Shown: one piece after another, positions 1-64,000 of the stretch | Numbering within the stretch: position 1 is the stretch's first letter | Layout of the letters: each line of letters opens with the position of its first letter | Assembly: GCA_964344145.1 (NCBI GenBank) | Contig: CAYFME010000001.1 | Location: forward strand, 16,896 to 80,895 | Direction of reading: 5' to 3' | From: an uncultured Gammaproteobacteria bacterium | GTDB lineage: Bacteria > Patescibacteriota > Patescibacteriia > UBA9934 | DNA length: 64,000 bases | The notes under the pieces: model-generated | Databases searched by the model: none | What the model was told of the DNA's origin: nothing | The model's input: only the letters and a program-made list of their open reading frames with translations | Program-made: the position numbers and the translations under genes

Positions 1-1
1 T

Positions 2-559
2 ATCGGTCCGCACTTCCTTCGCGCCGGTCTTGGCTATGGGGGTTCCTGTTTTCCAAAGGATGTCCGCGCACTGCATCAGACCGCTGGAACAAACGGCTAC
101 GTCTTCCAACTGCTGCGAAGTGTGATTGACGTGAATCACAACCAACGCTGGCACTTCTTCCAGCGAATGCGTCAAGCGCTCAATGGCTTTAAAGGAAAGC
201 GCGTGGGTGTGTGGGGTCTATCTTTCAAGCCAAATACCGATGACATTCGCGAGTCCGTCGCACTGGACTTGATTGAACAGTTGCTTGAGGAGGGTGCGCA
301 GGTGCGAGCGTATGATCCGCAGGCGATGGAGCATGTGCGCCGTGACCATCCTCACATTACTTGTACTGATTCTGCACAGGCCGCTGCCCAAGATGTTGAT
401 GCGTTGCTGATTGTGACGGAGTGGAATCACTTTAAAGATGTTGATTTGTCTGATGTGCGCAGGGCTATGCGCGGTAACATGATCTTTGACGGTCGCAACA
501 TGTTTGATCCGGCAAAAATGAAAGAGCTCGACTTTGATTATTATTGCATTGGTAAATAG
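2..559 (+). CDS. ugd: UDP-glucose 6-dehydrogenase, 3' portion (5' end lies outside window)
   Basis: Frame-2 translation from base 2 is open and reads IGPHFLRAGLGYGGSCFPKDV. This is the catalytic-Cys GGSCFPKD motif of UDP-glucose/GDP-mannose dehydrogenases. It continues into the C-terminal domain KRVGVWGLSFKPNTDDIRES of the listed 122..559 ORF. Confidence 0.85.
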   Translation: MGPHFLRAGLGYGGSCFPKDVRALHQTAGTNGYVFQLLRSVIDVNHNQRWHFFQRMRQALNGFKGKRVGVWGLSFKPNTDDIRESVALDLIEQLLEEGAQVRAYDPQAMEHVRRDHPHITCTDSAQAAAQDVDALLIVTEWNHFKDVDLSDVRRAMRGNMIFDGRNMFDPAKMKELDFDYYCIGK

Positions 560-561
560 CT

Positions 562-1512
562 ATGAAGATCCTTGTCACCGGCGCTGCCGGATTTATCGGG
601 TTCCATGTTTCCAAAGCCTTGCTCGCACGTGGCGATGAGGTTGTTGGTTTTGATAACGTAAATGACTACTACGATCCTGCACTTAAGGAAGAACGTATTA
701 AGAAGCTATCTGAGCACGATGGTTTTCAGTTTATTCGTGCGGATCTTGCTGACCTGCCTGCGGTTCATCAGATGTTCCAGGATCATAAGATCGACAAGAT
801 TTGTCACCTCGCTGCGCAAGCCGGCGTGCGTTACAGCCTTACACATCCGCATGTGTACATTCAGTCCAATCTTGTCGGCTTTACCAATCTGATTGACGAG
901 GCCAAGAACGCGGGCGTGAAAGACTTTATTTATGCTTCTTCAAGCTCCGTGTACGGCAAGAACAAGAAAGTACCGTTTAGTGTCGAAGACAATGTCGATC
1001 ATCCGATCTCGCTCTATGCGGCGAGTAAAAAGTCCAACGAGTTGATCGCGCATGTCTATCATCATCTCTTTGGCATGAACTGCACAGGTCTTCGCTTCTT
1101 TACGGTCTACGGCCCCTATGGCCGACCGGACATGGCGCTGTTTATTTTCACCAAGGCGATTCTTGAAGGGAAGCCGATCAACGTGTTTAACTATGGGAAG
1201 ATGAAGCGTGACTTCACGTACATTGATGACATTGTTGATGGCGTGATCGCGTCGCTTGATAAGGCGTATCCGTATGAGGTGTTTAACCTCGGAAACAACA
1301 ACACGGTGGAACTTGAGTACTTTATCTCGCGCATTGAGGAAGAGCTTGGTCAAAAAGCGCAGCGCAATGATCTACCGATGCAACCGGGAGATGTAGCCGA
1401 GACCTTTGCTGACATTGACGCCTCACGCGAGAAGCTCGGTTTCGATCCGAAGGTGAGAATTGAAGAAGGAATCAAACGATTTGTTTCATGGTATCGTGAG
1501 TTTTATGGATAG
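562..1512 (+). CDS. NAD-dependent epimerase/dehydratase, probably UDP-glucuronate 4-epimerase
   Basis: N-terminal TGAAGFIG Rossmann motif and SDR YAASK (YxxxK) catalytic motif. The start lies 3 nt after the ugd stop. Placement after a UDP-glucose dehydrogenase is typical for GlcA-to-GalA epimerases. Confidence 0.7.
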   Translation: MKILVTGAAGFIGFHVSKALLARGDEVVGFDNVNDYYDPALKEERIKKLSEHDGFQFIRADLADLPAVHQMFQDHKIDKICHLAAQAGVRYSLTHPHVYIQSNLVGFTNLIDEAKNAGVKDFIYASSSSVYGKNKKVPFSVEDNVDHPISLYAASKKSNELIAHVYHHLFGMNCTGLRFFTVYGPYGRPDMALFIFTKAILEGKPINVFNYGKMKRDFTYIDDIVDGVIASLDKAYPYEVFNLGNNNTVELEYFISRIEEELGQKAQRNDLPMQPGDVAETFADIDASREKLGFDPKVRIEEGIKRFVSWYREFYG

Positions 1513-1513
1513 T

Positions 1514-2848
1514 ATGCAGCCCACAGCGGATCCAGCTATGGAGGTCCCAACGGTTGCGGTGACCGCCAATCCAACCATTTGTATTGTTGGCCTAGGGTAC
1601 GTTGGCATGCCGTTGGCCTATCATTTTGCCAAGCATGGGCTTTCAGTATTCGGGTTTGATATCTCTGCACAGAAAGTTGAACAGCTCAAGGGTGGGTATG
1701 ATCCGAGTCATGAGGTGACCGCCGATCAGCTCGCTTCCGTTGATATCACCTATAGCGTTGACCCGACCGTCATCAGCGGGGCGAACTTTGTGATCGTAGC
1801 TGTGCCAACGCCGATTGATAGCAACAATCAACCAAACCTTGTGCCGGTAGAAGCGGCCAGCAAAACCGTGGGGGAGAACTTGCGTCCAGGCAGTATTGTT
1901 GTGTTTGAGTCGACCGTGTATCCTGGCGTGACCCAGGAGGTTTGTTTGCCTATTCTGGAGAGGACTTCAGGCTTGAAAGGAGGGAAAGACTTTTTTGTCG
2001 GCTATGCCCCTGAGCGTGTGAATCCGGGCGATGAGGAGCATACGATGGATAAAATCGTGAAGGTCGTTTCTGGTCAGACGCCGGAGATATGCGACGTGAT
2101 TGCGGATGTCTACTCCGTGGTGTGCAAGGCAGGCGTGCACAAAGCATCGAGCATTCAGGTAGCAGAGGCGGCGAAGGTTATTGAAAACATCCAACGAGAT
2201 TTGAATATCGCCCTGTTTAATGAGCTGTCACTGATCTTCAACCGTCTTGGGATCGACACACATGATGTCATCGAAGCTGCTGGCACCAAGTGGAACTTTC
2301 ACAAGTATCATCCAGGTCTTGTGGGTGGTCACTGCATTGGAGTTGATCCCTATTATTTGGTCCACAAGGCGCTGCAAGTTGGTCATGAACCAAGAATTAT
2401 CACCGCCGGGCGCGCGATCAACAACGCCATGCCGCATCATGTTGCAAACGAGGTTATCAAGATGATGATTCAGGCACACAAGAAAGTGAAGGGTGCGCGC
2501 GTGCTGATTATGGGATTGACGTTCAAAGAGGATGTCAACGACGTGCGAAATTCAAAAGTGGCGGACATCATCAAGACGCTGCATGAGTATGAGGTGGAGG
2601 TGTACGGGCACGAGCCGCACGTAGACGATGAGGTGATCCGTTCTACTTTTGGGATACACACTAGTGCCTTACCTCCTGTTGAGCCGGTGGACGCCGTGAT
2701 TCTTTGCAATCGTCACAAGTGTTTTGCCGACGTGACGTATGAGCAAGTTCGTGGATTTATGCGTGACGTGCCCGTGTTGTTTGATGTGAAAGGGGCATTT
2801 CGAGACGCGGTTTTAAGGGATGAAACGGTTGTGTACAAAAGTTTATGA
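1514..2848 (+). CDS. nucleotide-sugar 6-dehydrogenase (UDP-N-acetylhexosamine dehydrogenase family, WbpA/TviB/WecC-like)
   Basis: ICIVGLGYVGMPLA NAD-binding motif, VGGHCIGVDPYY catalytic-Cys region, C-terminal UDP-binding domain. ATG at 1514 is in frame with the listed 1460 ORF and lies immediately after the upstream stop (1510-1512). Confidence 0.75.
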   Translation: MQPTADPAMEVPTVAVTANPTICIVGLGYVGMPLAYHFAKHGLSVFGFDISAQKVEQLKGGYDPSHEVTADQLASVDITYSVDPTVISGANFVIVAVPTPIDSNNQPNLVPVEAASKTVGENLRPGSIVVFESTVYPGVTQEVCLPILERTSGLKGGKDFFVGYAPERVNPGDEEHTMDKIVKVVSGQTPEICDVIADVYSVVCKAGVHKASSIQVAEAAKVIENIQRDLNIALFNELSLIFNRLGIDTHDVIEAAGTKWNFHKYHPGLVGGHCIGVDPYYLVHKALQVGHEPRIITAGRAINNAMPHHVANEVIKMMIQAHKKVKGARVLIMGLTFKEDVNDVRNSKVADIIKTLHEYEVEVYGHEPHVDDEVIRSTFGIHTSALPPVEPVDAVILCNRHKCFADVTYEQVRGFMRDVPVLFDVKGAFRDAVLRDETVVYKSL

Positions 2849-2854
2849 TGTCCG

Positions 2855-2883
2855 TTGACACGTTCGCGTTAACGGATTAAAAA
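2855..2883 (+). promoter_or_regulatory. candidate sigma70-type promoter inside an imperfect palindrome
   Basis: TTGACA (2855-2860), 17-nt spacer, TAAAAA (2878-2883). It overlaps the imperfect palindrome CCGTTGACACG...CGCGTTAACGG in the only sizeable intergenic gap of the 5' operon. Confidence 0.35.
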
Positions 2884-2911
2884 GAGACAGAATTTACGCT
2901 TATCTGATTCT

Positions 2912-4861
2912 ATGAAGTTTACGATTGGTTTTGATCAGGAGGATCGCGAAAAGGTGCATAAGATGTGGGATGAAGTATTTGAAAGTGGGCAATGGAGTGA
3001 AGGGAAGTTTACAGAGCAGTTTGAGCAAACGTGGGGGGCGTACCATGGCATTGACGCGGTGGCCTTCTCCAGCTGGTCGGGTGCCGCGACAGCAACGCTT
3101 GATTTTTTCAATTTGCGAGGCAAGACCGTGTTGATGCCTGCAAATACGTTCATGGCAACACCACTTAGCGTGCTGCACATGGGCGGAAGAGTGGAATTCG
3201 TCGACTGCAATCGCGATGATTTGTGTATGAGTCTTGATGACTTACGCGTCAAGATTGATCTGTATCAACCGGCAGCCGTATTTTTGGTGCATATTGGTGG
3301 ACATATTGCGTTTCAGGTACGAGAGATTGCCGCGCTGTGTCGTGAGAAGAACATTATCCTTATTGAGGATTGCGCCCATGCGCATGGAGCCCAATGGAAT
3401 GGTCAGCGTGCAGGATCCTGGGGAGACGCAGGTATTTACTCCCTCTATGCCACGAAGTCGATTTCTACGGGCGAAGGAGGCGTGCTCGTGAGCCGCAATA
3501 AGGCGCTCATTGATTACGCAAAACAGTATCGTAACTATGGCAAGCCGGATTTTGCCGTGCGTGGGATCAATGCGCGCATGAGCGAATTCACGGCAGCGCT
3601 GGGCTGTGCGCAAATCGATCGATTGGATGATATTGTGAAATGGAAGCAGGAATATGCGCGGACCGTGCTTGATCCACAGTATCCGAATCGCGTCCACTTC
3701 CCTGCCGGGATGACGTCCGGTTACTATAAATACATTGTGTTTGATCCGATTCCCAAATCAACCGGGAAGGTGTACGACACGCCGTGTCACAGGATCTTAG
3801 GAAAACCATATGCGCTCCCGAATACGGAGTGGGTGGCAGAAAATCATTGGTGTGCGCCGCTGTATTACAAAGGAAATGACACGCAGACATCCTCACCATC
3901 TGTCGACGATATCGATCTGACTGGTTACAAAAAGGTGATGATCACGGGTGGTTCGGGATTTATTGGTTCGCATGTTGTTGAACAGCTCGTGAAAAGAGGC
4001 ATCAGGGTGCGCATTTACGATTTGATTGCCCCATCCTATCTTGACGACTTTTCGGAGTCTGAGCGCGCTCTGGTAGAGCATTACCAGGGAAGTCTTCTTG
4101 ATGAAGATCAATTGCGCATGGCCACAACAGGCATGGACGCGATTTTTCATCTGGCCGCCGTTGCCAATGTGAATGATGTTGCCGATGATCCTCTCTACGC
4201 GCAGCGGATTAACACGCAGGGAACATTTAATGTTCTGGAAGCGGCACGAAAGCAAAAGTTTTTGAAGCGCGTCGTTCTTGCGAGCACCGTGTGGGTGTAT
4301 CAAAACACCCCGCAAGGAGACCAGCCACTGGCCGAAGATGCCCCTCTTGCTCATCCTGACCACTTTTATACCGCAACAAAGATGGCCGGAGAGCAAATGT
4401 TCCTCTCCTACGCGAACATGTATGACGTTCCTGTATCGATTTTGCGCTTCGGGATCCCCTATGGAACGCGCGCTCGTCCCGCCGTCGTGAGCGCTATCTT
4501 CGTCGAGAAGGCTCTTAAGGGAGAGCCGCTTACGATCCAGGGCGACGGCAGTCAATATCGAAAGTTCGTGTACGTTGAAGATCTGGCTTTGGGATGTATT
4601 CGTGCGCTGCAGCCAGCAGGAAAGAACAAAATTTATAATCTGGAAGGAGACGTAAAGATTACCATTAAAGAAATCGCCGAAACGGTGCAGGAGCTGATAG
4701 GTAATGTACAGATTGAGTATACCGAGGGACGCAAGGCAGATTTTTCCGGAAAGGAGATTAGTAATGCGCGTGCAAAGGCGGAGATAGGCTGGTATCCGCG
4801 TATATCGTTTCGTGATGGGATGAAGCGGTATATTGACTGGCGAAAAACATTGGATCTGTGA
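2912..4861 (+). CDS. bifunctional fusion: DegT/DnrJ/EryC1-type PLP sugar aminotransferase (N) + NAD-dependent epimerase/dehydratase (C)
   Basis: The N-terminal ~300 aa carry the DegT fold signature with the lysine-containing YATKSISTGEGG segment. From ~residue 330 onward comes VMITGGSGFIGSHV (Rossmann) and YTATK (YxxxK), which is an SDR nucleotide-sugar epimerase/dehydratase domain. Confidence 0.75.
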   Translation: MKFTIGFDQEDREKVHKMWDEVFESGQWSEGKFTEQFEQTWGAYHGIDAVAFSSWSGAATATLDFFNLRGKTVLMPANTFMATPLSVLHMGGRVEFVDCNRDDLCMSLDDLRVKIDLYQPAAVFLVHIGGHIAFQVREIAALCREKNIILIEDCAHAHGAQWNGQRAGSWGDAGIYSLYATKSISTGEGGVLVSRNKALIDYAKQYRNYGKPDFAVRGINARMSEFTAALGCAQIDRLDDIVKWKQEYARTVLDPQYPNRVHFPAGMTSGYYKYIVFDPIPKSTGKVYDTPCHRILGKPYALPNTEWVAENHWCAPLYYKGNDTQTSSPSVDDIDLTGYKKVMITGGSGFIGSHVVEQLVKRGIRVRIYDLIAPSYLDDFSESERALVEHYQGSLLDEDQLRMATTGMDAIFHLAAVANVNDVADDPLYAQRINTQGTFNVLEAARKQKFLKRVVLASTVWVYQNTPQGDQPLAEDAPLAHPDHFYTATKMAGEQMFLSYANMYDVPVSILRFGIPYGTRARPAVVSAIFVEKALKGEPLTIQGDGSQYRKFVYVEDLALGCIRALQPAGKNKIYNLEGDVKITIKEIAETVQELIGNVQIEYTEGRKADFSGKEISNARAKAEIGWYPRISFRDGMKRYIDWRKTLDL

Positions 4862-5538
4862 TGTCAGATGAGCACAAGACGATACTCGTGATAGCACCCC
4901 ATCTTGACGATGAGGTGCTTGGGGTTGGAGGGACCATTGCCCGCGCGGTTGCGCAGGGATGCGACGTCCATGTGGGTTTCATCTGTAGCCGCGCCTATAA
5001 CCACCAGTACAATAGTGAGAATGATGCCAAAGAGGAGCAAGATGCACAGGCAGCGCGCCGGGTGCTTGGATACAAGAGCGCAACTTTTCTTCGATTACGT
5101 GATGAGCGGTTGTATGAGCAATTGATCGATGTGATCATCGGCATTGAGCGTATGGTGGAATCACTCCAGCCCCAAGTTGTCTACATTCCCCATCGGGGAG
5201 ACAACAATCAAGATCATCGCACCGTTTTTGAGGCCTCCATGGTGGCGCTTCGGAGTTTTTCCGCGCCTTGTGTGCGGGAGATCTATAGTTACGAAGTCGG
5301 ATCATCCACTGAGCAGGCGGCTCCCTTTACGGAGCACGCGTTCCTTCCCAACGCGTATGTGAACATTGAATCCGTCCTTGCCAAGAAGCAGCAGGCGTTG
5401 CAGTGCTATGAACGCGAACTGCGTGTGTTTCCCAACCCTCGATCCGTGAAAGGGGTGGACATCTGGGCAGCACGCCGGGGTGCGGAAGCGCATTGTCGGG
5501 CTGCGGAAGCGTTTGAGGTGATTCGCATGATCAAGTAA
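4861..5538 (+). CDS. PIG-L/LmbE-family de-N-acetylase
   Basis: ILVIAPHLDDEVLGVGGTIA, which is the PIG-L zinc-binding HxDDE-type motif. ATG overlaps the upstream TGA (GTGATG). Confidence 0.75.
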   Translation: MSDEHKTILVIAPHLDDEVLGVGGTIARAVAQGCDVHVGFICSRAYNHQYNSENDAKEEQDAQAARRVLGYKSATFLRLRDERLYEQLIDVIIGIERMVESLQPQVVYIPHRGDNNQDHRTVFEASMVALRSFSAPCVREIYSYEVGSSTEQAAPFTEHAFLPNAYVNIESVLAKKQQALQCYERELRVFPNPRSVKGVDIWAARRGAEAHCRAAEAFEVIRMIK

Positions 5539-5542
5539 CGGT

Positions 5543-6361
5543 ATGGAAGAAGGACGCATCGTTTTTATCGGCGCCGAGCGTGTGGGAAAGGCCGTTGCAC
5601 AAGCGCTCCTTGCGCAAGGAGCGCCCATTTGTGCCATTGTGACCGCGCACGAGGATCGTGCGCCACACATTGCAGATTATGTTTCTTTTCGTGATCTGGA
5701 AGAGCAGTATCCGCATGTGGACTTCCATTATGTGCGAGAGTCCAAGAGTGCGCAGGTGCGCGACTGTATTGCAGGCTATGCCCCCGAGTGTATTTTGGTG
5801 GCGAGCTGGTCTAATATCATTGCCCCAGATATTCTCTCGCTGCCTGAAAAAGGCGTCGTTGGCATGCACTACTCGTTGCTGCCCGATCGCCGCGGCGGGG
5901 CTCCGCTCAATTGGGCGATTATCGATGGGATTCCGGCGACCGGCATCACGCTGTACTATCTGGATGATGGAATTGATACAGGAGATATCATCGCGCAGCA
6001 GGATGTTCCTATTGATGCGGAGGATACGGTGAAGGATCTTCTTGATAAAATCATTGAGGCTGCTCCGTCACTTTTTTGCCGCCTTATTGATGATATCCTC
6101 GATGGCACGGCCCCGCGGATACCACAAAACGACGCGCAGGCTACCACAACGTCGCGTCGACGGCCAGCGGATAGCGCCATTGATTGGACGATGGATCTTG
6201 ATGCATTGCATCGATTTATCCGCGCCGTGGCCCCTCCCTATCCTGCGGCGTTTACGACACTCAAAACAAAACGCCTCGTGTTGACGAGCGCGAAGAAAGC
6301 GGGGGAGGGAAACCGTCTTTCCGTTACCGGTTACATTGAAGAGTATGACCACGAAGGATAA
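5543..6361 (+). CDS. sugar N-formyltransferase (Fmt/ArnA-N-like formyl_transf family)
   Basis: SWSNII...HYSLLPDRRGGAPLNWAIIDG, which is the formyltransferase HxSLLPxxRG active-site motif. Size and context fit a nucleotide-sugar N-formyltransferase. Confidence 0.75.
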   Translation: MEEGRIVFIGAERVGKAVAQALLAQGAPICAIVTAHEDRAPHIADYVSFRDLEEQYPHVDFHYVRESKSAQVRDCIAGYAPECILVASWSNIIAPDILSLPEKGVVGMHYSLLPDRRGGAPLNWAIIDGIPATGITLYYLDDGIDTGDIIAQQDVPIDAEDTVKDLLDKIIEAAPSLFCRLIDDILDGTAPRIPQNDAQATTTSRRRPADSAIDWTMDLDALHRFIRAVAPPYPAAFTTLKTKRLVLTSAKKAGEGNRLSVTGYIEEYDHEG

Positions 6362-7064
6362 TCATGCGCTGACCATCGTTGTCTGTTGTTTTAATGGGGA
6401 AGCGCACATCGAGGCGTGCCTCGCGTCACTGGCAAACCAAACAAGGGACGATTTTTCCGTGCTCATCATTGATGATGGATCGAACGATCGCTCAGCTATC
6501 ATTGCAGAGAAATTTGCCCAAACGCGTGCGGGATGGACACTGCGGGCTCATCCGGAAAATGCTGGACTGGTCGCGCGGTGCAATGAAGCGATCGCAACGA
6601 TTGCTACTCCGTTCTTTGCTCGTCTCGATGCAGATGATCTGTTTACTCCATACGCCGTGGAAAAAATGTATGTAGAGATGGCACGCATCGATGATGCGGC
6701 ATTTACGCTCTTTCAGCGATGGGATCTCTGGGAGGATGATACGCGTGCAATGGACGTACACGATGATCTCTATGAATGGATTGCCGCTGGAACGCTCTTT
6801 CGTACGGATGCGGTTCGGGCCGTTGGTGGATACGATAAAGAATTTTGGGAAGAGTATGATTTGTATCTCAAGTTATTGACGCAAGGGATGCGCTATCACG
6901 TTTCTCCCTTTAGTGTATACTACTACCGCCGCGGGCAGGAGAGCATGACGCAAAACCGCGCGGCAACGCTCAAGGGGTTCCGTTGTTTGGAGCAAAAATG
7001 GGGGTCCGCGGTGTTGCAGCAATACGGCAATGCTGATCGGATTCTCTCTTATTATCAACAATAA
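6336..7064 (+). CDS. family 2 glycosyltransferase
   Basis: LTIVVCCFNGEAHIEACLASLANQT...LIIDDGS. This is a GT-A N-terminus with a DxD-type motif region. The start may be the internal ATG at 6345. Confidence 0.75.
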   Translation: MKSMTTKDNHALTIVVCCFNGEAHIEACLASLANQTRDDFSVLIIDDGSNDRSAIIAEKFAQTRAGWTLRAHPENAGLVARCNEAIATIATPFFARLDADDLFTPYAVEKMYVEMARIDDAAFTLFQRWDLWEDDTRAMDVHDDLYEWIAAGTLFRTDAVRAVGGYDKEFWEEYDLYLKLLTQGMRYHVSPFSVYYYRRGQESMTQNRAATLKGFRCLEQKWGSAVLQQYGNADRILSYYQQ

Positions 7065-7067
7065 CGC

Positions 7068-7892
7068 ATGTACGTCCATATGAAACGACCTATCGTGATC
7101 GCAGAGATTGGAGAAAATTTTATCGGGGACCTTGATATCGCCCGTCGATTGATTGAGCAGGCAGCAGCAGCAGGGGCAGATTTTGCCAAATTTCAATCGT
7201 ATCGTCCGGAAACATTTGATAAGAGCGATCCGGAATATGATTGGTTCTGCAAAGTTTCTCTCTCTGATGACGATCATCGCATGCTGGCCGCACACGCGCA
7301 AAAGCACGGGATCGCCTTCATGAGTTCACCCTTTAGCTTAGAGCGCGCCCGTTTTCTCTGTGAGGGGATGGGTTGCAAAGAAATAAAGATCGCCTCTGGG
7401 ATGATGATGAACTTCCCCCTGCTCGATTATGTGAACGAGCATGCCCAGACGGTCTTTCTCTCAACCGGCATGGCAACCATTGAAGAGATTCGCGAAGCGC
7501 TCGCCCATCTTTCAAAGGTTCCGAAGGTGTATATTCTTCATTGTGTCACGCAATATCCATGCGCCGATGCTGACGCAAATCTTTCGGCAATAAACACACT
7601 GCAACGCACGTTTCCTGAGCACGAAATCGGCTATTCTGATCACACAGAGGGTGTTCTGGCACCCGTTATCGCGCATGCCATGGGAGCACGCGTGATTGAA
7701 AAGCACTTTACGTTCGACAAGAATGCAACCGAGGGAACGGATCATATTCTTTCAGCACTACCCGAAGAGCTTGGACAGATGATTACAGATATGCGCCGGG
7801 TAGAGCAGATGTATGGAAGCGGAGAAAAGGCTCCAAGGAAATCAGAGCAAGCCATTATCGATTTCGTGCGCAATCGCTTTTTAGAAGTATGA
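7068..7892 (+). CDS. NeuB-family ulosonic acid synthase, TIM-barrel domain only (no C-terminal SAF domain)
   Basis: IAEIGENFIGDLDIARRLIEQAAAAGADFAKFQSY matches the NeuB/PseI/SpsE N-terminus. At 274 aa it is too short to include the SAF domain. Confidence 0.7.
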   Translation: MYVHMKRPIVIAEIGENFIGDLDIARRLIEQAAAAGADFAKFQSYRPETFDKSDPEYDWFCKVSLSDDDHRMLAAHAQKHGIAFMSSPFSLERARFLCEGMGCKEIKIASGMMMNFPLLDYVNEHAQTVFLSTGMATIEEIREALAHLSKVPKVYILHCVTQYPCADADANLSAINTLQRTFPEHEIGYSDHTEGVLAPVIAHAMGARVIEKHFTFDKNATEGTDHILSALPEELGQMITDMRRVEQMYGSGEKAPRKSEQAIIDFVRNRFLEV

Positions 7893-8575
7893 TTGCCGGC
7901 ATTATTCAAGCTCGCATGGGGTCGACTCGTCTTGCCGGCAAGATGAACATGGAGATGCAGGGCGTTGCTCTTCTGACGTGGGTGCTGCGGCGTGTGAAGC
8001 GTGCAACACGTCTGGACGATGTTGTCTTGGCACTGCCAGATACAGCTGAAAATGATGTGCTGCACGCCATTGGTGATGAGGAAGGGGTGCGCGTTGTGCG
8101 TGGTGACGAGCAGGATGTGCTCGGTCGTTTTTTGAAGGCGGCATCGGTCGTGGGTGCGCAAACCATCGTGCGTATCTGTGCGGATAATCCATTGATCGCT
8201 CCCGAGGAGATTGATCGGCTCGTTCTTTTTTTTCAGAAGCATCCGTGTGACTACGCCTACAATCATATTCCGACAGATGATTACCCGGGACCGGACGGAC
8301 TTGGCGCGGAAATAGTGACCCGCGCCGCCCTCGATGCGAGTGCCGCGAGCACGGATTCCGATGATCATGAACATGTCACGCGCTATGTGAAGAGGCATCC
8401 GGAAACGTTCCGCCTGTTGGCAGCTCCTGCGCCGGCCGCCCTTCAGGGAATTCGTCATATGAAGTTTGATGTGGATACGCAGGCGGATTTCGATGATCTC
8501 ACCGCATTCACCTCTGGACTCACTCCACAAGCGACGCTTGAAGATATTATTGCGCAGGTACACGCAAACGCATGA
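7889..8575 (+). CDS. CTP_transf_3-family cytidylyltransferase (SpsF/PseF-like CMP-sugar synthetase)
   Basis: IIQARMGSTRLAGK glycine-rich NTP-binding motif. It is ATGA-coupled to the upstream NeuB-like gene, a classic SpsE/SpsF-type pairing. Confidence 0.7.
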   Translation: MIAGIIQARMGSTRLAGKMNMEMQGVALLTWVLRRVKRATRLDDVVLALPDTAENDVLHAIGDEEGVRVVRGDEQDVLGRFLKAASVVGAQTIVRICADNPLIAPEEIDRLVLFFQKHPCDYAYNHIPTDDYPGPDGLGAEIVTRAALDASAASTDSDDHEHVTRYVKRHPETFRLLAAPAPAALQGIRHMKFDVDTQADFDDLTAFTSGLTPQATLEDIIAQVHANA

Positions 8576-10287
8576 GCACTATCCGATTTTTTCTTAACCT
8601 CCTCGAGCCATTTCGCCCCCTTGCGATTGTACTTTTCGTTGCCATCCTGTGCTCGGCATTGTTTGAGAGTATTGGGATCGCTATGCTGGTTCCGCTGTTT
8701 GAGACGATTCTAAACGAAGGTGGGGAATCGCAACTGTCCAATGCCCTTGCGCCCGTGCTGCGATTGTTCGGTGCCCAGGAGAATGTTCCCGTTATTGCCG
8801 TGATCGTCCTGGTGATGTTTCTTGCAAAGAACGGGTTTCTTATTGCGACCGAATGGCTAAAGAGCAAGTTCATCTACCAGTTCCGCGCTTATTGGATGGA
8901 GCGCATTCACGCTTACTATATGCGCATGCCATATGGGGAATTGGTGCAGAAAAAACAAGGAACACTTATCGATACGTTGATCACGGAAACAAATAAAGGG
9001 GCGAGCGGTTTAGTGAACTTGGTGCAGTTCGTGACCGGTGTGGTGATGGTGACGGTTTTTTACACATTGCTTTTACTTGCGCATCTGGAGATGACTCTGA
9101 TTATGACCGCTGTCGCGCTCGCGTTGTATTTTGGCGTCGTGCGCACGATGAAGCGGTACTCAAAGGCTGTGGGCAAACAAGAGATCTTTTTTCAGCAGTC
9201 GCTCCATGAAGAGGCGGCAGAGAATATTCGTGCCACACGCCAAATTCGTACATTTGATCTGGAGGCCAGTGTGATCAGACGGTTTAACGAAACATTGCAT
9301 GCGCTGACGAAAATGCTCATCCGCTGGGATGTTGTGCGCGCTATTCCCAAGCCCACCGCCGAAGCCATGATTGTTGTGCTCTTTGTTGGCGTTGTGATGT
9401 GGTTGCAGCAGTATGATCCGGCACTCATGCGCACGCTGGTGCCGACCCTTGGAGTGATTGTTATTGTGGCGCAGCGCCTCTTCAATCATTTAACACAGCT
9501 GATTGTCCATCGCATGGTGGTGATTAGCTTCATGCCAGTTTTCGATTTGTTGCAGCGCGAGTTACGCGGGTTTCATTCCCTTCCCCCAGATACGCAAAAC
9601 GCACAAGCATGCACGCGTCTTTCCGACGACATTGCCTTTGCGGGGATGTGTTTTCAGTATCCGGGCAAGGAGCCACTCTTTGACAACGTGAGCTTCCAGA
9701 TTCCCCACGGGAAAACGACCGCGCTGATTGGAGCATCCGGTTCAGGAAAATCAACTATTGCCGACCTGCTCTTGGGGCTTTATGCGCCAACGAGTGGTGC
9801 GATCCTTGTCAACGGAATTGATCTGGAAACGATTGCCCCCACAACATGGCGACGGATGATCGGATTTGTGAGTCAGGATAATTTTCTCTTTCACACGAGC
9901 ATTGGCGAAAACATTCGCATCGGAACGCCCGAGGCGACGGACGAGGACATCCAGCGCGTGGCACGGCTCGCCAATGCCCATGATTTTATCACCCAGTTTC
10001 CCGAAGGATACGACACGATTGTTGGCGATGAAGGCGTGATGCTCTCGGGAGGACAGCGGCAGCGCATTGCGATCGCGCGTGCGTTGCTTCATAACCCTGA
10101 CATCCTTATTTTTGATGAGGCGACGAGCGCGTTGGACTTGGAGACCGAGCGCGCCATTCAACAAGAGATCGGTGCGTTGGCAAAAGGCAAGACGGTGATC
10201 ATCATTACGCATCGTCAAGAGGTACTTGCACACGTGGACCGCATCATCCGCATTGTTGACGGCGCCGTGCACATAGAAGATGTATGA
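8572..10287 (+). CDS. ABC exporter, fused permease + ATPase (MsbA/lipid-flippase-like)
   Basis: Six predicted TM helices N-terminally. Walker A GASGSGKST, signature LSGGQRQRIAIARAL, Walker B ILIFDEATSALD. Confidence 0.85.
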   Translation: MSTIRFFLNLLEPFRPLAIVLFVAILCSALFESIGIAMLVPLFETILNEGGESQLSNALAPVLRLFGAQENVPVIAVIVLVMFLAKNGFLIATEWLKSKFIYQFRAYWMERIHAYYMRMPYGELVQKKQGTLIDTLITETNKGASGLVNLVQFVTGVVMVTVFYTLLLLAHLEMTLIMTAVALALYFGVVRTMKRYSKAVGKQEIFFQQSLHEEAAENIRATRQIRTFDLEASVIRRFNETLHALTKMLIRWDVVRAIPKPTAEAMIVVLFVGVVMWLQQYDPALMRTLVPTLGVIVIVAQRLFNHLTQLIVHRMVVISFMPVFDLLQRELRGFHSLPPDTQNAQACTRLSDDIAFAGMCFQYPGKEPLFDNVSFQIPHGKTTALIGASGSGKSTIADLLLGLYAPTSGAILVNGIDLETIAPTTWRRMIGFVSQDNFLFHTSIGENIRIGTPEATDEDIQRVARLANAHDFITQFPEGYDTIVGDEGVMLSGGQRQRIAIARALLHNPDILIFDEATSALDLETERAIQQEIGALAKGKTVIIITHRQEVLAHVDRIIRIVDGAVHIEDV

Positions 10288-11768
10288 AGACGCGCGAGTT
10301 CACCGATTATATTGCCGAGGATACACAGGTAACACGACTGATTTATGACACGCTCCTTGCGGCGTATCGAGAATCGAGTCGCGATAGATCCCCTGCGGAA
10401 AATACATTCGGTCTGTTTTTTTGCGAGGTGTTGAAACTCCTCACGGGGACGGTGCTGCGCGCGCGCGAGTTGGATCATGAACTCGTGTCGCAAGAGATGA
10501 AACGTCGCACGCTCACGCGATGGCCGTATATCGGCTACGGAGATTTGCTCCACGGGGTTTCTACGGAGAATAAAACATACGGCCGTACGCAAGGTATGCG
10601 TGCACGACCGCGAGCGGTGCATCGCGGCGTCGAATGGCTCAGTACGCTGAGCGGTCTTTCAAAACGCAAAACCGTTGGGCTCATGAACACAGGGAATAAT
10701 CGGGCCCTTGCGCGCGCCTGCTTGTCGCGCGGATACTCCATACGATTTCTCGATGCGCGTCCGATTGCCCACCGCATGCCCCATCTTGACATCGACCTAG
10801 ACAACATAATGGCGGCGATCGATTCAGTGCATGCGCAAATCACCCTTCCTCTCGCGCCGGACGTATATAAAACGATTCTACGCCGCCATGTGGAAAGCAT
10901 CGTTGAAAGCGGAATGCCGCGTCATCCCGGTGTTGATGTGCTCGTGCGCGGCTCCGGATCGGAATTCATGAATCGGGTGCTTTCTCACGTCGCAGCGCTG
11001 CACAACATCCCCATTATCGATATTGTGCACGGCGAGGGATTCGGCATCTTAGATGAACATACGTTTGGTATTGGGGAACAGTATCTTGCTGACGCGGTCG
11101 TCGGCTACGGAGCGTTGTATGGCCAGCAGTCACAACAGTACTCACTCACACGGTATACGGATGATATGCCACAATACCTATCGACGAAGAGCGATACGCA
11201 GGCAGGTACAGGGCAACACGTCGAATCGCTTGATCTCGCTTCTCAAAAGAACGTGTTCTATTTTCCTACCTCACTTTCCGGAGATCGGTATCGATACGGG
11301 CCGTATCGTGACATGCCGGACGCCTTGTATCTACAATGGCAGCAGCATCTCACCACCCTTTTTGATCCATTGTTTATCAAGGCACATCCAAAAGAGCGAT
11401 TTCATGAGGCGCTGCGCGACACGCATGCACAGTACATCACCGAGGATCTTCGTACGATGATTGACCGTGTGGAGGTGTTCATTTTCGACTATGTTTCCTC
11501 GGCGTTTTTCTTGGCAGCGGCAACAAACAAGCCGATCATTTTTCTTGATCTCGGATTGCGCAACATCGCGCCGCACGCGCGGAAGTTGATGCAAGAGCGG
11601 ACGCACTACATTGATGTCGCGGCGTTTGGACATCTCGATCGCTCCACTCTCCTTCATGCGCTCGCCGATATACAGGAGAAAAAACACGCATTAACACATG
11701 CATGTATCACAGACAGTACAGCGAGTGGACGTTTAGAAACCATTTTTCAATTGGTGGAAGCATTATGA
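10284..11768 (+). CDS. TagF-like (CDP-alcohol/CMP-sugar phosphotransferase, Glyphos_transf-like) polymerase candidate
   Basis: The C-terminal region KAHPKE ... VFIFDYVSSAFFLAAATNKPIIFLDLG resembles the K-HP and TDYSS...KPIIFY motifs of TagF/TarL-type enzymes. The remaining ~350 aa are unassigned. Confidence 0.4.
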   Translation: MKTREFTDYIAEDTQVTRLIYDTLLAAYRESSRDRSPAENTFGLFFCEVLKLLTGTVLRARELDHELVSQEMKRRTLTRWPYIGYGDLLHGVSTENKTYGRTQGMRARPRAVHRGVEWLSTLSGLSKRKTVGLMNTGNNRALARACLSRGYSIRFLDARPIAHRMPHLDIDLDNIMAAIDSVHAQITLPLAPDVYKTILRRHVESIVESGMPRHPGVDVLVRGSGSEFMNRVLSHVAALHNIPIIDIVHGEGFGILDEHTFGIGEQYLADAVVGYGALYGQQSQQYSLTRYTDDMPQYLSTKSDTQAGTGQHVESLDLASQKNVFYFPTSLSGDRYRYGPYRDMPDALYLQWQQHLTTLFDPLFIKAHPKERFHEALRDTHAQYITEDLRTMIDRVEVFIFDYVSSAFFLAAATNKPIIFLDLGLRNIAPHARKLMQERTHYIDVAAFGHLDRSTLLHALADIQEKKHALTHACITDSTASGRLETIFQLVEAL

Positions 11769-12847
11769 CGGTAAACGTACAGGATGATATTCCATTGCTT
11801 GATGCGCTCATGCAGGACATGGAGCGTTATCCTGCGCATCAACCCACGAATTTCTGGAAGCCCTATGTGGCGCGCATTGATCATGCCATCCGTCAGGACG
11901 GTCTGTCCGCTTTTCGCAGCAATCGCGCCATTATCAAAGGCTATGAGTACACGACGCTTCCGGGGGAGAACCCGATGCGGCGTAATCGCTTCGCGCGCTT
12001 TGCGGACACATGCATGCGCGTACCACCACTTTCCTTGCTGCGTAAACCATATCAAGACATGTTCTACAAACTGCAAGAGCAGGTGCGAGAGGGTATCGCG
12101 CGGGAGTATCGATTGCTCTATCAGTACTGCGCAACCGAGCCTCGGATGCGAACGATTTTGAAGGCGGTGCACGAGCAGGGGGTGGGCGATCCGGTCACGA
12201 TTTCGATAGACGAACGGGCGTACTCAGAGAATTTGCTCAATCATATCCCCGCGGTGTCGCTCATGACCACGGTACGTCCGCTTGCACAGACGAAACGTAT
12301 CCTCGAGATTGGCGGCGGGTACGGTGTGTTTGCACAGATCATCACGCGATTGCAGCAGGATGTACTCGACTATCTTGTCATGGTCGATATCCCTCCGGTG
12401 CTGTATGTTGCTACGCAATATCTTAAAGCCCTTTTTCCTGATCGCGTACTTGATTATCGCGCCGTGCGTGATGTGCAGACCATTGATGCGCGCATGTTGC
12501 AAGGAAAGATTTTGCTGATCCCGCCATGGATGCTGGAGCGCCTTGCGTGCGATTTTGACCTTCTGTGGAGTGTGGGGGCATTTCAAGAGATGGAAAAAGA
12601 TCGCGTGGAGATGTACCTCGATCAGGGGGCAAAGCGGTGTGCTTCCATCTTCACGTCAGGCCTTATTCGTGGGCATGCGCCGGGTGCGGGCGGGCAGCGC
12701 GAGCCCATTGCGTTCGATTGGATTGTTGATGCCATTTGCGCGCGTGGGTATACTCATGTACCGCTTCCTTCCGATGTCCCGGAACGCACTGCCCTGCGCG
12801 CGTGCGTAGCGAACTACGATTTTGGCTATTTTGAAAAGGTAACTTAA
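11765..12847 (+). CDS. hypothetical protein, possible SAM-dependent methyltransferase-like fold
   Basis: ATG at 11765 forms an ATGA overlap with the upstream stop. The internal ILEIGGGYGVFAQI resembles a glycine-rich SAM-binding motif. No further recognisable signature. Confidence 0.35.
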   Translation: MTVNVQDDIPLLDALMQDMERYPAHQPTNFWKPYVARIDHAIRQDGLSAFRSNRAIIKGYEYTTLPGENPMRRNRFARFADTCMRVPPLSLLRKPYQDMFYKLQEQVREGIAREYRLLYQYCATEPRMRTILKAVHEQGVGDPVTISIDERAYSENLLNHIPAVSLMTTVRPLAQTKRILEIGGGYGVFAQIITRLQQDVLDYLVMVDIPPVLYVATQYLKALFPDRVLDYRAVRDVQTIDARMLQGKILLIPPWMLERLACDFDLLWSVGAFQEMEKDRVEMYLDQGAKRCASIFTSGLIRGHAPGAGGQREPIAFDWIVDAICARGYTHVPLPSDVPERTALRACVANYDFGYFEKVT

Positions 12848-12861
12848 TTCCGAATTGCATT

Positions 12862-13629
12862 ATGGAAACACCAAAGCAACATGATGTCGTGTGGGACGAG
12901 CAAAAAATTGCAGATTATTGGAATATTTGGGGAAACTTGAAACCAAAGAGTCCTTGGTTTGGCGAAAAAGCCGGTACGTGGATAAGGAAAGAGGTAGAAG
13001 AACTAAGGCCACATTTTAGCGGGAAGTCCCCTAAGGTGTTGGACATTGGTTGCGGTTCCGGCGTTCTTTTGCACAAGACGTTTGCTCCAATGGGATTTGA
13101 TTGTTATGGGGTCGACCTTTCACCGGAGCGCATGGAGCGCGCGCGCCGAGACTATCCGGAGATGACCTTTGCCGTCGGATCGATGAAGTCGTCGCCGTTT
13201 CCGGATGATACCTTCGATCTGGTGGTTTCCACGCAAATGGTAGAGCATTTGCTTGATGATGATCTTGAGCCCTCGTTTGCAGAGATGTCGCGCCTTGTAA
13301 AACCGGGCGGGCTCGTGATGATTACGACGCGATATGATGAAGACATGAGCCAGGGGCATAACGTCTGTCCGGATTGTCACGCCGTCTATCGTTACTCGCA
13401 GCACTTGCAATCGTTTGACATTCCGCGCATGACTGCCCTACTTGAGGGTGTGGGTCTTTCCCCATTGATCGTGAAACGGAGTCGTTGCCGGGATCATTTG
13501 CGCGACATGATCCCACAGCGTCGCATCCCGCTCGTTCGTCATTTAGGCCCCCTGTTGTATTGGCTGTTTGCCGATAAGCTGGATCGCGAGATGGGAAAGT
13601 ATCTTTACGCGGTAGGGAAGAAGGAATAG
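12862..13629 (+). CDS. class I SAM-dependent methyltransferase
   Basis: VLDIGCGSGVLL motif I, LVKPGGLVMITT post-II motif, and a CPDCHAVYRY zinc-ribbon-like insert. Confidence 0.75.
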   Translation: METPKQHDVVWDEQKIADYWNIWGNLKPKSPWFGEKAGTWIRKEVEELRPHFSGKSPKVLDIGCGSGVLLHKTFAPMGFDCYGVDLSPERMERARRDYPEMTFAVGSMKSSPFPDDTFDLVVSTQMVEHLLDDDLEPSFAEMSRLVKPGGLVMITTRYDEDMSQGHNVCPDCHAVYRYSQHLQSFDIPRMTALLEGVGLSPLIVKRSRCRDHLRDMIPQRRIPLVRHLGPLLYWLFADKLDREMGKYLYAVGKKE

Positions 13630-13665
13630 AAACAGAAGACCCCGCACCGGACAGGTGACGGGGTC
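13621..13665 (-). terminator. candidate minus-strand rho-independent terminator
   Basis: 11-bp GC-rich stem with one bulge: GACCCCGCACC-ggaca-GGTGACGGGGTC (13638-13665). On the minus strand it is followed by TTCTGTTTCTATTCCTT. It sits just downstream of the minus-strand stop at 13770. Confidence 0.4.
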
Positions 13666-13769
13666 ACTCTGTCGATGCGGGGTAGTTCACCCAGCGCCCT
13701 GCGTGGTGCGGGGGCTGCACCCCGGAGGCGGGCACGAGATGCGATTTCTGTGGGATGCGGTTGAGGTTG

Positions 13770-14006
13770 TCACGCGCTGGTGGACGTGTTCTGGCTTCGC
13801 ATCAGGTTCTGCCTCGCTCGGCGCATGATCACGACCAGCGCGGGCATGACGATGCACAAGATGGCGAAGATGGCGACGGAGGTCTTGGGGTGCGGTGAGC
13901 CGGGGATCGCAGCCGCCGACAGGAGGAGGATGAGAATAGCACCAAACCAGCTCACGCCCTCTCCGACCTTGGCCCAGAAGATCTCACGCTTGAAATAGTC
14001 CCCCAT
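13770..14006 (-). CDS. small 2-TM membrane protein (78 aa), high-GC islet
   Basis: Internal ATG at 14006-14004 is preceded by AGGAGG and overlaps the upstream stop (TGATG). Translation MGDYFKREIFWAKVGEGVSWFGAILILLL...AIFAILCIVMPALVVIM has two hydrophobic helices. The upstream extension of the listed 156-aa ORF has no RBS and is probably not translated. Confidence 0.5.
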   Translation of the reverse strand: MGDYFKREIFWAKVGEGVSWFGAILILLLSAAAIPGSPHPKTSVAIFAILCIVMPALVVIMRRARQNLMRSQNTSTSA

Positions 14007-14344
14007 CACTTTACCTCCTGCTGGATTTTCGACTCCGTCTTGTGCAGGTGGGCGAAGATCTTGTAGAAGAGCCAGCACATGAGCGCCATGGGGATGCCCA
14101 GCAGCGTCGCGCCGAACGCCTCGAGGACGTTGCCGGCTAGAAGGGGCGACACCGCGAAGCAGCACATCGCGCTGAAGTAGATCGTCTTGTTGAAGACCAT
14201 CAGGGTCATGACGTTCCCGGACTGCTCCGGGTAGGTGCACTGCAGGTAGTAGCGCACCGTGTTCCAGTTGAGCAGGTTGTAGACCACCCCGATGAACAGG
14301 GCGACCGCTCCGATGTAGAGCGTGATGGGAAGTGGCAGATCCAT
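14006..14344 (-). CDS. small 3-TM membrane protein (112 aa), high-GC islet
   Basis: GGAGAAAG RBS precedes the ATG at 14344. Three hydrophobic helices (ITLYIGAVALFIGVVY, IYFSAMCCFAVSPLLAG, LLGIPMALMCWLFYKIF). Translationally coupled to the downstream small membrane gene. Confidence 0.55.
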   Translation of the reverse strand: MDLPLPITLYIGAVALFIGVVYNLLNWNTVRYYLQCTYPEQSGNVMTLMVFNKTIYFSAMCCFAVSPLLAGNVLEAFGATLLGIPMALMCWLFYKIFAHLHKTESKIQQEVK

Positions 14345-14463
14345 GGCTTTCTCCAGTCGACTGGGTGAAGTTGCCGACGTGTCAAACTAGCATACAATGG
14401 CTCTGCCGTCAACCAGCTGTTGACGTGAGGCCATTTTTCTGTTAACCATCCTCTCTCAATTAC

Positions 14464-15030
14464 ATGATTATGCTATCATTTAGCAAAAGGGATATGAGTA
14501 ACGTTTGTAACGATAAATTTAAGAATCTTGTCCTCTACGTCCTATCTCACGAAGATTATAGGGAGGGAGGTATTAAGAAGTTGAATAAACTCCTGTACTT
14601 TATTGATTTCTATTTTTACAGAGACCACGAGGAGCTCATCTCGAACGTAGACTACGCAAAGGCAGACATGGGGCCTGTGGTTGACGGGTATAAGACTATT
14701 TTCAGTGCATTAGCCGAAGATGGCGTGATTGAGCAGGTGTCGAACGTGGGCTTTGTGGCGTATAAGGCGAACCAAGCACCAGATTTGAGTGATTTTTCTT
14801 CAGATGAGATCGCCCACATCGGACGAGTACTCGATCAGTATGGGAAACTTTCTGGAAGTGACTTGGAGTTAATCTCTCATCAGCAGCAACCGTGGGTGCT
14901 TACTGAAAGCATGGGAGATAAGATTGATCCTGATTTAGCACTCTTAATTGCAGATAGTGATAATGAAGATGTGGAAGTTCAAAATCAGGATTTGAAGAAC
15001 GAACTGATTGATCTTGCAAATTCTGTGTAG
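14464..15030 (+). CDS. Panacea-domain (DUF4065, SocA-like) putative antitoxin
   Basis: KKLNKLLYFIDFYFYRDHEELISNVDYAKADMGPVVDGY matches the DUF4065/Panacea core (KLxKLLYF...GPV..). The gene is AT-rich relative to its flanks. Confidence 0.6.
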   Translation: MIMLSFSKRDMSNVCNDKFKNLVLYVLSHEDYREGGIKKLNKLLYFIDFYFYRDHEELISNVDYAKADMGPVVDGYKTIFSALAEDGVIEQVSNVGFVAYKANQAPDLSDFSSDEIAHIGRVLDQYGKLSGSDLELISHQQQPWVLTESMGDKIDPDLALLIADSDNEDVEVQNQDLKNELIDLANSV

Positions 15031-15033
15031 CCT

Positions 15034-15363
15034 ATGGCTAAAATTACGGTTGAAGTCCTGGAGTCGCTACAAAAGGAGGTAGATAAAGGTGGTCCGAAAA
15101 TCAAGAAATTATTCGAAAAACAAAAACGATTCATGGAAATGAATCCCAACTATCCATCACTGGGACGAACCAAGCTGCAGGGCGTCTTTGACAAATATGG
15201 TGATCCACTTTGGGAAATTCGTTTGAACAAAAAGGACAGAATCGTATTTGTGGAAAGAAACAGCGGCGAAAGAGTCATCTGGTTGAAGATTGTTGACCAC
15301 GATTCACTCGTCAGAAAGAACACGATTCATGCAAAAGGAAACTATAAAGACACCCCTTGCTGA
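15034..15363 (+). CDS. small protein with RelE/ParE-like toxin C-terminus (putative cognate toxin)
   Basis: LWEIRLNKKDRIVFVERNSGERVIWLKIVDH resembles the RelE/ParE superfamily motif LYELR..RiiY...v.vL.i.hR. It starts 4 nt after the Panacea gene stop. Confidence 0.45.
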   Translation: MAKITVEVLESLQKEVDKGGPKIKKLFEKQKRFMEMNPNYPSLGRTKLQGVFDKYGDPLWEIRLNKKDRIVFVERNSGERVIWLKIVDHDSLVRKNTIHAKGNYKDTPC

Positions 15364-15368
15364 TTTTT

Positions 15369-16427
15369 TTAACTCTTTTTCGCAACAATCCGCAAGACAT
15401 CACGATTCGGTCCGTACTGGAAATCAGGATGCTGTAATAATGTGTAGAAATCGGGCGCGCGGTGTTTTGCAAGCATCGTAAGCCAGCCGCGCGTTGCGCG
15501 CTGTCCAAGCACCATACGGCTCGCGTTTAAGATCAACTGTTTCTTTTGCTGGCGGGCATGCGTTCTTTTAAGATTCGCATGCGTTGTTTTTGACGAGTGC
15601 ACTCCCTCTTTAACGTCCGTGGTCATTTCTTGCGCCGCCGCCGTGGATTCGAGGGATCGTACCGTGCGCTTCACATCTTCTTGTTTGCCCGCGCTGCCGA
15701 TAAATTGTGTTTCCAAGCCGGCGTTTGCGCAGACGCGCTCGAGTGATTCCATGCTGAAGAAGGAGAGGTGGGGAATTGAGTAATACTGATAGCGTGTCAG
15801 ATCTTCATTTGGGACTTCGCAAATAAAGATACCGCCTGGTGCGAGGAGCCGTGCCACATGCGCGACAATCCCCGGAACATCGTGTGCATTGAAATGCTCC
15901 AGCGAGTGGGACATGACAATCACGCGAAACGTATTGTCCGGAAGCTCGGCAATGGGCTCCGGACCGAACAATTGAGGAACAATCGTTGCGCCAAGTTTTT
16001 GTAGTCGAGGATGAGCGTCTTCCTGCGGCTCAACCGCCCAATACTCCATCGGCACATTAAGGCGCGTACATGTATGGAAGAAGTGCCCGGGACCAGGACC
16101 GATATCCAAAAGTTTATCCGTTGGTTTTGGATCAACATACTGGCGCATGAGCAGTACCTGCGCGAGCGCGCGCGGCTCAAAGTGAAATGGATTGCCAACA
16201 TTCAAGAGGGGATTTTTCCCCCCTTTCATGGCTCTGCCGGTGTAGGCTTTTGTGTAGAAGGCATCGAGGTCCTCCTCTGCAATGCGCTCCCCGCCGAAGC
16301 TAAACCGACAGTTGTTGCACGAATAGATGCTCAGCTGACGAAAGGAGGACGGCATGTCCATGGTGCCGGTGTAGTAGTCTCTTTTCCTCTCCGTATTTGT
16401 TGGCGTGGTACAGATGGGGCAGTTCAT
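15369..16427 (-). CDS. class I SAM-dependent methyltransferase with N-terminal CxxC zinc ribbon
   Basis: Start chosen at the ATG (16427) preceded by GGAG. MNCPICTTP...CNNCRF zinc ribbon, LLDIGPGPGHFF motif I, LAPGGIFICEVPNED. Confidence 0.7.
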   Translation of the reverse strand: MNCPICTTPTNTERKRDYYTGTMDMPSSFRQLSIYSCNNCRFSFGGERIAEEDLDAFYTKAYTGRAMKGGKNPLLNVGNPFHFEPRALAQVLLMRQYVDPKPTDKLLDIGPGPGHFFHTCTRLNVPMEYWAVEPQEDAHPRLQKLGATIVPQLFGPEPIAELPDNTFRVIVMSHSLEHFNAHDVPGIVAHVARLLAPGGIFICEVPNEDLTRYQYYSIPHLSFFSMESLERVCANAGLETQFIGSAGKQEDVKRTVRSLESTAAAQEMTTDVKEGVHSSKTTHANLKRTHARQQKKQLILNASRMVLGQRATRGWLTMLAKHRAPDFYTLLQHPDFQYGPNRDVLRIVAKKS

Positions 16428-16549
16428 GGGAATCTCCGTATTATGAATGCTGGGAGAGTATAGCAACAGGACGGAGACCATGGCAATACTCCTGTTTCAG
16501 AACAATTGACAGGCTTTCTTTGTATGCTACCATCGAATCCACAATACCT

Positions 16550-18949
16550 ATGGACAGTTCGGCACAAAAAAGAGCGGTGATTCTCGGTGCGGGTCCGGTG
16601 GGACTCGTTTCTGCGTGGCAGCTTGCAGAGCAAGGGTGGGCGGTAGAGATTTTTGAGAAGCAGGATCGCGTTGGGGGGATGTGCCGCACATGGAAGTGGC
16701 GCAATTTTCTTGTTGATACCGGACCACACATTTATCACACACCAGACACGCAACTTGCACAATTTTGGGAAGAACATTTCGGCGACCTTTTTGTGAAGGG
16801 GGAGTTTTGGTGTAAGAACGTTCGTGGGGAGCATTTTGATGAGTATTGGGACTACCCGCTATCGTGGGAGAGTATTGGTAAGTACCCACAGGAACTCAAG
16901 GAGACCATTCTCCAAGAGTTAGATGAACGAAGTGGGTACGACAAAGCGCGTGCGCGAAATTATACCGAGTACATGGATGCGTTAGTTGGTCCAACACTCC
17001 GAAAGATGTTTTTTGAAACGTATCCAAAAAAGGTTTGGGGCATTACGACCGACGAGATGACACCGGACTGGGCGCCCAAGCGTATGGAGTTTCGGCAGAA
17101 CGTCACTCCCTTTTATCACAACCAATGGAATGCGGTGGGGAAGTATGGAACGGGATGTATTTACGAACGGATCGCCCAAAAGATTCGAGCGCTCGGAGGC
17201 ACGATCCATCTTAATACAGAGGTGCGCAAGATTTGCGCGGACGGGAAGACATTAACGGCGATTGAATTTGCCGGTGATCGCGCGCCGTTGGTGCTCACGC
17301 CGGATGATGTGGTGATTTCCAGTTTACCCATTACGCTCACCGCGCGCTTTTTCGGCCATCAGAGCAAGCTTTCTTTTCGCGGTATCTGTGCCATCTATCT
17401 TGCGTATAAGAAGAAGGAAATTTTGCCGGAGGGGGTTCATTGGCTCTATTATGGTGCGGATGACATTGATTTTAATCGCATTACGGAGTCCAAGAAACTC
17501 GCCCCAAATGTGGCACCCGAAGATGAAACCTTTTTAACGATCGAGGTGACGTATAGCCGCGGAGATGACATTGACACCATGGATCCTGAGGTGCTTGCCA
17601 AGCGCATTGCACAGCAGGTGGAGCGTGTGGGGCTGGCGCGCGAAGACGAGGTGATTGATTGGAGTATTAACAAAGAGCCGTTTGTTTATCCATTGCAATA
17701 TGCCGGGTATCAGGATGAACTCGTAAAGACGCGCGCGGTTGTATCGCAATTTTCGAATCTCTATTCCATTGGTACCGGTGGAGATTATAACTACGCGGAT
17801 AGTCAAATTCTCTTTCACAAAGCCTTTGATACGGTGGCGATTCTTTGTGATAAGGATGCGTCGTACACGCAGGTGATTCGCGAGCAACGTCACGTAGAGC
17901 TCAATGAGACGATGGAGATCGGCGATCGCCGCATCGGAGAGGGTGAGCGACCGTTTATCATTGCCGAAGCAGGGATGAATCACAACGGAAGCATCGAGCT
18001 GGCAAAAGAATTGGTTGATGCCGCCGCGCGTGCAGGTGTTGATGCGGTGAAGTTTCAGACGTTCCGTGCAGCAAACCGTATTTCGCAGAAAGTGAAGGGC
18101 GTGCGTTACGCAGAGACAGTTATTGGGCTGGAAGAGACGCTCTATGAGATGTTCGACCGCTTAGCGATGTCCCCGGAAATGCACAAAGAGCTGTTTGCGT
18201 ATGCACGCGCGCAGGGCATTGAGATTTTTTCAACACCATTTGATGAGATCAGCGTTCGCTTGCTAGAGGAGCTCGGCGTGCCCATGTACAAGATCGCTTC
18301 GATGGATCTCGTGAACCTACCGCTCATTCGTACCGTGGCGCGCACCGGTAAGCCAATGATTCTGTCAACCGGGATGTCTACGATGGGACAGATTGAAGAG
18401 GCGCTGGATGCCGTTCGTGCACAAGGGAACCCAAACGCAGCACTTTTGCATTGCAACTCGTCGTATCCGGCGGCACCAAATGAGATGAACCTGCGCGCGA
18501 TTCAAACTATGCGCACAGCGTTTCGCGTGCCCACCGGGCTTTCGGATCACACGCTTGGTCTATCAGCATCGCACACGGCGCTTGCGCTGGGAGCCAATAT
18601 TATTGAGCGTCATTTTACCCTCGACCGTACGCTTGAAGGTCCGGATCATATTCTTTCCTCGGAACCGGATGAAATGGCCGAGCTTGTCGGGCTTGCGCGC
18701 ACCATTCCGGCGATGCTTGGCGATGGAGTGAAACGTATTCAGCCAAACGAGTACCAGACGTTGAATCAACAGCGAAAGAGTATCTATGCAGCGCGAAATA
18801 TCAAGGTGGGCGAGACGATAGACGCCGATGCGATTACCGTAAAGGGTCCTGGCGGGGGGCTGTTGCCGCGCTACGTCGAGATGGTGATTGGTCGCCCTGC
18901 ACGCCAAGACATCGAAGCCGATTATCCAATAACGTGGGACAATGTATAA
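16550..18949 (+). CDS. fusion: FAD/NAD(P)-binding oxidoreductase (amine-oxidase/Glf-like fold, N) + full-length NeuB-family ulosonic acid synthase with SAF domain (C)
   Basis: Start at the ATG (16550) after a 122-bp divergent intergenic region. N-terminus RAVILGAGPVGLVSAWQLAEQGWAVEIFEKQDRVGGMCRT is a dinucleotide-binding GxGxxG-EK-GG motif. From ~residue 480: PFIIAEAGMNHNGSIELAKELVDAAARAGVDAVKFQTF (NeuB TIM barrel). C-terminal SAF-like segment IKVGETIDADAITVKGPGGG. Confidence 0.7.
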   Translation: MDSSAQKRAVILGAGPVGLVSAWQLAEQGWAVEIFEKQDRVGGMCRTWKWRNFLVDTGPHIYHTPDTQLAQFWEEHFGDLFVKGEFWCKNVRGEHFDEYWDYPLSWESIGKYPQELKETILQELDERSGYDKARARNYTEYMDALVGPTLRKMFFETYPKKVWGITTDEMTPDWAPKRMEFRQNVTPFYHNQWNAVGKYGTGCIYERIAQKIRALGGTIHLNTEVRKICADGKTLTAIEFAGDRAPLVLTPDDVVISSLPITLTARFFGHQSKLSFRGICAIYLAYKKKEILPEGVHWLYYGADDIDFNRITESKKLAPNVAPEDETFLTIEVTYSRGDDIDTMDPEVLAKRIAQQVERVGLAREDEVIDWSINKEPFVYPLQYAGYQDELVKTRAVVSQFSNLYSIGTGGDYNYADSQILFHKAFDTVAILCDKDASYTQVIREQRHVELNETMEIGDRRIGEGERPFIIAEAGMNHNGSIELAKELVDAAARAGVDAVKFQTFRAANRISQKVKGVRYAETVIGLEETLYEMFDRLAMSPEMHKELFAYARAQGIEIFSTPFDEISVRLLEELGVPMYKIASMDLVNLPLIRTVARTGKPMILSTGMSTMGQIEEALDAVRAQGNPNAALLHCNSSYPAAPNEMNLRAIQTMRTAFRVPTGLSDHTLGLSASHTALALGANIIERHFTLDRTLEGPDHILSSEPDEMAELVGLARTIPAMLGDGVKRIQPNEYQTLNQQRKSIYAARNIKVGETIDADAITVKGPGGGLLPRYVEMVIGRPARQDIEADYPITWDNV

Positions 18950-19706
18950 CGTTGAAGGCAAATCCATACTGGTGACGGGAGCGCTGGGGCAGCTTGGACG
19001 CGCGTATTGCACGGCGTTGGCACAAGCCGGGGCGCGGGTTATTGTTTCGGACGTTGATGGAGAAGCGTGTGGAAAATTTGCAGGCGAGCTGATCGGAGAT
19101 GTGGATCATATTGGTATCCCACTCGATGTGGGCGATCCTGCATCGGTAAAGAGTGCGTTTGCGACGATTGAGGAGCAGTACGGCACGCTGGATGTACTGG
19201 TGAACAACGCCGGCATTGCGGTCTTCACGCCGTTTGCGGAGCGTAGTTTTGAGGATTTTATGCGCGTCTTTCGCGTGAACGCCGGTGGCGTCTTCCTTTG
19301 CACACAGGCCGCGAGTGCGCTCATGCAAAAGAACGGAACCAAAGGGGTCATTGTGAACATCGGATCCATTTATGGTGTGGTGAGCAGTAATCCGAGTATC
19401 TACACTGATTGCAACCGAATGAACTCGGAGTGTTATAGTGGATCCAAAGCCGCTATTATTCACATGACGAAATACTTTGCCGCGCATTTAGCGCCATATA
19501 GTATCCGGGTGAATTGCCTGTCGCCAGGCGGCGTCTTTAATCATCAAGGGGAAGATTTTGTAGAAAACTACACGAAGAAGACCCCGATGGCACGCATGGG
19601 CAGCGAAGAGGACATGGCGCGCGCCTTGCTGTTTCTCGCGTCAAGGGATTGTCCTTACCTTACTGGTCATAATCTTATTGTCGATGGCGGATTCACCGCT
19701 TGGTAA
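18942..19706 (+). CDS. SDR-family oxidoreductase
   Basis: ILVTGALGQLGRA Rossmann motif, NNAG, YSGSKAA (YxxxK). Confidence 0.8.
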   Translation: MYNVEGKSILVTGALGQLGRAYCTALAQAGARVIVSDVDGEACGKFAGELIGDVDHIGIPLDVGDPASVKSAFATIEEQYGTLDVLVNNAGIAVFTPFAERSFEDFMRVFRVNAGGVFLCTQAASALMQKNGTKGVIVNIGSIYGVVSSNPSIYTDCNRMNSECYSGSKAAIIHMTKYFAAHLAPYSIRVNCLSPGGVFNHQGEDFVENYTKKTPMARMGSEEDMARALLFLASRDCPYLTGHNLIVDGGFTAW

Positions 19707-20845
19707 TTATGGAAAATCGAGTCTATCTTGAGCAGTGGCTTGTCGACGCGGTTGCGCTGGCAAAAAAAATACACTCTTGTGCCCAAGAACGTGGCGGGAT
19801 GAGTGCGTTTACGATTGCGACGACTGTCAAGGCGGTTGATCGTACTCGTCCGTATCTCACACCACTGCGTTACTTGCGCGATGGAGCGATTGGCGGTGCC
19901 CTTGCATTTTCTCAGTTGCAGGCACGTCTCCTGTGTCGCGAGGTTGATGGCCTCGTTGATTGGATTTTGGTTGATGCCGAGAAAAAGATCCCGGTGAGCT
20001 TTGGGTATGATGAGGAGACGATTCAGCATTTTGCCATTGAGCCACCAGAAGTGAAGACGCATTCACGCATTCATGTTGAGCTGGGGAATCTCAGCGCGGC
20101 CTGTGCGCCGTATGCAAAGAAAAGCACGCTGTGTGAGTACAAGCCAAATGATATTACGGTTGAGGCTGTATGGCATAGTATCGCGCGCATGAAGGGGATT
20201 CTTTCCGGCAAGAAGATTGCCATCATTGGGTGTGGGAATGTGGGATTTAAATTGGCACTAAAATTGGTCGAGAGCGGATGCAGCGTTGAAATTCATCGTC
20301 GTGACGCACACCGTGGTTCATGTATGGCTGACACGATCAATATCGTGAAGTCTCCATCAACCGTCGCGATCGCACATTACAATCCCGACCCGCTGCAAGC
20401 ATCGCTGTTTGCAGATGTCATCGTTGGCTGTACAAACGGCACCCCGGCAATTACCTGGGAGATGATGCAGGCTATGCGTCCCGATGGTGTGGTGATTGAT
20501 CTTGGAAAAGGAACGGTTCATGAGGATGCGCTTGCGCGCGCCATCAAGGCCGGTATCTCCGTGGTGCGCGCCGATGTCGGCTCCGGTATGGAGGGACTCA
20601 TTGCTACCATGAGGCGCAGTCACGAGCTGCATCGCGCAGAGATTGGCAGGCGTCTGCTTGGAGGTGGCGTGGCTATTGTCTCGGGCGGATACATGGGGCT
20701 TGATGGAGATGTGATCGTGGACAACTATCATGATCCAACCTATGTTGTTGGCATTGCAAACGGTCGCGGAGATCTCCGCATTGATCATACAGAAGCAGAC
20801 AAGAAGGCGCTTGCGAGTGTTCAACAGATGATCGCACCCGTATAA
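19700..20845 (+). CDS. NAD(P)-binding Rossmann-fold protein of unknown specificity (amino-acid/opine dehydrogenase-like)
   Basis: KIAIIGCGNVGFKLALKLVESGCSVEIHRRD dinucleotide-binding motif in the middle of the protein. No other signature recognised. Confidence 0.35.
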   Translation: MVIMENRVYLEQWLVDAVALAKKIHSCAQERGGMSAFTIATTVKAVDRTRPYLTPLRYLRDGAIGGALAFSQLQARLLCREVDGLVDWILVDAEKKIPVSFGYDEETIQHFAIEPPEVKTHSRIHVELGNLSAACAPYAKKSTLCEYKPNDITVEAVWHSIARMKGILSGKKIAIIGCGNVGFKLALKLVESGCSVEIHRRDAHRGSCMADTINIVKSPSTVAIAHYNPDPLQASLFADVIVGCTNGTPAITWEMMQAMRPDGVVIDLGKGTVHEDALARAIKAGISVVRADVGSGMEGLIATMRRSHELHRAEIGRRLLGGGVAIVSGGYMGLDGDVIVDNYHDPTYVVGIANGRGDLRIDHTEADKKALASVQQMIAPV

Positions 20846-20848
20846 TCT

Positions 20849-21532
20849 ATGAAACTTGTTGCCGTCATCCCCGCGCGCGCAGGGAGCAAGAGCGTGCCAA
20901 AGAAAAATATCCGTCCGCTTGATGGAAAGCCCCTGCTTCAATACTCGGTTGAGTACGCGCTTGCGTGCCCGCTCGTTGATCGGGTCGTTGTTTCAACGGA
21001 TTCGCAAGAATTTGCCGATGTTGCCAAGAAGGCAGGCGCCGAGGTGCCTTTTTTGCGCCCCGCAGAGTTTGCGACGGATGACGCTCAGGATTATGGCGTG
21101 ATGCGTCATGCCTTAGACGCGCTGGAGGAGCTTTGGGGAGAAAATATTGACCTCATTGCTCTGTTACGCCCGACTTCTCCCCTGCGCCCAAAGGGTCTTA
21201 TTGAGCGTGCTGTGACACTGATGGATCAGCATCCGGAGGCGACGCATATCCGCTCGGTTGCCAAGAGCGTGGAGCATCCATATCGGCAATGGAAATACAA
21301 TGGTCCCTTTATCGAAGGGCTTTTTTCTGACGTTGATGAGTCTTATAACATTCCACGACAAGCCCTTCCGGAGATGTTTTTTCAAACAGGGGATTTGGAA
21401 ATGATGCGGCGTGAAACACTGCTCGCGGGGTCGATCACCGGTTCACGTGTGCTGCCTCTGATTATTGATCACGATGCGATGGTAGACATCGATACCGAGG
21501 CGGATTTTGCCGAAGCAACAAGCCGTGTATGA
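20849..21532 (+). CDS. N-acylneuraminate (CMP-NulO) cytidylyltransferase, NeuA-like
   Basis: VAVIPARAGSKSVPKKNIRPLDGKPLL is the canonical NeuA/CTP_transf_3 N-terminus. Length 227 aa. Confidence 0.8.
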   Translation: MKLVAVIPARAGSKSVPKKNIRPLDGKPLLQYSVEYALACPLVDRVVVSTDSQEFADVAKKAGAEVPFLRPAEFATDDAQDYGVMRHALDALEELWGENIDLIALLRPTSPLRPKGLIERAVTLMDQHPEATHIRSVAKSVEHPYRQWKYNGPFIEGLFSDVDESYNIPRQALPEMFFQTGDLEMMRRETLLAGSITGSRVLPLIIDHDAMVDIDTEADFAEATSRV

Positions 21533-22413
21533 ATCGTGACCAGCTTTGCATTGGCACGGTCAAGTTTGGTGTGCCCGACTATGGGTTTTCGTCGCAAGAA
21601 GGTCGTGCGTTTGATGCAGGGGCGTTTGTGCGCGACGTGTTGGCGCGCGGCATTCATCGCTTTGACACCGCGCCACGGTATGGGGACAGTGAAGCAGTAC
21701 TTGGACGAGCCTTTGCCGGCCTGGGCGAGCCCGTGTGGATATCGTCAAAAGGAGAAGACCTTGTCGTGAGGAGTCCAGATAATGCGGTACACATGGAAGA
21801 AAGCGCGCGCCGGTCGATCGAACGCCTTGGCGTTGACGCGCTTGATCTTTTCTATCTCCACCAAAACGAGCTTACGATCTTGCAAGATCCAACCGTTCAC
21901 GCAGGCCTCGCGCGTCTGAAGGAGCTTGGCATTGTCCGTGCGGTTGGAGCGTCTGTGTATAGTCACGACGAATGCGCGTATGCGCTTGGAAGTGGCGTTT
22001 TTGATTACATACAAGTCCCTGTGAGTGTTTTGGATGTTGGGTTTTATGATCGGTTTATCAAAAACAATACATCAGCGGTGAAGTTTGTTGCGCGCTCGCT
22101 TCTGCTGCAGGGCTTGATTGTGAATCGAACCTACGGCCGCGAACGGATCAAACAGTGGGAGGGCATCGCAGACCATCTTGCGTTTCTCGATGAACACGCG
22201 GCCGCGCTTGGCCTGTCGACGCTCGAACTCGCCCTTGCGTTTGTTTTTTCTCTTCCAGACATCGACCACGCCATCATCGGAACGACCTCTATTGGCAACG
22301 TCGAAAAAAATATCGCGTGTCTTGACCTGGCGCTCCCCGAGGAGATTCACCGGTCGCTTTACGCTCGCGCCGTCAAGCCGCGAACATGGACAAATCCGCG
22401 TCATTGGGTTTAA
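21529..22413 (+). CDS. aldo/keto reductase
   Basis: GTVKFGVPDYG...FDTAPRYGDSE AKR N-terminal signature. ATGA coupling to the upstream gene. Confidence 0.8.
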   Translation: MNRDQLCIGTVKFGVPDYGFSSQEGRAFDAGAFVRDVLARGIHRFDTAPRYGDSEAVLGRAFAGLGEPVWISSKGEDLVVRSPDNAVHMEESARRSIERLGVDALDLFYLHQNELTILQDPTVHAGLARLKELGIVRAVGASVYSHDECAYALGSGVFDYIQVPVSVLDVGFYDRFIKNNTSAVKFVARSLLLQGLIVNRTYGRERIKQWEGIADHLAFLDEHAAALGLSTLELALAFVFSLPDIDHAIIGTTSIGNVEKNIACLDLALPEEIHRSLYARAVKPRTWTNPRHWV

Positions 22414-22425
22414 GATGAGGCAATT

Positions 22426-23310
22426 ATGAGGCGTTTTCTTATTGGATGCATGCACGCTGTGCGACGTACGAAGGAATTCGTGGGGCTTTTTTATTCGCGA
22501 AAAACGTTGCGAGGGGCGCAATCAATGGATTTTCTTGGGGCTACGCTTGTTGGGCAGGGTTTCATGATTGCGAGCTATCGCACGATGGATCATGAAGCGT
22601 TTGTTCGATCGTTTGATCATCTGTTTGCCTATCTGCACAAACAACGCGCGGGACAGGAGATTACGGTGCTCGACGTTGGAGCGAATATGGGCTTCTACGC
22701 GTTTGCCTTTGCCCAACATCAGCCTGTGCACGTGCTCGCCTACGAGCCATCACGCTCGACCTTTGAAGCGCTCAAGCAAAATATCGCGCACAACAACATG
22801 CGGCACATCGAGGCATTTCCGGTCGCGCTCTTTTCGCAGGAGAAGACCATGACCATGGGAACGCCACGCGGGGCCATCGAGCAACGAGGAATCAACCGCC
22901 TCCTGAAGTATTTTGATCGAGAAGAGTCGGGCTGTCGCAGCATGTACCATGCCGACGATGCCGCAGCCGAGACCATTGATTGTTTTCGTGGTGATGATCG
23001 CCAAGAGATCCTGTCGCGCCCGACCATTGATTTTATCAAGATTGATGTTGAGGGAGCCGAGCTTGAAGCATTGCGTGGTCTTGCAGAAACCGTGAAAGCG
23101 CATGTGCCTGTTTTGCAAATGGAATGGAATCCGGTCGGCTTCGCAGCATCGGGAACGAATCCGCAGACCGTGCTTGATACGCTTCGTTCACTCGGGTATA
23201 CGCATGTGGCAACGGGGTACGCGGATGCTGATTGGTGGAAGCATGGAAGCGCCCTTTCGGGATACCGTGCCCCTGAAGGAAATCACGATCTCGTGTTTTA
23301 TCGTGTATGA
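22426..23310 (+). CDS. FkbM-family methyltransferase
   Basis: VLDVGANMGFYAFAFA and IDFIKIDVEGAELEAL are hallmark FkbM motifs. Confidence 0.75.
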   Translation: MRRFLIGCMHAVRRTKEFVGLFYSRKTLRGAQSMDFLGATLVGQGFMIASYRTMDHEAFVRSFDHLFAYLHKQRAGQEITVLDVGANMGFYAFAFAQHQPVHVLAYEPSRSTFEALKQNIAHNNMRHIEAFPVALFSQEKTMTMGTPRGAIEQRGINRLLKYFDREESGCRSMYHADDAAAETIDCFRGDDRQEILSRPTIDFIKIDVEGAELEALRGLAETVKAHVPVLQMEWNPVGFAASGTNPQTVLDTLRSLGYTHVATGYADADWWKHGSALSGYRAPEGNHDLVFYRV

Positions 23311-24965
23311 GCAAAATCATCGCGCTCTATCGACCAACGCGCATTGATCGTCTCCAAGCACGTATTGCCCACCTGTGTGGGCGGACGGTTTATGAGTGGG
23401 CAAATCCGGATGCCCCGCATCGCATTGCCTTTCCACCGAGCCGTGAATGGACACCCATCATGCTCGATGCGCGCGAACGACTCGCCCGCTACCGTGATCG
23501 GCACTGGCAGCATGCTCCGGATGTGTACATGCGTGATTATGTCTGCAAAACATACGACCTGTTGATTGGAGACTATACCGCCTTCCGAGTTGCTCTCGCC
23601 GAGCAACATGCTGACGATCATGTTCGGATCGTGGGATCACGCGTATTGCGGCGTATTCATGATGGCGAAGCACCAACGCGTTCTCTGATCTTTTTTCTTG
23701 GACTGCCGGTGGCTTTTTTCCTGTTTGTACGCACACTGTTGCGCGCCTCGCTCCTCTCTCTTATGGCAAAGGGTGATGTTGAGCATCCCGAGGTTCTTTA
23801 TGTGCGCAAAAAAGTGTATCCGGATTTGTCGGTGAGTGCGCGATTAGGGGCGGCGGTGCGCGCACAGGATCTGACCTTTGCCGGATCCTTTCTTGCGTTC
23901 GGGCGAGCAAAAGAGCGCTACGGCTTTTTCTTTCTCAATGCGTTTGCTGGTGCCGGGCGTCTTGTCAGACTCGCTGCGTGGCGTGTTGCGCGGACGATGG
24001 TCAGTGATGCACGGTTTTTTTATCGCGCCGGGGTGCCGGTACGATTGTTTTCAACGTATTTGAGGCACGCACTACACGCGGCGATGATCACAGGGCTTAG
24101 GAGTCGGTTGCTTACCGGTGTGCTTGTCGACAAGCCCTTTTTTGTTTTGCTTGCACGGTACAAGCGTGCAGAGCAACGGATGGTGAGTCTAAATGAGTTT
24201 TTCTCTTTTTATCCGTATCGCGGATTTGATTACAATCATTTAGACATTTATTATTCCATGAATGCCATTGATGCCGCACAACAAAACAAACATGGGGGCC
24301 GTATCCACGAGACACGCCATATTCCATTTTTTCGGCAGCATCAAGTCAGTACCGGAAAGGGGATTTCAAAAGATCTTCAGGTGCTTCTTGCGCAATACAA
24401 AACGCGCGTGTTGGCAACCACAACGCAAATCGCCACGCGCGTCTATTCGCAATGGTCCACTGATGAGCTGTGTGCATTCATTCGGACGATCGGGGAGCTT
24501 GCTCGTGCCAATCCCAATCAGTTGTTCATTATCAAAGGAAAAAAAGGCGAACTTCGCGCCATGCCCGCTGATGAACTTCGCGCCATCGAAGCGCAGCCGA
24601 ACGTCTATGTTATCCATTCCGATGTGCCGCGCATGCTCGAGTATAATCAATTTGAAGATCTGCTCCCCAAGGCTAACGTCTTGATCTCCATGGCACATCA
24701 ATCGACAACGGTCTGGCAGGCGATCGCATCTGGGATTCCAGCGATTGCCGTCAACGACGTGCATCCAAAGAGCTTCCTCTCCGAATACAAGCATCTTGAG
24801 GTTCCTCTGGACGCGCTTGCAGACGCATTAACGTATTGGTTGACGGTAACCCCGGAGGCATGGCAAGCATTTCGGGAACAACTTGTCCGGCAGGTGAATA
24901 TCAGCGATGCCGATGGTATGCAGATCGTCGCAAAGGATATATTGAAGATTCAGGAAGATGTATGA
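23307..24965 (+). CDS. hypothetical protein, possibly TagF-like/GT-B polymerase
   Basis: ATGA coupling at both ends. The C-terminal region (IIKGKKGE...VYVIHSDVPRMLEY...VLISMAHQSTTVWQAIASGIPAIAV) loosely resembles the C-terminal nucleotide-binding half of TagF-like enzymes. Weak. Confidence 0.3.
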   Translation: MSKIIALYRPTRIDRLQARIAHLCGRTVYEWANPDAPHRIAFPPSREWTPIMLDARERLARYRDRHWQHAPDVYMRDYVCKTYDLLIGDYTAFRVALAEQHADDHVRIVGSRVLRRIHDGEAPTRSLIFFLGLPVAFFLFVRTLLRASLLSLMAKGDVEHPEVLYVRKKVYPDLSVSARLGAAVRAQDLTFAGSFLAFGRAKERYGFFFLNAFAGAGRLVRLAAWRVARTMVSDARFFYRAGVPVRLFSTYLRHALHAAMITGLRSRLLTGVLVDKPFFVLLARYKRAEQRMVSLNEFFSFYPYRGFDYNHLDIYYSMNAIDAAQQNKHGGRIHETRHIPFFRQHQVSTGKGISKDLQVLLAQYKTRVLATTTQIATRVYSQWSTDELCAFIRTIGELARANPNQLFIIKGKKGELRAMPADELRAIEAQPNVYVIHSDVPRMLEYNQFEDLLPKANVLISMAHQSTTVWQAIASGIPAIAVNDVHPKSFLSEYKHLEVPLDALADALTYWLTVTPEAWQAFREQLVRQVNISDADGMQIVAKDILKIQEDV

Positions 24966-27079
24966 GGGGCGCAACAGGACAACGGGCAGATGCCCCGCAT
25001 GAGATTCGGGAGAACCTTCGTACGTTTTCGAACATTCTTTCTTCGTGCGGAGTTCCGTTTTGGTTGGAGGCAGGGACGGCGCTTGCGGCGCATCGCGATG
25101 GGAAGATTTTTCCCTGGGAGCACGATGTGGATGTGGCGACATGGATTGATCACAAGGAGGGCGTGTTGAGTGCTGTTTCAAAGATGCGCGCACGGGGCTG
25201 GACGGTGAAGATCCAAAAGGGCTTTCCGTACCTCGATAACATTATCCAGGTCACCTTGCCGACGCTTCCAGACGGTCGTGAGCCATTCCCGAATCAATAC
25301 GACATCTATCTGTATCGCCGTGTGGAGGATAAGGCGATGATGCGGTGGATCCATCAGCCAACTGGGCGTTTCGCTTCGCTACAAAAGAAGATGATCTGGT
25401 ACGCAAAGGCATTGGCGCTGCCACGTGGGCGCAAGGCGAGGAGCGTCAAGTGGATTCCGCAATCCCTTCGTCGCGGTGTCTTTGCCCTTGTCTTGCACCT
25501 TCTTGTCCGCTTTGGACAATGCAAATACCACGTGCATCCATTGCGTTTTTTTCAAGAGCTGCGAACGATGGATTTTTACGGTGTTACGGTGCAGATTCCC
25601 AAGGATACCGATGCGTTTCTTGCGCACCGTTATGGACCGGGATGGAAAAGCCCTGATCCGCAATTTAACCAAAGCGGGAAGTGGAAGAAATCAAACGCGC
25701 GCCCCGAGTTACCGTTGCGCCTACTAGGGATGCCACGTATTGAGTATGGATTACAAGAGCGAAGGAATGAGCGTGTGGAGCTTGCACAACAGTTGATGCA
25801 GGCGGGCGTGCGTGCCGGACATCCCGCAGCGTTTATGCGCGATCTTGTCTCTCGCGACGGGAGCACACTCACGATCAATGGGCAGCAGTATCCTATTGAA
25901 AATGGTGTGAAGATGCTTGCGTTTGGCAAGGCGGCCGGCTCAATGGCGGAGGCATTTGTTGAGATGGTTGGAGCGGAGCGTATCAGTGCGGGGTTAGTGT
26001 CCGCTCCGCGTCTTGATACCTCATCGCTGCGCCAATATGCGCAGATTGAATGTATTGAAGGAACCCATCCGTTTGTGAGTGAGCAGAGTCTCTTGGCAGG
26101 ACAGCACGCGCTCGCTTTTGCAGATGCGTGCACGGAATCGGACGTGGTCGTCTGCCTTGTGTCCGGTGGCGGTTCCGCATTGCTCGCCCATCCGGCGGAG
26201 GGGATCACGCTTCAACAGAAAATTGACTTTGTACGCACGTGTATGCAGCGTGGTATTGCGGAGCGAGAATTGAATGTCGTGCGAAAGGGACTCTCAGCGA
26301 TCAAGGGAGGAAAGTTGGCGAGAAAAATGGCTCCTGCGACCATCGTAAACATCATTCTTTCTGACGAGCGGTCGCATCAGATAGAGGCAAATGCATCTGG
26401 CCCAACGGTGCCAAACAATACGACGCTGACTGCCCAAGCCGTGCTGCAAGAAGCGGGGATGTGGGAAGAAACGCCGCGGCATCTGCGTGACGTGCTGGTG
26501 CGCAATCCATCACTCACGGATGATGATCTTGCAGACATCCATCTGGCGACGAGGTTAGTGCCCGGGCGAGATCATGCCCTTGCTGGTATGCGAAAAGCGG
26601 CAGCGCGTTTATGTGATTCCGTTACGGTGCACGAGGATTTTTTTCACGAAAAGACGCACGGAAGTGTTGAGGAAGTCGCGCAACGGTTGGGTACGTTCTT
26701 TCGTAAACAATTTGCGCACGCCGGGGCTGGCCGACACGCAGTACTTGCCCATGGAGAAGTTATGGTTCCGGCAAAAAAAGAAAGTCGTGGTGGCCGATGT
26801 CAGCACCTCGCAGCGCTTATGCTTAATGAATTGCGCTCTATTCCTGCGTTCACGTTTGCGGCGCTGTCCTCAGACGGGTGTGACTTTTTGCACGGAGTGC
26901 ACGGAGCGGTGATCACCGATGCAACCATCGCACGCGTTGACCGTGATCGTATTGACTGCGCAGATGCTGTTGACCAGACAGCAACCCATGCGTTGCATGA
27001 GCGGCTTGGCACGTTAGCAACTGGAGACTACACTGGGACGAATGTAAACGACTACTATATTTTCATCTTCGATACGTAA
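24962..27079 (+). CDS. fusion: LicD-family (phosphocholine/phospho-polyol transferase fold, N) + glycerate 2-kinase MOFRL family (C)
   Basis: N-terminus FWLEAGTALAAHRDGKIFPWEHDVDVA is the LicD/fukutin WLxxGTLLGxxRxxxxIPWDDDxD motif. The C-terminal half carries KMLAFGKAAGSMAEAF (GKAA..MA) and VVCLVSGGGSALLAHPAEGITLQQKIDFVRTCMQRGIAERELNVVRKGLSAIKGGKLA (SGGGSAL...RK.LS.IKGG.LA). Also AALSSDGCDFLHGVHGAVIT, the MOFRL DGxDG motif. Start ATG at 24962 forms an ATGA overlap. Confidence 0.7.
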   Translation: MRGATGQRADAPHEIRENLRTFSNILSSCGVPFWLEAGTALAAHRDGKIFPWEHDVDVATWIDHKEGVLSAVSKMRARGWTVKIQKGFPYLDNIIQVTLPTLPDGREPFPNQYDIYLYRRVEDKAMMRWIHQPTGRFASLQKKMIWYAKALALPRGRKARSVKWIPQSLRRGVFALVLHLLVRFGQCKYHVHPLRFFQELRTMDFYGVTVQIPKDTDAFLAHRYGPGWKSPDPQFNQSGKWKKSNARPELPLRLLGMPRIEYGLQERRNERVELAQQLMQAGVRAGHPAAFMRDLVSRDGSTLTINGQQYPIENGVKMLAFGKAAGSMAEAFVEMVGAERISAGLVSAPRLDTSSLRQYAQIECIEGTHPFVSEQSLLAGQHALAFADACTESDVVVCLVSGGGSALLAHPAEGITLQQKIDFVRTCMQRGIAERELNVVRKGLSAIKGGKLARKMAPATIVNIILSDERSHQIEANASGPTVPNNTTLTAQAVLQEAGMWEETPRHLRDVLVRNPSLTDDDLADIHLATRLVPGRDHALAGMRKAAARLCDSVTVHEDFFHEKTHGSVEEVAQRLGTFFRKQFAHAGAGRHAVLAHGEVMVPAKKESRGGRCQHLAALMLNELRSIPAFTFAALSSDGCDFLHGVHGAVITDATIARVDRDRIDCADAVDQTATHALHERLGTLATGDYTGTNVNDYYIFIFDT

Positions 27080-27080
27080 T

Positions 27081-28067
27081 ATGGACTTACAGCACATCGC
27101 CCTAAACATCTACTCCTTCGGTTATGCTGCTGGATTTCTTAAGGACGATCGATATCCAGATCAAAAGCAGGCAGTAACGATCGACGCGCTTCCAGACCTC
27201 GCCGCATCTCTCGGGCTTGGGGGGATTGAATTTCCGTTTGATTATTTTTTTCGCGATGACGTGTCCGCGGGCGTGGCGTTTATTAAGCGCGTACAGGCGC
27301 GTGGACTGACGGTTGCGATTGATTTTGAGAAATGTGATGCATCGCTGTTGCGCAACGTGCTGCCGCAACTGCGTACACTGGATATCTCCTGGTGCCGGAT
27401 CAAGCTTCCACAGACGCTCTATGGTGGGGCGCAATATAAAGAACACGATTTCGGCATCTGGCGAGGGAGGTTTATCCACCTCTTGCAGGAGTTGCTTCCC
27501 CTCTTACGCGAACGAGACATGCGGTTGCTCGTTGAGAATCATCAAGATCTTTTTATTCAAGATTTGATTGATGTGATCCGTGCGACTGATCCAAGGCACA
27601 TTGGTATCAATTGGGACATAGGCAATAGCTTAGCGATTGGTGCAACACCGCAGCAGTTTTATGACGCGCTTGGACCATACATCGGGAATGTGCATTTGAA
27701 GGATTATCAGATTATGCCGCAGGAGAAGGGGATTGGCCTTGTGCGCTGTGCGCTCGGTGATGGGGTGGTAGATTTTGGATCAATCCTCGGACGCATCAAA
27801 AAAGATCATGGCGCGATGCCGATGTCCATCGAACTTGGGGCGCAAGTGACGCGGATGGTGGACATGCATGAAGATGCCTATTGGAACCAGATGATTCCGG
27901 TTGATCGCGCCCGCCGTGTCGTCTATGAACAATTTGTTGCCGCGCATATGGCAACCGAGCAAAAAACAACACTCTGGCAGCAGCGAAAGGCTGCCGAAGC
28001 CATCGTTGATCGCGAACACGAAGAGGTTAAGCAATCGGTTGACTTTCTCTCTTCGCTTAATGTATAA
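27081..28067 (+). CDS. xylose-isomerase-like TIM-barrel protein (sugar-phosphate isomerase/epimerase; hydroxypyruvate-isomerase-like)
   Basis: LLVENHQDLFIQDLIDVIRATDPRHIGINWDIGNSLAIG...NVHLKD matches the conserved E-H-D-H-E metal-site architecture of the AP_endonuc_2/xylose isomerase-like family. Confidence 0.65.
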   Translation: MDLQHIALNIYSFGYAAGFLKDDRYPDQKQAVTIDALPDLAASLGLGGIEFPFDYFFRDDVSAGVAFIKRVQARGLTVAIDFEKCDASLLRNVLPQLRTLDISWCRIKLPQTLYGGAQYKEHDFGIWRGRFIHLLQELLPLLRERDMRLLVENHQDLFIQDLIDVIRATDPRHIGINWDIGNSLAIGATPQQFYDALGPYIGNVHLKDYQIMPQEKGIGLVRCALGDGVVDFGSILGRIKKDHGAMPMSIELGAQVTRMVDMHEDAYWNQMIPVDRARRVVYEQFVAAHMATEQKTTLWQQRKAAEAIVDREHEEVKQSVDFLSSLNV

Positions 28068-28075
28068 GTCTCCAT

Positions 28076-28894
28076 ATGAAAGGGAGAAACATCATCATTA
28101 CTGGCGGGACGCGCGGGTTGGGGCTTGCCTACGCTCGGCACCTGGCCGAGCAGGGATCCAACCTCGCCCTTGTTGATGTGTCGGCGGATGCGTGCCGGGT
28201 GTATGGGGAGGTGGAGGACGTAGAGGGACTTTGTTCAGAGCTTGCTGGTGATGACTCCATGGTTCGTTTTTATGCATGCGATTTGACGGATCGAGCGGCA
28301 ACGAAGGCAACGATCGATCAAATTGTTCAAGATTTTGCATCCATTGACGGTGTGGTCACCAACGCCGGAGGAGATGTTCGCGGGACACAGCATGATGCCT
28401 CGGGCGGCAAGGCTCCAGAGAATACGTTTTTCATCGCCGATGATGATCACGACACGATTTTTGCGCGCAATTACGACACGTGTCGTAATGCGCTCCGCGC
28501 GGTTGTTCCACACATGCAGCGGCAGGGGTATGGAAAGATCGTAACGGTTGCTTCCGTGAACGCCGGGTTTGGGATGGAGCGAGAGACGACGTACGCAACC
28601 GCGAAAGCGGCGGTGATCCACCTGATGCGTTGTCTTGCCGTACAGCTGCGCCAAGATGGGATCAACGTGAACTGCGTGGCACCGGGACCAACAAAAACGG
28701 GAAGATTTTTGTCGACACTGAAAGATCGTGCGGGACATGATCTTGAAGGAGTGCATTCGACTGCACGACTTGATCGGGTTGCACGCCCGGAAGACATCGC
28801 TCCGGTGGTCGCCTTTTTGTTGTCAGATGCGGCCGATTTTGTCTCTGGAGAAGTGGTTCGGGTTGATGGAGGGCTTTTCACGGCGCCCATATGA
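28076..28894 (+). CDS. SDR-family oxidoreductase
   Basis: IIITGGTRGLGLA Rossmann motif, NAGG, YATAKAA (YxxxK). Confidence 0.8.
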   Translation: MKGRNIIITGGTRGLGLAYARHLAEQGSNLALVDVSADACRVYGEVEDVEGLCSELAGDDSMVRFYACDLTDRAATKATIDQIVQDFASIDGVVTNAGGDVRGTQHDASGGKAPENTFFIADDDHDTIFARNYDTCRNALRAVVPHMQRQGYGKIVTVASVNAGFGMERETTYATAKAAVIHLMRCLAVQLRQDGINVNCVAPGPTKTGRFLSTLKDRAGHDLEGVHSTARLDRVARPEDIAPVVAFLLSDAADFVSGEVVRVDGGLFTAPI

Positions 28895-29787
28895 CCGATG
28901 ACGAGCGAAACATTGATACGCAACTCGCAAACATGATGTTCGCTGTGCAAAAGCAACTTGAGACGCGCTCGATCGGTATGGATTGGAAGCAAGCGTTCGT
29001 GCTGACGGCGCAAAACGTCCTAGAAACAGTTGGAGCGTCGTCGGACGTTTCGCGTGAGAAGGTGCAAGAGGCAGCAGAGGTGTTTCTAAGCGACTTTTGT
29101 GCCATCCCGATGCGTGATACGGTGTATCACGACGTGCCAGATGCGTTGCAGGCTCTGGCAACGGTAGCGGGCCATGTTGTGCTTTGGACTCGTGGCGATG
29201 TGGTGAACACACATCAAGCGCAGAAAGTGGAACAGTCAGGCATTGGCGAGATGTTGCGTTTGCTACAAGAGAAGCATGAGGTGAATGTGACCGAGCTGAT
29301 CGCTGCGCGCAAGATGGCGCGAACCGTCGAACATGTTGATGCAAGATGGCGGCAGGCGGGAGAGCCTGAGCAGCTCGTGATCTCCGTATACGAAGATTCG
29401 GTTGAAAATAGCGTTGCCGTTGATTCCCTACTGCGCACATGGGCTTCGCGCAAAGGAGTGGCCCTTGCATTGTTGCATCTTCGGGCAACATTAGGCCGAC
29501 GCGCCCACGAGCCAACGCCGCAAGATTTGCCTATATCGGTGGTGAGCGTAACGTCGCTCACGGACGCCGTTGATGTCATGCGCGGTGTCCTTGAGCAGGA
29601 GCAATTGACCCGTAACGAACATATTGCGCTGCTGGATTTTGACGGGGCGCTCTGCGATAATCGGCTTATGCGTTGCAGGCAAGCTGGTGTCATGGAGAAA
29701 CATCTTCGCATGCTATTGTCTCCAGACGATCAACACCATTTTGATAAACACTATTGGTATGAACAAGGATCCAAAACAGGCATTTGA
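28891..29787 (+). CDS. hypothetical protein (possible HAD-like motif near C-terminus)
   Basis: ATGA coupling. Only LLDFDGALCDN (DxDG-like) stands out. No confident family assignment. Confidence 0.35.
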   Translation: MTDDERNIDTQLANMMFAVQKQLETRSIGMDWKQAFVLTAQNVLETVGASSDVSREKVQEAAEVFLSDFCAIPMRDTVYHDVPDALQALATVAGHVVLWTRGDVVNTHQAQKVEQSGIGEMLRLLQEKHEVNVTELIAARKMARTVEHVDARWRQAGEPEQLVISVYEDSVENSVAVDSLLRTWASRKGVALALLHLRATLGRRAHEPTPQDLPISVVSVTSLTDAVDVMRGVLEQEQLTRNEHIALLDFDGALCDNRLMRCRQAGVMEKHLRMLLSPDDQHHFDKHYWYEQGSKTGI

Positions 29788-30538
29788 TTTTACAGGCGCC
29801 ACTGCGCTCATTGCGGGTGGTGCGACCGGACTCGGGCTCGAGATGGCGCGCGGACTGCTCGCGCATGGATGTCGCGTTGCTCTGATGGGGCGTCGTAAAG
29901 AGTTGTGCGAACAAGTAGCAGCGGAGCTATGTGCAACGTATGATGATCGTTGCGTGGCGATTCCGGGTGATATTTCCGATGAGGCTTCCATGCGCTCTGT
30001 AGCACAGCAGGTAGCGGCACAATTTGACGGCGAGCTCAATATTGCCATCAATTCTGCGGGATTTAACATCCGCAATCCTATTGAGAAGGTCTCGCTTGAT
30101 GAGTGGGAGTCGGTGCAGCGTACGAATGCGACAGGCGGCTTTCTCTTTGCACGCGAGCTTTTCCCTCTTTTGAAGAAGGCGTCCTTCGGGCGGCTGATCA
30201 ATGTGGTGAGCATTTTTGGTTCACACTCGTTTCCAGATCGCGTGAGTTACTCCTCGAGCAAAGGATCGCTTTTGCAACTCACGCGCACACTCGCGATTGA
30301 GTGGGCGTCCTATGGGATTACGGTTAATGCGATTTCGCCTGGACCGTTTTTGACAGACATCAATAAGGCTGTGCTCGATAACAAAGAGAACTACGAGAAG
30401 TTTTGCCAAAAGATTCCGATTGGTCGATTTGGTGACCCGCAAGAGGTGACGACGAGTGCGTTGTTTCTCGCATCGCCGGCATCAACCTATGTCACGGGAG
30501 CAGACATTATGGTCGATGGAGCGTGGACAATAACCTAG
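29759..30538 (+). CDS. SDR-family oxidoreductase
   Basis: Start at the internal ATG giving MNKDPKQAFDFTGATALIAGGATGLGL (Rossmann). NSAG, YSSSKGS (YxxxK). The long listed N-terminal extension overlaps the upstream gene and is unlikely. Confidence 0.75.
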   Translation: MNKDPKQAFDFTGATALIAGGATGLGLEMARGLLAHGCRVALMGRRKELCEQVAAELCATYDDRCVAIPGDISDEASMRSVAQQVAAQFDGELNIAINSAGFNIRNPIEKVSLDEWESVQRTNATGGFLFARELFPLLKKASFGRLINVVSIFGSHSFPDRVSYSSSKGSLLQLTRTLAIEWASYGITVNAISPGPFLTDINKAVLDNKENYEKFCQKIPIGRFGDPQEVTTSALFLASPASTYVTGADIMVDGAWTIT

Positions 30539-30563
30539 CTCTCGTGTACAACATCCAACAGAT

Positions 30564-31295
30564 ATGAACGCCATTATCTACGCTGCCGGCGCGGGCAATC
30601 GTCTGGGTGCTGCGATACATAAAGGGCTCGTGACGGTTGCGGGCGTACCTATGATTGACTATGCACTGCTGCGCGCTGCGCGAGGAAATCCTCAACAGAT
30701 TATTGTGGTCACCGGTCACTTTGCAGACGCGTTGCGTGAGCACATCGGAGCGGACTATCGCGGGATCCCGGTGCGCTACGTGCATAACGATCATTATCAG
30801 CTGCGCGGTAACATGAGCAGTCTGTGGGCGGCGCGTGATTACTGTACTGACGACGTCTTCTTCACAACGAGTGACCTCGTTTGTTCCTTGCAAGACATCG
30901 ATGCGTTTTTTGCTGCTCCACCCGTGAATAAAATCCTCATTGACACGAATCCGCAGTATCATACAGATCCCGATCCGGTAAAAGTGACGGTTGAGCAAGA
31001 GCGCATTGTGTCGGTGCGCAAGCAGATCGATGGGAGTGTCCATGGAGCCGCCATTGGCATGTATCACTTTAGCAAGAAGGCGATGCAACAGATGCTTGAC
31101 GCCATCGAGGCGCGGATCGCCGCAGGAGGCATTGATACGTCCCTTTATTGGGCTATTGATGACATTATGGGCGATGTGCATACCGTGCCCGTGTATTGTA
31201 AAGGGTTACCGTGGTTTGATGTGGATACGCCGGAAGAACTCCGCGCAGCGGAGCAAGCGGTAAGTAATGCCCAAGCTGATTATCTTGATGTATGA
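30564..31295 (+). CDS. sugar/alcohol-phosphate nucleotidyltransferase (NTP_transferase fold, LicC/IspD/CofC-like)
   Basis: MNAIIYAAGAGNRLG...GLVTVAGVPMIDY is the G-x-G-x-R-L nucleotidyltransferase signature. 243 aa. Confidence 0.7.
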   Translation: MNAIIYAAGAGNRLGAAIHKGLVTVAGVPMIDYALLRAARGNPQQIIVVTGHFADALREHIGADYRGIPVRYVHNDHYQLRGNMSSLWAARDYCTDDVFFTTSDLVCSLQDIDAFFAAPPVNKILIDTNPQYHTDPDPVKVTVEQERIVSVRKQIDGSVHGAAIGMYHFSKKAMQQMLDAIEARIAAGGIDTSLYWAIDDIMGDVHTVPVYCKGLPWFDVDTPEELRAAEQAVSNAQADYLDV

Positions 31296-32233
31296 AAATA
31301 CTTGTTGTTGGGGGTTCCGGGTTTATCGGAAGCCATGTCGCAGATCAACTTTCTGACGCAGGACACGACGTTGCGATTTTCGCACCGGATCGTTCACCTT
31401 ATGTACGAGACGACCAACGGATGATTGTTGGTGATATTACCAATGCCGACGATGTCGATCGCGCGGTCGCAGGACATGATATTGTTTATAATTTTGCAAG
31501 TGTGGCCGCCATCAAAGAGGCAAGCGAAAATCCAATCGCGGTCACGCGCGTGAATGTCCTTGGGACCGTGCATCTGCTGGAGGCCTGCAGAACGCACAAC
31601 GTGAGGAGATTTATTCTGGCAAGTTCGGTCTATGTGTATAGTCACACGGGGTCGATTTATAAAGCGAGTAAGCAGGCGGCCGAACGGTTTGTGGAGGCGT
31701 ATCTGGAGCGGTTTGATGCGCCGGCGCACACGATTGCGCGCGTGGGCACCGTGTATGGTCCCCGTGCCCAAGAGTGGAACGGCTTTCGTCAGCTCATCAC
31801 CGAGGCGGTGACAAAACAATCGGTCGTGTACAACGGATCGGGCGATGAGGTGCGTGCCTTTGTGCACGTGCACGATGTTGCCGCAAGTTTTGTCGATCTG
31901 CTCGCCCCTGAATATGAAAATGCGCACGTGATTATTGCCGGACAAGAGCAGGTCCGCGCGCGCGATTTTGTTGATATGCTTGCGGAGATGTTCGGCGGCG
32001 CCCTTGATGTAACCTTTGCGCATGAGGGAAGCGCGCGCCCAGATCATTACACCATGACGCCGTTTAGTTACCGTCCGAAAATGGCAAAGAAGATGACGCG
32101 CAGCACCTACATTGATCTTGGGCAGGGGATCCTTGAATACGTACATGAGCTGCAGTTAGAAAAGAACGGCGTTGATCACACCGGGATTCCAACGTTGCAG
32201 ATCGAGCATAACGGCGTTGATCACACCGTATGA
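31292..32233 (+). CDS. NAD-dependent nucleotide-sugar epimerase/dehydratase
   Basis: MKILVVGGSGFIGSHV Rossmann motif, YKASK (YxxxK). The C-terminal tail is created by an 18-bp tandem-type repeat. Confidence 0.75.
   Translation: MKILVVGGSGFIGSHVADQLSDAGHDVAIFAPDRSPYVRDDQRMIVGDITNADDVDRAVAGHDIVYNFASVAAIKEASENPIAVTRVNVLGTVHLLEACRTHNVRRFILASSVYVYSHTGSIYKASKQAAERFVEAYLERFDAPAHTIARVGTVYGPRAQEWNGFRQLITEAVTKQSVVYNGSGDEVRAFVHVHDVAASFVDLLAPEYENAHVIIAGQEQVRARDFVDMLAEMFGGALDVTFAHEGSARPDHYTMTPFSYRPKMAKKMTRSTYIDLGQGILEYVHELQLEKNGVDHTGIPTLQIEHNGVDHTV
32165..32227 (+). repeat. perfect 18-bp direct repeat AACGGCGTTGATCACACC x2, 45 bp apart, at the 3' end of the epimerase gene
   Basis: Copies at 32165-32182 and 32210-32227. 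Encodes the duplicated NGVDHT in the tail ...NGVDHTGIPTLQIEHNGVDHTV*. Confidence 0.8.
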
Positions 32234-33003
32234 ATATCATCGCCATTATTCCAGCGCGAATGGCCTCGACACGCCTGCCGGGAAAGCCCATGAAGCCTAT
32301 TTGTGGGATGCCCATGGTCGGGCATGTGTATGCGCGCGCGAAGATGAGTGAAAAGTTGACAGGAGTGTATATTGCCACCTGCGACCAGGAGATTATGGAT
32401 TACGCTGGCAGCATTGGCGCTCCCGCTTATATGACCAGTGATACGCATGAGCGCTGTACCGACCGCGTTGCCGAGGCGATGGCCTATGTGGAGCGTGATA
32501 CGGGAGAAGAGGCAGATATTGTCTTGGTCTTGCAGGGGGATGAGCCGATGACAACGCCCGAGATGATTGATGCAGCCTTGGCACCTATGATGGACGATCC
32601 ATCCATTGATGTTGTGAATTTGATGGCACCGCTTGCCAGTGCCAAAGAGCATGATGATAAGAATGAGCCGAAGGTGGTGGTAGATAAGCAAGGAAATGCG
32701 ATGTATATGTCGCGCGAGGCGATTCCGTCGCGCTGGAAGCAAGGAGAGGATGTGCCGATGATGAAGCAGGTGTGCGTGATGCCGTTTCGCCGGCAAGCGT
32801 TGCTTGACTTTAATGCTATGGAGCAAACGCCTTGCGAGATTGCCGAGTCCATCGACATGTTGCGCCTCCTTGAAAACGGCAAGCCTGTGCGGATGGTCCT
32901 ATCTCCAACCGCTGCAACGTATAGCGTGGACACGCCGGAGGACTTGGCGCATGTTGAGCAAGCGATGCGGGATGATCCGCTGGTTGTCCAGTACGCAGCA
33001 TGA
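32230..33003 (+). CDS. KdsB-like CMP-ulosonic acid synthetase (CTP_transf_3 family)
   Basis: IIAIIPARMASTRLPGKPMKPICGMPMV...YIATCDQEI...MTSDTHERCTDRVAEA parallels KdsB (IIPARYASTRLPGKPL...HQSGTDR). ATGA coupling to the upstream gene. Confidence 0.7.
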   Translation: MNIIAIIPARMASTRLPGKPMKPICGMPMVGHVYARAKMSEKLTGVYIATCDQEIMDYAGSIGAPAYMTSDTHERCTDRVAEAMAYVERDTGEEADIVLVLQGDEPMTTPEMIDAALAPMMDDPSIDVVNLMAPLASAKEHDDKNEPKVVVDKQGNAMYMSREAIPSRWKQGEDVPMMKQVCVMPFRRQALLDFNAMEQTPCEIAESIDMLRLLENGKPVRMVLSPTAATYSVDTPEDLAHVEQAMRDDPLVVQYAA

Positions 33004-33025
33004 GATCGGTGAAAAACGTCTTCCA

Positions 33026-33054
33026 TTGACAAATCTAGGAGCTTACTCTATATT
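33026..33054 (+). promoter_or_regulatory. near-consensus sigma70 promoter
   Basis: TTGACA (33026-33031), 17-nt spacer, TATATT (33049-33054). It lies immediately after the long glycan operon ends and upstream of the high-GC orphan gene, with a ~150-nt leader. Confidence 0.5.
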
Positions 33055-33206
33055 GACTCCTTGTTCTTTGTGATTTTGGTCTTCTTTTTCGCTACCAAAC
33101 AACCGTAGTAGAGAGAAAGAAGGTCGGAATCCTCCGGTCCCCGTGGTACGCGTTACGCGAACAGTTTGGTTGGTACGACGTACGCCGCATCTTAAGGAGG
33201 TGCCTC

Positions 33207-33743
33207 TTGGCACGCACAGATACGCACAACAGCCCCGTCTCGTGGCTTCGTCGGCTCTCAGGAACTCTCGAGAAGATCATCGAGGCGGTCGAAGAGCAGG
33301 GTGGTACGTTCGACCATCTCAAGTCGTTTGTCGCCGATGCTCGCAACTGCGTCAACCTGGGCAAGCTGGTGATGGGAAGGCTCGAGATCGTCGAGTCGGA
33401 ACTTCCCACCCAGATCACCCTCGGCGATCGCACCTACGAGATCCTCGGCTTCCTCAAGCCTGGCGAGACCTCGGTCAAGGGTGACGTCATGGTCCAGCGC
33501 GCCAAGGAGATGAACGCCCACCTCGGCAAGGAAGACGGCCAGTGGTTCCTGGACCACCAGGACGACATCCCTGAGAGTCTGCGCGGCAAGGTCGCCTTCG
33601 TCTTCACCGACTGGCGTGACCCCGGCGCCTCGCGCAGCGTCTGCTACGTCTACTGGCACGGCGCTTCCCGTCGCTGGATCAGGCACTGGCGCGGCCTCCG
33701 CGACCAGTGGGGTGTCAGCGACCGTCTTGTGCGTCGCAAGTAG
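33207..33743 (+). CDS. hypothetical protein, TTG start, high-GC foreign-looking orphan
   Basis: AAGGAGG RBS 6 nt upstream of TTG. The 178-aa ORF is markedly more GC-rich than its flanks. No recognisable domain. Confidence 0.5.
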   Translation: MARTDTHNSPVSWLRRLSGTLEKIIEAVEEQGGTFDHLKSFVADARNCVNLGKLVMGRLEIVESELPTQITLGDRTYEILGFLKPGETSVKGDVMVQRAKEMNAHLGKEDGQWFLDHQDDIPESLRGKVAFVFTDWRDPGASRSVCYVYWHGASRRWIRHWRGLRDQWGVSDRLVRRK

Positions 33744-33802
33744 GCTCTTGGGTACTGGGGCTCTTGGCACCTGTCTTGGCCCTCGCTCCCTTGGTTCCTC
33801 CG

Positions 33803-33830
33803 CGACCCCCGTCCACATGGACGGGGGTCG
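33803..33830 (+). other. perfect 12-bp GC-rich inverted repeat (hairpin) CGACCCCCGTCC-acat-GGACGGGGGTCG
   Basis: Read directly. Located 60 nt after the high-GC orphan gene, with no following T-tract. Possible terminator or recombination/structural site. Confidence 0.4.
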
Positions 33831-33947
33831 AGTGCTTTGCAAGCGCCATTTCTCACAGTCAACGAACATATGGTGAAGGCCCTCGGCTGGAATGTTAAGA
33901 GCAAGATAGGAGTTGTCACTGGACTGTATGTGATAAGATAGCCCTGT

Positions 33948-34535
33948 ATGAAGCGCCGGCTGAAATCAAAAGGCGAACAAAGCGTCTACGTTTTCATCGA
34001 CGCATCTAACCTGTGGGAGGCGCAGAAGGCCAAGGGGAAGATGTTTGATTTTGAAAAGCTGGTCGCTTATCTGAAAGACGAGTTTTCAACGCCAGATGTT
34101 GAGGTGTTTTATTACACCGCCTATCCCGCAGACGGAACACGCTCATACAGCCTGGATCCAAAGCACAAGTTTTTCGCATTTCTAAAAAAAGGCCTTAGAT
34201 TCCATGTACGTAAGAAGCCGCTGAAGCGCATCACGATCGACAGCGACGAAGGTCAATCAGTACAAGAGAAAGGTAATATGGATGTGGAGATGACGATTGA
34301 TGCCCTCCACCACCGAGATAAGTATGACGTTGCCGTCTTTTTCACGGGTGACTCGGATTTCCTCGCTTTGGTGAACTATCTAAAAAACAACGGAAAGAAG
34401 GTATACATTTTCTCATCTAAGAACAATGTCTCACATGAGCTGAAAACAGGTGGTCATGGATACCGAGACATTCTCAAAATCGACAAGGACATCTGGGGGC
34501 GTGATCTGCGCCACAGAGGACAAAAGAAACGATAA
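33948..34535 (+). CDS. NYN-domain (LabA-like) protein, putative RNase, stand-alone
   Basis: VYVFIDASNLW...DVAVFFTGDSDFLALVNYLK are the NYN/PIN-like acidic motifs. AT-rich gene between GC-rich flanks. Confidence 0.65.
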   Translation: MKRRLKSKGEQSVYVFIDASNLWEAQKAKGKMFDFEKLVAYLKDEFSTPDVEVFYYTAYPADGTRSYSLDPKHKFFAFLKKGLRFHVRKKPLKRITIDSDEGQSVQEKGNMDVEMTIDALHHRDKYDVAVFFTGDSDFLALVNYLKNNGKKVYIFSSKNNVSHELKTGGHGYRDILKIDKDIWGRDLRHRGQKKR

Positions 34536-34705
34536 AGGAAAGCACCCTCCGCAAGGAGGGTGCTTCTTGGATGTAATACCCTAACAGTCTATGGCTAGAC
34601 TGAAAGACACTAAAATCATAGCCTGTGGAGTCGATTCTGTCAATAGTGGTCCCGTCGCGTCAAGTTGACGCGAAAAGGCCAAATGAGTACCCTGAGGCTA
34701 GAAAA

Positions 34706-36607
34706 ATGAAGGTTTGTCAAGGTATTAGCCACATGAAAGCGAGCATTATCATCCGTACACTCAACGAGGAGAAGCACATTGGAAATCTCCTTGCGGCGAT
34801 CAACAAGCAGACACATCGGGACTATGAAATTATCCTGGTTGATTCTGGTTCGAGCGATCGCACGATGGAGATCGCGCGTCCACACTGCGACGTTGTCACA
34901 ACGATTGAGAGCAGAGATTTTACCTTTGGATACTCACTGAACGAAGGGTGCAAGCGTGCAAGCGGTGATGTGCTTATCATCACGTCCGCACATGCGTATC
35001 CGGCAGATGAACATTGGCTCGCGGAGCTTGTTGCACCGTTTTGTGACCCGGACGTCGCCATGGCGTATGGGCGGCAGGTTGGTGCACGAGAGACAAAACA
35101 TTCTGAACGAAATGATTTTGAGCGTATTTTTGGCTCCATCGATACGCCGCGACATTCGCTTCCCTATTTTGCCAACAATGCAAATGCGGCCGTACGTGCA
35201 GAGCTCTGGAAAGAGGAACCATTTGATGCCGCACTGACGGGACTTGAAGATATCGCGTGGGCACGCCATTGGTTTGAGCGTGGAAAGAACATCACATACG
35301 TTGCCACTGCCTCCGTGCATCATATCCATGAGGAAGTCTGGCCACAGGTGTACAACCGGTACCGTCGCGAGGCGATCGCGGCGCGCCGCATGGGACTTCC
35401 GGAACCACCGATGGCAAGCATCAACCCACTCATAGCAACAAAGCGGGCACTGCATGATTTTGCGACGTCGCCTCTTCGTACGTGGGCAACGAAGTATGGA
35501 ATGGACATTCTGCGCTTTCGCTTTGAGCAGTGGCGCGGGTCGCACCACGGGTGGCATAAAGATTCCACCGAAGATTTGCCGGATATTCGCACAGAGCTTT
35601 TTTATTCCTCTATGACCAATTATGGCGTGCGCATTGAATCCCCTGGGCAGGCGCGACTCACGCAGCTTCCCGTTCCAGAGGTTAAGCCGGGAGATGTCCT
35701 GATTCGTGTGGCTTACACGGGTATTTGCGCGACAGATCTGGAGGTATACGAGGGTACGCTCGGGTACTACAAAACAGGGCGCGCAAGCTATCCGATTGTT
35801 CCGGGACATGAGTTTTCCGGGACCATCGCGCGTGTCGGCGCGCGGGTAACGGATCTTGCCGTGGGGGATCCTGTTGTTGGCGAGTGTATCCAGTCGTGCC
35901 GTCGCTGCGCTCATTGTAAGCGCGAGGCGTTTACCGCCTGCCCGGATCGCATTGAGGTGGGCGTGATGAACAAACACGGTAGCTATGCGCAGTACGTGGT
36001 GGTGCCTGCCGTGTACGTGCACAAACTTCCCGCGGGCGTTCCTCTCTCTCGCGCGGCGCTTGTGGAACCGCTTGCCGTCGTGTTGCGTGGTGTGCGGCGA
36101 CTTGAACCGTTTTTGAAGGAACCGCTGCGCGTAGGAGTTGTTGGCGCAGGGCCGATTGGAAATCTTGCCGCCCAGGTGCTTTCCCATCGCGGGCATGACG
36201 TAACCGTATTCGAGCGCAATAGGGCGCGCCGCGCACACCTTCCGGATTCAATCGCCACAAAAGCAGACCTGTACAACGTGCATGAGTATGATATTCTCGT
36301 CGAGGCCACGGGCAATCGCGATGCTCTGCAAACGGTGCTCCGCGACAGTCGCGTAGGCGCAACGGCACTACTCCTTGGTTTCCCGTACGGATCCTTGCCG
36401 TATAACTTTGAAGAAGTGGTTGGCGGTGATCGTGTGATCATCGGTTCGGTCGGAGGATCGCGCGAGGATTTCATTGCGGCAACGCGATGGCTTGTTAAGC
36501 TCGATTGTACGGCATTTCATGCAGGGGTTTTTCCGCTTGTGGAATTTGAAACTGCATGGAATGCGCACCGCGAAGGGAAATTCTTGAAGACAATGCTCGC
36601 CTTATGA
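34706..36607 (+). CDS. fusion: family 2 glycosyltransferase (N) + Zn-dependent medium-chain alcohol dehydrogenase (C)
   Basis: N-terminus SIIIRTLNEEKHIGNLLAAINKQTHRDYEIILVDSGSSD (GT-A). C-terminal half VLIRVAYTGICATDLEVYEG...PIVPGHEFSGTI...GECIQSCRRCAHCK carries the Zn-binding signature plus structural-Zn Cys cluster of MDR alcohol/threonine dehydrogenases. Start at the ATG with an upstream GAGG. Confidence 0.7.
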   Translation: MKVCQGISHMKASIIIRTLNEEKHIGNLLAAINKQTHRDYEIILVDSGSSDRTMEIARPHCDVVTTIESRDFTFGYSLNEGCKRASGDVLIITSAHAYPADEHWLAELVAPFCDPDVAMAYGRQVGARETKHSERNDFERIFGSIDTPRHSLPYFANNANAAVRAELWKEEPFDAALTGLEDIAWARHWFERGKNITYVATASVHHIHEEVWPQVYNRYRREAIAARRMGLPEPPMASINPLIATKRALHDFATSPLRTWATKYGMDILRFRFEQWRGSHHGWHKDSTEDLPDIRTELFYSSMTNYGVRIESPGQARLTQLPVPEVKPGDVLIRVAYTGICATDLEVYEGTLGYYKTGRASYPIVPGHEFSGTIARVGARVTDLAVGDPVVGECIQSCRRCAHCKREAFTACPDRIEVGVMNKHGSYAQYVVVPAVYVHKLPAGVPLSRAALVEPLAVVLRGVRRLEPFLKEPLRVGVVGAGPIGNLAAQVLSHRGHDVTVFERNRARRAHLPDSIATKADLYNVHEYDILVEATGNRDALQTVLRDSRVGATALLLGFPYGSLPYNFEEVVGGDRVIIGSVGGSREDFIAATRWLVKLDCTAFHAGVFPLVEFETAWNAHREGKFLKTMLAL

Positions 36608-37254
36608 ATACAGATGGGAAGAAGATCATTGACATTACGATGCCCCTTGTCGCAGGGAGCACGCCAACGTGGCCGGGAAGTCCGGGGCTTTCGGTCGAGT
36701 ATTTCCAGGCGATTCCACGTGGTGATCGGTCAAATAACACGCAACTCACCATGGATGTGCATGTGGGGACCCACCTTGAGGGTTCGCTTCATTTTGTCGA
36801 TGGCGGGGAGTCGGTGGACACCATTGCTCTGGCTATGTGTGTTGGTGAGGCGTACGTGGTAGATTGTACCGGGCGCTCCCAAGTGGGTGCCGCGGATCTT
36901 GCTGCGTGCAATATCCCAGATGACTGCACACGTCTGCTGCTAAAAACGGAGAACAGTGCGCGTTGGAATCAAGGGAAACGGGATTTTGACGAGGCGCTTG
37001 TGGGACTCACGGCCGATGGAGCCGCTTGGGTGGTAGAGCATGGAATCCAGCTGATCGGGAACGACTATCTCTCTATCTCCGCACGCGGACAGGCGTCTGA
37101 GGTACACGCGACGCTCTTTGATGGTGGTGTGGCGGTTCTAGAAGGAGTAGTGCTTGCCGACGTTGACCCCGGTACCTATACGCTTGTGTGTCTTCCTCTT
37201 TCGCTTCCAAAAAGAGAGTCGGCTCCTGCGCGCGCTGTTTTAATCAAATCATAA
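36604..37254 (+). CDS. cyclase-family protein (kynurenine formamidase-like metal hydrolase)
   Basis: ATGA overlap with the upstream stop. HVGTHLEGSLHFVDGG matches the cyclase-family HxGTHxDxPxH motif. Confidence 0.65.
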   Translation: MNTDGKKIIDITMPLVAGSTPTWPGSPGLSVEYFQAIPRGDRSNNTQLTMDVHVGTHLEGSLHFVDGGESVDTIALAMCVGEAYVVDCTGRSQVGAADLAACNIPDDCTRLLLKTENSARWNQGKRDFDEALVGLTADGAAWVVEHGIQLIGNDYLSISARGQASEVHATLFDGGVAVLEGVVLADVDPGTYTLVCLPLSLPKRESAPARAVLIKS

Positions 37255-37273
37255 CGATAACTGAAAACGTCCT

Positions 37274-38221
37274 ATGGCAAAATGGAACATCCTTATCTCG
37301 GCACCGTATTTTCAACCGGTGGTCGATGAGTATAAAGACTTTTTTGATCAACACGATATGCAGATTACGGTTCCGGAGGTGCGTGAGCGCCTCAATGAGG
37401 AGGAATTACTTGCGTGTGTTGAAGGAATGGATGGTGTTGTTTGCGGGGATGATCATTTCACCGAGCGCGTGCTCGATCAATGCAAAGATCTTAAGGTGAT
37501 TTCTAAATGGGGGACAGGTATTGATTCCATTAACAAGCCGGCAGCGGAATCTCGGGGCATCGCCGTGAAAAATACTCCCAACGCCTTCACCGACTGCGTT
37601 GCGGACACCACGGTGGGGTACATCTTGAATTTTGCTCGGCAGCTATCCGCGATGGATCGAAAAATGAAGCAGGGGGGATGGGAGAAGATGATGTCGCGTA
37701 CACTCAAGGAGTCAACGGTTGGTGTCCTTGGTCTCGGGAATATCGGACGCGCGGTTGTCAGACGTCTGGTGCCTTTTGGCCCTCGCATCGTTGGGTTTGA
37801 TAGTTTCGCGCCTCCTTCTGATGAATTCGTTCAAGAGACGGGCATCGAAGTGATGTCGATGGACGATGTCATTCGTGAGGCGGACTACTTGACCCTCCAT
37901 TGTTTTCTGGATGAAAACAGCAGGCATCTGATTAATGCCGACCGGCTGGCGCAAATGAAAAACGACGCCGTGATTGTCAATACCGCACGAGGTCCGCTTA
38001 TTCACGAGCAGGCGCTTATCGAGGCCCTGCAAGCGGGAACCATTGGCGGTGCGGCCCTAGATGTGTTTGAGTTCGAGCCGCTTCCAGAGGAGAGTCCGTT
38101 GCGACGCATGGATAACGTGCTCATCGCCCCGCATAATTCAAATGCAAGTCCGGAGGCATGGAGACGCATTCACGAGTCCACCCTCGCCAATCTCCTGGAA
38201 GAGCTACATCGCTATGCATAA
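37274..38221 (+). CDS. D-isomer-specific 2-hydroxyacid dehydrogenase (glycerate/hydroxypyruvate or phosphoglycerate dehydrogenase-like)
   Basis: VGVLGLGNIGRAV NAD-binding motif. NTARGPLIHEQALIEAL...GAALDVFEFEP catalytic-domain signature. Confidence 0.8.
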   Translation: MAKWNILISAPYFQPVVDEYKDFFDQHDMQITVPEVRERLNEEELLACVEGMDGVVCGDDHFTERVLDQCKDLKVISKWGTGIDSINKPAAESRGIAVKNTPNAFTDCVADTTVGYILNFARQLSAMDRKMKQGGWEKMMSRTLKESTVGVLGLGNIGRAVVRRLVPFGPRIVGFDSFAPPSDEFVQETGIEVMSMDDVIREADYLTLHCFLDENSRHLINADRLAQMKNDAVIVNTARGPLIHEQALIEALQAGTIGGAALDVFEFEPLPEESPLRRMDNVLIAPHNSNASPEAWRRIHESTLANLLEELHRYA

Positions 38222-40340
38222 GGGACTATTCCCGAATACGAACTTTAACATCTTCCGTCGTGCAAACGGCTGCGACTCGTTCAAAAAGCCTCAAAATAGC
38301 TCTGCTATTCTTGCGTTTTTTGAACTTCGTCTCGCTCGCTTGCACTCGGAATCTGTCGAAAGCCGTACTCGGGAACAGTCCCCTAAACGCGTCTTATTCG
38401 TGATTGATCACGATGAGACGGTTCAGGATACGGTTTTTAAGAGCGCGGTGAGTAAGTTAGTGAGTGAGGCCCGACGTAGTGGGGTTGAGTCCCTGTCGGT
38501 TCTCTCGTTTTGTGATGGTCAGCAGGATGGGCTGCGGGCCTATTGTCAATCGCTGTGGCAGGAACCCATCGAGTGGCTTGATGCCGGCGAGCAGGTACAG
38601 GCCATCAGCGTGCAGGCGCAGCAGGCAATTTTGGACGGTGTGCATGCGCTGGGGCAGGCCATGATCTCGTGTATGGATGTTCGAGGTAGGGCGGGTGATC
38701 GAGAGCGTTGTGAGCGTGATTGGCAGTATACAGAGTTAGCAGAAAAGAACAGTCCCGGGAGCCCGCTCTGGTGGCGTATGGTACGCATATTTGCCGTCCA
38801 AACGCTTTGTCGTGATCGTTCGTTTGATCAGCTCTTGTATCTTGGTCGGCGGGATGTTGGTTCTGTCATGCACCAGATCGCGCAGCAGGAGGGGATGGGA
38901 TATAGCGCCCACACATACGGCAGGAGACGTATGGGCGTGATGGTGTCATTGATGCGTCGCGTTGTTGGCTTGCTGCAGCTCACGGTAGCCGCTGCCATGG
39001 CACGCGCGCTAACGTATCGGACACCTCCGTCCGTCGGTGGTTTGCAGTTCTACACCTGGTTTCCGCGCATCTGGCATGAATCTCATCCACATGAGCAGGA
39101 TCGATATCTTGGGAATTTGGTTGAACGATTACGAGCTGACGGCCACGTAGTTTGGTATATTGGTCGGCTCTTTGATCGACCGGATGGGGTACCGGTTCGC
39201 ACGATGTGGAAACGGTTTTTGCGGGCACGACGTGACCAGGAACGTCTTGGACTGATCGTCCTTGAGCGCTCCATTTCGATGTACAGCGTGATACAAGCAT
39301 GGTTGAATCTTAGATCGCTGAAATATGTTTGGCGTGCAATGTCCAATCCCGCGGTTGTGTCTTGCATGCAAGTAAACGGCCTCTCTTATCGTTCCCTCCT
39401 GTTGCCGCGTTTGGTGCGGTCTTTGTTGGTGCATGTCCCTCTGTTGAATGTTTTAGAAGCGGCAACGTTTCGACTAACGTGTGAACGTCGTCCACGTGTG
39501 GTGACGACGTATTGTTTCGAATATATGTACGGTCGCGCGATCGTGGCGGGTGTGCACGGGGCGGCATCAACAACGAAAGTATTTGGACTGCAGCATGGGC
39601 CGATCAGTCCCATGAAATGGTTGTATTGGCAATTGGAAAGGGGCGTGCCAGGCGCTATGTGTCCCGATCACTATCTTTTGGATGGAGCGTATGCAAAACA
39701 GTTATTGGAGGAAGGGGGGGTTGATCCGGCGCGCATCTCCGTCAGCGGCGCCGTGCGTTTGGATGCGGTTTGGTCGCAGGCTCGCAAGAGTCATCCGCCC
39801 GCACTAATGAAAGGTCGGATGCGTATTTTGGTTGCTCCCGGATTGCATGATACGGAGCTTGTTCTTGCCATGGTACGCGAGGCATTATTGAGCGTTGGTT
39901 CTTGGGAGATCGTCATTAAATCGCATCCGAAAGTGTCGATTGATTTGGTCAATGAAATAGTTAGGTCATGGGGGACGGACTCAACCATGGCTTCTGTCCA
40001 GGTGGTGCGAGATGGGAGTCTGTATGAGTGGATTGAGTCGGCGGATGTGTTTGTGTCATCGTATTCATCAGCTGGCGTCGAGGCGATTGCCTTTGGGGTA
40101 CCTGTTGTTTACATCCGTTCAGGATCCACACCGGATATGAGTGTCTTTTTCGATTGTGACCAAGTGCATATGGTGAGCACGCCGCCGGATCTGTACCACT
40201 CTGTCGCGAAGCTTATGCAAGATGCCGACGCGCATCATACGTATGTGCAGACCCTTTCTGCCTTGCTTGAACATCGATATGCGCATGTGCGGCATGGGGA
40301 TGCGATGTCGCAATTACAAGCGGTGTATGCCAGAGCGTAA
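38214..40340 (+). CDS. large hypothetical protein with TagF-like C-terminal motifs (polymerase candidate)
   Basis: IKSHPK and VFVSSYSSAGVEAIAFGVPVVYIRSG resemble the K-HP and DYSS...P.IFY motifs of CDP-glycerol glycerophosphotransferase-type enzymes. The start at 38214 is uncertain. Confidence 0.35.
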   Translation: MHKGLFPNTNFNIFRRANGCDSFKKPQNSSAILAFFELRLARLHSESVESRTREQSPKRVLFVIDHDETVQDTVFKSAVSKLVSEARRSGVESLSVLSFCDGQQDGLRAYCQSLWQEPIEWLDAGEQVQAISVQAQQAILDGVHALGQAMISCMDVRGRAGDRERCERDWQYTELAEKNSPGSPLWWRMVRIFAVQTLCRDRSFDQLLYLGRRDVGSVMHQIAQQEGMGYSAHTYGRRRMGVMVSLMRRVVGLLQLTVAAAMARALTYRTPPSVGGLQFYTWFPRIWHESHPHEQDRYLGNLVERLRADGHVVWYIGRLFDRPDGVPVRTMWKRFLRARRDQERLGLIVLERSISMYSVIQAWLNLRSLKYVWRAMSNPAVVSCMQVNGLSYRSLLLPRLVRSLLVHVPLLNVLEAATFRLTCERRPRVVTTYCFEYMYGRAIVAGVHGAASTTKVFGLQHGPISPMKWLYWQLERGVPGAMCPDHYLLDGAYAKQLLEEGGVDPARISVSGAVRLDAVWSQARKSHPPALMKGRMRILVAPGLHDTELVLAMVREALLSVGSWEIVIKSHPKVSIDLVNEIVRSWGTDSTMASVQVVRDGSLYEWIESADVFVSSYSSAGVEAIAFGVPVVYIRSGSTPDMSVFFDCDQVHMVSTPPDLYHSVAKLMQDADAHHTYVQTLSALLEHRYAHVRHGDAMSQLQAVYARA

Positions 40341-41427
40341 GACCATCTTGATCCCACTTGAGTCCATGAAGTTGGGCGGAGCGGAGCGAACGATGTTAAA
40401 CATTGCGAATCATCTCCCTGCGGATCGGTGGCGTGTTGTTTTGGCGTTGTATCAAGAGTGTGGAGCGTACCTTCCAATAGTCCACTCGTCGGTTGAGCTG
40501 CGCGTCTTGCATTGTCGTCGACCAGTGCAGGCGATCATGCCGCTTTCACGACTGATTGGGCGCGAGCAGCCGGATGTGGTGTTTTCTACATTGCTGTACA
40601 ACAATGCGGCGGCCGTATTGGCGGCACGTGGCCGGGTGCCGACCGTTGTGCGGGAGAGTAATCATCAGACCGCTGCCGGTCGATCTTCCAGGTCGCTAAA
40701 GGAACGGATGGTGCGATATGCGTATCGACGCGCATCCCATGTGATCGCTCTGTCCGATGGCGTCTTACACGATTGTGTTGAGCGGTATGGTCTGCCAAAG
40801 AGCCAGATCAGTCGGATCTATAATCCTATTGATCTGGAGATGATTGAAGAGATGGCCGACAGAGTGGAAGACCGTCTTTTGTCTCCTGGCGAGGATCTTG
40901 TTCATTTGCTGGCCGTTGGTCGGCTGGTTCCACAGAAAGGATTTGACTTGCTTCTTCAGGCGTGCGCCCTGCTTCCTTCGTCGCTGCCTTGGTGTCTTAC
41001 GATTCTTGGAGAGGGGCCTATGCGCGCTGCGTTGCACGAGCAAGCCGAGCGACTCGGTATTTCGGATCGTCTGCAGATGCCCGGATCGGTCAGCAATCCG
41101 TTTGCGACCATGAAGGCGGCTGATGTGTTTATTCTCAGTTCTCGTTGGGAGGGATTTGGCCATGTGATTGCGGAGGCCATGTCGTGTGGGGTGCCCGTTA
41201 TCGCGACCCGATGTCCATCAGGACCGGATGAAATTATTACGACAGAGGTAGACGGGATATTGGTCGATCCTGGAGATATTTTCGAAATGGCGCGCGCAAT
41301 TGAGCGCGTTGCCACGGATCGCGCGTTGGCTAGGCGTCTGACACAAGCGGCGAATACGTCCGTGCGGCGGTTCGCAGTGAAAGAAATTGTCGGCCAGTAC
41401 GATGAGTTGTTTTCGAGATTTGTATGA
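40327..41427 (+). CDS. family 4 (GT-B) glycosyltransferase
   Basis: LLAVGRLVPQKGFDLL and FILSSRWEGFGHVIAEAMSCGVPVIATR are Glycos_transf_1 EX7E-region motifs. Confidence 0.8.
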   Translation: MPERKTILIPLESMKLGGAERTMLNIANHLPADRWRVVLALYQECGAYLPIVHSSVELRVLHCRRPVQAIMPLSRLIGREQPDVVFSTLLYNNAAAVLAARGRVPTVVRESNHQTAAGRSSRSLKERMVRYAYRRASHVIALSDGVLHDCVERYGLPKSQISRIYNPIDLEMIEEMADRVEDRLLSPGEDLVHLLAVGRLVPQKGFDLLLQACALLPSSLPWCLTILGEGPMRAALHEQAERLGISDRLQMPGSVSNPFATMKAADVFILSSRWEGFGHVIAEAMSCGVPVIATRCPSGPDEIITTEVDGILVDPGDIFEMARAIERVATDRALARRLTQAANTSVRRFAVKEIVGQYDELFSRFV

Positions 41428-42575
41428 GCAGTGATCTAAAGCGCATCGTCTTGGTGTTGCCGGAGTTGGACCGAGGAGGTCCGACGCTTGGGGCGTTGGC
41501 ATTGACACGTGAATGGGTGGCTCAATCGCTGGATGTGCGTGTTGTGGTTCTTGGTCGCCAATCACATGCCAACACGCATATGCGTGAGCTGTTGGATCAA
41601 GTGGGGGTGCCGGTGGTTTTTTTGGAGGCTCCCGGTTGGGGACGGTTGCCGTTGGCCTTGATCCGTCTGCGAGCCTGCATCACGTCACAGCGCGTTGATG
41701 TTGTGATGAGCTTTGGTTTGCGCCCGGATCTCTTGAATGTGTGTATTCCCAAACGCGCCCTGCGCGTATCGTCTGTACGAGCGCTGCTTCGGAAGGAGTA
41801 CACGTATCGCTTTGGCCCCTTGCTCGGGCACTTTTATGCTTTTGTCCATATTCGAGCTCTCAAAGCGCTCACTCATGTGATCGTGATGACGCAAGCCATG
41901 CGGCAGGAATTGGTCGCAGCCACGATCGATCCATCGCGCGTGACAAAGATACCCAATGCGGTTGACACGGCGTTTGTTCGTGCACGGGCGCTCCAGTCAC
42001 CACAGGCGACCTTGCCTACCTCAGTGGCTGGTGGACTGGATGTGGCATTTGTCGGTAGCCTCATTCCAAGAAAACGTCCAGAGGATCTTGTCCATGCTAT
42101 ATCAAACCTGGTAAGACGTGACTGCCGATCCGTGCGGCTCCATCTATTTGGTGATGGACCGCTGCGCGGGGCCATAGAGTCGATCATTCAGTCTGAGCAT
42201 CTGGAACGTTATGTGCATCTTTATGGGTTTCGCAACGATCTCATTCCCCTGCTCGGATCGATGTCTGCTTGCGTTCTCCCTTCGGGATCTGAGGGGACGC
42301 CCAGAGCCATATTGGAAGCCATGACGCTTGGAAAAACCTGCGTTGTTGCTGATTATCCAGGAGTGCATGACCTGATTGACAATGGCAGGACCGGTTGGGT
42401 ATACCCTGTTGGAGATGTGAAGGCCCTTTCGGATATCCTCGAGCGCATTTATCATAACGGTCCATTGCCGCCCGAACCTATCCGGGAGCACATCGATAAG
42501 CGATTTGATTCCCCGGTCGTGGCAAAAGAGACACGACACCTTCTGCAAGATCTATGGCACAGACACGGCTTCTAA
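41424..42575 (+). CDS. family 4 (GT-B) glycosyltransferase
   Basis: VAFVGSLIPRKRPEDL and CVLPSGSEGTPRAILEAMTLGKTCV motifs. ATGA coupling. Confidence 0.8.
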   Translation: MSSDLKRIVLVLPELDRGGPTLGALALTREWVAQSLDVRVVVLGRQSHANTHMRELLDQVGVPVVFLEAPGWGRLPLALIRLRACITSQRVDVVMSFGLRPDLLNVCIPKRALRVSSVRALLRKEYTYRFGPLLGHFYAFVHIRALKALTHVIVMTQAMRQELVAATIDPSRVTKIPNAVDTAFVRARALQSPQATLPTSVAGGLDVAFVGSLIPRKRPEDLVHAISNLVRRDCRSVRLHLFGDGPLRGAIESIIQSEHLERYVHLYGFRNDLIPLLGSMSACVLPSGSEGTPRAILEAMTLGKTCVVADYPGVHDLIDNGRTGWVYPVGDVKALSDILERIYHNGPLPPEPIREHIDKRFDSPVVAKETRHLLQDLWHRHGF

Positions 42576-43888
42576 CCGCTGATCTCACGACGCGCCGTAT
42601 TTTAGGGTTCTTTATCCAGGCAAGCATTGCGTGGATCCTATTGACGGGCATCACGTTGGTCTCCAACTTTATTCAGGTGATCTATGCGTTTTCTAGCACC
42701 GGAACGAATTTCCTGATTATGTTGGCGGTGACGGTTTTTTGTATCCTGGATCTTCGTGGGACATTTTCCGGAAGTAATCAGGCTGTCAAATGGGTGATGC
42801 TTGTGACGTTACCCCTTGTTGGCTTTTTGATGACTGAATCGTTTGTTGCGATGGGTTCTGGTATCGGGGTGAAAAGTACGTTGACAACATTGATGAACAG
42901 CATGGGCTTTATCATGATGCTCGTCACCGCGTTTTATTGGGCGGGTGGAGGAGTCAATCCATATCGTGGTCTGTTGTTTTTACTCAAGCCGTTCTTTGCG
43001 GTTGTTGGTTACATCGTGATAACAGGCATCCTTGCGAGCGTATTGGTGTCGTCTGGAATGGTGGAACCGTCCGCGTGGCATCTGCCGCCAGAGATCACTC
43101 CGGCTGGAAAAAATGTATCCATGCCGTTTTATTTGTCGCAGATTACGCTTGAATATGACGAGGCATTCCAGCTGTTTGGATTTCGGCTCATTCGTGTGGC
43201 TGGTCTGTCAAAAGAACCGTCACATGCGGCATTGCTGATCGCACCGGCCTTGTTCTTATTGGGCGTCTTGGCGATGAAGCGGCGATGGAGGAAGCGAGCG
43301 GTGATTGGGGCTGTTGTGCTTTTTTTACTGTTAACCGCGTCGGTGGCCAGCTGGATCGTTTTGTTTCTCTTGCTTCCGCTTGTCGCGTGGCGCTATCGGA
43401 GTCGCGCCTTGGCCGTTCTCTTTGTGTGCTTGGTGATCGTGGCATCGTTTCTCTTGCTTAAACCTGTCCGCGAGTACTTTGACGTTGAGCAATTTGAAAC
43501 GAATATTGTTTCGCACAAGTTGTTTTACATCGGCAACAGAGGCGCCTTAACCGGTCGGTATGCCGACTATCTTTCGTCAGACAAGCTGATCGGTGTTGGC
43601 TTATTTGGGACGGTTGATCTTGGTCCAACGCACCCGCTTGCGGTGCGCGGGCTACTTTCCATTGGCGCCGAACATCTCCTTTACGCCCTGTTAGGACTGA
43701 TTGCCCTCGGACTCATCCTCTCGTCAAAAGAACGTGCCTGCTTCGGATTCGCGCTTCTCTATTATATCCTCCATATGCAGAAGGACCCCCCGCACATGCT
43801 CGAGTTCCCTATTTTTACGTTTTTTATCGTGTTGGCGGGCATTGCCCTGCTGCGTTCACCATCATCCCATGCAACCTCTCTCACATAA
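42554..43888 (+). CDS. polytopic membrane protein, O-antigen polymerase/ligase (Wzy-like) candidate
   Basis: About 10 predicted TM helices throughout. Located between glycosyltransferases in a Wzx/Wzy-style cluster. Confidence 0.45.
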   Translation: MAQTRLLTADLTTRRILGFFIQASIAWILLTGITLVSNFIQVIYAFSSTGTNFLIMLAVTVFCILDLRGTFSGSNQAVKWVMLVTLPLVGFLMTESFVAMGSGIGVKSTLTTLMNSMGFIMMLVTAFYWAGGGVNPYRGLLFLLKPFFAVVGYIVITGILASVLVSSGMVEPSAWHLPPEITPAGKNVSMPFYLSQITLEYDEAFQLFGFRLIRVAGLSKEPSHAALLIAPALFLLGVLAMKRRWRKRAVIGAVVLFLLLTASVASWIVLFLLLPLVAWRYRSRALAVLFVCLVIVASFLLLKPVREYFDVEQFETNIVSHKLFYIGNRGALTGRYADYLSSDKLIGVGLFGTVDLGPTHPLAVRGLLSIGAEHLLYALLGLIALGLILSSKERACFGFALLYYILHMQKDPPHMLEFPIFTFFIVLAGIALLRSPSSHATSLT

Positions 43889-44900
43889 GCTCCCATTTGT
43901 TACGGTGATTGTGCCGTGTCGAAACGAGGCGAAATTTATTCGCGCCTGCTTAGAATCACTCCTAAAAAATACCTATCCATCTGATCGCATGGAGTTGTTG
44001 GTGATAGACGGCGAAAGCGACGACGGGACTGTTGATATTGTGCGGACCGTGCAGGGCGAGTGGCCGGGGCGAGTGCAATTGATTCGTAACGAGAAACGGA
44101 TCTTGGCCGCAGCATGGAATCTTGGCATAACGCACGGATCCGGCGAGATCATCATGGGCCTGAATGCCCATGGAGTCTTTTGCCCAACCTACATTCAAAC
44201 GTGTGTAACGGCACTAGAGCAGACCGGTGTGGATTACTGTGGCGGAATCATCCGTACCCATCCTCGGTCTCATGGGATCATCGCACGGTCCATTGCTCGT
44301 GTCCTTTCCAGTCCGTTTGGCGTTGGAGGATCTCGTTTTCGCACAGGGGTGCACGAGCCAGTGGAGACGGATACCGCGGCATTCGGAGGATATCGGCGGT
44401 CGGTGTTTGAGCGTTTTGGGACGTATGATGAGCGGTTAACGCGCAGTCAAGATTTTGACTTTCATTTACGAATGAAGGCAGCCGGATGTCGGATCCTGCT
44501 TCATCCGGCGATGGTGTGCGACTACTACGTGCGGACCAATCTCAGGCGTTTTTTAAAGGACTATGTGCGTAACGGCTATTGGGTGAGTTATCCGTTGCGA
44601 TACAATCATCGGTTTTGGTCGTGGCGTCACCTTGTTCCGGCACTGTGCATGGGCGTGGGTCTGTTGATGTTTATGTTGGCCTTTTTTCTGCCACCGCTGT
44701 GGTGGGTATTGGCCGCTTGTGTGGTGGCGTATGTGGTGGCAAACATCGTTGCGTCGGCCGTGGAGGCGCTGCGCGCGCGCGAACCGTGGTTTCTCCTCAC
44801 ACTTCCTTGGCTCTACGCGCTGCTTCATACAACCTATGCCATTGGTACATTGGCAGGGTTGATTCATGCTGCGATTGGACGAATGTATGCATCGCGTTGA
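43869..44900 (+). CDS. family 2 glycosyltransferase with C-terminal membrane helices
   Basis: Start at the internal ATG giving MQPLSHKLPFVTVIVPCRNEAKFI...LLVIDGESDDGT (GT-A). Two C-terminal TM helices. Confidence 0.75.
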   Translation: MQPLSHKLPFVTVIVPCRNEAKFIRACLESLLKNTYPSDRMELLVIDGESDDGTVDIVRTVQGEWPGRVQLIRNEKRILAAAWNLGITHGSGEIIMGLNAHGVFCPTYIQTCVTALEQTGVDYCGGIIRTHPRSHGIIARSIARVLSSPFGVGGSRFRTGVHEPVETDTAAFGGYRRSVFERFGTYDERLTRSQDFDFHLRMKAAGCRILLHPAMVCDYYVRTNLRRFLKDYVRNGYWVSYPLRYNHRFWSWRHLVPALCMGVGLLMFMLAFFLPPLWWVLAACVVAYVVANIVASAVEALRAREPWFLLTLPWLYALLHTTYAIGTLAGLIHAAIGRMYASR

Positions 44901-46173
44901 ACGCGCCGTATACGATCTGATCAAGCGAAACCTTTTTGTGAAGGGATTGGTTCGATTTGTATACCAACATGTGGCCGTGATCCTTTCGTTCTCATGGCTG
45001 CGGAAAAAATGGGCGCACCACCCCGTACGTTACTGGCCCGGTCACTTTTTTGGCTATTACGACATCTGTCCATGGTCATTTGATGATCGATATCTTTTGG
45101 CTCATGCGTATTCTGATAAGCGTGGTACGGGGTCTACGCAAGGGACCCTTCGCATTCGCTGTTTGGATGAGCAGACCGGTGTCGCCCGTGAACTCGGAAA
45201 AACCCGTGCTTGGAATTGGCAACAGGGATCGTTATTGCAGTGGGTGGGCGACACGCACAGCGTTGCTTTTAACGATTGTGAAAACGGCGCGTTTATCACA
45301 CGGATGGTTGATCGAAGCGGCACGCCGATTCGAACCCTTCCATTTGCCAGTGCAGGATTGTCCCCTGATGGACGATACGCGGCCAGCTACAGCTTCACTA
45401 GACTGCAACGCGTGGCTCCCGGATATGCCTATCGCGGGGAGTTGACCTTGGCTGACCGGGAAGCGTGTCCAAAGGGCGATGGTCTTTTTGTGCATGACGT
45501 GCTCACCGGATCACGTGTGTGTCTGATCTCCCTGTATGAGCTATCGCAATACGCGCCGGAGGCGAGCATGCAGGAAGCCGTGCATTATGTAAACCATGTA
45601 ACCTTTTCCCCATCGAGTGACTCCCTTGTGTTTTTTCATCGTTGGCAGGTTCCAAATCGGGAGTGGACGCGCATGATCTCGTATCATATTCCCTCACGCC
45701 GATGGCACCTGTTTAAAACGGCGGGGATGCTCTCGCACGTTGCCTGGCAAGATGACACCCATGTGATGGCATGGGCGCGCTTGCCGAATGAATCGTCAGA
45801 CGCCCAAGTGATCTTTGAAGATGGGACAGATCGGATGCAGATCGTTGGTGAGAAGACGATCACCTCTGATGGGCATCCAACGTGGGGGCCTGATGGGACG
45901 TGGTTTCTTTCTGATACGTATCCAAATAGGTCGCGTATGACGACCTTGTATCGTTTTGATCTTCCCTCTGGTCGCAACGAACTTGCGCGGCTGTATCATC
46001 CGTTTCGATTCAGCGGAGACCAGCGTGTGGATCTCCACCCACGACTCAATAGGAGCGGAACACGAGCCTGTTTTGATGCGGTGGTAGACGGCTCCCGCGC
46101 TCTTTGTACCATGGACCTCACACGCCCCGCCGATGCGTCGGATGAGTGTTGGCATTTGCGGTCTGTCGCGTAA
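44887..46173 (+). CDS. hypothetical protein (possible beta-propeller-type fold)
   Basis: Long ORF with good coding appearance, short-overlap coupled to upstream GT2. No motif recognised. Confidence 0.35.
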   Translation: MHRVERAVYDLIKRNLFVKGLVRFVYQHVAVILSFSWLRKKWAHHPVRYWPGHFFGYYDICPWSFDDRYLLAHAYSDKRGTGSTQGTLRIRCLDEQTGVARELGKTRAWNWQQGSLLQWVGDTHSVAFNDCENGAFITRMVDRSGTPIRTLPFASAGLSPDGRYAASYSFTRLQRVAPGYAYRGELTLADREACPKGDGLFVHDVLTGSRVCLISLYELSQYAPEASMQEAVHYVNHVTFSPSSDSLVFFHRWQVPNREWTRMISYHIPSRRWHLFKTAGMLSHVAWQDDTHVMAWARLPNESSDAQVIFEDGTDRMQIVGEKTITSDGHPTWGPDGTWFLSDTYPNRSRMTTLYRFDLPSGRNELARLYHPFRFSGDQRVDLHPRLNRSGTRACFDAVVDGSRALCTMDLTRPADASDECWHLRSVA

Positions 46174-46230
46174 CCCAAATTTGACTAATTTTTTCTCAAG
46201 CAACATAATGGAAACAAGGTAAAATAACGT

Positions 46231-46452
46231 ATGAGCAAAATAGATTTCAAAGTAGCCGTATGGAAAGAGGGAGACTACTACGTCTCGCGTTGTTTGGATG
46301 TTGAGGTGTCAAGCTTTGGGAAAACAAAAAAAGAAGCCCTTGCGATGCTTCAAGAAGCACTGGAACTCTATTTTGAAGACGCACCATTTCCAAACAAAAA
46401 GGATTTGATAAAAAGACCAGTTCTCGCTTCGGTCACGTTGCAACATGCCTAA
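46231..46452 (+). CDS. hicB: HicB-family antitoxin
   Basis: 73 aa. VAVWKEGDYYVSRCLDVEVSSFGKTKKEALAMLQEALELYFE matches the HicB/UPF0150 pattern. Overlaps the downstream HicA-like gene. Confidence 0.6.
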   Translation: MSKIDFKVAVWKEGDYYVSRCLDVEVSSFGKTKKEALAMLQEALELYFEDAPFPNKKDLIKRPVLASVTLQHA

Positions 46453-46669
46453 ACAATACTCCGTGAGACTTGTCATCAAAGTCCTTCTCAGTAAGGGCTT
46501 CTTTTTTGTTTCCCAAAAAGGATCTCATGCCAAATATCGGAAAATAGGGGACCCAACGAGGGTCGTCATTGTTCCAAAGCATGAAAAAGATTTGCGCTAC
46601 GGAACTTTTAAGTCAATTTTGGAGCAGGCGAATTTAAAAGAAAGCGATTTTCGGGGCAAGAAAAAATAA
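46445..46669 (+). CDS. hicA: HicA-family toxin (YcfA-like mRNA interferase)
   Basis: 74 aa. KVLLSKGFFFVSQKGSHAKYRK...VVIVPKHEKDLRYGTFKSILEQANL matches HicA (G-f.....GSH......t.P.H...l..GtL..Il). Confidence 0.65.
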   Translation: MPKQYSVRLVIKVLLSKGFFFVSQKGSHAKYRKIGDPTRVVIVPKHEKDLRYGTFKSILEQANLKESDFRGKKK

Positions 46670-46701
46670 GCAAACCTTCGCTATACCCCGGCGTCGTGGG
46701 G

Positions 46702-46730
46702 TTGAGGTTCTCATGGTGCCGTGATAATAT
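46702..46730 (+). promoter_or_regulatory. candidate promoter with extended -10 for the tkt/downstream glycan operon
   Basis: TTGAGG (46702-46707), 17-nt spacer, TGaTAATAT extended -10 (46722-46730). 44 nt upstream of the tkt N-subunit start. Confidence 0.4.
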
Positions 46731-46773
46731 ATCGACGCATAATTTCGGGGGATCATTGACGCGCTAGACTTGT

Positions 46774-47598
46774 ATGATTGACGCAGCTGCACTGGCTCTT
46801 CAGGCAAGGCAGGAGGTACTAAAAATGGTGAAACGGGCGCGCTCGGGTCACGTGGGAAGTAACTTTTCCGCCGCGGACATTTTAAGCACATTATATACGG
46901 ATGTGTTAAATGTGCGGCCAACGGATCCGGATTTTGAAGCACGCGACCGCTTTATTTTGAGCAAAGGGCATGGATGTGCCGTTGCGTATGCCGTTTTGGC
47001 TCTGCGCGGATTTTTTCCTATGGAGCGTCTGACGACGTACTATTGTGACGGGGGGAAGTTGGCCGGCCACATGACCCATCGTGATGTGCCGGGCGTGGAG
47101 GTGTCGACGGGATCCCTTGGGCATGGTCTTCCTATTGGCGTGGGCATGGCATTGGCCGTGTCGCGCCAGGGTGCTTCTTGGCGGACCTTCGTGCTTATGT
47201 CCGACGGGGAGATGGATGAGGGGACAACGTGGGAAGCGGCGTTGTTTGCGGCGCACCACAAGCTCGAGGGGCTCGTGGTGATCGTTGACTATAATCACAT
47301 CCAAAGTCTGACATGGGTGGAAGATACGCTCCGACTGGAGCCTCTTGCGGACAAATGGAGGGCATTTGGCTGGGATGTCGTGGAAATAGATGGGCATGAC
47401 CACGGGGCGATTAGGGATGCGTGTCAGGATCGCACGCGCGGTGAGGGTCGACCAACGTGCATCCTAGCGCATACAACAAAGGGAAAGGGGGTTTCGTTTA
47501 TGGAGAACAACAACCTTTGGCACTATCGTACGCCCGATGAGAATGAATATCCTCGAGCGTGTGAAGAATTAGGTATGAATGCAACACTCCCTCTATGA
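46774..47598 (+). CDS. transketolase, N-terminal (TPP-binding) subunit of split enzyme
   Basis: LSKGHGCAVAYAVLA, GSLGHGLPIGVGMALA, DGEMDEGTTWEA thiamine-diphosphate motifs. Confidence 0.85.
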   Translation: MIDAAALALQARQEVLKMVKRARSGHVGSNFSAADILSTLYTDVLNVRPTDPDFEARDRFILSKGHGCAVAYAVLALRGFFPMERLTTYYCDGGKLAGHMTHRDVPGVEVSTGSLGHGLPIGVGMALAVSRQGASWRTFVLMSDGEMDEGTTWEAALFAAHHKLEGLVVIVDYNHIQSLTWVEDTLRLEPLADKWRAFGWDVVEIDGHDHGAIRDACQDRTRGEGRPTCILAHTTKGKGVSFMENNNLWHYRTPDENEYPRACEELGMNATLPL

Positions 47599-48533
47599 GA
47601 ACGGCCTACATTGACGCCATGATGCGTGCGGCAAGGGAGGATCCTTCCATTTTTTTACTGGTCGGTGATTTGGGGTTTGGCGTGATCGAACCGTTTGCCC
47701 AGGCGTATCCGGATCAGTTTGCCAATGCAGGCATTGCTGAGCAGAACATGACCGGTATGGCCGCCGGATTGGCACGCAGTGGCTACAAGGTCTTCACCTA
47801 CTCCATCGCCAACTTCACCACTCTTCGCTGTTTTGAACAGATTCGCAACGATGTCTGTTACCACGATGCCAATGTGAATGTTGTGAGTGTTGGAGGGGGC
47901 TATGCCTATGGGGCGCTCTCATTTACCCACCATGCGACCGAGGATCTGGCGGTGATGAGAGCGTTACCAAATATGACCGTGGTGGCACCGGCTGATCCTC
48001 AAGAGGCCGCGCAAGCAACGCTGGCGCTGATCAATGATCCGCATCCAAGCTACTTGCGTCTAAATCGTGCCGGTGATCCCCCCGTGCATCGATCAGACAT
48101 CACGTTTGAGTTGGGCAAGGCGATTGAAGTCATGGCAGGATCGGACGTTACTCTGATTGGTACCGGAGCGATTATGGGCACCGTGGTGGAGGCTGCGGAT
48201 CAATTACATGCACAGGGCGTGTCCACGCGCGTTCTTTCGATGCACACCGTTAAGCCCATTGACCAGGAGGCATTGGTCCGTGCCGCGAATGAGACATCGC
48301 TTTTGGTGACCGTGGAGGAACATTCGATTGTTGGAGGGTTGGGATCTGCCGTCCTGGAATCCCTCACGGATGCAGGAGTGGCGCCACAGGTACAGCGCAT
48401 TGGTCTTTGCGACCGATTTGTGACAACCTATGGATCACAAGCCTATCTACGTGAGCAAGCAGGTCTCACAGCAACGGCTATCGTGGATCGGGTCATGTCA
48501 TCTATACGCACTCCTTCTTATACCGTTGTATGA
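47595..48533 (+). CDS. transketolase, C-terminal (pyrimidine-binding) subunit of split enzyme
   Basis: ATGA coupling. Transketolase pyrimidine-binding and C-terminal domain features (AGIAEQNMTGMAAGLA). Confidence 0.85.
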   Translation: MRTAYIDAMMRAAREDPSIFLLVGDLGFGVIEPFAQAYPDQFANAGIAEQNMTGMAAGLARSGYKVFTYSIANFTTLRCFEQIRNDVCYHDANVNVVSVGGGYAYGALSFTHHATEDLAVMRALPNMTVVAPADPQEAAQATLALINDPHPSYLRLNRAGDPPVHRSDITFELGKAIEVMAGSDVTLIGTGAIMGTVVEAADQLHAQGVSTRVLSMHTVKPIDQEALVRAANETSLLVTVEEHSIVGGLGSAVLESLTDAGVAPQVQRIGLCDRFVTTYGSQAYLREQAGLTATAIVDRVMSSIRTPSYTVV

Positions 48534-49303
48534 GTCTTACTTCCATTACCGAGCGGCCGGGTTTGCAAGCCACGGAAATACAGGTGGCGCGGTTGTTACA
48601 GCGCTACCAATTCGTCCGTTCTTTTGCCGATGAAACGAGTGATGTTCTTGAGGTCGCCTGTGGGAGTGGGATGGGCTTGCCGTACTTAGTAAAGCGCGCA
48701 CGCACGGTGACGGGAACGGATGTAGATCCGGCGAATATCGAGTTGTCGCGAGAGCTTGCGCAAGGGCACCCGGGCATCACCGTATCTTGTTGTGATGGAC
48801 ATGTGCAGCCCTATGATGATGCGTCATTTGACGTCGTGTCCCTCTTGGAGGCTGTGTATTATCTTGAAGATCCGCCCGCGCATGTTGCCGAAGTGCACCG
48901 TCTGCTTAAACCTGGTGGACGCTATATTCTGTCAACGGTCAATTGCGAGATGGAAGGGTTTCATCCGTCACCCCATGCGCAGACCTATTTCGAAGCACAT
49001 GCATTGCGCCGTCTCCTTTCGTCAACATTTTCACAGGTGGAGATCTATGGGGGATTTCCGCAACGTTCAAGTGCCATGGCAAAGACGGTGATGCTGTGCA
49101 AGAAAGCGGCGGTGCGGTTTAATCTGATTCCTGGGAGTTTGGCCGCGCGGGCCTATCTCAAGCGCGTGTTTATTGGCAGGACATCGCCGTTGCCTTTGGT
49201 TGTGGACGATGCCATAGCGGCCGCCCCACCGCCGATGCGCATCACAAACGATGACGAGGCGAGCAGGTATACCATTTTATACGCTGTCGCCACTAAGGCA
49301 TGA
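48530..49303 (+). CDS. class I SAM-dependent methyltransferase
   Basis: VLEVACGSGMGL motif I, LLKPGGRYILST. ATGA coupling. Confidence 0.75.
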   Translation: MSLTSITERPGLQATEIQVARLLQRYQFVRSFADETSDVLEVACGSGMGLPYLVKRARTVTGTDVDPANIELSRELAQGHPGITVSCCDGHVQPYDDASFDVVSLLEAVYYLEDPPAHVAEVHRLLKPGGRYILSTVNCEMEGFHPSPHAQTYFEAHALRRLLSSTFSQVEIYGGFPQRSSAMAKTVMLCKKAAVRFNLIPGSLAARAYLKRVFIGRTSPLPLVVDDAIAAAPPPMRITNDDEASRYTILYAVATKA

Positions 49304-49306
49304 TCT

Positions 49307-49900
49307 ATGAAGCGATTATTTGATATCAGCCTGAGTACGCTTCTCATCGTGGGATTCCTCCCCATCATGGCTGTACTAGCGTGGATGATCTGGAAAGAAG
49401 ATCGAGGTCCTGTTTTGTATCGTGGTGAGCGGATTGGAAAGGGAGAGCGGCCGTTTCGCATGTTAAAATTCCGCACAATGCGGGTTGATAACGGGGCAGG
49501 GGGTCCAACGACCACCTCTAATGATGACCCACGCATCACCCGCCCTGGCCATTGGATCCGTCACTATAAGTTGGACGAATTACCACAATTGTTTAATGTG
49601 TGGAGGGGTGATATGAGTTTTGTCGGGCCACGCCCTCAGGTTGCATGGGCCGTGGAAACCTATTCCCCTGAAGATCGCGCGATTCTCTCCATACGACCCG
49701 GCATCACGGATGAAGCGTCCATTCGATTTCATAACGAAGGAGAGATTGTTGCCGGCTATCCTGACCCAGACCGTGCGTATATGGAGCTCATTCATCCGGA
49801 AAAAATGCGATTGGCAAGAGCCTATGTGCAAAATCAGTCACTCATGCTGGACCTAAAGATTCTCTACAAAACTGCTGAACAGGTATGGAAGAAACACTAA
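49307..49900 (+). CDS. polyprenyl-phosphate sugar-1-phosphate transferase (PglC/WbaP-C-like initiating phosphoglycosyltransferase)
   Basis: One N-terminal TM helix, then PVLYRGERIGKGERPFRMLKFRTM...LDELPQLFNVWRGDMSFVGPRP, the bacterial sugar transferase signature. Confidence 0.85.
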   Translation: MKRLFDISLSTLLIVGFLPIMAVLAWMIWKEDRGPVLYRGERIGKGERPFRMLKFRTMRVDNGAGGPTTTSNDDPRITRPGHWIRHYKLDELPQLFNVWRGDMSFVGPRPQVAWAVETYSPEDRAILSIRPGITDEASIRFHNEGEIVAGYPDPDRAYMELIHPEKMRLARAYVQNQSLMLDLKILYKTAEQVWKKH

Positions 49901-50652
49901 ACAAACCCATTGCCACCGATGGAGGGTTTCGAACCAATCAAGAGCACGATGCATCTTCGTTGTACGCTGAGACCTTCGAGAACTCGTCCGCTGACACGAA
50001 AACGAAACTACAACACCTTGTGCGCTACATGCGGCGTCAAGATCTCACACGGTTAATGGCACGATACGAGATCTTTAAGAAGGCTCTGCCGGTAAAAGGA
50101 TCGGTCATCGAGTGTGGGGTGTATCATGGATCCGGATTGATGACGTGGGCTCTGGTTTCAGACATGTTAGAGCCCGTGAATTTGACCCGTCGTATTTATG
50201 GATTTGATACATTCGATGGATTTGCCGATGTGAGTCAAAAGGATGAGAATGCTCTGCGTACGCATAACACGGGCGACTTGCAGGCTCCCTCATTTGATGA
50301 GCTATCGACGTTGATTCAGGCCTATGATATGAATCGTTGGCTGGGTCATGTTGATAAAGTACACTTGGTGAAGGGCGATGCCGTCTCGTCAATCCCTGCA
50401 TTTATCGACGCGCACCCTCATCTGGTTGTCAGCCTATTGTTTTTGGACTTTGATTTGTATGAACCGACAAAGGTCGCGCTTGAGCATTTTGTTCCACGCA
50501 TGCCCAAGGGGGCGATTATTGCCTTTGATGAGCTCGATAATCCTCTGTGGCCTGGGGAGACCATGGCGCTTCTAGATTCACTTACGATTGGCAAGCTCGC
50601 TATTCGTCGGCTGCCATTTGATCCATACATCGGATATGCCATTATCGAATAA
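49885..50652 (+). CDS. TylF/MycF-family O-methyltransferase
   Basis: GSVIECGVYHGSGLMTWAL and the C-terminal DxD/FDEL region are typical of macrocin-O-methyltransferase-like enzymes. Confidence 0.65.
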   Translation: MEETLNKPIATDGGFRTNQEHDASSLYAETFENSSADTKTKLQHLVRYMRRQDLTRLMARYEIFKKALPVKGSVIECGVYHGSGLMTWALVSDMLEPVNLTRRIYGFDTFDGFADVSQKDENALRTHNTGDLQAPSFDELSTLIQAYDMNRWLGHVDKVHLVKGDAVSSIPAFIDAHPHLVVSLLFLDFDLYEPTKVALEHFVPRMPKGAIIAFDELDNPLWPGETMALLDSLTIGKLAIRRLPFDPYIGYAIIE

Positions 50653-51787
50653 CACGTTGATCACTCCTGTGGATGCGACACAGGATTCATCCGTCCCCTT
50701 TTTTCCGTATAAGGAGTTGTACGAGGATGAGCGTGAAACCCATTTGGCCATCATCGACGATGTGTATCGGCGCGGTTCCTTTATTCTCGGGCAAGACCTC
50801 GATGCGCTAGAGCAGGAGATGGCCGCGTTTTTGCAGGTGAAGCATGTTGTTGGCGTTGCCAATGGCACCGATGCGATTTTGTTGGCGTTGATGGCGGCTG
50901 GTGTGGGCCCTGGAGATGAAGTGATTACGGTCTCACACACCTTTGTTGCCACCGTTGAAGTGATCCATGCGTTGGGGGCAAAGCCCGTGTTTGTGGATAT
51001 TTTAGATGATCATGGGATGGATGTTCAGGCGGTTGAGGCGGCCAGAACACCGGCGACCAAGGCCGTGATCCCGGTGCATTTAAACGGGCGCATTGTTACA
51101 AACATGTCGTGGTTGCGTCAGTGGTGCCAAAAGCACAATCTTTTTCTTGTTGAAGATGCCGCGCAGGCGTTTGGAGCAAAGCAAGACGGAGTTTCGGCAG
51201 GAGCCTTTGGCTTGGCCGGCTGTTTTAGCTTCTATCCGGCCAAGCTGCTCGGCACCTTTGGTGATGCGGGGGCGATCACGACGAATGACGACACGGTTGC
51301 AGAGCGTCTAAAGTTGATACGTAATCATGGACGAGGAAGTGGCATCGAAATTCAATGCTGGGGTCTTAATGGCCGTATGGACACGGTCCAGGCGGCGCTT
51401 TTGCGGCATCGCCTGACGCGAGTGCCAACTTGGATTGCACGTCGGCGCGCGATTGCGGAGCGGTATGTTTCGGCACTTCAAGGACTGGAGGCGTTGTCGC
51501 TTCCACCGGGTCCCACCACGGAACCATTTGATGTGTTTCAAAACTTCGAGATGGAGGTAGCTGATCGTGATGCCCTGATGGAGACGCTGAAAGAACAAGG
51601 AGTACATACATCATTGCCATGGGGTGGAAAGGCTGTCCATGAGTTTCCTGCCCTACAGCTTTCCACCGTCACCCTCCCTCGTACAGAGCAGTGCATGCGA
51701 CGCTCGCTCATGTTGCCGCTACATCATCTCCTTACCGATGAACAGGTGGAGCGCGTCATTGAGGTAGTCCACGCCCATTATGCCTAG
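50636..51787 (+). CDS. DegT/DnrJ/EryC1/StrS-family PLP-dependent sugar aminotransferase (PglE-like)
   Basis: GVANGTDAILLALMAAGVGPGDEVIT...FSFYPAKLLGTFGDAGAITTND (Schiff-base Lys). Confidence 0.85.
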   Translation: MPLSNNTLITPVDATQDSSVPFFPYKELYEDERETHLAIIDDVYRRGSFILGQDLDALEQEMAAFLQVKHVVGVANGTDAILLALMAAGVGPGDEVITVSHTFVATVEVIHALGAKPVFVDILDDHGMDVQAVEAARTPATKAVIPVHLNGRIVTNMSWLRQWCQKHNLFLVEDAAQAFGAKQDGVSAGAFGLAGCFSFYPAKLLGTFGDAGAITTNDDTVAERLKLIRNHGRGSGIEIQCWGLNGRMDTVQAALLRHRLTRVPTWIARRRAIAERYVSALQGLEALSLPPGPTTEPFDVFQNFEMEVADRDALMETLKEQGVHTSLPWGGKAVHEFPALQLSTVTLPRTEQCMRRSLMLPLHHLLTDEQVERVIEVVHAHYA

Positions 51788-53777
51788 AACGTGGCATCAG
51801 CGTTTGCAGCGGTTGATGGCGCCGACCAATCTCAAGCGGGCCACCTTTTTTGTCGTTGCCGACGTGTGTACCATTGCAGCAGCGGTGCTTTTGGCATTTT
51901 TGATCCGTTTTGACTTTTCGGTGGAGCAAGCGCTTTTGTACAAAAATGCGTTGTTGTGGTTCTTGCCGATTGGTGTGGGCTTTCGCTTGATAGCGCTCGT
52001 GTCCTTTCGTGTGTATGCGATGTCGTGGCGATATGTGAGCTTGGGAGACATTTCGCGCATTGCGATGGCGGTAGGATTGTCGTCCTTGGCCGTGGCAGGC
52101 GCGCTGTTCTTTCTTGTCATTCCATTCGGGCCACAATCGGTTGTATCGTTTCCAACGCCAAGTGGATTTCCACGCAGCATTCTTGTGATTGAAGCTTTCT
52201 TATCTTTCTTTGGCTTGGCATTGGTGCGTATTACAAAGCGGCTGTACTTACAGATGGTCCGTGGATATCGTACATCCTCTGGGGCGCGAACGTTGATTAT
52301 CGGTGCCGGGGACATGGGGGATACGGTTGCACGTGATCTTGTGCGACAACAGCAGGCATTTTCATTAGTGGCGTTTTTGGATGACGCTCCGTCGAAAATC
52401 GGAACACGTTTACACGGAGTCAGGGTGATTGGCAAGCTTGATGCATTAGATCGAGCGATCGTTCAGTACGATGTGCAAGCGATCATCGTGGCGATTGGCT
52501 CATTGCATCACTCAAAGTTAAAAGAGATTTATCGCATTGCCAGAAAGCGAGGGGTAAAACAGTTAAAAATCGTCCCGCATTTTTATGGACTGGATGAGGG
52601 GTTGCGGATAAACATCAACGCCCTTGAAGATATTAAGTTAGAGGATTTGATTGGGCGAGAAGAGGTACGTGTGGACTTTCGTGCGATTGAAAACGAACTG
52701 TTTGGGAAGTCTGTGATGATCACGGGCGCATGTGGCTCCATCGGATCGGATATCGTAAAGCAGGTGTGTCGGTTTCGTCCAAGGCATCTTCTTTGTTTTG
52801 ATTGTGATGAAACGGCCATGTTTCATCTTAAACGGACATTATCAGAGCAATTTCCCAAACAACGTGATCATATCAGCTTTGTGATCGGTGATATCCGTGA
52901 TCAAGAGCGTGTCGATGAGGTGTTTGAACATCACCGACCGGATGTTGTTTTTCACGCGGCTGCGTATAAGCACGTCCCTCTCATGGAGGATAACCCGGGT
53001 GAGGCGGTAAAAGTGAATGTGCTTGGAACAGCCGTCCTGGCCGAAGCCGCGCAACGGTATGAGGCGCGTAAGTTTGTCATGATTTCTTCAGATAAGGCCG
53101 TGAACCCAACAAGTGTGATGGGGGCGACGAAGCGGGTGGCCGAGGAACTTTGCCGCGGCATGAATGGAATGACGGCCTTTGTATCGGTACGATTCGGAAA
53201 CGTCATTGGGAGCCGAGGCAGTGTGTTACCTCTTTTTCTCGAGCAATTAGCCGCTGGTGGACCCCTCACGGTTACCCATCCGGATATGGAGCGCTACTTC
53301 ATGACGATTCCGGAGGCTGTATCGCTGGTGTTGCAGGCGTCTGTCCTTGGCCGTGGTGGCGAGGTGTTCGCTTTGGACATGGGGCGGCGTGTGAGGATAT
53401 TGGATTTGGCCGAAGACCTCATTCGTTTGCATGGGTTCGAGCCATACGATGATGTTGATATCACCATTGTCGGTCCACGTCCTGGTGAAAAGCTCTTTGA
53501 AGAGATTGTTGCGGCTGAAGATGGGACGTGTCCAACGGCTCACGAAAAGATCTCGAGATGTCTGCGTAACGACAAGGTTCCTGAAAAAGACTATCGCTCT
53601 GTTCTTCGTGAGTTTCGTCAGATCGTGAGCATGTATGGATTGAGTCCTGATACGATTCGCGCTACTCTGCAGCGCCATGTTCCATCGTATGGCGCACCAT
53701 CCACGTCATTGTCACGTCCGATGACAGGAGACGATGTTTTGAGCGCGAAGGAGGGTTATCATTCAATTGATCGTTAA
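51780..53777 (+). CDS. membrane-anchored UDP-N-acetylhexosamine 4,6-dehydratase (CapD/PglF/WbpM family)
   Basis: Four N-terminal TM helices. LIIGAGDMGDTVARDL and VMITGACGSIGSDIVKQV double Rossmann motifs, YKASK-type SDR region. Confidence 0.85.
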   Translation: MPRTWHQRLQRLMAPTNLKRATFFVVADVCTIAAAVLLAFLIRFDFSVEQALLYKNALLWFLPIGVGFRLIALVSFRVYAMSWRYVSLGDISRIAMAVGLSSLAVAGALFFLVIPFGPQSVVSFPTPSGFPRSILVIEAFLSFFGLALVRITKRLYLQMVRGYRTSSGARTLIIGAGDMGDTVARDLVRQQQAFSLVAFLDDAPSKIGTRLHGVRVIGKLDALDRAIVQYDVQAIIVAIGSLHHSKLKEIYRIARKRGVKQLKIVPHFYGLDEGLRININALEDIKLEDLIGREEVRVDFRAIENELFGKSVMITGACGSIGSDIVKQVCRFRPRHLLCFDCDETAMFHLKRTLSEQFPKQRDHISFVIGDIRDQERVDEVFEHHRPDVVFHAAAYKHVPLMEDNPGEAVKVNVLGTAVLAEAAQRYEARKFVMISSDKAVNPTSVMGATKRVAEELCRGMNGMTAFVSVRFGNVIGSRGSVLPLFLEQLAAGGPLTVTHPDMERYFMTIPEAVSLVLQASVLGRGGEVFALDMGRRVRILDLAEDLIRLHGFEPYDDVDITIVGPRPGEKLFEEIVAAEDGTCPTAHEKISRCLRNDKVPEKDYRSVLREFRQIVSMYGLSPDTIRATLQRHVPSYGAPSTSLSRPMTGDDVLSAKEGYHSIDR

Positions 53778-53786
53778 CCTCTCCGT

Positions 53787-54800
53787 ATGAACAACTCCAC
53801 TGGATCCAGCTTCTCTCTGACATCATGTATCCACATCCTCATTCGTCGATGGTTCGTGGTGGTCATTGTTTTTGGCCTGTGCATCTTGGCCGGAATTGGG
53901 GCGTACCTTGGTCAGCCGGCTCGACCGTTTCCACACACGACCATCCTTGAGATTGGATCTGTTGATGGCGAGCTTATTGAGTCACAACAGTCTGCATTGG
54001 CAAAAATGGAACGTGTGTTTTTACAGCGCGCCCTGTTGGAGCATGCGGAGGAAAACGAGTATGAAACGAATAAATATTCGATTCAGGTGACAATCCCAGA
54101 TAATACCGATGTGCTTGTGCTCGAGGCGTTTGGTGATGAGAGTCAGTCTGAGGATCTATTGAGTATTCAACAGAGAGCCAGCGAACAGTTGATTGAGGAT
54201 CACTATGATTCAATAGAACAACAAGAGCGTGAATTACTCTCGACGCAGTTTGAGCGAGAGCAAGAATTGGAGAAGTTACAAGGGAAAGCTGCTGTTTTGA
54301 TTCAACGACAACAGGATCTTCAGGCAACGGACGCGTTGCTTGAGCAGCAAATTGCAGAGATCAGCGCTTCCATTGATACCGTCTTAGTGCAACGGGCAAC
54401 CCTTGTAGCGTCCGAAGGGAGCCGTGCGTCGCAATCGGCATCACTTGCCACAGCGTTGCTGGTGATTGATACGGATATTCAAGCACAGCGTGTTCGTCAG
54501 CAGGAGTTAGAACAAGAACGTACGATGACGATACAGCAATCGTTAACAGAGATTGATGAGGCGATGCTGGAAAATGAGCAAGAGCAGGCCGTCGTTTTGC
54601 GTACGATTGATGATTTGCAGTTGACGATCGAAGGTGTCCAGGCGACGCAATATTTGCTGGAGCCATCTCGGCGCCTGCAATCATCACTGCATGGCCCGTC
54701 CGTTTTCCTTATGCTGTCAGGCATGTTAGGAATGGTGGCCGGTGTGTTTATCGCGTTTGTAGTGGACGTCGTGAGTCGAGCGCGTCGATCGGCAAGATAG
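53787..54800 (+). CDS. polysaccharide co-polymerase (Wzz-like chain-length determinant) candidate
   Basis: N-terminal TM helix, long Q/E-rich coiled-coil middle, C-terminal TM helix (VFLMLSGMLGMVAGVFIAFVV). This is the PCP topology. Confidence 0.45.
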   Translation: MNNSTGSSFSLTSCIHILIRRWFVVVIVFGLCILAGIGAYLGQPARPFPHTTILEIGSVDGELIESQQSALAKMERVFLQRALLEHAEENEYETNKYSIQVTIPDNTDVLVLEAFGDESQSEDLLSIQQRASEQLIEDHYDSIEQQERELLSTQFEREQELEKLQGKAAVLIQRQQDLQATDALLEQQIAEISASIDTVLVQRATLVASEGSRASQSASLATALLVIDTDIQAQRVRQQELEQERTMTIQQSLTEIDEAMLENEQEQAVVLRTIDDLQLTIEGVQATQYLLEPSRRLQSSLHGPSVFLMLSGMLGMVAGVFIAFVVDVVSRARRSAR

Positions 54801-54891
54801 CCCCCGGAGGGAACCATCCCGGAGTATTGCAATGGTCTCATGATATACTGCTCACGCATTTCGTGACTCATACCATCAGGGAAGAATAGCC

Positions 54892-56601
54892 ATGCACTGC
54901 ACATCATTTGTTTTGGCGTTGTGGAAACGTCTGCGTGATCGGGTACCTACGTCCGTCCTTTGGGGTGCGTTGTTTTTGGTCGCACTATTGCTGCTGGCAC
55001 CGCGTGATTTGAGCTGGTTGGAAATCGTTTCGTTTTTTTCGTACGCCATCTTTTTATTCTGGGTGATCTGGATGCACGCCAGCAAGCCTGGTGTAACATT
55101 AGCGAGTCTTTCTAAAACGAAGCATATCTTTCTCATCCTCCTAGTCGTTGGAGTTGTGCTCTTTGTTGTTACGCGATCGCTGCCGTTTATTCGGTTTGGA
55201 GAAACGCCTCTCGGGTATGACACAGGTTTTTACCTTCAGTATATGGAGGAAGCCTTTGCTGCAGAGAAGCCCACGCGACAGATTGCGACCTATCTTTGGA
55301 CGCCGTTACTGTGGCTGGGTATTTCGCCTATTGCGGTCCTTCACGGGTTATATGTTTTGGCGCAAGCTCTGACGCTCGGCGCCTTTTATGCTCTTGGACG
55401 GTCCATCTCATCAAAACTCGGTCGTGCCTCGGCCTATACAATGGTCTTCTTGTTTGCCTTTTCTATTGTGCAGTTTTCTGCGTATTGGTGGATGTTTTAC
55501 CAGACGCAATTTGCCGTCGCCTTTTTGGTTATGACGATCGCCTTACTGTATCGCCGCTCGCCATTGGCCTTGTTGACAGGAGCGTTTGGAGCCGCGATGC
55601 ACACGCCAACGTTTTTTGTCTTTGGCGGGGCACTGTTTTTGTATGCGGCTTTTCGGGCGATTCGGTGCAAGTTCCGTGATCTGGAACCAGAGATTTGGGC
55701 CATTTTAGGTTTAGGATTATTGGCACCCGTCGCCCTACTGGTATTGCGTGGCCCAACGTATGTCCTGGATCAGTTGGAAAACATCGCGCATTATAAATTT
55801 CTTGCAACCAATTTTCCTGAATTTAAGATTCAAGAAATGTTGGGACTCTTTCTTCCGCCGTCTGTTTTTCGTATTGCCAGCATGATGCTCACGCCATGGG
55901 CTTTGATCGGTATTCTGTTGTACCTGCGTCCGACGAAGGAATTGCGATCTGATCCCGCGTGGCGGCTTCGCATGACGCCATTTTTCATCATGTTTGTGAT
56001 TCTCATGTTCCTCTCATCGTTCCCATTTGTCTATCAGCACCGGTACTTCATTTATCTGAGCTTGGCCATGATTGTCTTTTCGGCATATCCCATCCTTCTT
56101 CTCGTGCGCTATATGGCAACAACGCGCACGGGCTATGGGATGCTCGCGGTCTTTGCCGTTGGGATGTTGACGTATTCGCTGGCGGTGACGGCGCATCAGC
56201 GTCCCCAGATGTATGCGGACGAAGTGGCGGAGCTGCGGGCGATTAATGAGGATCCGCGCGCCCAAGATGCTGTGGTGATGGCGCCACACCCGCTTTACAC
56301 GCCATGGGTGGGAGCGTTTTCCGAGCATACCGTGGCAGCTCCTGGGTACTATTACAATTTATGGCGCATGGACCAATGGGCAGAAATGTGGGTTGGTTCT
56401 GATGATGTGCGCCGTCATGAACTTCTGCGCATGTATTATGTGCCCGTGTATGTTTTTGTCGGAACATGGATTGAAGAGGGAGATATGACCGACTTCTTTT
56501 ACACAGATCCGCTTGTAGAGCAGGTGAGTCCACACATATTTCGATATGATACACACGACAGGTCTCTTGACGAGATTCGCAAAATTTTAGAATCGTATTA
56601 A
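54892..56601 (+). CDS. polytopic membrane protein with soluble C-terminal domain (GT-C/ligase-like candidate)
   Basis: About 12 predicted TM segments over 440 aa plus ~130 aa hydrophilic tail. No motif recognised. Confidence 0.4.
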   Translation: MHCTSFVLALWKRLRDRVPTSVLWGALFLVALLLLAPRDLSWLEIVSFFSYAIFLFWVIWMHASKPGVTLASLSKTKHIFLILLVVGVVLFVVTRSLPFIRFGETPLGYDTGFYLQYMEEAFAAEKPTRQIATYLWTPLLWLGISPIAVLHGLYVLAQALTLGAFYALGRSISSKLGRASAYTMVFLFAFSIVQFSAYWWMFYQTQFAVAFLVMTIALLYRRSPLALLTGAFGAAMHTPTFFVFGGALFLYAAFRAIRCKFRDLEPEIWAILGLGLLAPVALLVLRGPTYVLDQLENIAHYKFLATNFPEFKIQEMLGLFLPPSVFRIASMMLTPWALIGILLYLRPTKELRSDPAWRLRMTPFFIMFVILMFLSSFPFVYQHRYFIYLSLAMIVFSAYPILLLVRYMATTRTGYGMLAVFAVGMLTYSLAVTAHQRPQMYADEVAELRAINEDPRAQDAVVMAPHPLYTPWVGAFSEHTVAAPGYYYNLWRMDQWAEMWVGSDDVRRHELLRMYYVPVYVFVGTWIEEGDMTDFFYTDPLVEQVSPHIFRYDTHDRSLDEIRKILESY

Positions 56602-56625
56602 TAAGATGGGAAAGATAGGAAGGCT

Positions 56626-56955
56626 ATGACTTGGATTGAAATGATACTAGGGGCGACTGTTGTCTTATTTGTTCCTGGTTGGGCCATCACCGCACTCCTA
56701 TATCCCATGTGGAAGTGTCGGTCATGTGAACAATGGTGGCTGGGACTTGGGTTGAATGGTTGGGTTGAACGTGGTGTCACGGCGATTCTCCTTTCCATCA
56801 TCACCTCGACCGCCATTGTCTTTATCCATTTGACATTCTTTTCTCTTGATCGTGAAAATCTCGTTCTTTCGTACTTCACCGTGACGAGTGTTTTATTGCT
56901 GTTGGTTGCATTACGATACGCCTGGCACTGTTTTCGCCACGCAGCGAGAGGGTAA
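56626..56955 (+). CDS. small membrane protein
   Basis: 109 aa, three hydrophobic helices. Follows the large membrane protein. Confidence 0.35.
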   Translation: MTWIEMILGATVVLFVPGWAITALLYPMWKCRSCEQWWLGLGLNGWVERGVTAILLSIITSTAIVFIHLTFFSLDRENLVLSYFTVTSVLLLLVALRYAWHCFRHAARG

Positions 56956-57052
56956 CGCTGTGGATAAAGCCTAAGGCTCGTTGAAGAAAAGTGCTAGAAT
57001 GCATCATATCGGTGTTAGATCCATTCAAAAGAAACCTAGACATGTTAAATGT

Positions 57053-58471
57053 ATGAGTAAAAAAGATCGTGGTCTATTTGGTGCCGGGGCACTGTCCATG
57101 CTAGATGGTAAGCAACGAACCGTCCTCCAGGGAGTTATTGGAGTGGCTGTTTTCGTTGTATTCACATTACTTACCCTCCAGAGCGTTCAGGCTCTTAACC
57201 AAATCGCCGGTTACTACGGTTACTACAACGGAACGTATGCGTACAACAACGCTACGACGTCATCTGACGCGCTCCCAAGTGCGCCGACTAGCTTGAGCGT
57301 GAGCCAGGCAGTGACCGCGGCAACGGTGAGCTGGACAGCCCCTACGACGACGACGGATGCCACCTCTTTGGACAACCTTGAGGAATACACGATTGCATAC
57401 GACACGAGCTCCATTACAGACTGTACGGATGGAACATCGACAGACACAGATTCCACGACGGCGTCCTATAGCTTGACGGGTCTCACCGCGAACACAACCT
57501 ACTATGTCGCTGTTTGTGCGAAGGATGATAATAAAAACCGTGGATTGTCATTGACAGGATCGTTCACCACCAACGCATCGACGACCAGCAGCGGAGGTGG
57601 CGGCGGAGGAGGAGGATCCACCAGTAGTGACGACTCATCAGATGATTCAGACGATTCGGACGACGACTCGGTAGCCGTTGAAGAGGGTGAGAGCGACACA
57701 TCTTCCTACGAAGTTGGAACAGCTACACCAGTCACCGTTGGATCCGCTAGCCACACGGTTACTGTGAGCGAGGCAACGGAAGAGTCATGTACGTTGACCA
57801 TCGAATCTGATCCAATTGAAATCACCGTTGCAAACGGCGAGTACGAAGATGTAGATACAGACAGCGACGGTATCGACGACGTCCGCGTGCAGTACGACGG
57901 ACTCGACGACGACGGAAATCCGCAGCTCACCATTACAGCCCTTGAAGTATCAATGGAGTGTGAGATGCCAAGTGGTACAGGAACATCGCCTGTCAGCGGA
58001 GACGAAGAGGAGATCACGGACGTTGAGGCAGGAGACTTTATCAAGTCAGACAGCTACTCAACGGTCTACCAAGTGACAGCAGACTGCGGACGCCGCGTGT
58101 TCATGGACGAGAAGACCTACTTCACATGGCAGGATGACTTCGACAGCCTTGTGACGGTCACGGACGCAACACTCGCAGAGCTCTCGCTTGAAGGAGTGAT
58201 GCTACCAAAGGCAGGTGTGGTACTCGTGAAGATTCAATCAGATCCAAAGGTCTATGCCCTAGGTGATGGCTCAACCTACACACCGGACTTGCAGTGGGTC
58301 ACCTCAGAGGACGTTGCCATCGAGCTCTTCGGAGACGATTGGGCAGACTACGTCATCGATGTCGAACCAACGTTCTTCACCAAGTTCGGAGACGGCGACG
58401 ACATCGAAGATGCAGACGACTTCGATGCAGATACCGACAAGATGAAGAAGCGAGATGATCTCTCAGGATAA
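57053..58471 (+). CDS. secreted/cell-surface protein: signal-anchor, S/T-rich FN3-like domain, poly-Gly and acidic D/S tract
   Basis: Signal-anchor LQGVIGVAVFVVFTLLTLQSVQA. PTSLSVSQAVTAATVSWTAPTTTT...TYYVAVCAKDD (FN3-like). GGGGGGGGSTSSDDSSDDSDDSDDDS. Start uncertain (TTG at 56981 also possible). Confidence 0.55.
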   Translation: MSKKDRGLFGAGALSMLDGKQRTVLQGVIGVAVFVVFTLLTLQSVQALNQIAGYYGYYNGTYAYNNATTSSDALPSAPTSLSVSQAVTAATVSWTAPTTTTDATSLDNLEEYTIAYDTSSITDCTDGTSTDTDSTTASYSLTGLTANTTYYVAVCAKDDNKNRGLSLTGSFTTNASTTSSGGGGGGGGSTSSDDSSDDSDDSDDDSVAVEEGESDTSSYEVGTATPVTVGSASHTVTVSEATEESCTLTIESDPIEITVANGEYEDVDTDSDGIDDVRVQYDGLDDDGNPQLTITALEVSMECEMPSGTGTSPVSGDEEEITDVEAGDFIKSDSYSTVYQVTADCGRRVFMDEKTYFTWQDDFDSLVTVTDATLAELSLEGVMLPKAGVVLVKIQSDPKVYALGDGSTYTPDLQWVTSEDVAIELFGDDWADYVIDVEPTFFTKFGDGDDIEDADDFDADTDKMKKRDDLSG

Positions 58472-58480
58472 GTAGATAAT

Positions 58481-60391
<1,911 letters not shown>

Positions 60392-60419
60392 GTGAATTGA
60401 ATTCTGATATAATTGTCTC

Positions 60420-60794
60420 ATGTCCACATTTCTTCTTGGACTACGCTATTTCTTCCTCGATTTGGTCGGCGGTATTTTGCGCTGGCCGCTTTGGTGGTAC
60501 ACGCAGGGATTGGCGTTTATGGTCCGATGGGCCGTCGGCACGATTAAAGGGTACTCACGTACGCTCGCCATTCGCGTGTGGATCAAGAATATTTTTGTGC
60601 CGATGTTTGGCATGTATGACTGGCAGAGTCGGTTGATTAGTTTCTTCATGCGCGTCGTGCAGATCATCGGACGGTCTATCGCCTTGGTGATCTTTGTGTT
60701 TGTGGCTTTGTTCGCCCTGGCGATCTATGTGTTGATTTTGCCAACGACTGTTGGATTTGCAGCGTATCATTTCATGGGAGCCCTGGTGACATAG
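60420..60794 (+). CDS. small membrane protein
   Basis: 124 aa, three or four hydrophobic helices. Stop is 2 nt before the ClpC-like gene start. Confidence 0.4.
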   Translation: MSTFLLGLRYFFLDLVGGILRWPLWWYTQGLAFMVRWAVGTIKGYSRTLAIRVWIKNIFVPMFGMYDWQSRLISFFMRVVQIIGRSIALVIFVFVALFALAIYVLILPTTVGFAAYHFMGALVT

Positions 60795-60795
60795 T

Positions 60796-63480
60796 ATGGA
60801 AGACCTTCTTAAACAAATGGATGCTCTTCCGCCACAGAATGCGCCCGTGGCTGAGCCAGAGTCGATGGAGGGGTACGCTGGTCTTGTGATCAATGGCCAG
60901 TTTTGGCATTGGAAGGAACCAATGACTGAGCCATCCATTGCGTTGCGCAAAGTACGGGACAGGATTCAAAAGCTGATCAACATTGTGACTGTTGCCGTGG
61001 CACTTGGTTCACTTGTTCTTTTCGTACTGCTTGTTGGCCTGTCTGAGGATGCTGCAGAGATCATTACGGCCGAGTATTGGGTTGAGCCGCACTTTGGTCC
61101 ATTTGCTCTCTGGCTGGTGCTTTGTTGTTTGCTGTTCTTGTTCTATCGCGTGCAAGACAAGAAGCTGCGCGTGAAGACGATTCCACAGCAAAAAGAAGGA
61201 CCGGTGGCTGAAGTGCAGACGGTTCCGTCGCTTGATAGTTTGGAAAAGAAGCAGAATGTTGCTCGTGTGCTGACAGCGGATGCGCGCGAATCGCTTGAAG
61301 AAGCGTACCAGCTCGCACGAAAGAGTGGACAGGCTCAGGTGAGTCCATTGCACGTGTTCTTGGGGACACTCTCGAGTCCTGGTGTAAGTTTGTTGTTCAT
61401 GCGTCTCGGATTAACGTTTGATCAGATGAAAGGCGCTCTGCGCCGTCGACTTGGAACGCTGCCGCAGGGAAATGCACAGTTCGGCGTGCAAGCACAGGAG
61501 ATCGTGGCAAAGGGTCTACGTAATGCTGTGATTCACGAGCGTCCGCGTTTGAGTTCCGTTGAGTTGTTCATCGAGTCGTACAATTCCGACGAGTTTTTAC
61601 AGGAGTTGTTGTTCTCGCTGGAGGTGGAGCGACAGGAGCTTGAAAATGCGGTGATGTGGATCCGTATTAATGATGAATTGCGTGAGCGCTATCAAGAGTT
61701 TCGAGCGGCAGCATCGTTCAAGCCAACGAAGAACATGAACCGCGCTTATACGGCCGTGGCAACGCCGTTCTTGGACAAAGTCTCGCGCGATCTCACGCGT
61801 GCGGCTGTCTATGGTCGTTTGCCAATGCTCATTGGTCGTGATCGTGAGATACGTGAGATCATGCGCGCGATTGAAGGTGGAAACAAGAGCGTTGTCCTTG
61901 TTGGGCCGCACGGCGTTGGAAAGGATGCGGTTGTTGCGGGTATTGCTCAGCTCATGGTTGAAGAGAAGGTGCCAAAGATTTTGCAAGATAAGCGGCTTGT
62001 CAGCCTGTCGATTCCACACATCGTGAGCGCGCAAGGTGGGTCGGGCGCCGAGGAACGATTGCTTTATGCCCTGCAAGAGATCGGCCGTTCTGGAAACATC
62101 GTGACGGTCATTGAGAACATCGATCAGATCGTCGGATCGTCTGGCGGTGTTGATCTCTCAGCCGTGCTGTCATCGGAGCTCGAGAAGGGATATACGTTTG
62201 TGATCGGAACGTCTACACCACAGGGCTACACCGGTTTGATTGAACGTTCTGTGTTGAATCAGCGACTCGAAAAGATCATTATCGAGGAGCCTGAGCGCAA
62301 CGATGCGATTCAGGTGCTTGAGTCAAAGATCGGTGGTGTGGAGAACAAGAACAAGGTTGTTTTCACGTATCCAGCGGTCGCAGCACTTGTGGATCTTTCG
62401 AGCCGTTACATGCACGATAGCTATCTTCCGGAAAAAGCGATTGTGCTTGCAGCAGAGGTTGCCAACTCGGTTGCAAAGCGTGGCGGAGAGTGGAACCGCG
62501 TGATGCCTGAAGACGTGGCGTCGATTGTTTCCGAGAAGACGAAGATTCCTATCACACAAGTCGGTCAAGAAGAAGGTCAGAAGCTGTTGAACCTTGAAGA
62601 GCGCATGCACGAGCGCATCATCGGCCAAGAGGAGGCGGTGAAGGCGGTTGCGGCGGCGCTTCGACGCGCGCGCGTTGAGCTACGGTCAAAAGATCGGCCA
62701 ATTGCGAACTTCTTGTTCTTAGGACCTACCGGTGTTGGTAAAACCGAGCTTGCCAAGACAACGGCAGAGGTGTACTTCGGCAGCGAGACGAACATGCTGC
62801 GCTTTGACATGTCTGAGTATCAAGACAAGGCGTCAGTGTATCGGTTGATTGGTAGTTCGGGAGAAGGCGGGCTTCTCACTGAGGCCGTGCGCCAGAATCC
62901 ATTTGCTCTGCTGTTGCTCGATGAGCTTGAAAAGGCCCATCCAGATATTTTGAACCTCTTCTTGCAGGTCATGGATGACGGACGACTCACCGATGGTGCA
63001 GGCCGCACGATCGACTTTACGAACGTTATCTTGATCTCCACGTCAAACGCAGGGACGCAGTATATTCAGGACGAGGTTGGCAATGGGACGGATCTTGCAA
63101 CGATTCGTGAGCACTTGATGAATAATGAGTTGAAGCAGGTCTACCGTCCTGAGTTCCTCAACCGTTTTGATGGCGTGATGGTCTTCAAGCCACTGTCACC
63201 TGAGGATGTTGTTGCCATTGCCTACCTGATGATCAATAAAGTTGCTCAACGATTGGAAGCAAAAGGTATTTCATTCCGTGCTTCGGATGAGGCTGTCCAC
63301 GAGTTGGCGGTGAAGGGCTATGATGTGAAGTTCGGTGCGCGTCCACTGCGTCGCGTGATTCAGGATACGGTTGATAACTCTATCGCTGAGTTCTTATTGC
63401 AAGGGAAGGTTGGTCGACGTGATACGCTTGTGCTCGGTCAGGGTGGGGCGATTGAAGTTGAGAAGGCGGCTGAGCTTTAG
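60796..63480 (+). CDS. membrane-anchored ClpC/ClpB-family AAA+ ATPase with degenerate D1 domain
   Basis: Two N-terminal TM helices, Clp_N-like repeat (LARKSGQAQVSPLHVFLGTL). D1 Walker A reads GPHGVGKDAV (Thr->Asp) and D1 Walker-B position reads VTVIENIDQI (no DE). D2 is canonical: GPTGVGKTELAKT, LLLLDELEKAHPD, sensor-2 GARPLRR. Confidence 0.8.
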   Translation: MEDLLKQMDALPPQNAPVAEPESMEGYAGLVINGQFWHWKEPMTEPSIALRKVRDRIQKLINIVTVAVALGSLVLFVLLVGLSEDAAEIITAEYWVEPHFGPFALWLVLCCLLFLFYRVQDKKLRVKTIPQQKEGPVAEVQTVPSLDSLEKKQNVARVLTADARESLEEAYQLARKSGQAQVSPLHVFLGTLSSPGVSLLFMRLGLTFDQMKGALRRRLGTLPQGNAQFGVQAQEIVAKGLRNAVIHERPRLSSVELFIESYNSDEFLQELLFSLEVERQELENAVMWIRINDELRERYQEFRAAASFKPTKNMNRAYTAVATPFLDKVSRDLTRAAVYGRLPMLIGRDREIREIMRAIEGGNKSVVLVGPHGVGKDAVVAGIAQLMVEEKVPKILQDKRLVSLSIPHIVSAQGGSGAEERLLYALQEIGRSGNIVTVIENIDQIVGSSGGVDLSAVLSSELEKGYTFVIGTSTPQGYTGLIERSVLNQRLEKIIIEEPERNDAIQVLESKIGGVENKNKVVFTYPAVAALVDLSSRYMHDSYLPEKAIVLAAEVANSVAKRGGEWNRVMPEDVASIVSEKTKIPITQVGQEEGQKLLNLEERMHERIIGQEEAVKAVAAALRRARVELRSKDRPIANFLFLGPTGVGKTELAKTTAEVYFGSETNMLRFDMSEYQDKASVYRLIGSSGEGGLLTEAVRQNPFALLLLDELEKAHPDILNLFLQVMDDGRLTDGAGRTIDFTNVILISTSNAGTQYIQDEVGNGTDLATIREHLMNNELKQVYRPEFLNRFDGVMVFKPLSPEDVVAIAYLMINKVAQRLEAKGISFRASDEAVHELAVKGYDVKFGARPLRRVIQDTVDNSIAEFLLQGKVGRRDTLVLGQGGAIEVEKAAEL

Positions 63481-63509
63481 TTGACAAGCGGAAGCAATTC
63501 CGCTAAGGT
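63481..63509 (+). promoter_or_regulatory. candidate sigma70 promoter
   Basis: TTGACA (63481-63486), 17-nt spacer, TAAGGT (63504-63509). An alternative TACAAT lies 8 nt further on. Confidence 0.4.
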
Positions 63510-63894
63510 AGGCGTACAATTTCCGTGGGATAACAGAGATTCCTCCATTTCGCATCGCGACGTTTGTCGTGCAGCGAAATGGGGGAGTTTGTTCTTTAAG
63601 GGAGTGTTTAGTGAGCGAAGAAGCGTCGACGAAGGAGGAGAAAGAGAGGGGGAAGGAGGAAGAGCCCAAGCTCATGGTCTCAGTCGCTCAGCTTATCAGG
63701 GAGGGATGGTGTCTGACCGCTTGCTGGTCCCCTGATGTTCAAGAGGAGCGAGGTCGATGGGCTCGCCAATTCCGAGCCGCCCGCCCGGTTGACGGTTCAC
63801 CAGAGGGGTCCTGGTAATTTAGGACACTTCCTTACCAACACGGAGGCTGTGTGCAGAAATCGCAGATGATTTGAGCTAGGCGCGTTTAGCTAGA

Positions 63895-63927
63895 GACCGC
63901 ACCCTCGCGTGCGGTCGTTGCTTTTGT
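63895..63927 (+). terminator. rho-independent terminator
   Basis: GACCGCAC-cctcgc-GTGCGGTC followed by GTTGCTTTTGT. Confidence 0.55.
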
Positions 63928-63943
63928 GCTAGACTGTACACAT

Positions 63944-64000
63944 TATGCCGACTTGGTGGATTTATCCGGTTATTGCCAGCTTTTTGTTGTCATTGATTTT
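63944..64000 (+). CDS. 5' end of a membrane-protein gene running off the window
   Basis: ATG followed by MPTWWIYPVIASFLLSLIF, a hydrophobic N-terminus open to the window edge. Too short to be sure. Confidence 0.25.

Follow-up and report, generated by a model that had tools for sequence, protein, structure and literature searches.

The window (the whole 64,000-nucleotide stretch of DNA analyzed here) carries a conserved but uncharacterized four-gene cassette, which is composed of a KdsB-like cytidylyltransferase (CT), a fusion of a GT2-fold domain to a zinc alcohol dehydrogenase (GT2-ADH), a cyclase-family hydrolase (CY), and a D-2-hydroxyacid dehydrogenase (HD). Judging from their conserved residues, the cassette enzymes all look active, and their most likely product, at about even odds, is a CMP-activated 2-keto sugar acid (2-ulosonic acid) for the Wzy-type surface polysaccharide of the surrounding locus. 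The relevant features are as follows.

31292..32233, + strand: NAD-dependent epimerase/dehydratase-family SDR, an optional cassette accessory
32230..33003, + strand: KdsB-like CMP-transferase (CT), the fourth conserved partner
33004..34705: islet between CT and GT2-ADH, about 1.7 kb
about 33200-33900: high-GC stretch within the islet, GC 0.60-0.66
33948-34535: NYN-domain gene within the islet (NYN Pfam match), GC 0.45-0.48
34539-34566: hairpin with a 12-bp stem, in the islet
34706..36607, + strand: GT2-ADH fusion gene, 633 aa; alternative start 34733
34736..35608, + strand: GT2-fold domain and conserved helical linker
34985-34993, + strand: S-A-H in place of DxD, GT2 domain
35246-35251, + strand: LED motif (E173-D174), GT2 domain
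35321-35329, + strand: HxH motif, GT2 domain
35618..36604, + strand: zinc MDR dehydrogenase domain, polyol/threonine-dehydrogenase clade
35726 (C333), 35807-35812 (H360-E361), and 36065 (E446): catalytic zinc ligands
35897-35941, + strand: structural Cys4 (C390, C393, C396, C404)
36143-36160, + strand: GAGPIG motif, ADH domain
36212: acidic NAD-type residue E495, ADH domain
36604..37254, + strand: cyclase-family (PF04199) metal-dependent hydrolase (CY), a putative aldonolactonase
37274..38221, + strand: NAD-dependent D-2-hydroxyacid dehydrogenase (HD), short PGDH-like type
38214..40340, + strand: 708-aa Pfam-poor protein with a GT-B-like C-terminal part, a candidate transferase for the activated acid

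The GT2-ADH fusion is genuine. A sequence-only reading had proposed that a GT-A domain continues in frame into an MDR zinc dehydrogenase, and we indeed find a single uninterrupted open reading frame (34625/34706..36607, + strand) in which Pfam recognizes Glycos_transf_2 (aa 13-133, E 1.9e-22), ADH_N (aa 327-442, E 2.2e-28), and Glu_dehyd_C plus ADH_zinc_N (aa 450-622; all numbered from 34706), with the Glu_dehyd_C match exceeding the family cut-off. Gene callers and a GAGG Shine-Dalgarno sequence favor the ATG at 34706 (633 aa), whereas the start of homologues corresponds to the ATG at 34733. No frameshift is present at the junction near 35.6 kb, across which three other, independent assemblies are 100% identical to the window and encode the identical 633-aa protein. 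An architecture search recovered the same fusion in at least 591 species-level genomes, and both domains are present in every one of the top 120 database homologues, which are 601-865 aa long and 47-59% identical. The inter-domain linker aligns across these 120 sequences (conserved residues F263, R264, G270, and G274) and is helical and confidently placed in an AlphaFold2 model of the fusion (mean pLDDT 94.2, pTM 0.76). No characterized member of the fusion family was found. A sequencing frameshift or misassembly joining two genes, for which no supporting point emerged, was rejected as having virtually no chance of being correct, given the homologues, the conserved linker, the three assemblies, and the breadth of genomes that share the architecture.

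Both domains of the fusion look catalytically competent. The dehydrogenase domain carries the catalytic and structural zinc signatures that had been ascribed to it: the four catalytic ligands C333, H360, E361, and E446 (residue 1 being codon 34730) are invariant in 118/118 aligned sequences, and the structural Cys4, which is deleted in 68 of the 118 relatives, is kept in the window's protein. At the cofactor-selecting position 495, 103 of 118 sequences have an acidic residue (D in 101, E in 2) and 15 have N. PDB sequence matches of the domain include 1e3j (1.4e-30), 4ej6, and threonine dehydrogenases, and Foldseek TM(target) values are 0.83-0.88. The nearest relatives of the domain are threonine, sorbitol, and inosose dehydrogenases; known MDR aldose 1-dehydrogenases are more distant, 2h6e being matched with an E of only 4e-16.

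The GT2 domain, which has no membrane segment, retains the nucleotide-binding Asp and catalytic-base Asp of inverting GT2 enzymes, further motifs (VDSGSSD, NNANxA, and RYRRE), and an acceptor-side helix with many invariant Arg residues. Its fold most closely resembles that of bona fide inverting transferases, some of them processive. The DxD position is invariably S-(A/G)-H throughout this GT2 subfamily, a feature that the sequence-only reading overlooked.

Downstream of the fusion, the CY gene starts on the previously described ATGA overlap (36604-36607) and the HD gene follows, and the family assignments of both hold up (Pfam cyclase domain, E 7.5e-22; Pfam 2-hydroxyacid dehydrogenase domains, E 1.4e-59). 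CY matches kynurenine formamidase structures (E about 1e-26) and scores 125 bits on the arylformamidase equivalog, under its cut-off of 223; its metal ligands H53, H57, D/E59, H63, H168, and E180 are conserved in 25/25 cassette members. The closest family of HD is the phosphoglycerate dehydrogenases (best PDB match 1wwk, E 1e-54), though its 222.6 bits on the PGDH model TIGR01327 fall under the 454 cut-off. Residues D176, R239, E268, and H287 of HD, comprising the NAD Asp and an Arg-Glu-His triad, are invariant in 55/55 sequences. The block extends further downstream, since the HD gene shares an 8-nt overlap with the gene at 38214..40340; this overlap is absent from the earlier reading. The 708-aa product of that gene matches, at a score below the cut-off (E 1.6e-25), the NCBIfam model TIGR04326 'surface carbohydrate biosynthesis protein', and profile iteration from it reaches 540-700-aa proteins and then GT4.

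Upstream, CT matches Pfam CTP_transf_3 (E 1.2e-43), and its nearest solved structure is the E. coli capsule CMP-Kdo synthetase (K-CKS) 1GQ9 (E 2.5e-39), with which it shares the LPGKP, QGDEP, and VDTP motifs. CT also retains the Lys and the pair of Asp residues on which KdsB catalysis depends (PMC3149649). Each of the window's other two CTP_transf_3 genes has a NeuB partner and CT has none. NeuB lies within 10 kb of the fusion in only 8/80 related loci, and no ulosonate synthase was found attached to the cassette. The SDR upstream of CT (Pfam Epimerase, E 7e-41) accompanies only 12-17 of the 80 loci.

The islet that separates CT from GT2-ADH is an insertion that splits the cassette, because CT abuts or is fused to GT2-ADH in relatives. 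Its composition is foreign, neither of its ORFs has homologues in the 80 related loci, and searches for a tRNA, an Rfam family, or flanking repeats there came up empty. One assembly spans the islet and provides the CT-GT2-ADH linkage in this genome, with which synteny agrees; every other assembly breaks within it (ends at 33446 or 33543, starts at 33417 or 33766). It had been suggested that a three-gene block begins after the islets and was acquired as a module. That suggestion is not supported, given the fourth partner, CT, which lies upstream of the islet here and occurs with the fusion in most of the loci described next, in some of them abutting, overlapping, or fused to it.

Among 80 related loci, which span many phyla, 64 pair the fusion with CT, 64 with HD, and 29 with CY; the genes are always tightly packed and co-directional, and their order is shuffled. 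The genes for CY and HD are thus true functional partners of the fusion. The cassette is frequent among Patescibacteria and is also found in archaea, and cultured carriers include Paramagnetospirillum marisnigri SP-1 and Magnetospirillum sp. SS-4. Of the twelve loci that share the window's gene order, nine have CT immediately next to the fusion or overlapping it. In five loci whose flanks are complete, the fusion stands without CT or HD. Triple CT-GT2-ADH fusions also exist (P0097/P0101).

Loci elsewhere that encode an S-(A/G)-H GT2 keep CT and HD, but an SDR takes the place of the zinc dehydrogenase, and either an MBL hydrolase or an SMP-30 gluconolactonase that of the cyclase. One locus (L095) combines an MBL-hydrolase-GT2 fusion with CT, HD, and an SDR, and two (L098/L099) encode an SDR, an SMP-30/gluconolactonase (PF08450), a stand-alone GT2, CT, and HD. 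Around the same GT2 subfamily there are also a CT-GT2 fusion with a cyclase gene after it (L097) and a GT2-cyclase fusion with a CT gene after it (P0250). The hydrolase slot therefore spans three folds, including a classic sugar-lactonase family, and the dehydrogenase slot is MDR or SDR. Aldose-1-dehydrogenase/lactonase pairs of oxidative sugar pathways show the same MDR/SDR and multi-fold variation. A mutarotase-like DUF4432 gene lies beside the cassette in eight CY-less loci, usually directly upstream of CT.

A sister cassette, also uncharacterized, offers a second comparison. It has CT, HD, an SDR, methyltransferases, and a large Pfam-less protein (about 600 aa) in common with the GT2-ADH loci, whereas its front end is a class II (HpcH/HpaI) 2-keto-acid aldolase and a HAD phosphatase in place of GT2-ADH and the cyclase. 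The two front ends never occur together in the loci examined, HpcH and HAD being absent from all 80 GT2-ADH loci. The window's upstream SDR shares 42-43% identity with the SDR located after HD in two aldolase-type cassettes (L087, L089). CT orthologues of the sister cassette are 60-63% identical to the window's CT, and their position beside a 2-keto-acid aldolase points to a 2-keto acid as the probable CT substrate. The role of HD may differ from the C2 oxidation proposed below, since HD is present in these cassettes too, where the aldolase already supplies the 2-keto group.

The swap pattern around the S-(A/G)-H GT2 suggests a route from NDP-sugar through free aldose, aldonolactone, aldonate, and 2-keto-aldonate to CMP-2-ulosonate, which would proceed without a KdsA/NeuB-type synthase. 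The GT2 domain would bind an NDP-sugar and free the sugar by inverting hydrolysis, and the fusion would pass the freshly released anomer straight to the NAD-type zinc dehydrogenase, which, based on its fold and partner genes, may oxidize aldose C1 to the aldonolactone. Non-orthologous displacement by a gluconolactonase-family protein suggests that CY opens the lactone. Family chemistry suggests that HD would then oxidize the aldonate C2-OH to give the 2-keto acid, and this chemistry, together with the conserved catalytic residues, that CT couples the anomeric C2-OH to CMP. In the weakest step, the adjacent 708-aa GT-B-like protein may pass the acid to the glycan; proteins of this type adjoin the cassette in about 38/80 loci and are also present in sister cassettes.

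Parts of this route have parallels in known systems. PseG, LegG, and NeuC split NDP-sugars to yield a free reducing sugar within CMP-acid pathways, as proposed for the GT2 domain, but have GT-B or epimerase-type rather than GT-A folds, and we know of no GT-A-fold enzyme with hydrolase activity as its main function. Non-phosphorylative oxidative routes (for xylose, arabinose, fucose, and rhamnose, for example) similarly use an optional mutarotase, an interchangeable MDR or SDR aldose 1-dehydrogenase, and an aldonolactonase of varied fold, including SMP-30. We know of no documented lactonase in the cyclase family. These routes are catabolic and continue with a dehydratase, whereas C2 oxidation and CMP activation for biosynthesis are proposed here.

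The sequence-only reading had instead proposed that a true glycosyltransferase acts on a glycan or small acceptor and that the fused dehydrogenase oxidizes or reduces the transferred sugar or the acceptor in place, for instance to a keto-sugar or polyol. The resemblance of the GT2 fold to inverting, sometimes processive, transferases, the retained catalytic-base ED motif and Arg-rich helix, and the many other transferases in the locus are in keeping with this idea. It nevertheless leaves unexplained the near-obligate CT and HD partners, the gluconolactonase-family hydrolase, and the mutarotase-like neighbors, and sits poorly with a GT2 domain that lacks a membrane segment and, in all members, the DxD. 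The comparative data fit a metabolic route better, and we regard in-place modification as unlikely.

The missing DxD could equally indicate a CMP-linked donor, since a monophosphate donor needs no metal, and some CMP-sugar transferases have GT-A-like folds without DxD. The GT2 domain would then transfer the CMP-activated acid, HD alone would convert a pool aldonate (gluconate, for example) to the 2-keto acid, and ADH and the hydrolase would act after transfer. The S-A-H found in every member and the position of CT directly before GT2 in the CT-GT2 and CT-GT2-ADH fusions favor this arrangement, but that domain order merely equals gene order, a separate GT-B-like candidate transferase adjoins about half of the loci, and a post-transfer lactonase and second dehydrogenase would have no obvious substrate. 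We judge it somewhat less probable again than in-place modification.

Alternatively, CT might be an ordinary CMP-Kdo synthetase, with neighbors that either serve unrelated tailoring reactions or modify Kdo, for example by a terminal-alcohol oxidation of the kind that KdnB carries out in Kdo8N synthesis. CT is named KdsB in databases, passes the NCBIfam KdsB subfamily NF009905 (296.7 bits, cut-off 255), and has K-CKS as its best structural relative, yet falls short of both KdsB equivalog models (136.6 against a cut-off of 155.2 for kdsB TIGR00466). The CMP-Kdo (KdsA-KdsC-KdsB) and CMP-nonulosonate (NeuB-NeuA, Pse, Leg) pathways likewise lie within surface-glycan loci, the window itself holding two NeuB plus CTP_transf_3 pairs, and in their final step a CTP_transf_3 cytidylyltransferase activates a 2-keto sugar acid at its anomeric C2-OH. 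Unlike them, the cassette CT comes without a PEP-dependent synthase, and the proposed keto acid would not be 3-deoxy, because it would be made by two oxidations of a sugar. The window ORFs scanned include no Kdo-8-phosphate synthase-type domain, an aldolase is built into the sister cassettes, and the Patescibacteria and archaea that carry the cassette have, to our knowledge, neither LPS nor a Kdo pathway. A Kdo role thus seems improbable, and we give it little credence.

Finally, TarI/TarJ and Bcs1 (CDP-ribitol synthase) pair or even fuse a cytidylyltransferase with an MDR zinc dehydrogenase for a cell-surface polymer, a pattern that the CT-GT2-ADH triple fusion recalls, but a corresponding system in which the dehydrogenase reduces a keto-sugar phosphate and the cytidylyltransferase makes a CDP-polyol for a teichoic-acid-like polymer is very improbable, as CT is KdsB-type (CTP_transf_3) rather than IspD-type, the acidic ADH residue is typical of NAD, not NADPH, enzymes, and the additional HD, lactonase-type partners, and GT2 domain would be left unexplained.

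The gene joining a GT2 glycosyltransferase domain to a zinc-dependent alcohol dehydrogenase (ADH) domain, here called GA, lies in one uninterrupted plus-strand open reading frame that runs from 34625 to 36607. Its start codon, the ATG at 34706, has a GAGG 8 bases upstream and was chosen by gene callers on other assemblies, giving a protein of 633 amino acids; an alternative ATG at 34733 marks the position where homologues begin. Residue numbers of the fusion count from codon 34730. GA and its immediate surroundings are laid out as follows.

32230-33003: KdsB-like cytidylyltransferase gene (CT)
33004-34705: islet separating CT from GA
33948-34566: NYN-domain gene, then a GC-rich hairpin of 12-bp stem; the gene is of low GC (0.45-0.48) and lies inside the sugar cassette
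34706-36607, + strand: GA, with Pfam matches to Glycos_transf_2 at the N-terminus (E 1.9e-22), to ADH_N (E 2.2e-28) and, in the C-terminal half, to Glu_dehyd_C and ADH_zinc_N (the latter E 1.9e-9)
36604-37254: cyclase-family hydrolase gene (CY)
37274-38221: D-2-hydroxyacid dehydrogenase gene (HD)

The sequence-only reading had described an in-frame fusion whose stop overlaps the start of CY as ATGA (36604-36607), with the HD gene following CY, and this arrangement stands. A frameshift at the junction and missing zinc ligands were both looked for, and neither was found. Three other assemblies, derived from two sequencing runs, encode the same protein with 100% identity across the junction, and an architecture search recovered both domains in all of the best 120 database relatives (47-59% identity). 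These identical assemblies, the two-domain relatives in many species and the conserved interdomain linker rule out a frameshift or misassembly at 35.6 kb. AlphaFold2 modelled full-length GA with a mean pLDDT of 94 and a pTM of 0.76. In Foldseek searches against the PDB the full-length model matched dehydrogenases only, and the GT2 domain was modelled separately for its fold search.

The ADH domain comprises a GroES-like catalytic domain and a Rossmann domain with a conserved GAGPIG motif (Foldseek TM(target) 0.83-0.88). Its catalytic zinc ligands C333, H360, E361 and E446 align with those of 1e3j and are invariant in 118/118 sequences. The structural Cys4 lobe (C390, C393, C396, C404) is present in the window, so that both zinc signatures noted on first inspection are there; it is deleted in 68 of the 118 relatives, mostly of Patescibacteria type, and the GA family is thus able to do without it. 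Within the MDR family the domain falls in the polyol/threonine-dehydrogenase clade. It missed every NCBIfam equivalog cut-off, with the best-matching models, those of L-threonine 3-dehydrogenase, scoring well below theirs (NF003808, 144 bits versus 380; TIGR00692, 131 versus 458). The cofactor-selecting residue is Asp or Glu in 103/118 sequences. An acidic residue at this position of MDR enzymes is a sign of NAD use and is commoner in oxidative enzymes.

The GT2 domain has a GT-A Rossmann-like fold and carries the N-terminal nucleotide-binding acidic motif D-x-G-S-x-D as VDSGSSD, with D38, S39 and D43 invariant. The DxD motif is absent: an S-A-H motif aligns with the D-A-D of 6yv7, and S86 and H88 are invariant in all 118 GA sequences. 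From the sequence, H88 could form a His-based metal site with H198/H200. The catalytic-base motif L172-E173-D174 is kept, with E173 and D174 invariant. An exhaustive search with the GT2 domain only returned 323 cluster representatives at E <= 1e-30. The S-(A/G)-H motif also occurs in GT2 subfamily members that stand alone or have other fusions, and the subfamily as a whole is found either as stand-alone proteins or fused to four types of partner: a zinc dehydrogenase, CT (P0259), a cyclase (P0250) or a metallo-beta-lactamase-fold (MBL) hydrolase (P0300, P0333).

The remaining enzymes likewise retain catalytic residues and score below the models of characterized families. CY matches PF04199 (E 7.5e-22), resembles kynurenine formamidase (E about 1e-26) and has an HxGTHxDxxxH motif with a distal His and Glu; H53, H57, E59 (D in most members), H63, H168 and E180 are conserved in 25/25 sequences. 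It scores 125.1 bits against the arylformamidase equivalog TIGR03035 (cut-off 223), and no tryptophan or kynurenine genes were found among the window ORFs scanned. HD is a short phosphoglycerate-dehydrogenase-like enzyme (PF02826, E 1.4e-59; PF00389, E 9e-19) in which G153, the NAD-type Asp D176 and the Arg-Glu-His triad R239, E268 and H287 are invariant in 55/55 sequences; its score against the D-3-phosphoglycerate dehydrogenase (PGDH) equivalog TIGR01327 is 222.6 bits (cut-off 454). CT is nearest to the E. coli capsule CMP-Kdo synthetase, with LPGKP, QGDEP and VDTP identical to 1GQ9 when aligned, and keeps the CTP_transf_3 fold, the catalytic Lys and two Mg-binding Asp; catalytic roles have been described for K19 and two Asp of KdsB (PMC3149649). 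CT fails the KdsB equivalogs (TIGR00466, 136.6 versus 155.2; NF003948, 167.9 versus 281) and passes subfamily models only (NF009905, 296.7 with a cut-off of 255; NF003952, 258.9 with a cut-off of 193). By these scores, the cassette enzymes fall outside the KdsB, threonine dehydrogenase, arylformamidase and PGDH equivalog families.

The partners of CT are GT2-ADH, CY and HD in place of KdsA, KdsC and a Kdo transferase, and no Kdo-8-phosphate synthase-type domain was detected in about 50 window ORFs scanned. The window's other two CTP_transf_3 genes (7889 and 20849) are each paired with NeuB (at 7068 and in a fusion at 16397), whereas CT has no NeuB partner in the window. The cassette also differs from the TarIJ/Bcs1 CDP-ribitol synthase, in that CT is of KdsB type rather than IspD type and the ADH cofactor residue is acidic (103/118) rather than NADPH-type. 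The end of the cassette resembles a CMP-Kdo or nonulosonate pathway, while its start resembles an oxidative aldose pathway.

All window proteins were compared with 80 related loci that carry GT2-ADH. CT, HD and CY were counted by tblastn; counts for other neighbours are approximate, since ORF clustering in the related loci sometimes took antisense ORFs. Only three neighbours are conserved with GA: HD and CT, each present in 64/80 loci at a median identity of 51%, and CY, present in 29/80. The coupling of CY and HD with GT2-ADH is therefore borne out. Cassette order differs among lineages (most commonly CT-HD-GA in 26 loci, CT-GA-CY-HD in 12 and CY-CT-HD-GA in 10), and the genes are invariably tight and co-directional. 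CT and GA abut or overlap in 9 of the 12 loci that share the window's order, and in P0097 and P0101 they form a single 865-aa protein, whose gene precedes those for a cyclase and HD. Five loci with full flanks encode the fusion without CT or HD, often beside an ATP-grasp gene.

In the window, CT and GA are 1.7 kb apart, separated by a stretch of GC 0.60-0.66, the NYN gene and the strong hairpin. None of this content has a counterpart in any of the 80 related loci, and every other assembly breaks inside the islet: the upstream contig ends at 33543 and the downstream contig starts at 33417, their 127-bp overlap being the assembler k-mer size, and in Logan the contigs stop at 33446 and resume at 33766. 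Given also the adjacency of CT and GA in relatives, we conclude that the islet is an insertion into the cassette; it is probably variable in the population. The physical linkage of CT and GA here rests on the window's own assembly together with synteny. The sequence-only reading's three-gene module starting after the islet must accordingly be revised, as CT is a fourth conserved partner upstream and the islet interrupts the cassette rather than marking a module boundary. The islet yielded no tRNA, no Rfam family, no repeats at its flanks and no clear phage family, and the NYN gene resembles only phage families without an assigned function, and those weakly (phrog_7929, E 3e-8). The high-GC stretch (33200-33900; locus about 0.52) contains long overlapping ORFs at 33207-33743 on the plus strand and 33258-33869 on the minus strand, with no Pfam or PHROG match and no homologue in related loci. 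It also contains a perfect 13-bp palindrome (33803-33830), and all four other assemblies break in it.

Downstream, the HD gene overlaps by 8 nt a gene for a 708-aa protein. Beyond it lie two GT4 genes, then Wzy-like and GT2 genes and, further on, a gene for an initiating sugar transferase. Taken as a whole, the region is a locus for a Wzy-type polysaccharide. The 708-aa protein is GT-B-like, matches TIGR04326 below threshold and gave no significant match to the PDB by sequence; in roughly half of the loci a relative of it adjoins the cassette.

Loci with exchanged partners indicate which activities are fixed. One encodes an MBL-GT2 fusion, CT, HD and a short-chain dehydrogenase (SDR) (L095), another a CT-GT2 fusion followed by a cyclase gene (L097), and two encode an SDR, an SMP-30/gluconolactonase-family protein, a stand-alone GT2, CT and HD (L098, L099). 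GT2, CT and HD stay the same across these contexts. The dehydrogenase is of either MDR or SDR type, and the hydrolase position is taken by any of three unrelated folds, one of them (SMP-30/gluconolactonase) the classic aldonolactonase family. In eight loci that lack CY, a mutarotase-like DUF4432 gene adjoins the cassette. In oxidative sugar pathways, an aldose 1-dehydrogenase from either superfamily is combined with a lactonase, whose fold varies, and sometimes with a mutarotase.

A sister cassette shares the other half of the system. In its loci, CT orthologues (60-63% identity) are accompanied by HD, methyltransferases, an SDR of epimerase type and a Pfam-less 540-650-aa protein, and the places of GT2-ADH and the cyclase are taken by a HAD phosphatase and a 2-keto-acid aldolase of HpcH/HpaI type. 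HpcH and HAD are absent from the window and from 80/80 GT2-ADH loci. GT2 genes of the sister cassette have ordinary DxD motifs. With CT and HD shared and the front genes swapped, one back end is served by two alternative front ends; the presence of an aldolase in one of them suggests that CT activates a 2-keto acid. The sister cassette, which appears uncharacterized, may reach a CMP-ulosonic acid by way of a pyruvate or hydroxypyruvate aldolase. It was seen in L087, L088, L089, L090 and L092, often near LIC12162-family (PF27859) and NeuB genes.

The best-supported model, which we infer at every step and consider evenly poised between right and wrong, is a sugar-oxidation route to a CMP-2-ulosonate. 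The GT2 domain would free a sugar from an NDP-sugar, the fused dehydrogenase would oxidize the free sugar at C1 to a lactone, and the cyclase-family hydrolase would open the lactone. HD would then oxidize the C2 hydroxyl of the aldonate to give a 2-keto acid, CT would make the CMP-2-ulosonate, and the 708-aa GT-B-like protein would install the CMP-activated acid. The model has exactly one step for each of the five conserved activities, and we propose that GT2 and ADH are fused because inverting hydrolysis would pass one anomer straight to the dehydrogenase. Its weak points are that the ADH domain is not especially close to known aldose dehydrogenases, that HD, which is also in the aldolase cassette, must have a different role there, and that the five loci noted above carry the fusion without CT or HD. 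We know of no precedent for a hydrolase of GT-A fold or for a cyclase-family lactonase.

Two other readings concern the GT2 domain. The sequence-only reading, in which a sugar is transferred and it or its acceptor is then modified in situ, strikes us as improbable. A transferase that uses a CMP-linked donor would be compatible with the loss of DxD, and to this we give still less credence.

Kdo and sialic, pseudaminic and legionaminic acids are CMP-activated keto-sugar acids and key surface determinants. All routes to such compounds known to us use a PEP-dependent synthase. Building on the sugar-oxidation model, we tentatively suggest, as a proposal more doubtful than secure, a new aldolase-independent route to a CMP-activated non-deoxy 2-ulosonic acid (2-keto-aldonic acid), in which a GT2 domain lacking DxD works as a hydrolase of nucleotide sugars and is physically joined to an aldose dehydrogenase. 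The product would represent a new class of acidic surface sugar in many bacterial phyla, Patescibacteria and some archaea, and the sister cassette with its HpcH aldolase would arrive convergently, by another route, at the same class of donor. If true, this would constitute a new biosynthetic logic, probably a new monosaccharide class and the first nucleotide-sugar hydrolase of GT-A fold. It would also provide a function for hundreds of genes labelled 'glycosyltransferase', 'alcohol dehydrogenase', 'KdsB' or 'cyclase' and a starting point for work on the surface glycans of uncultured Patescibacteria. As context only, CMP-linked alpha-keto acids that are still unassigned have been reported from Magnetospirillum gryphiswaldense in a 2026 preprint (10.64898/2026.04.20.719630). 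The chemical space is thus open, and the cassette occurs in the genus Magnetospirillum.

The GT2-ADH architecture is not rare, being encoded in at least 591 species in a scan of one genome per species. Among the matches listed, carriers include Patescibacteria, Desulfobacterales, Rhodospirillales, Acidobacteriota, Gemmatimonadota, Chloroflexota, Nitrospirota, Planctomycetota, Elusimicrobiota, Omnitrophota and a few archaea, and two are cultured (Paramagnetospirillum marisnigri SP-1 and Magnetospirillum sp. SS-4). Database names of GA homologues are generic or wrong ('alcohol dehydrogenase catalytic domain-containing protein', 'glycosyltransferase', 'bacteriochlorophyllide dehydrogenase'), and a full-text literature search turned up no characterized homologue and no account of the cassette or its fusion gene. 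Within this large uncharacterized family the window's copy is unremarkable, its sole local peculiarity being the islet that splits the cassette.

Neighbouring genes hint at further variation in the product. Seven loci from Acidobacteriota and Gemmatimonadota (L045, L048, L050, L052, L073, L074, L085) combine GT2-ADH with an ATP-grasp gene and, in many cases, a mutarotase-like DUF4432 gene. Several of them lack CT and HD, and in such loci the sugar acid may be amide-linked rather than CMP-activated. Across L007-L086, 10 loci have a B12-binding radical SAM gene adjacent to the cassette and about 27 have neighbouring methyltransferases of FkbM, class I or other types, which suggests C- or O-methylation of the cassette product.

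Several other features were observed in the glycan locus.

7068-8575: the NeuB (7068) and CTP_transf_3 (7889) pair noted above
14464-15030, + strand: SocA/Panacea antitoxin-domain gene, of toxin-antitoxin type
16397-18949, + strand: 850-aa protein with a flavin amine-oxidase/UDP-galactopyranose-mutase-like domain, NeuB and SAF
24836-27079, + strand: 747-aa ORF with a LicD phosphotransferase segment and a complete glycerate-kinase-type DUF4147+MOFRL module
27081-28067: xylose-isomerase-like TIM-barrel gene, then SDR genes, downstream of the LicD/DUF4147 ORF
about 46231-46607: DUF7387 and HicA-toxin pair, called on an ENA contig (L001, 12815-13191)
46774-48533, + strand: split transketolase (N-terminal TPP-binding part; pyrimidine-binding and C-terminal part)

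The LicD-DUF4147+MOFRL fusion, almost absent from the 80 related loci, could make a phosphoglycerate-type substituent and transfer it onto the glycan. Downstream of the 850-aa NeuB fusion are an SDR, a divergent 2-Hacid_dh-like gene, a second CTP_transf_3 gene (20849-21532, plus strand), an aldo-keto reductase and an FkbM methyltransferase; together these genes form an unusual nonulosonate-type module. The split transketolase sits inside the polysaccharide locus, between an unannotated 435-aa ORF and a methyltransferase that is followed by the initiating sugar transferase.
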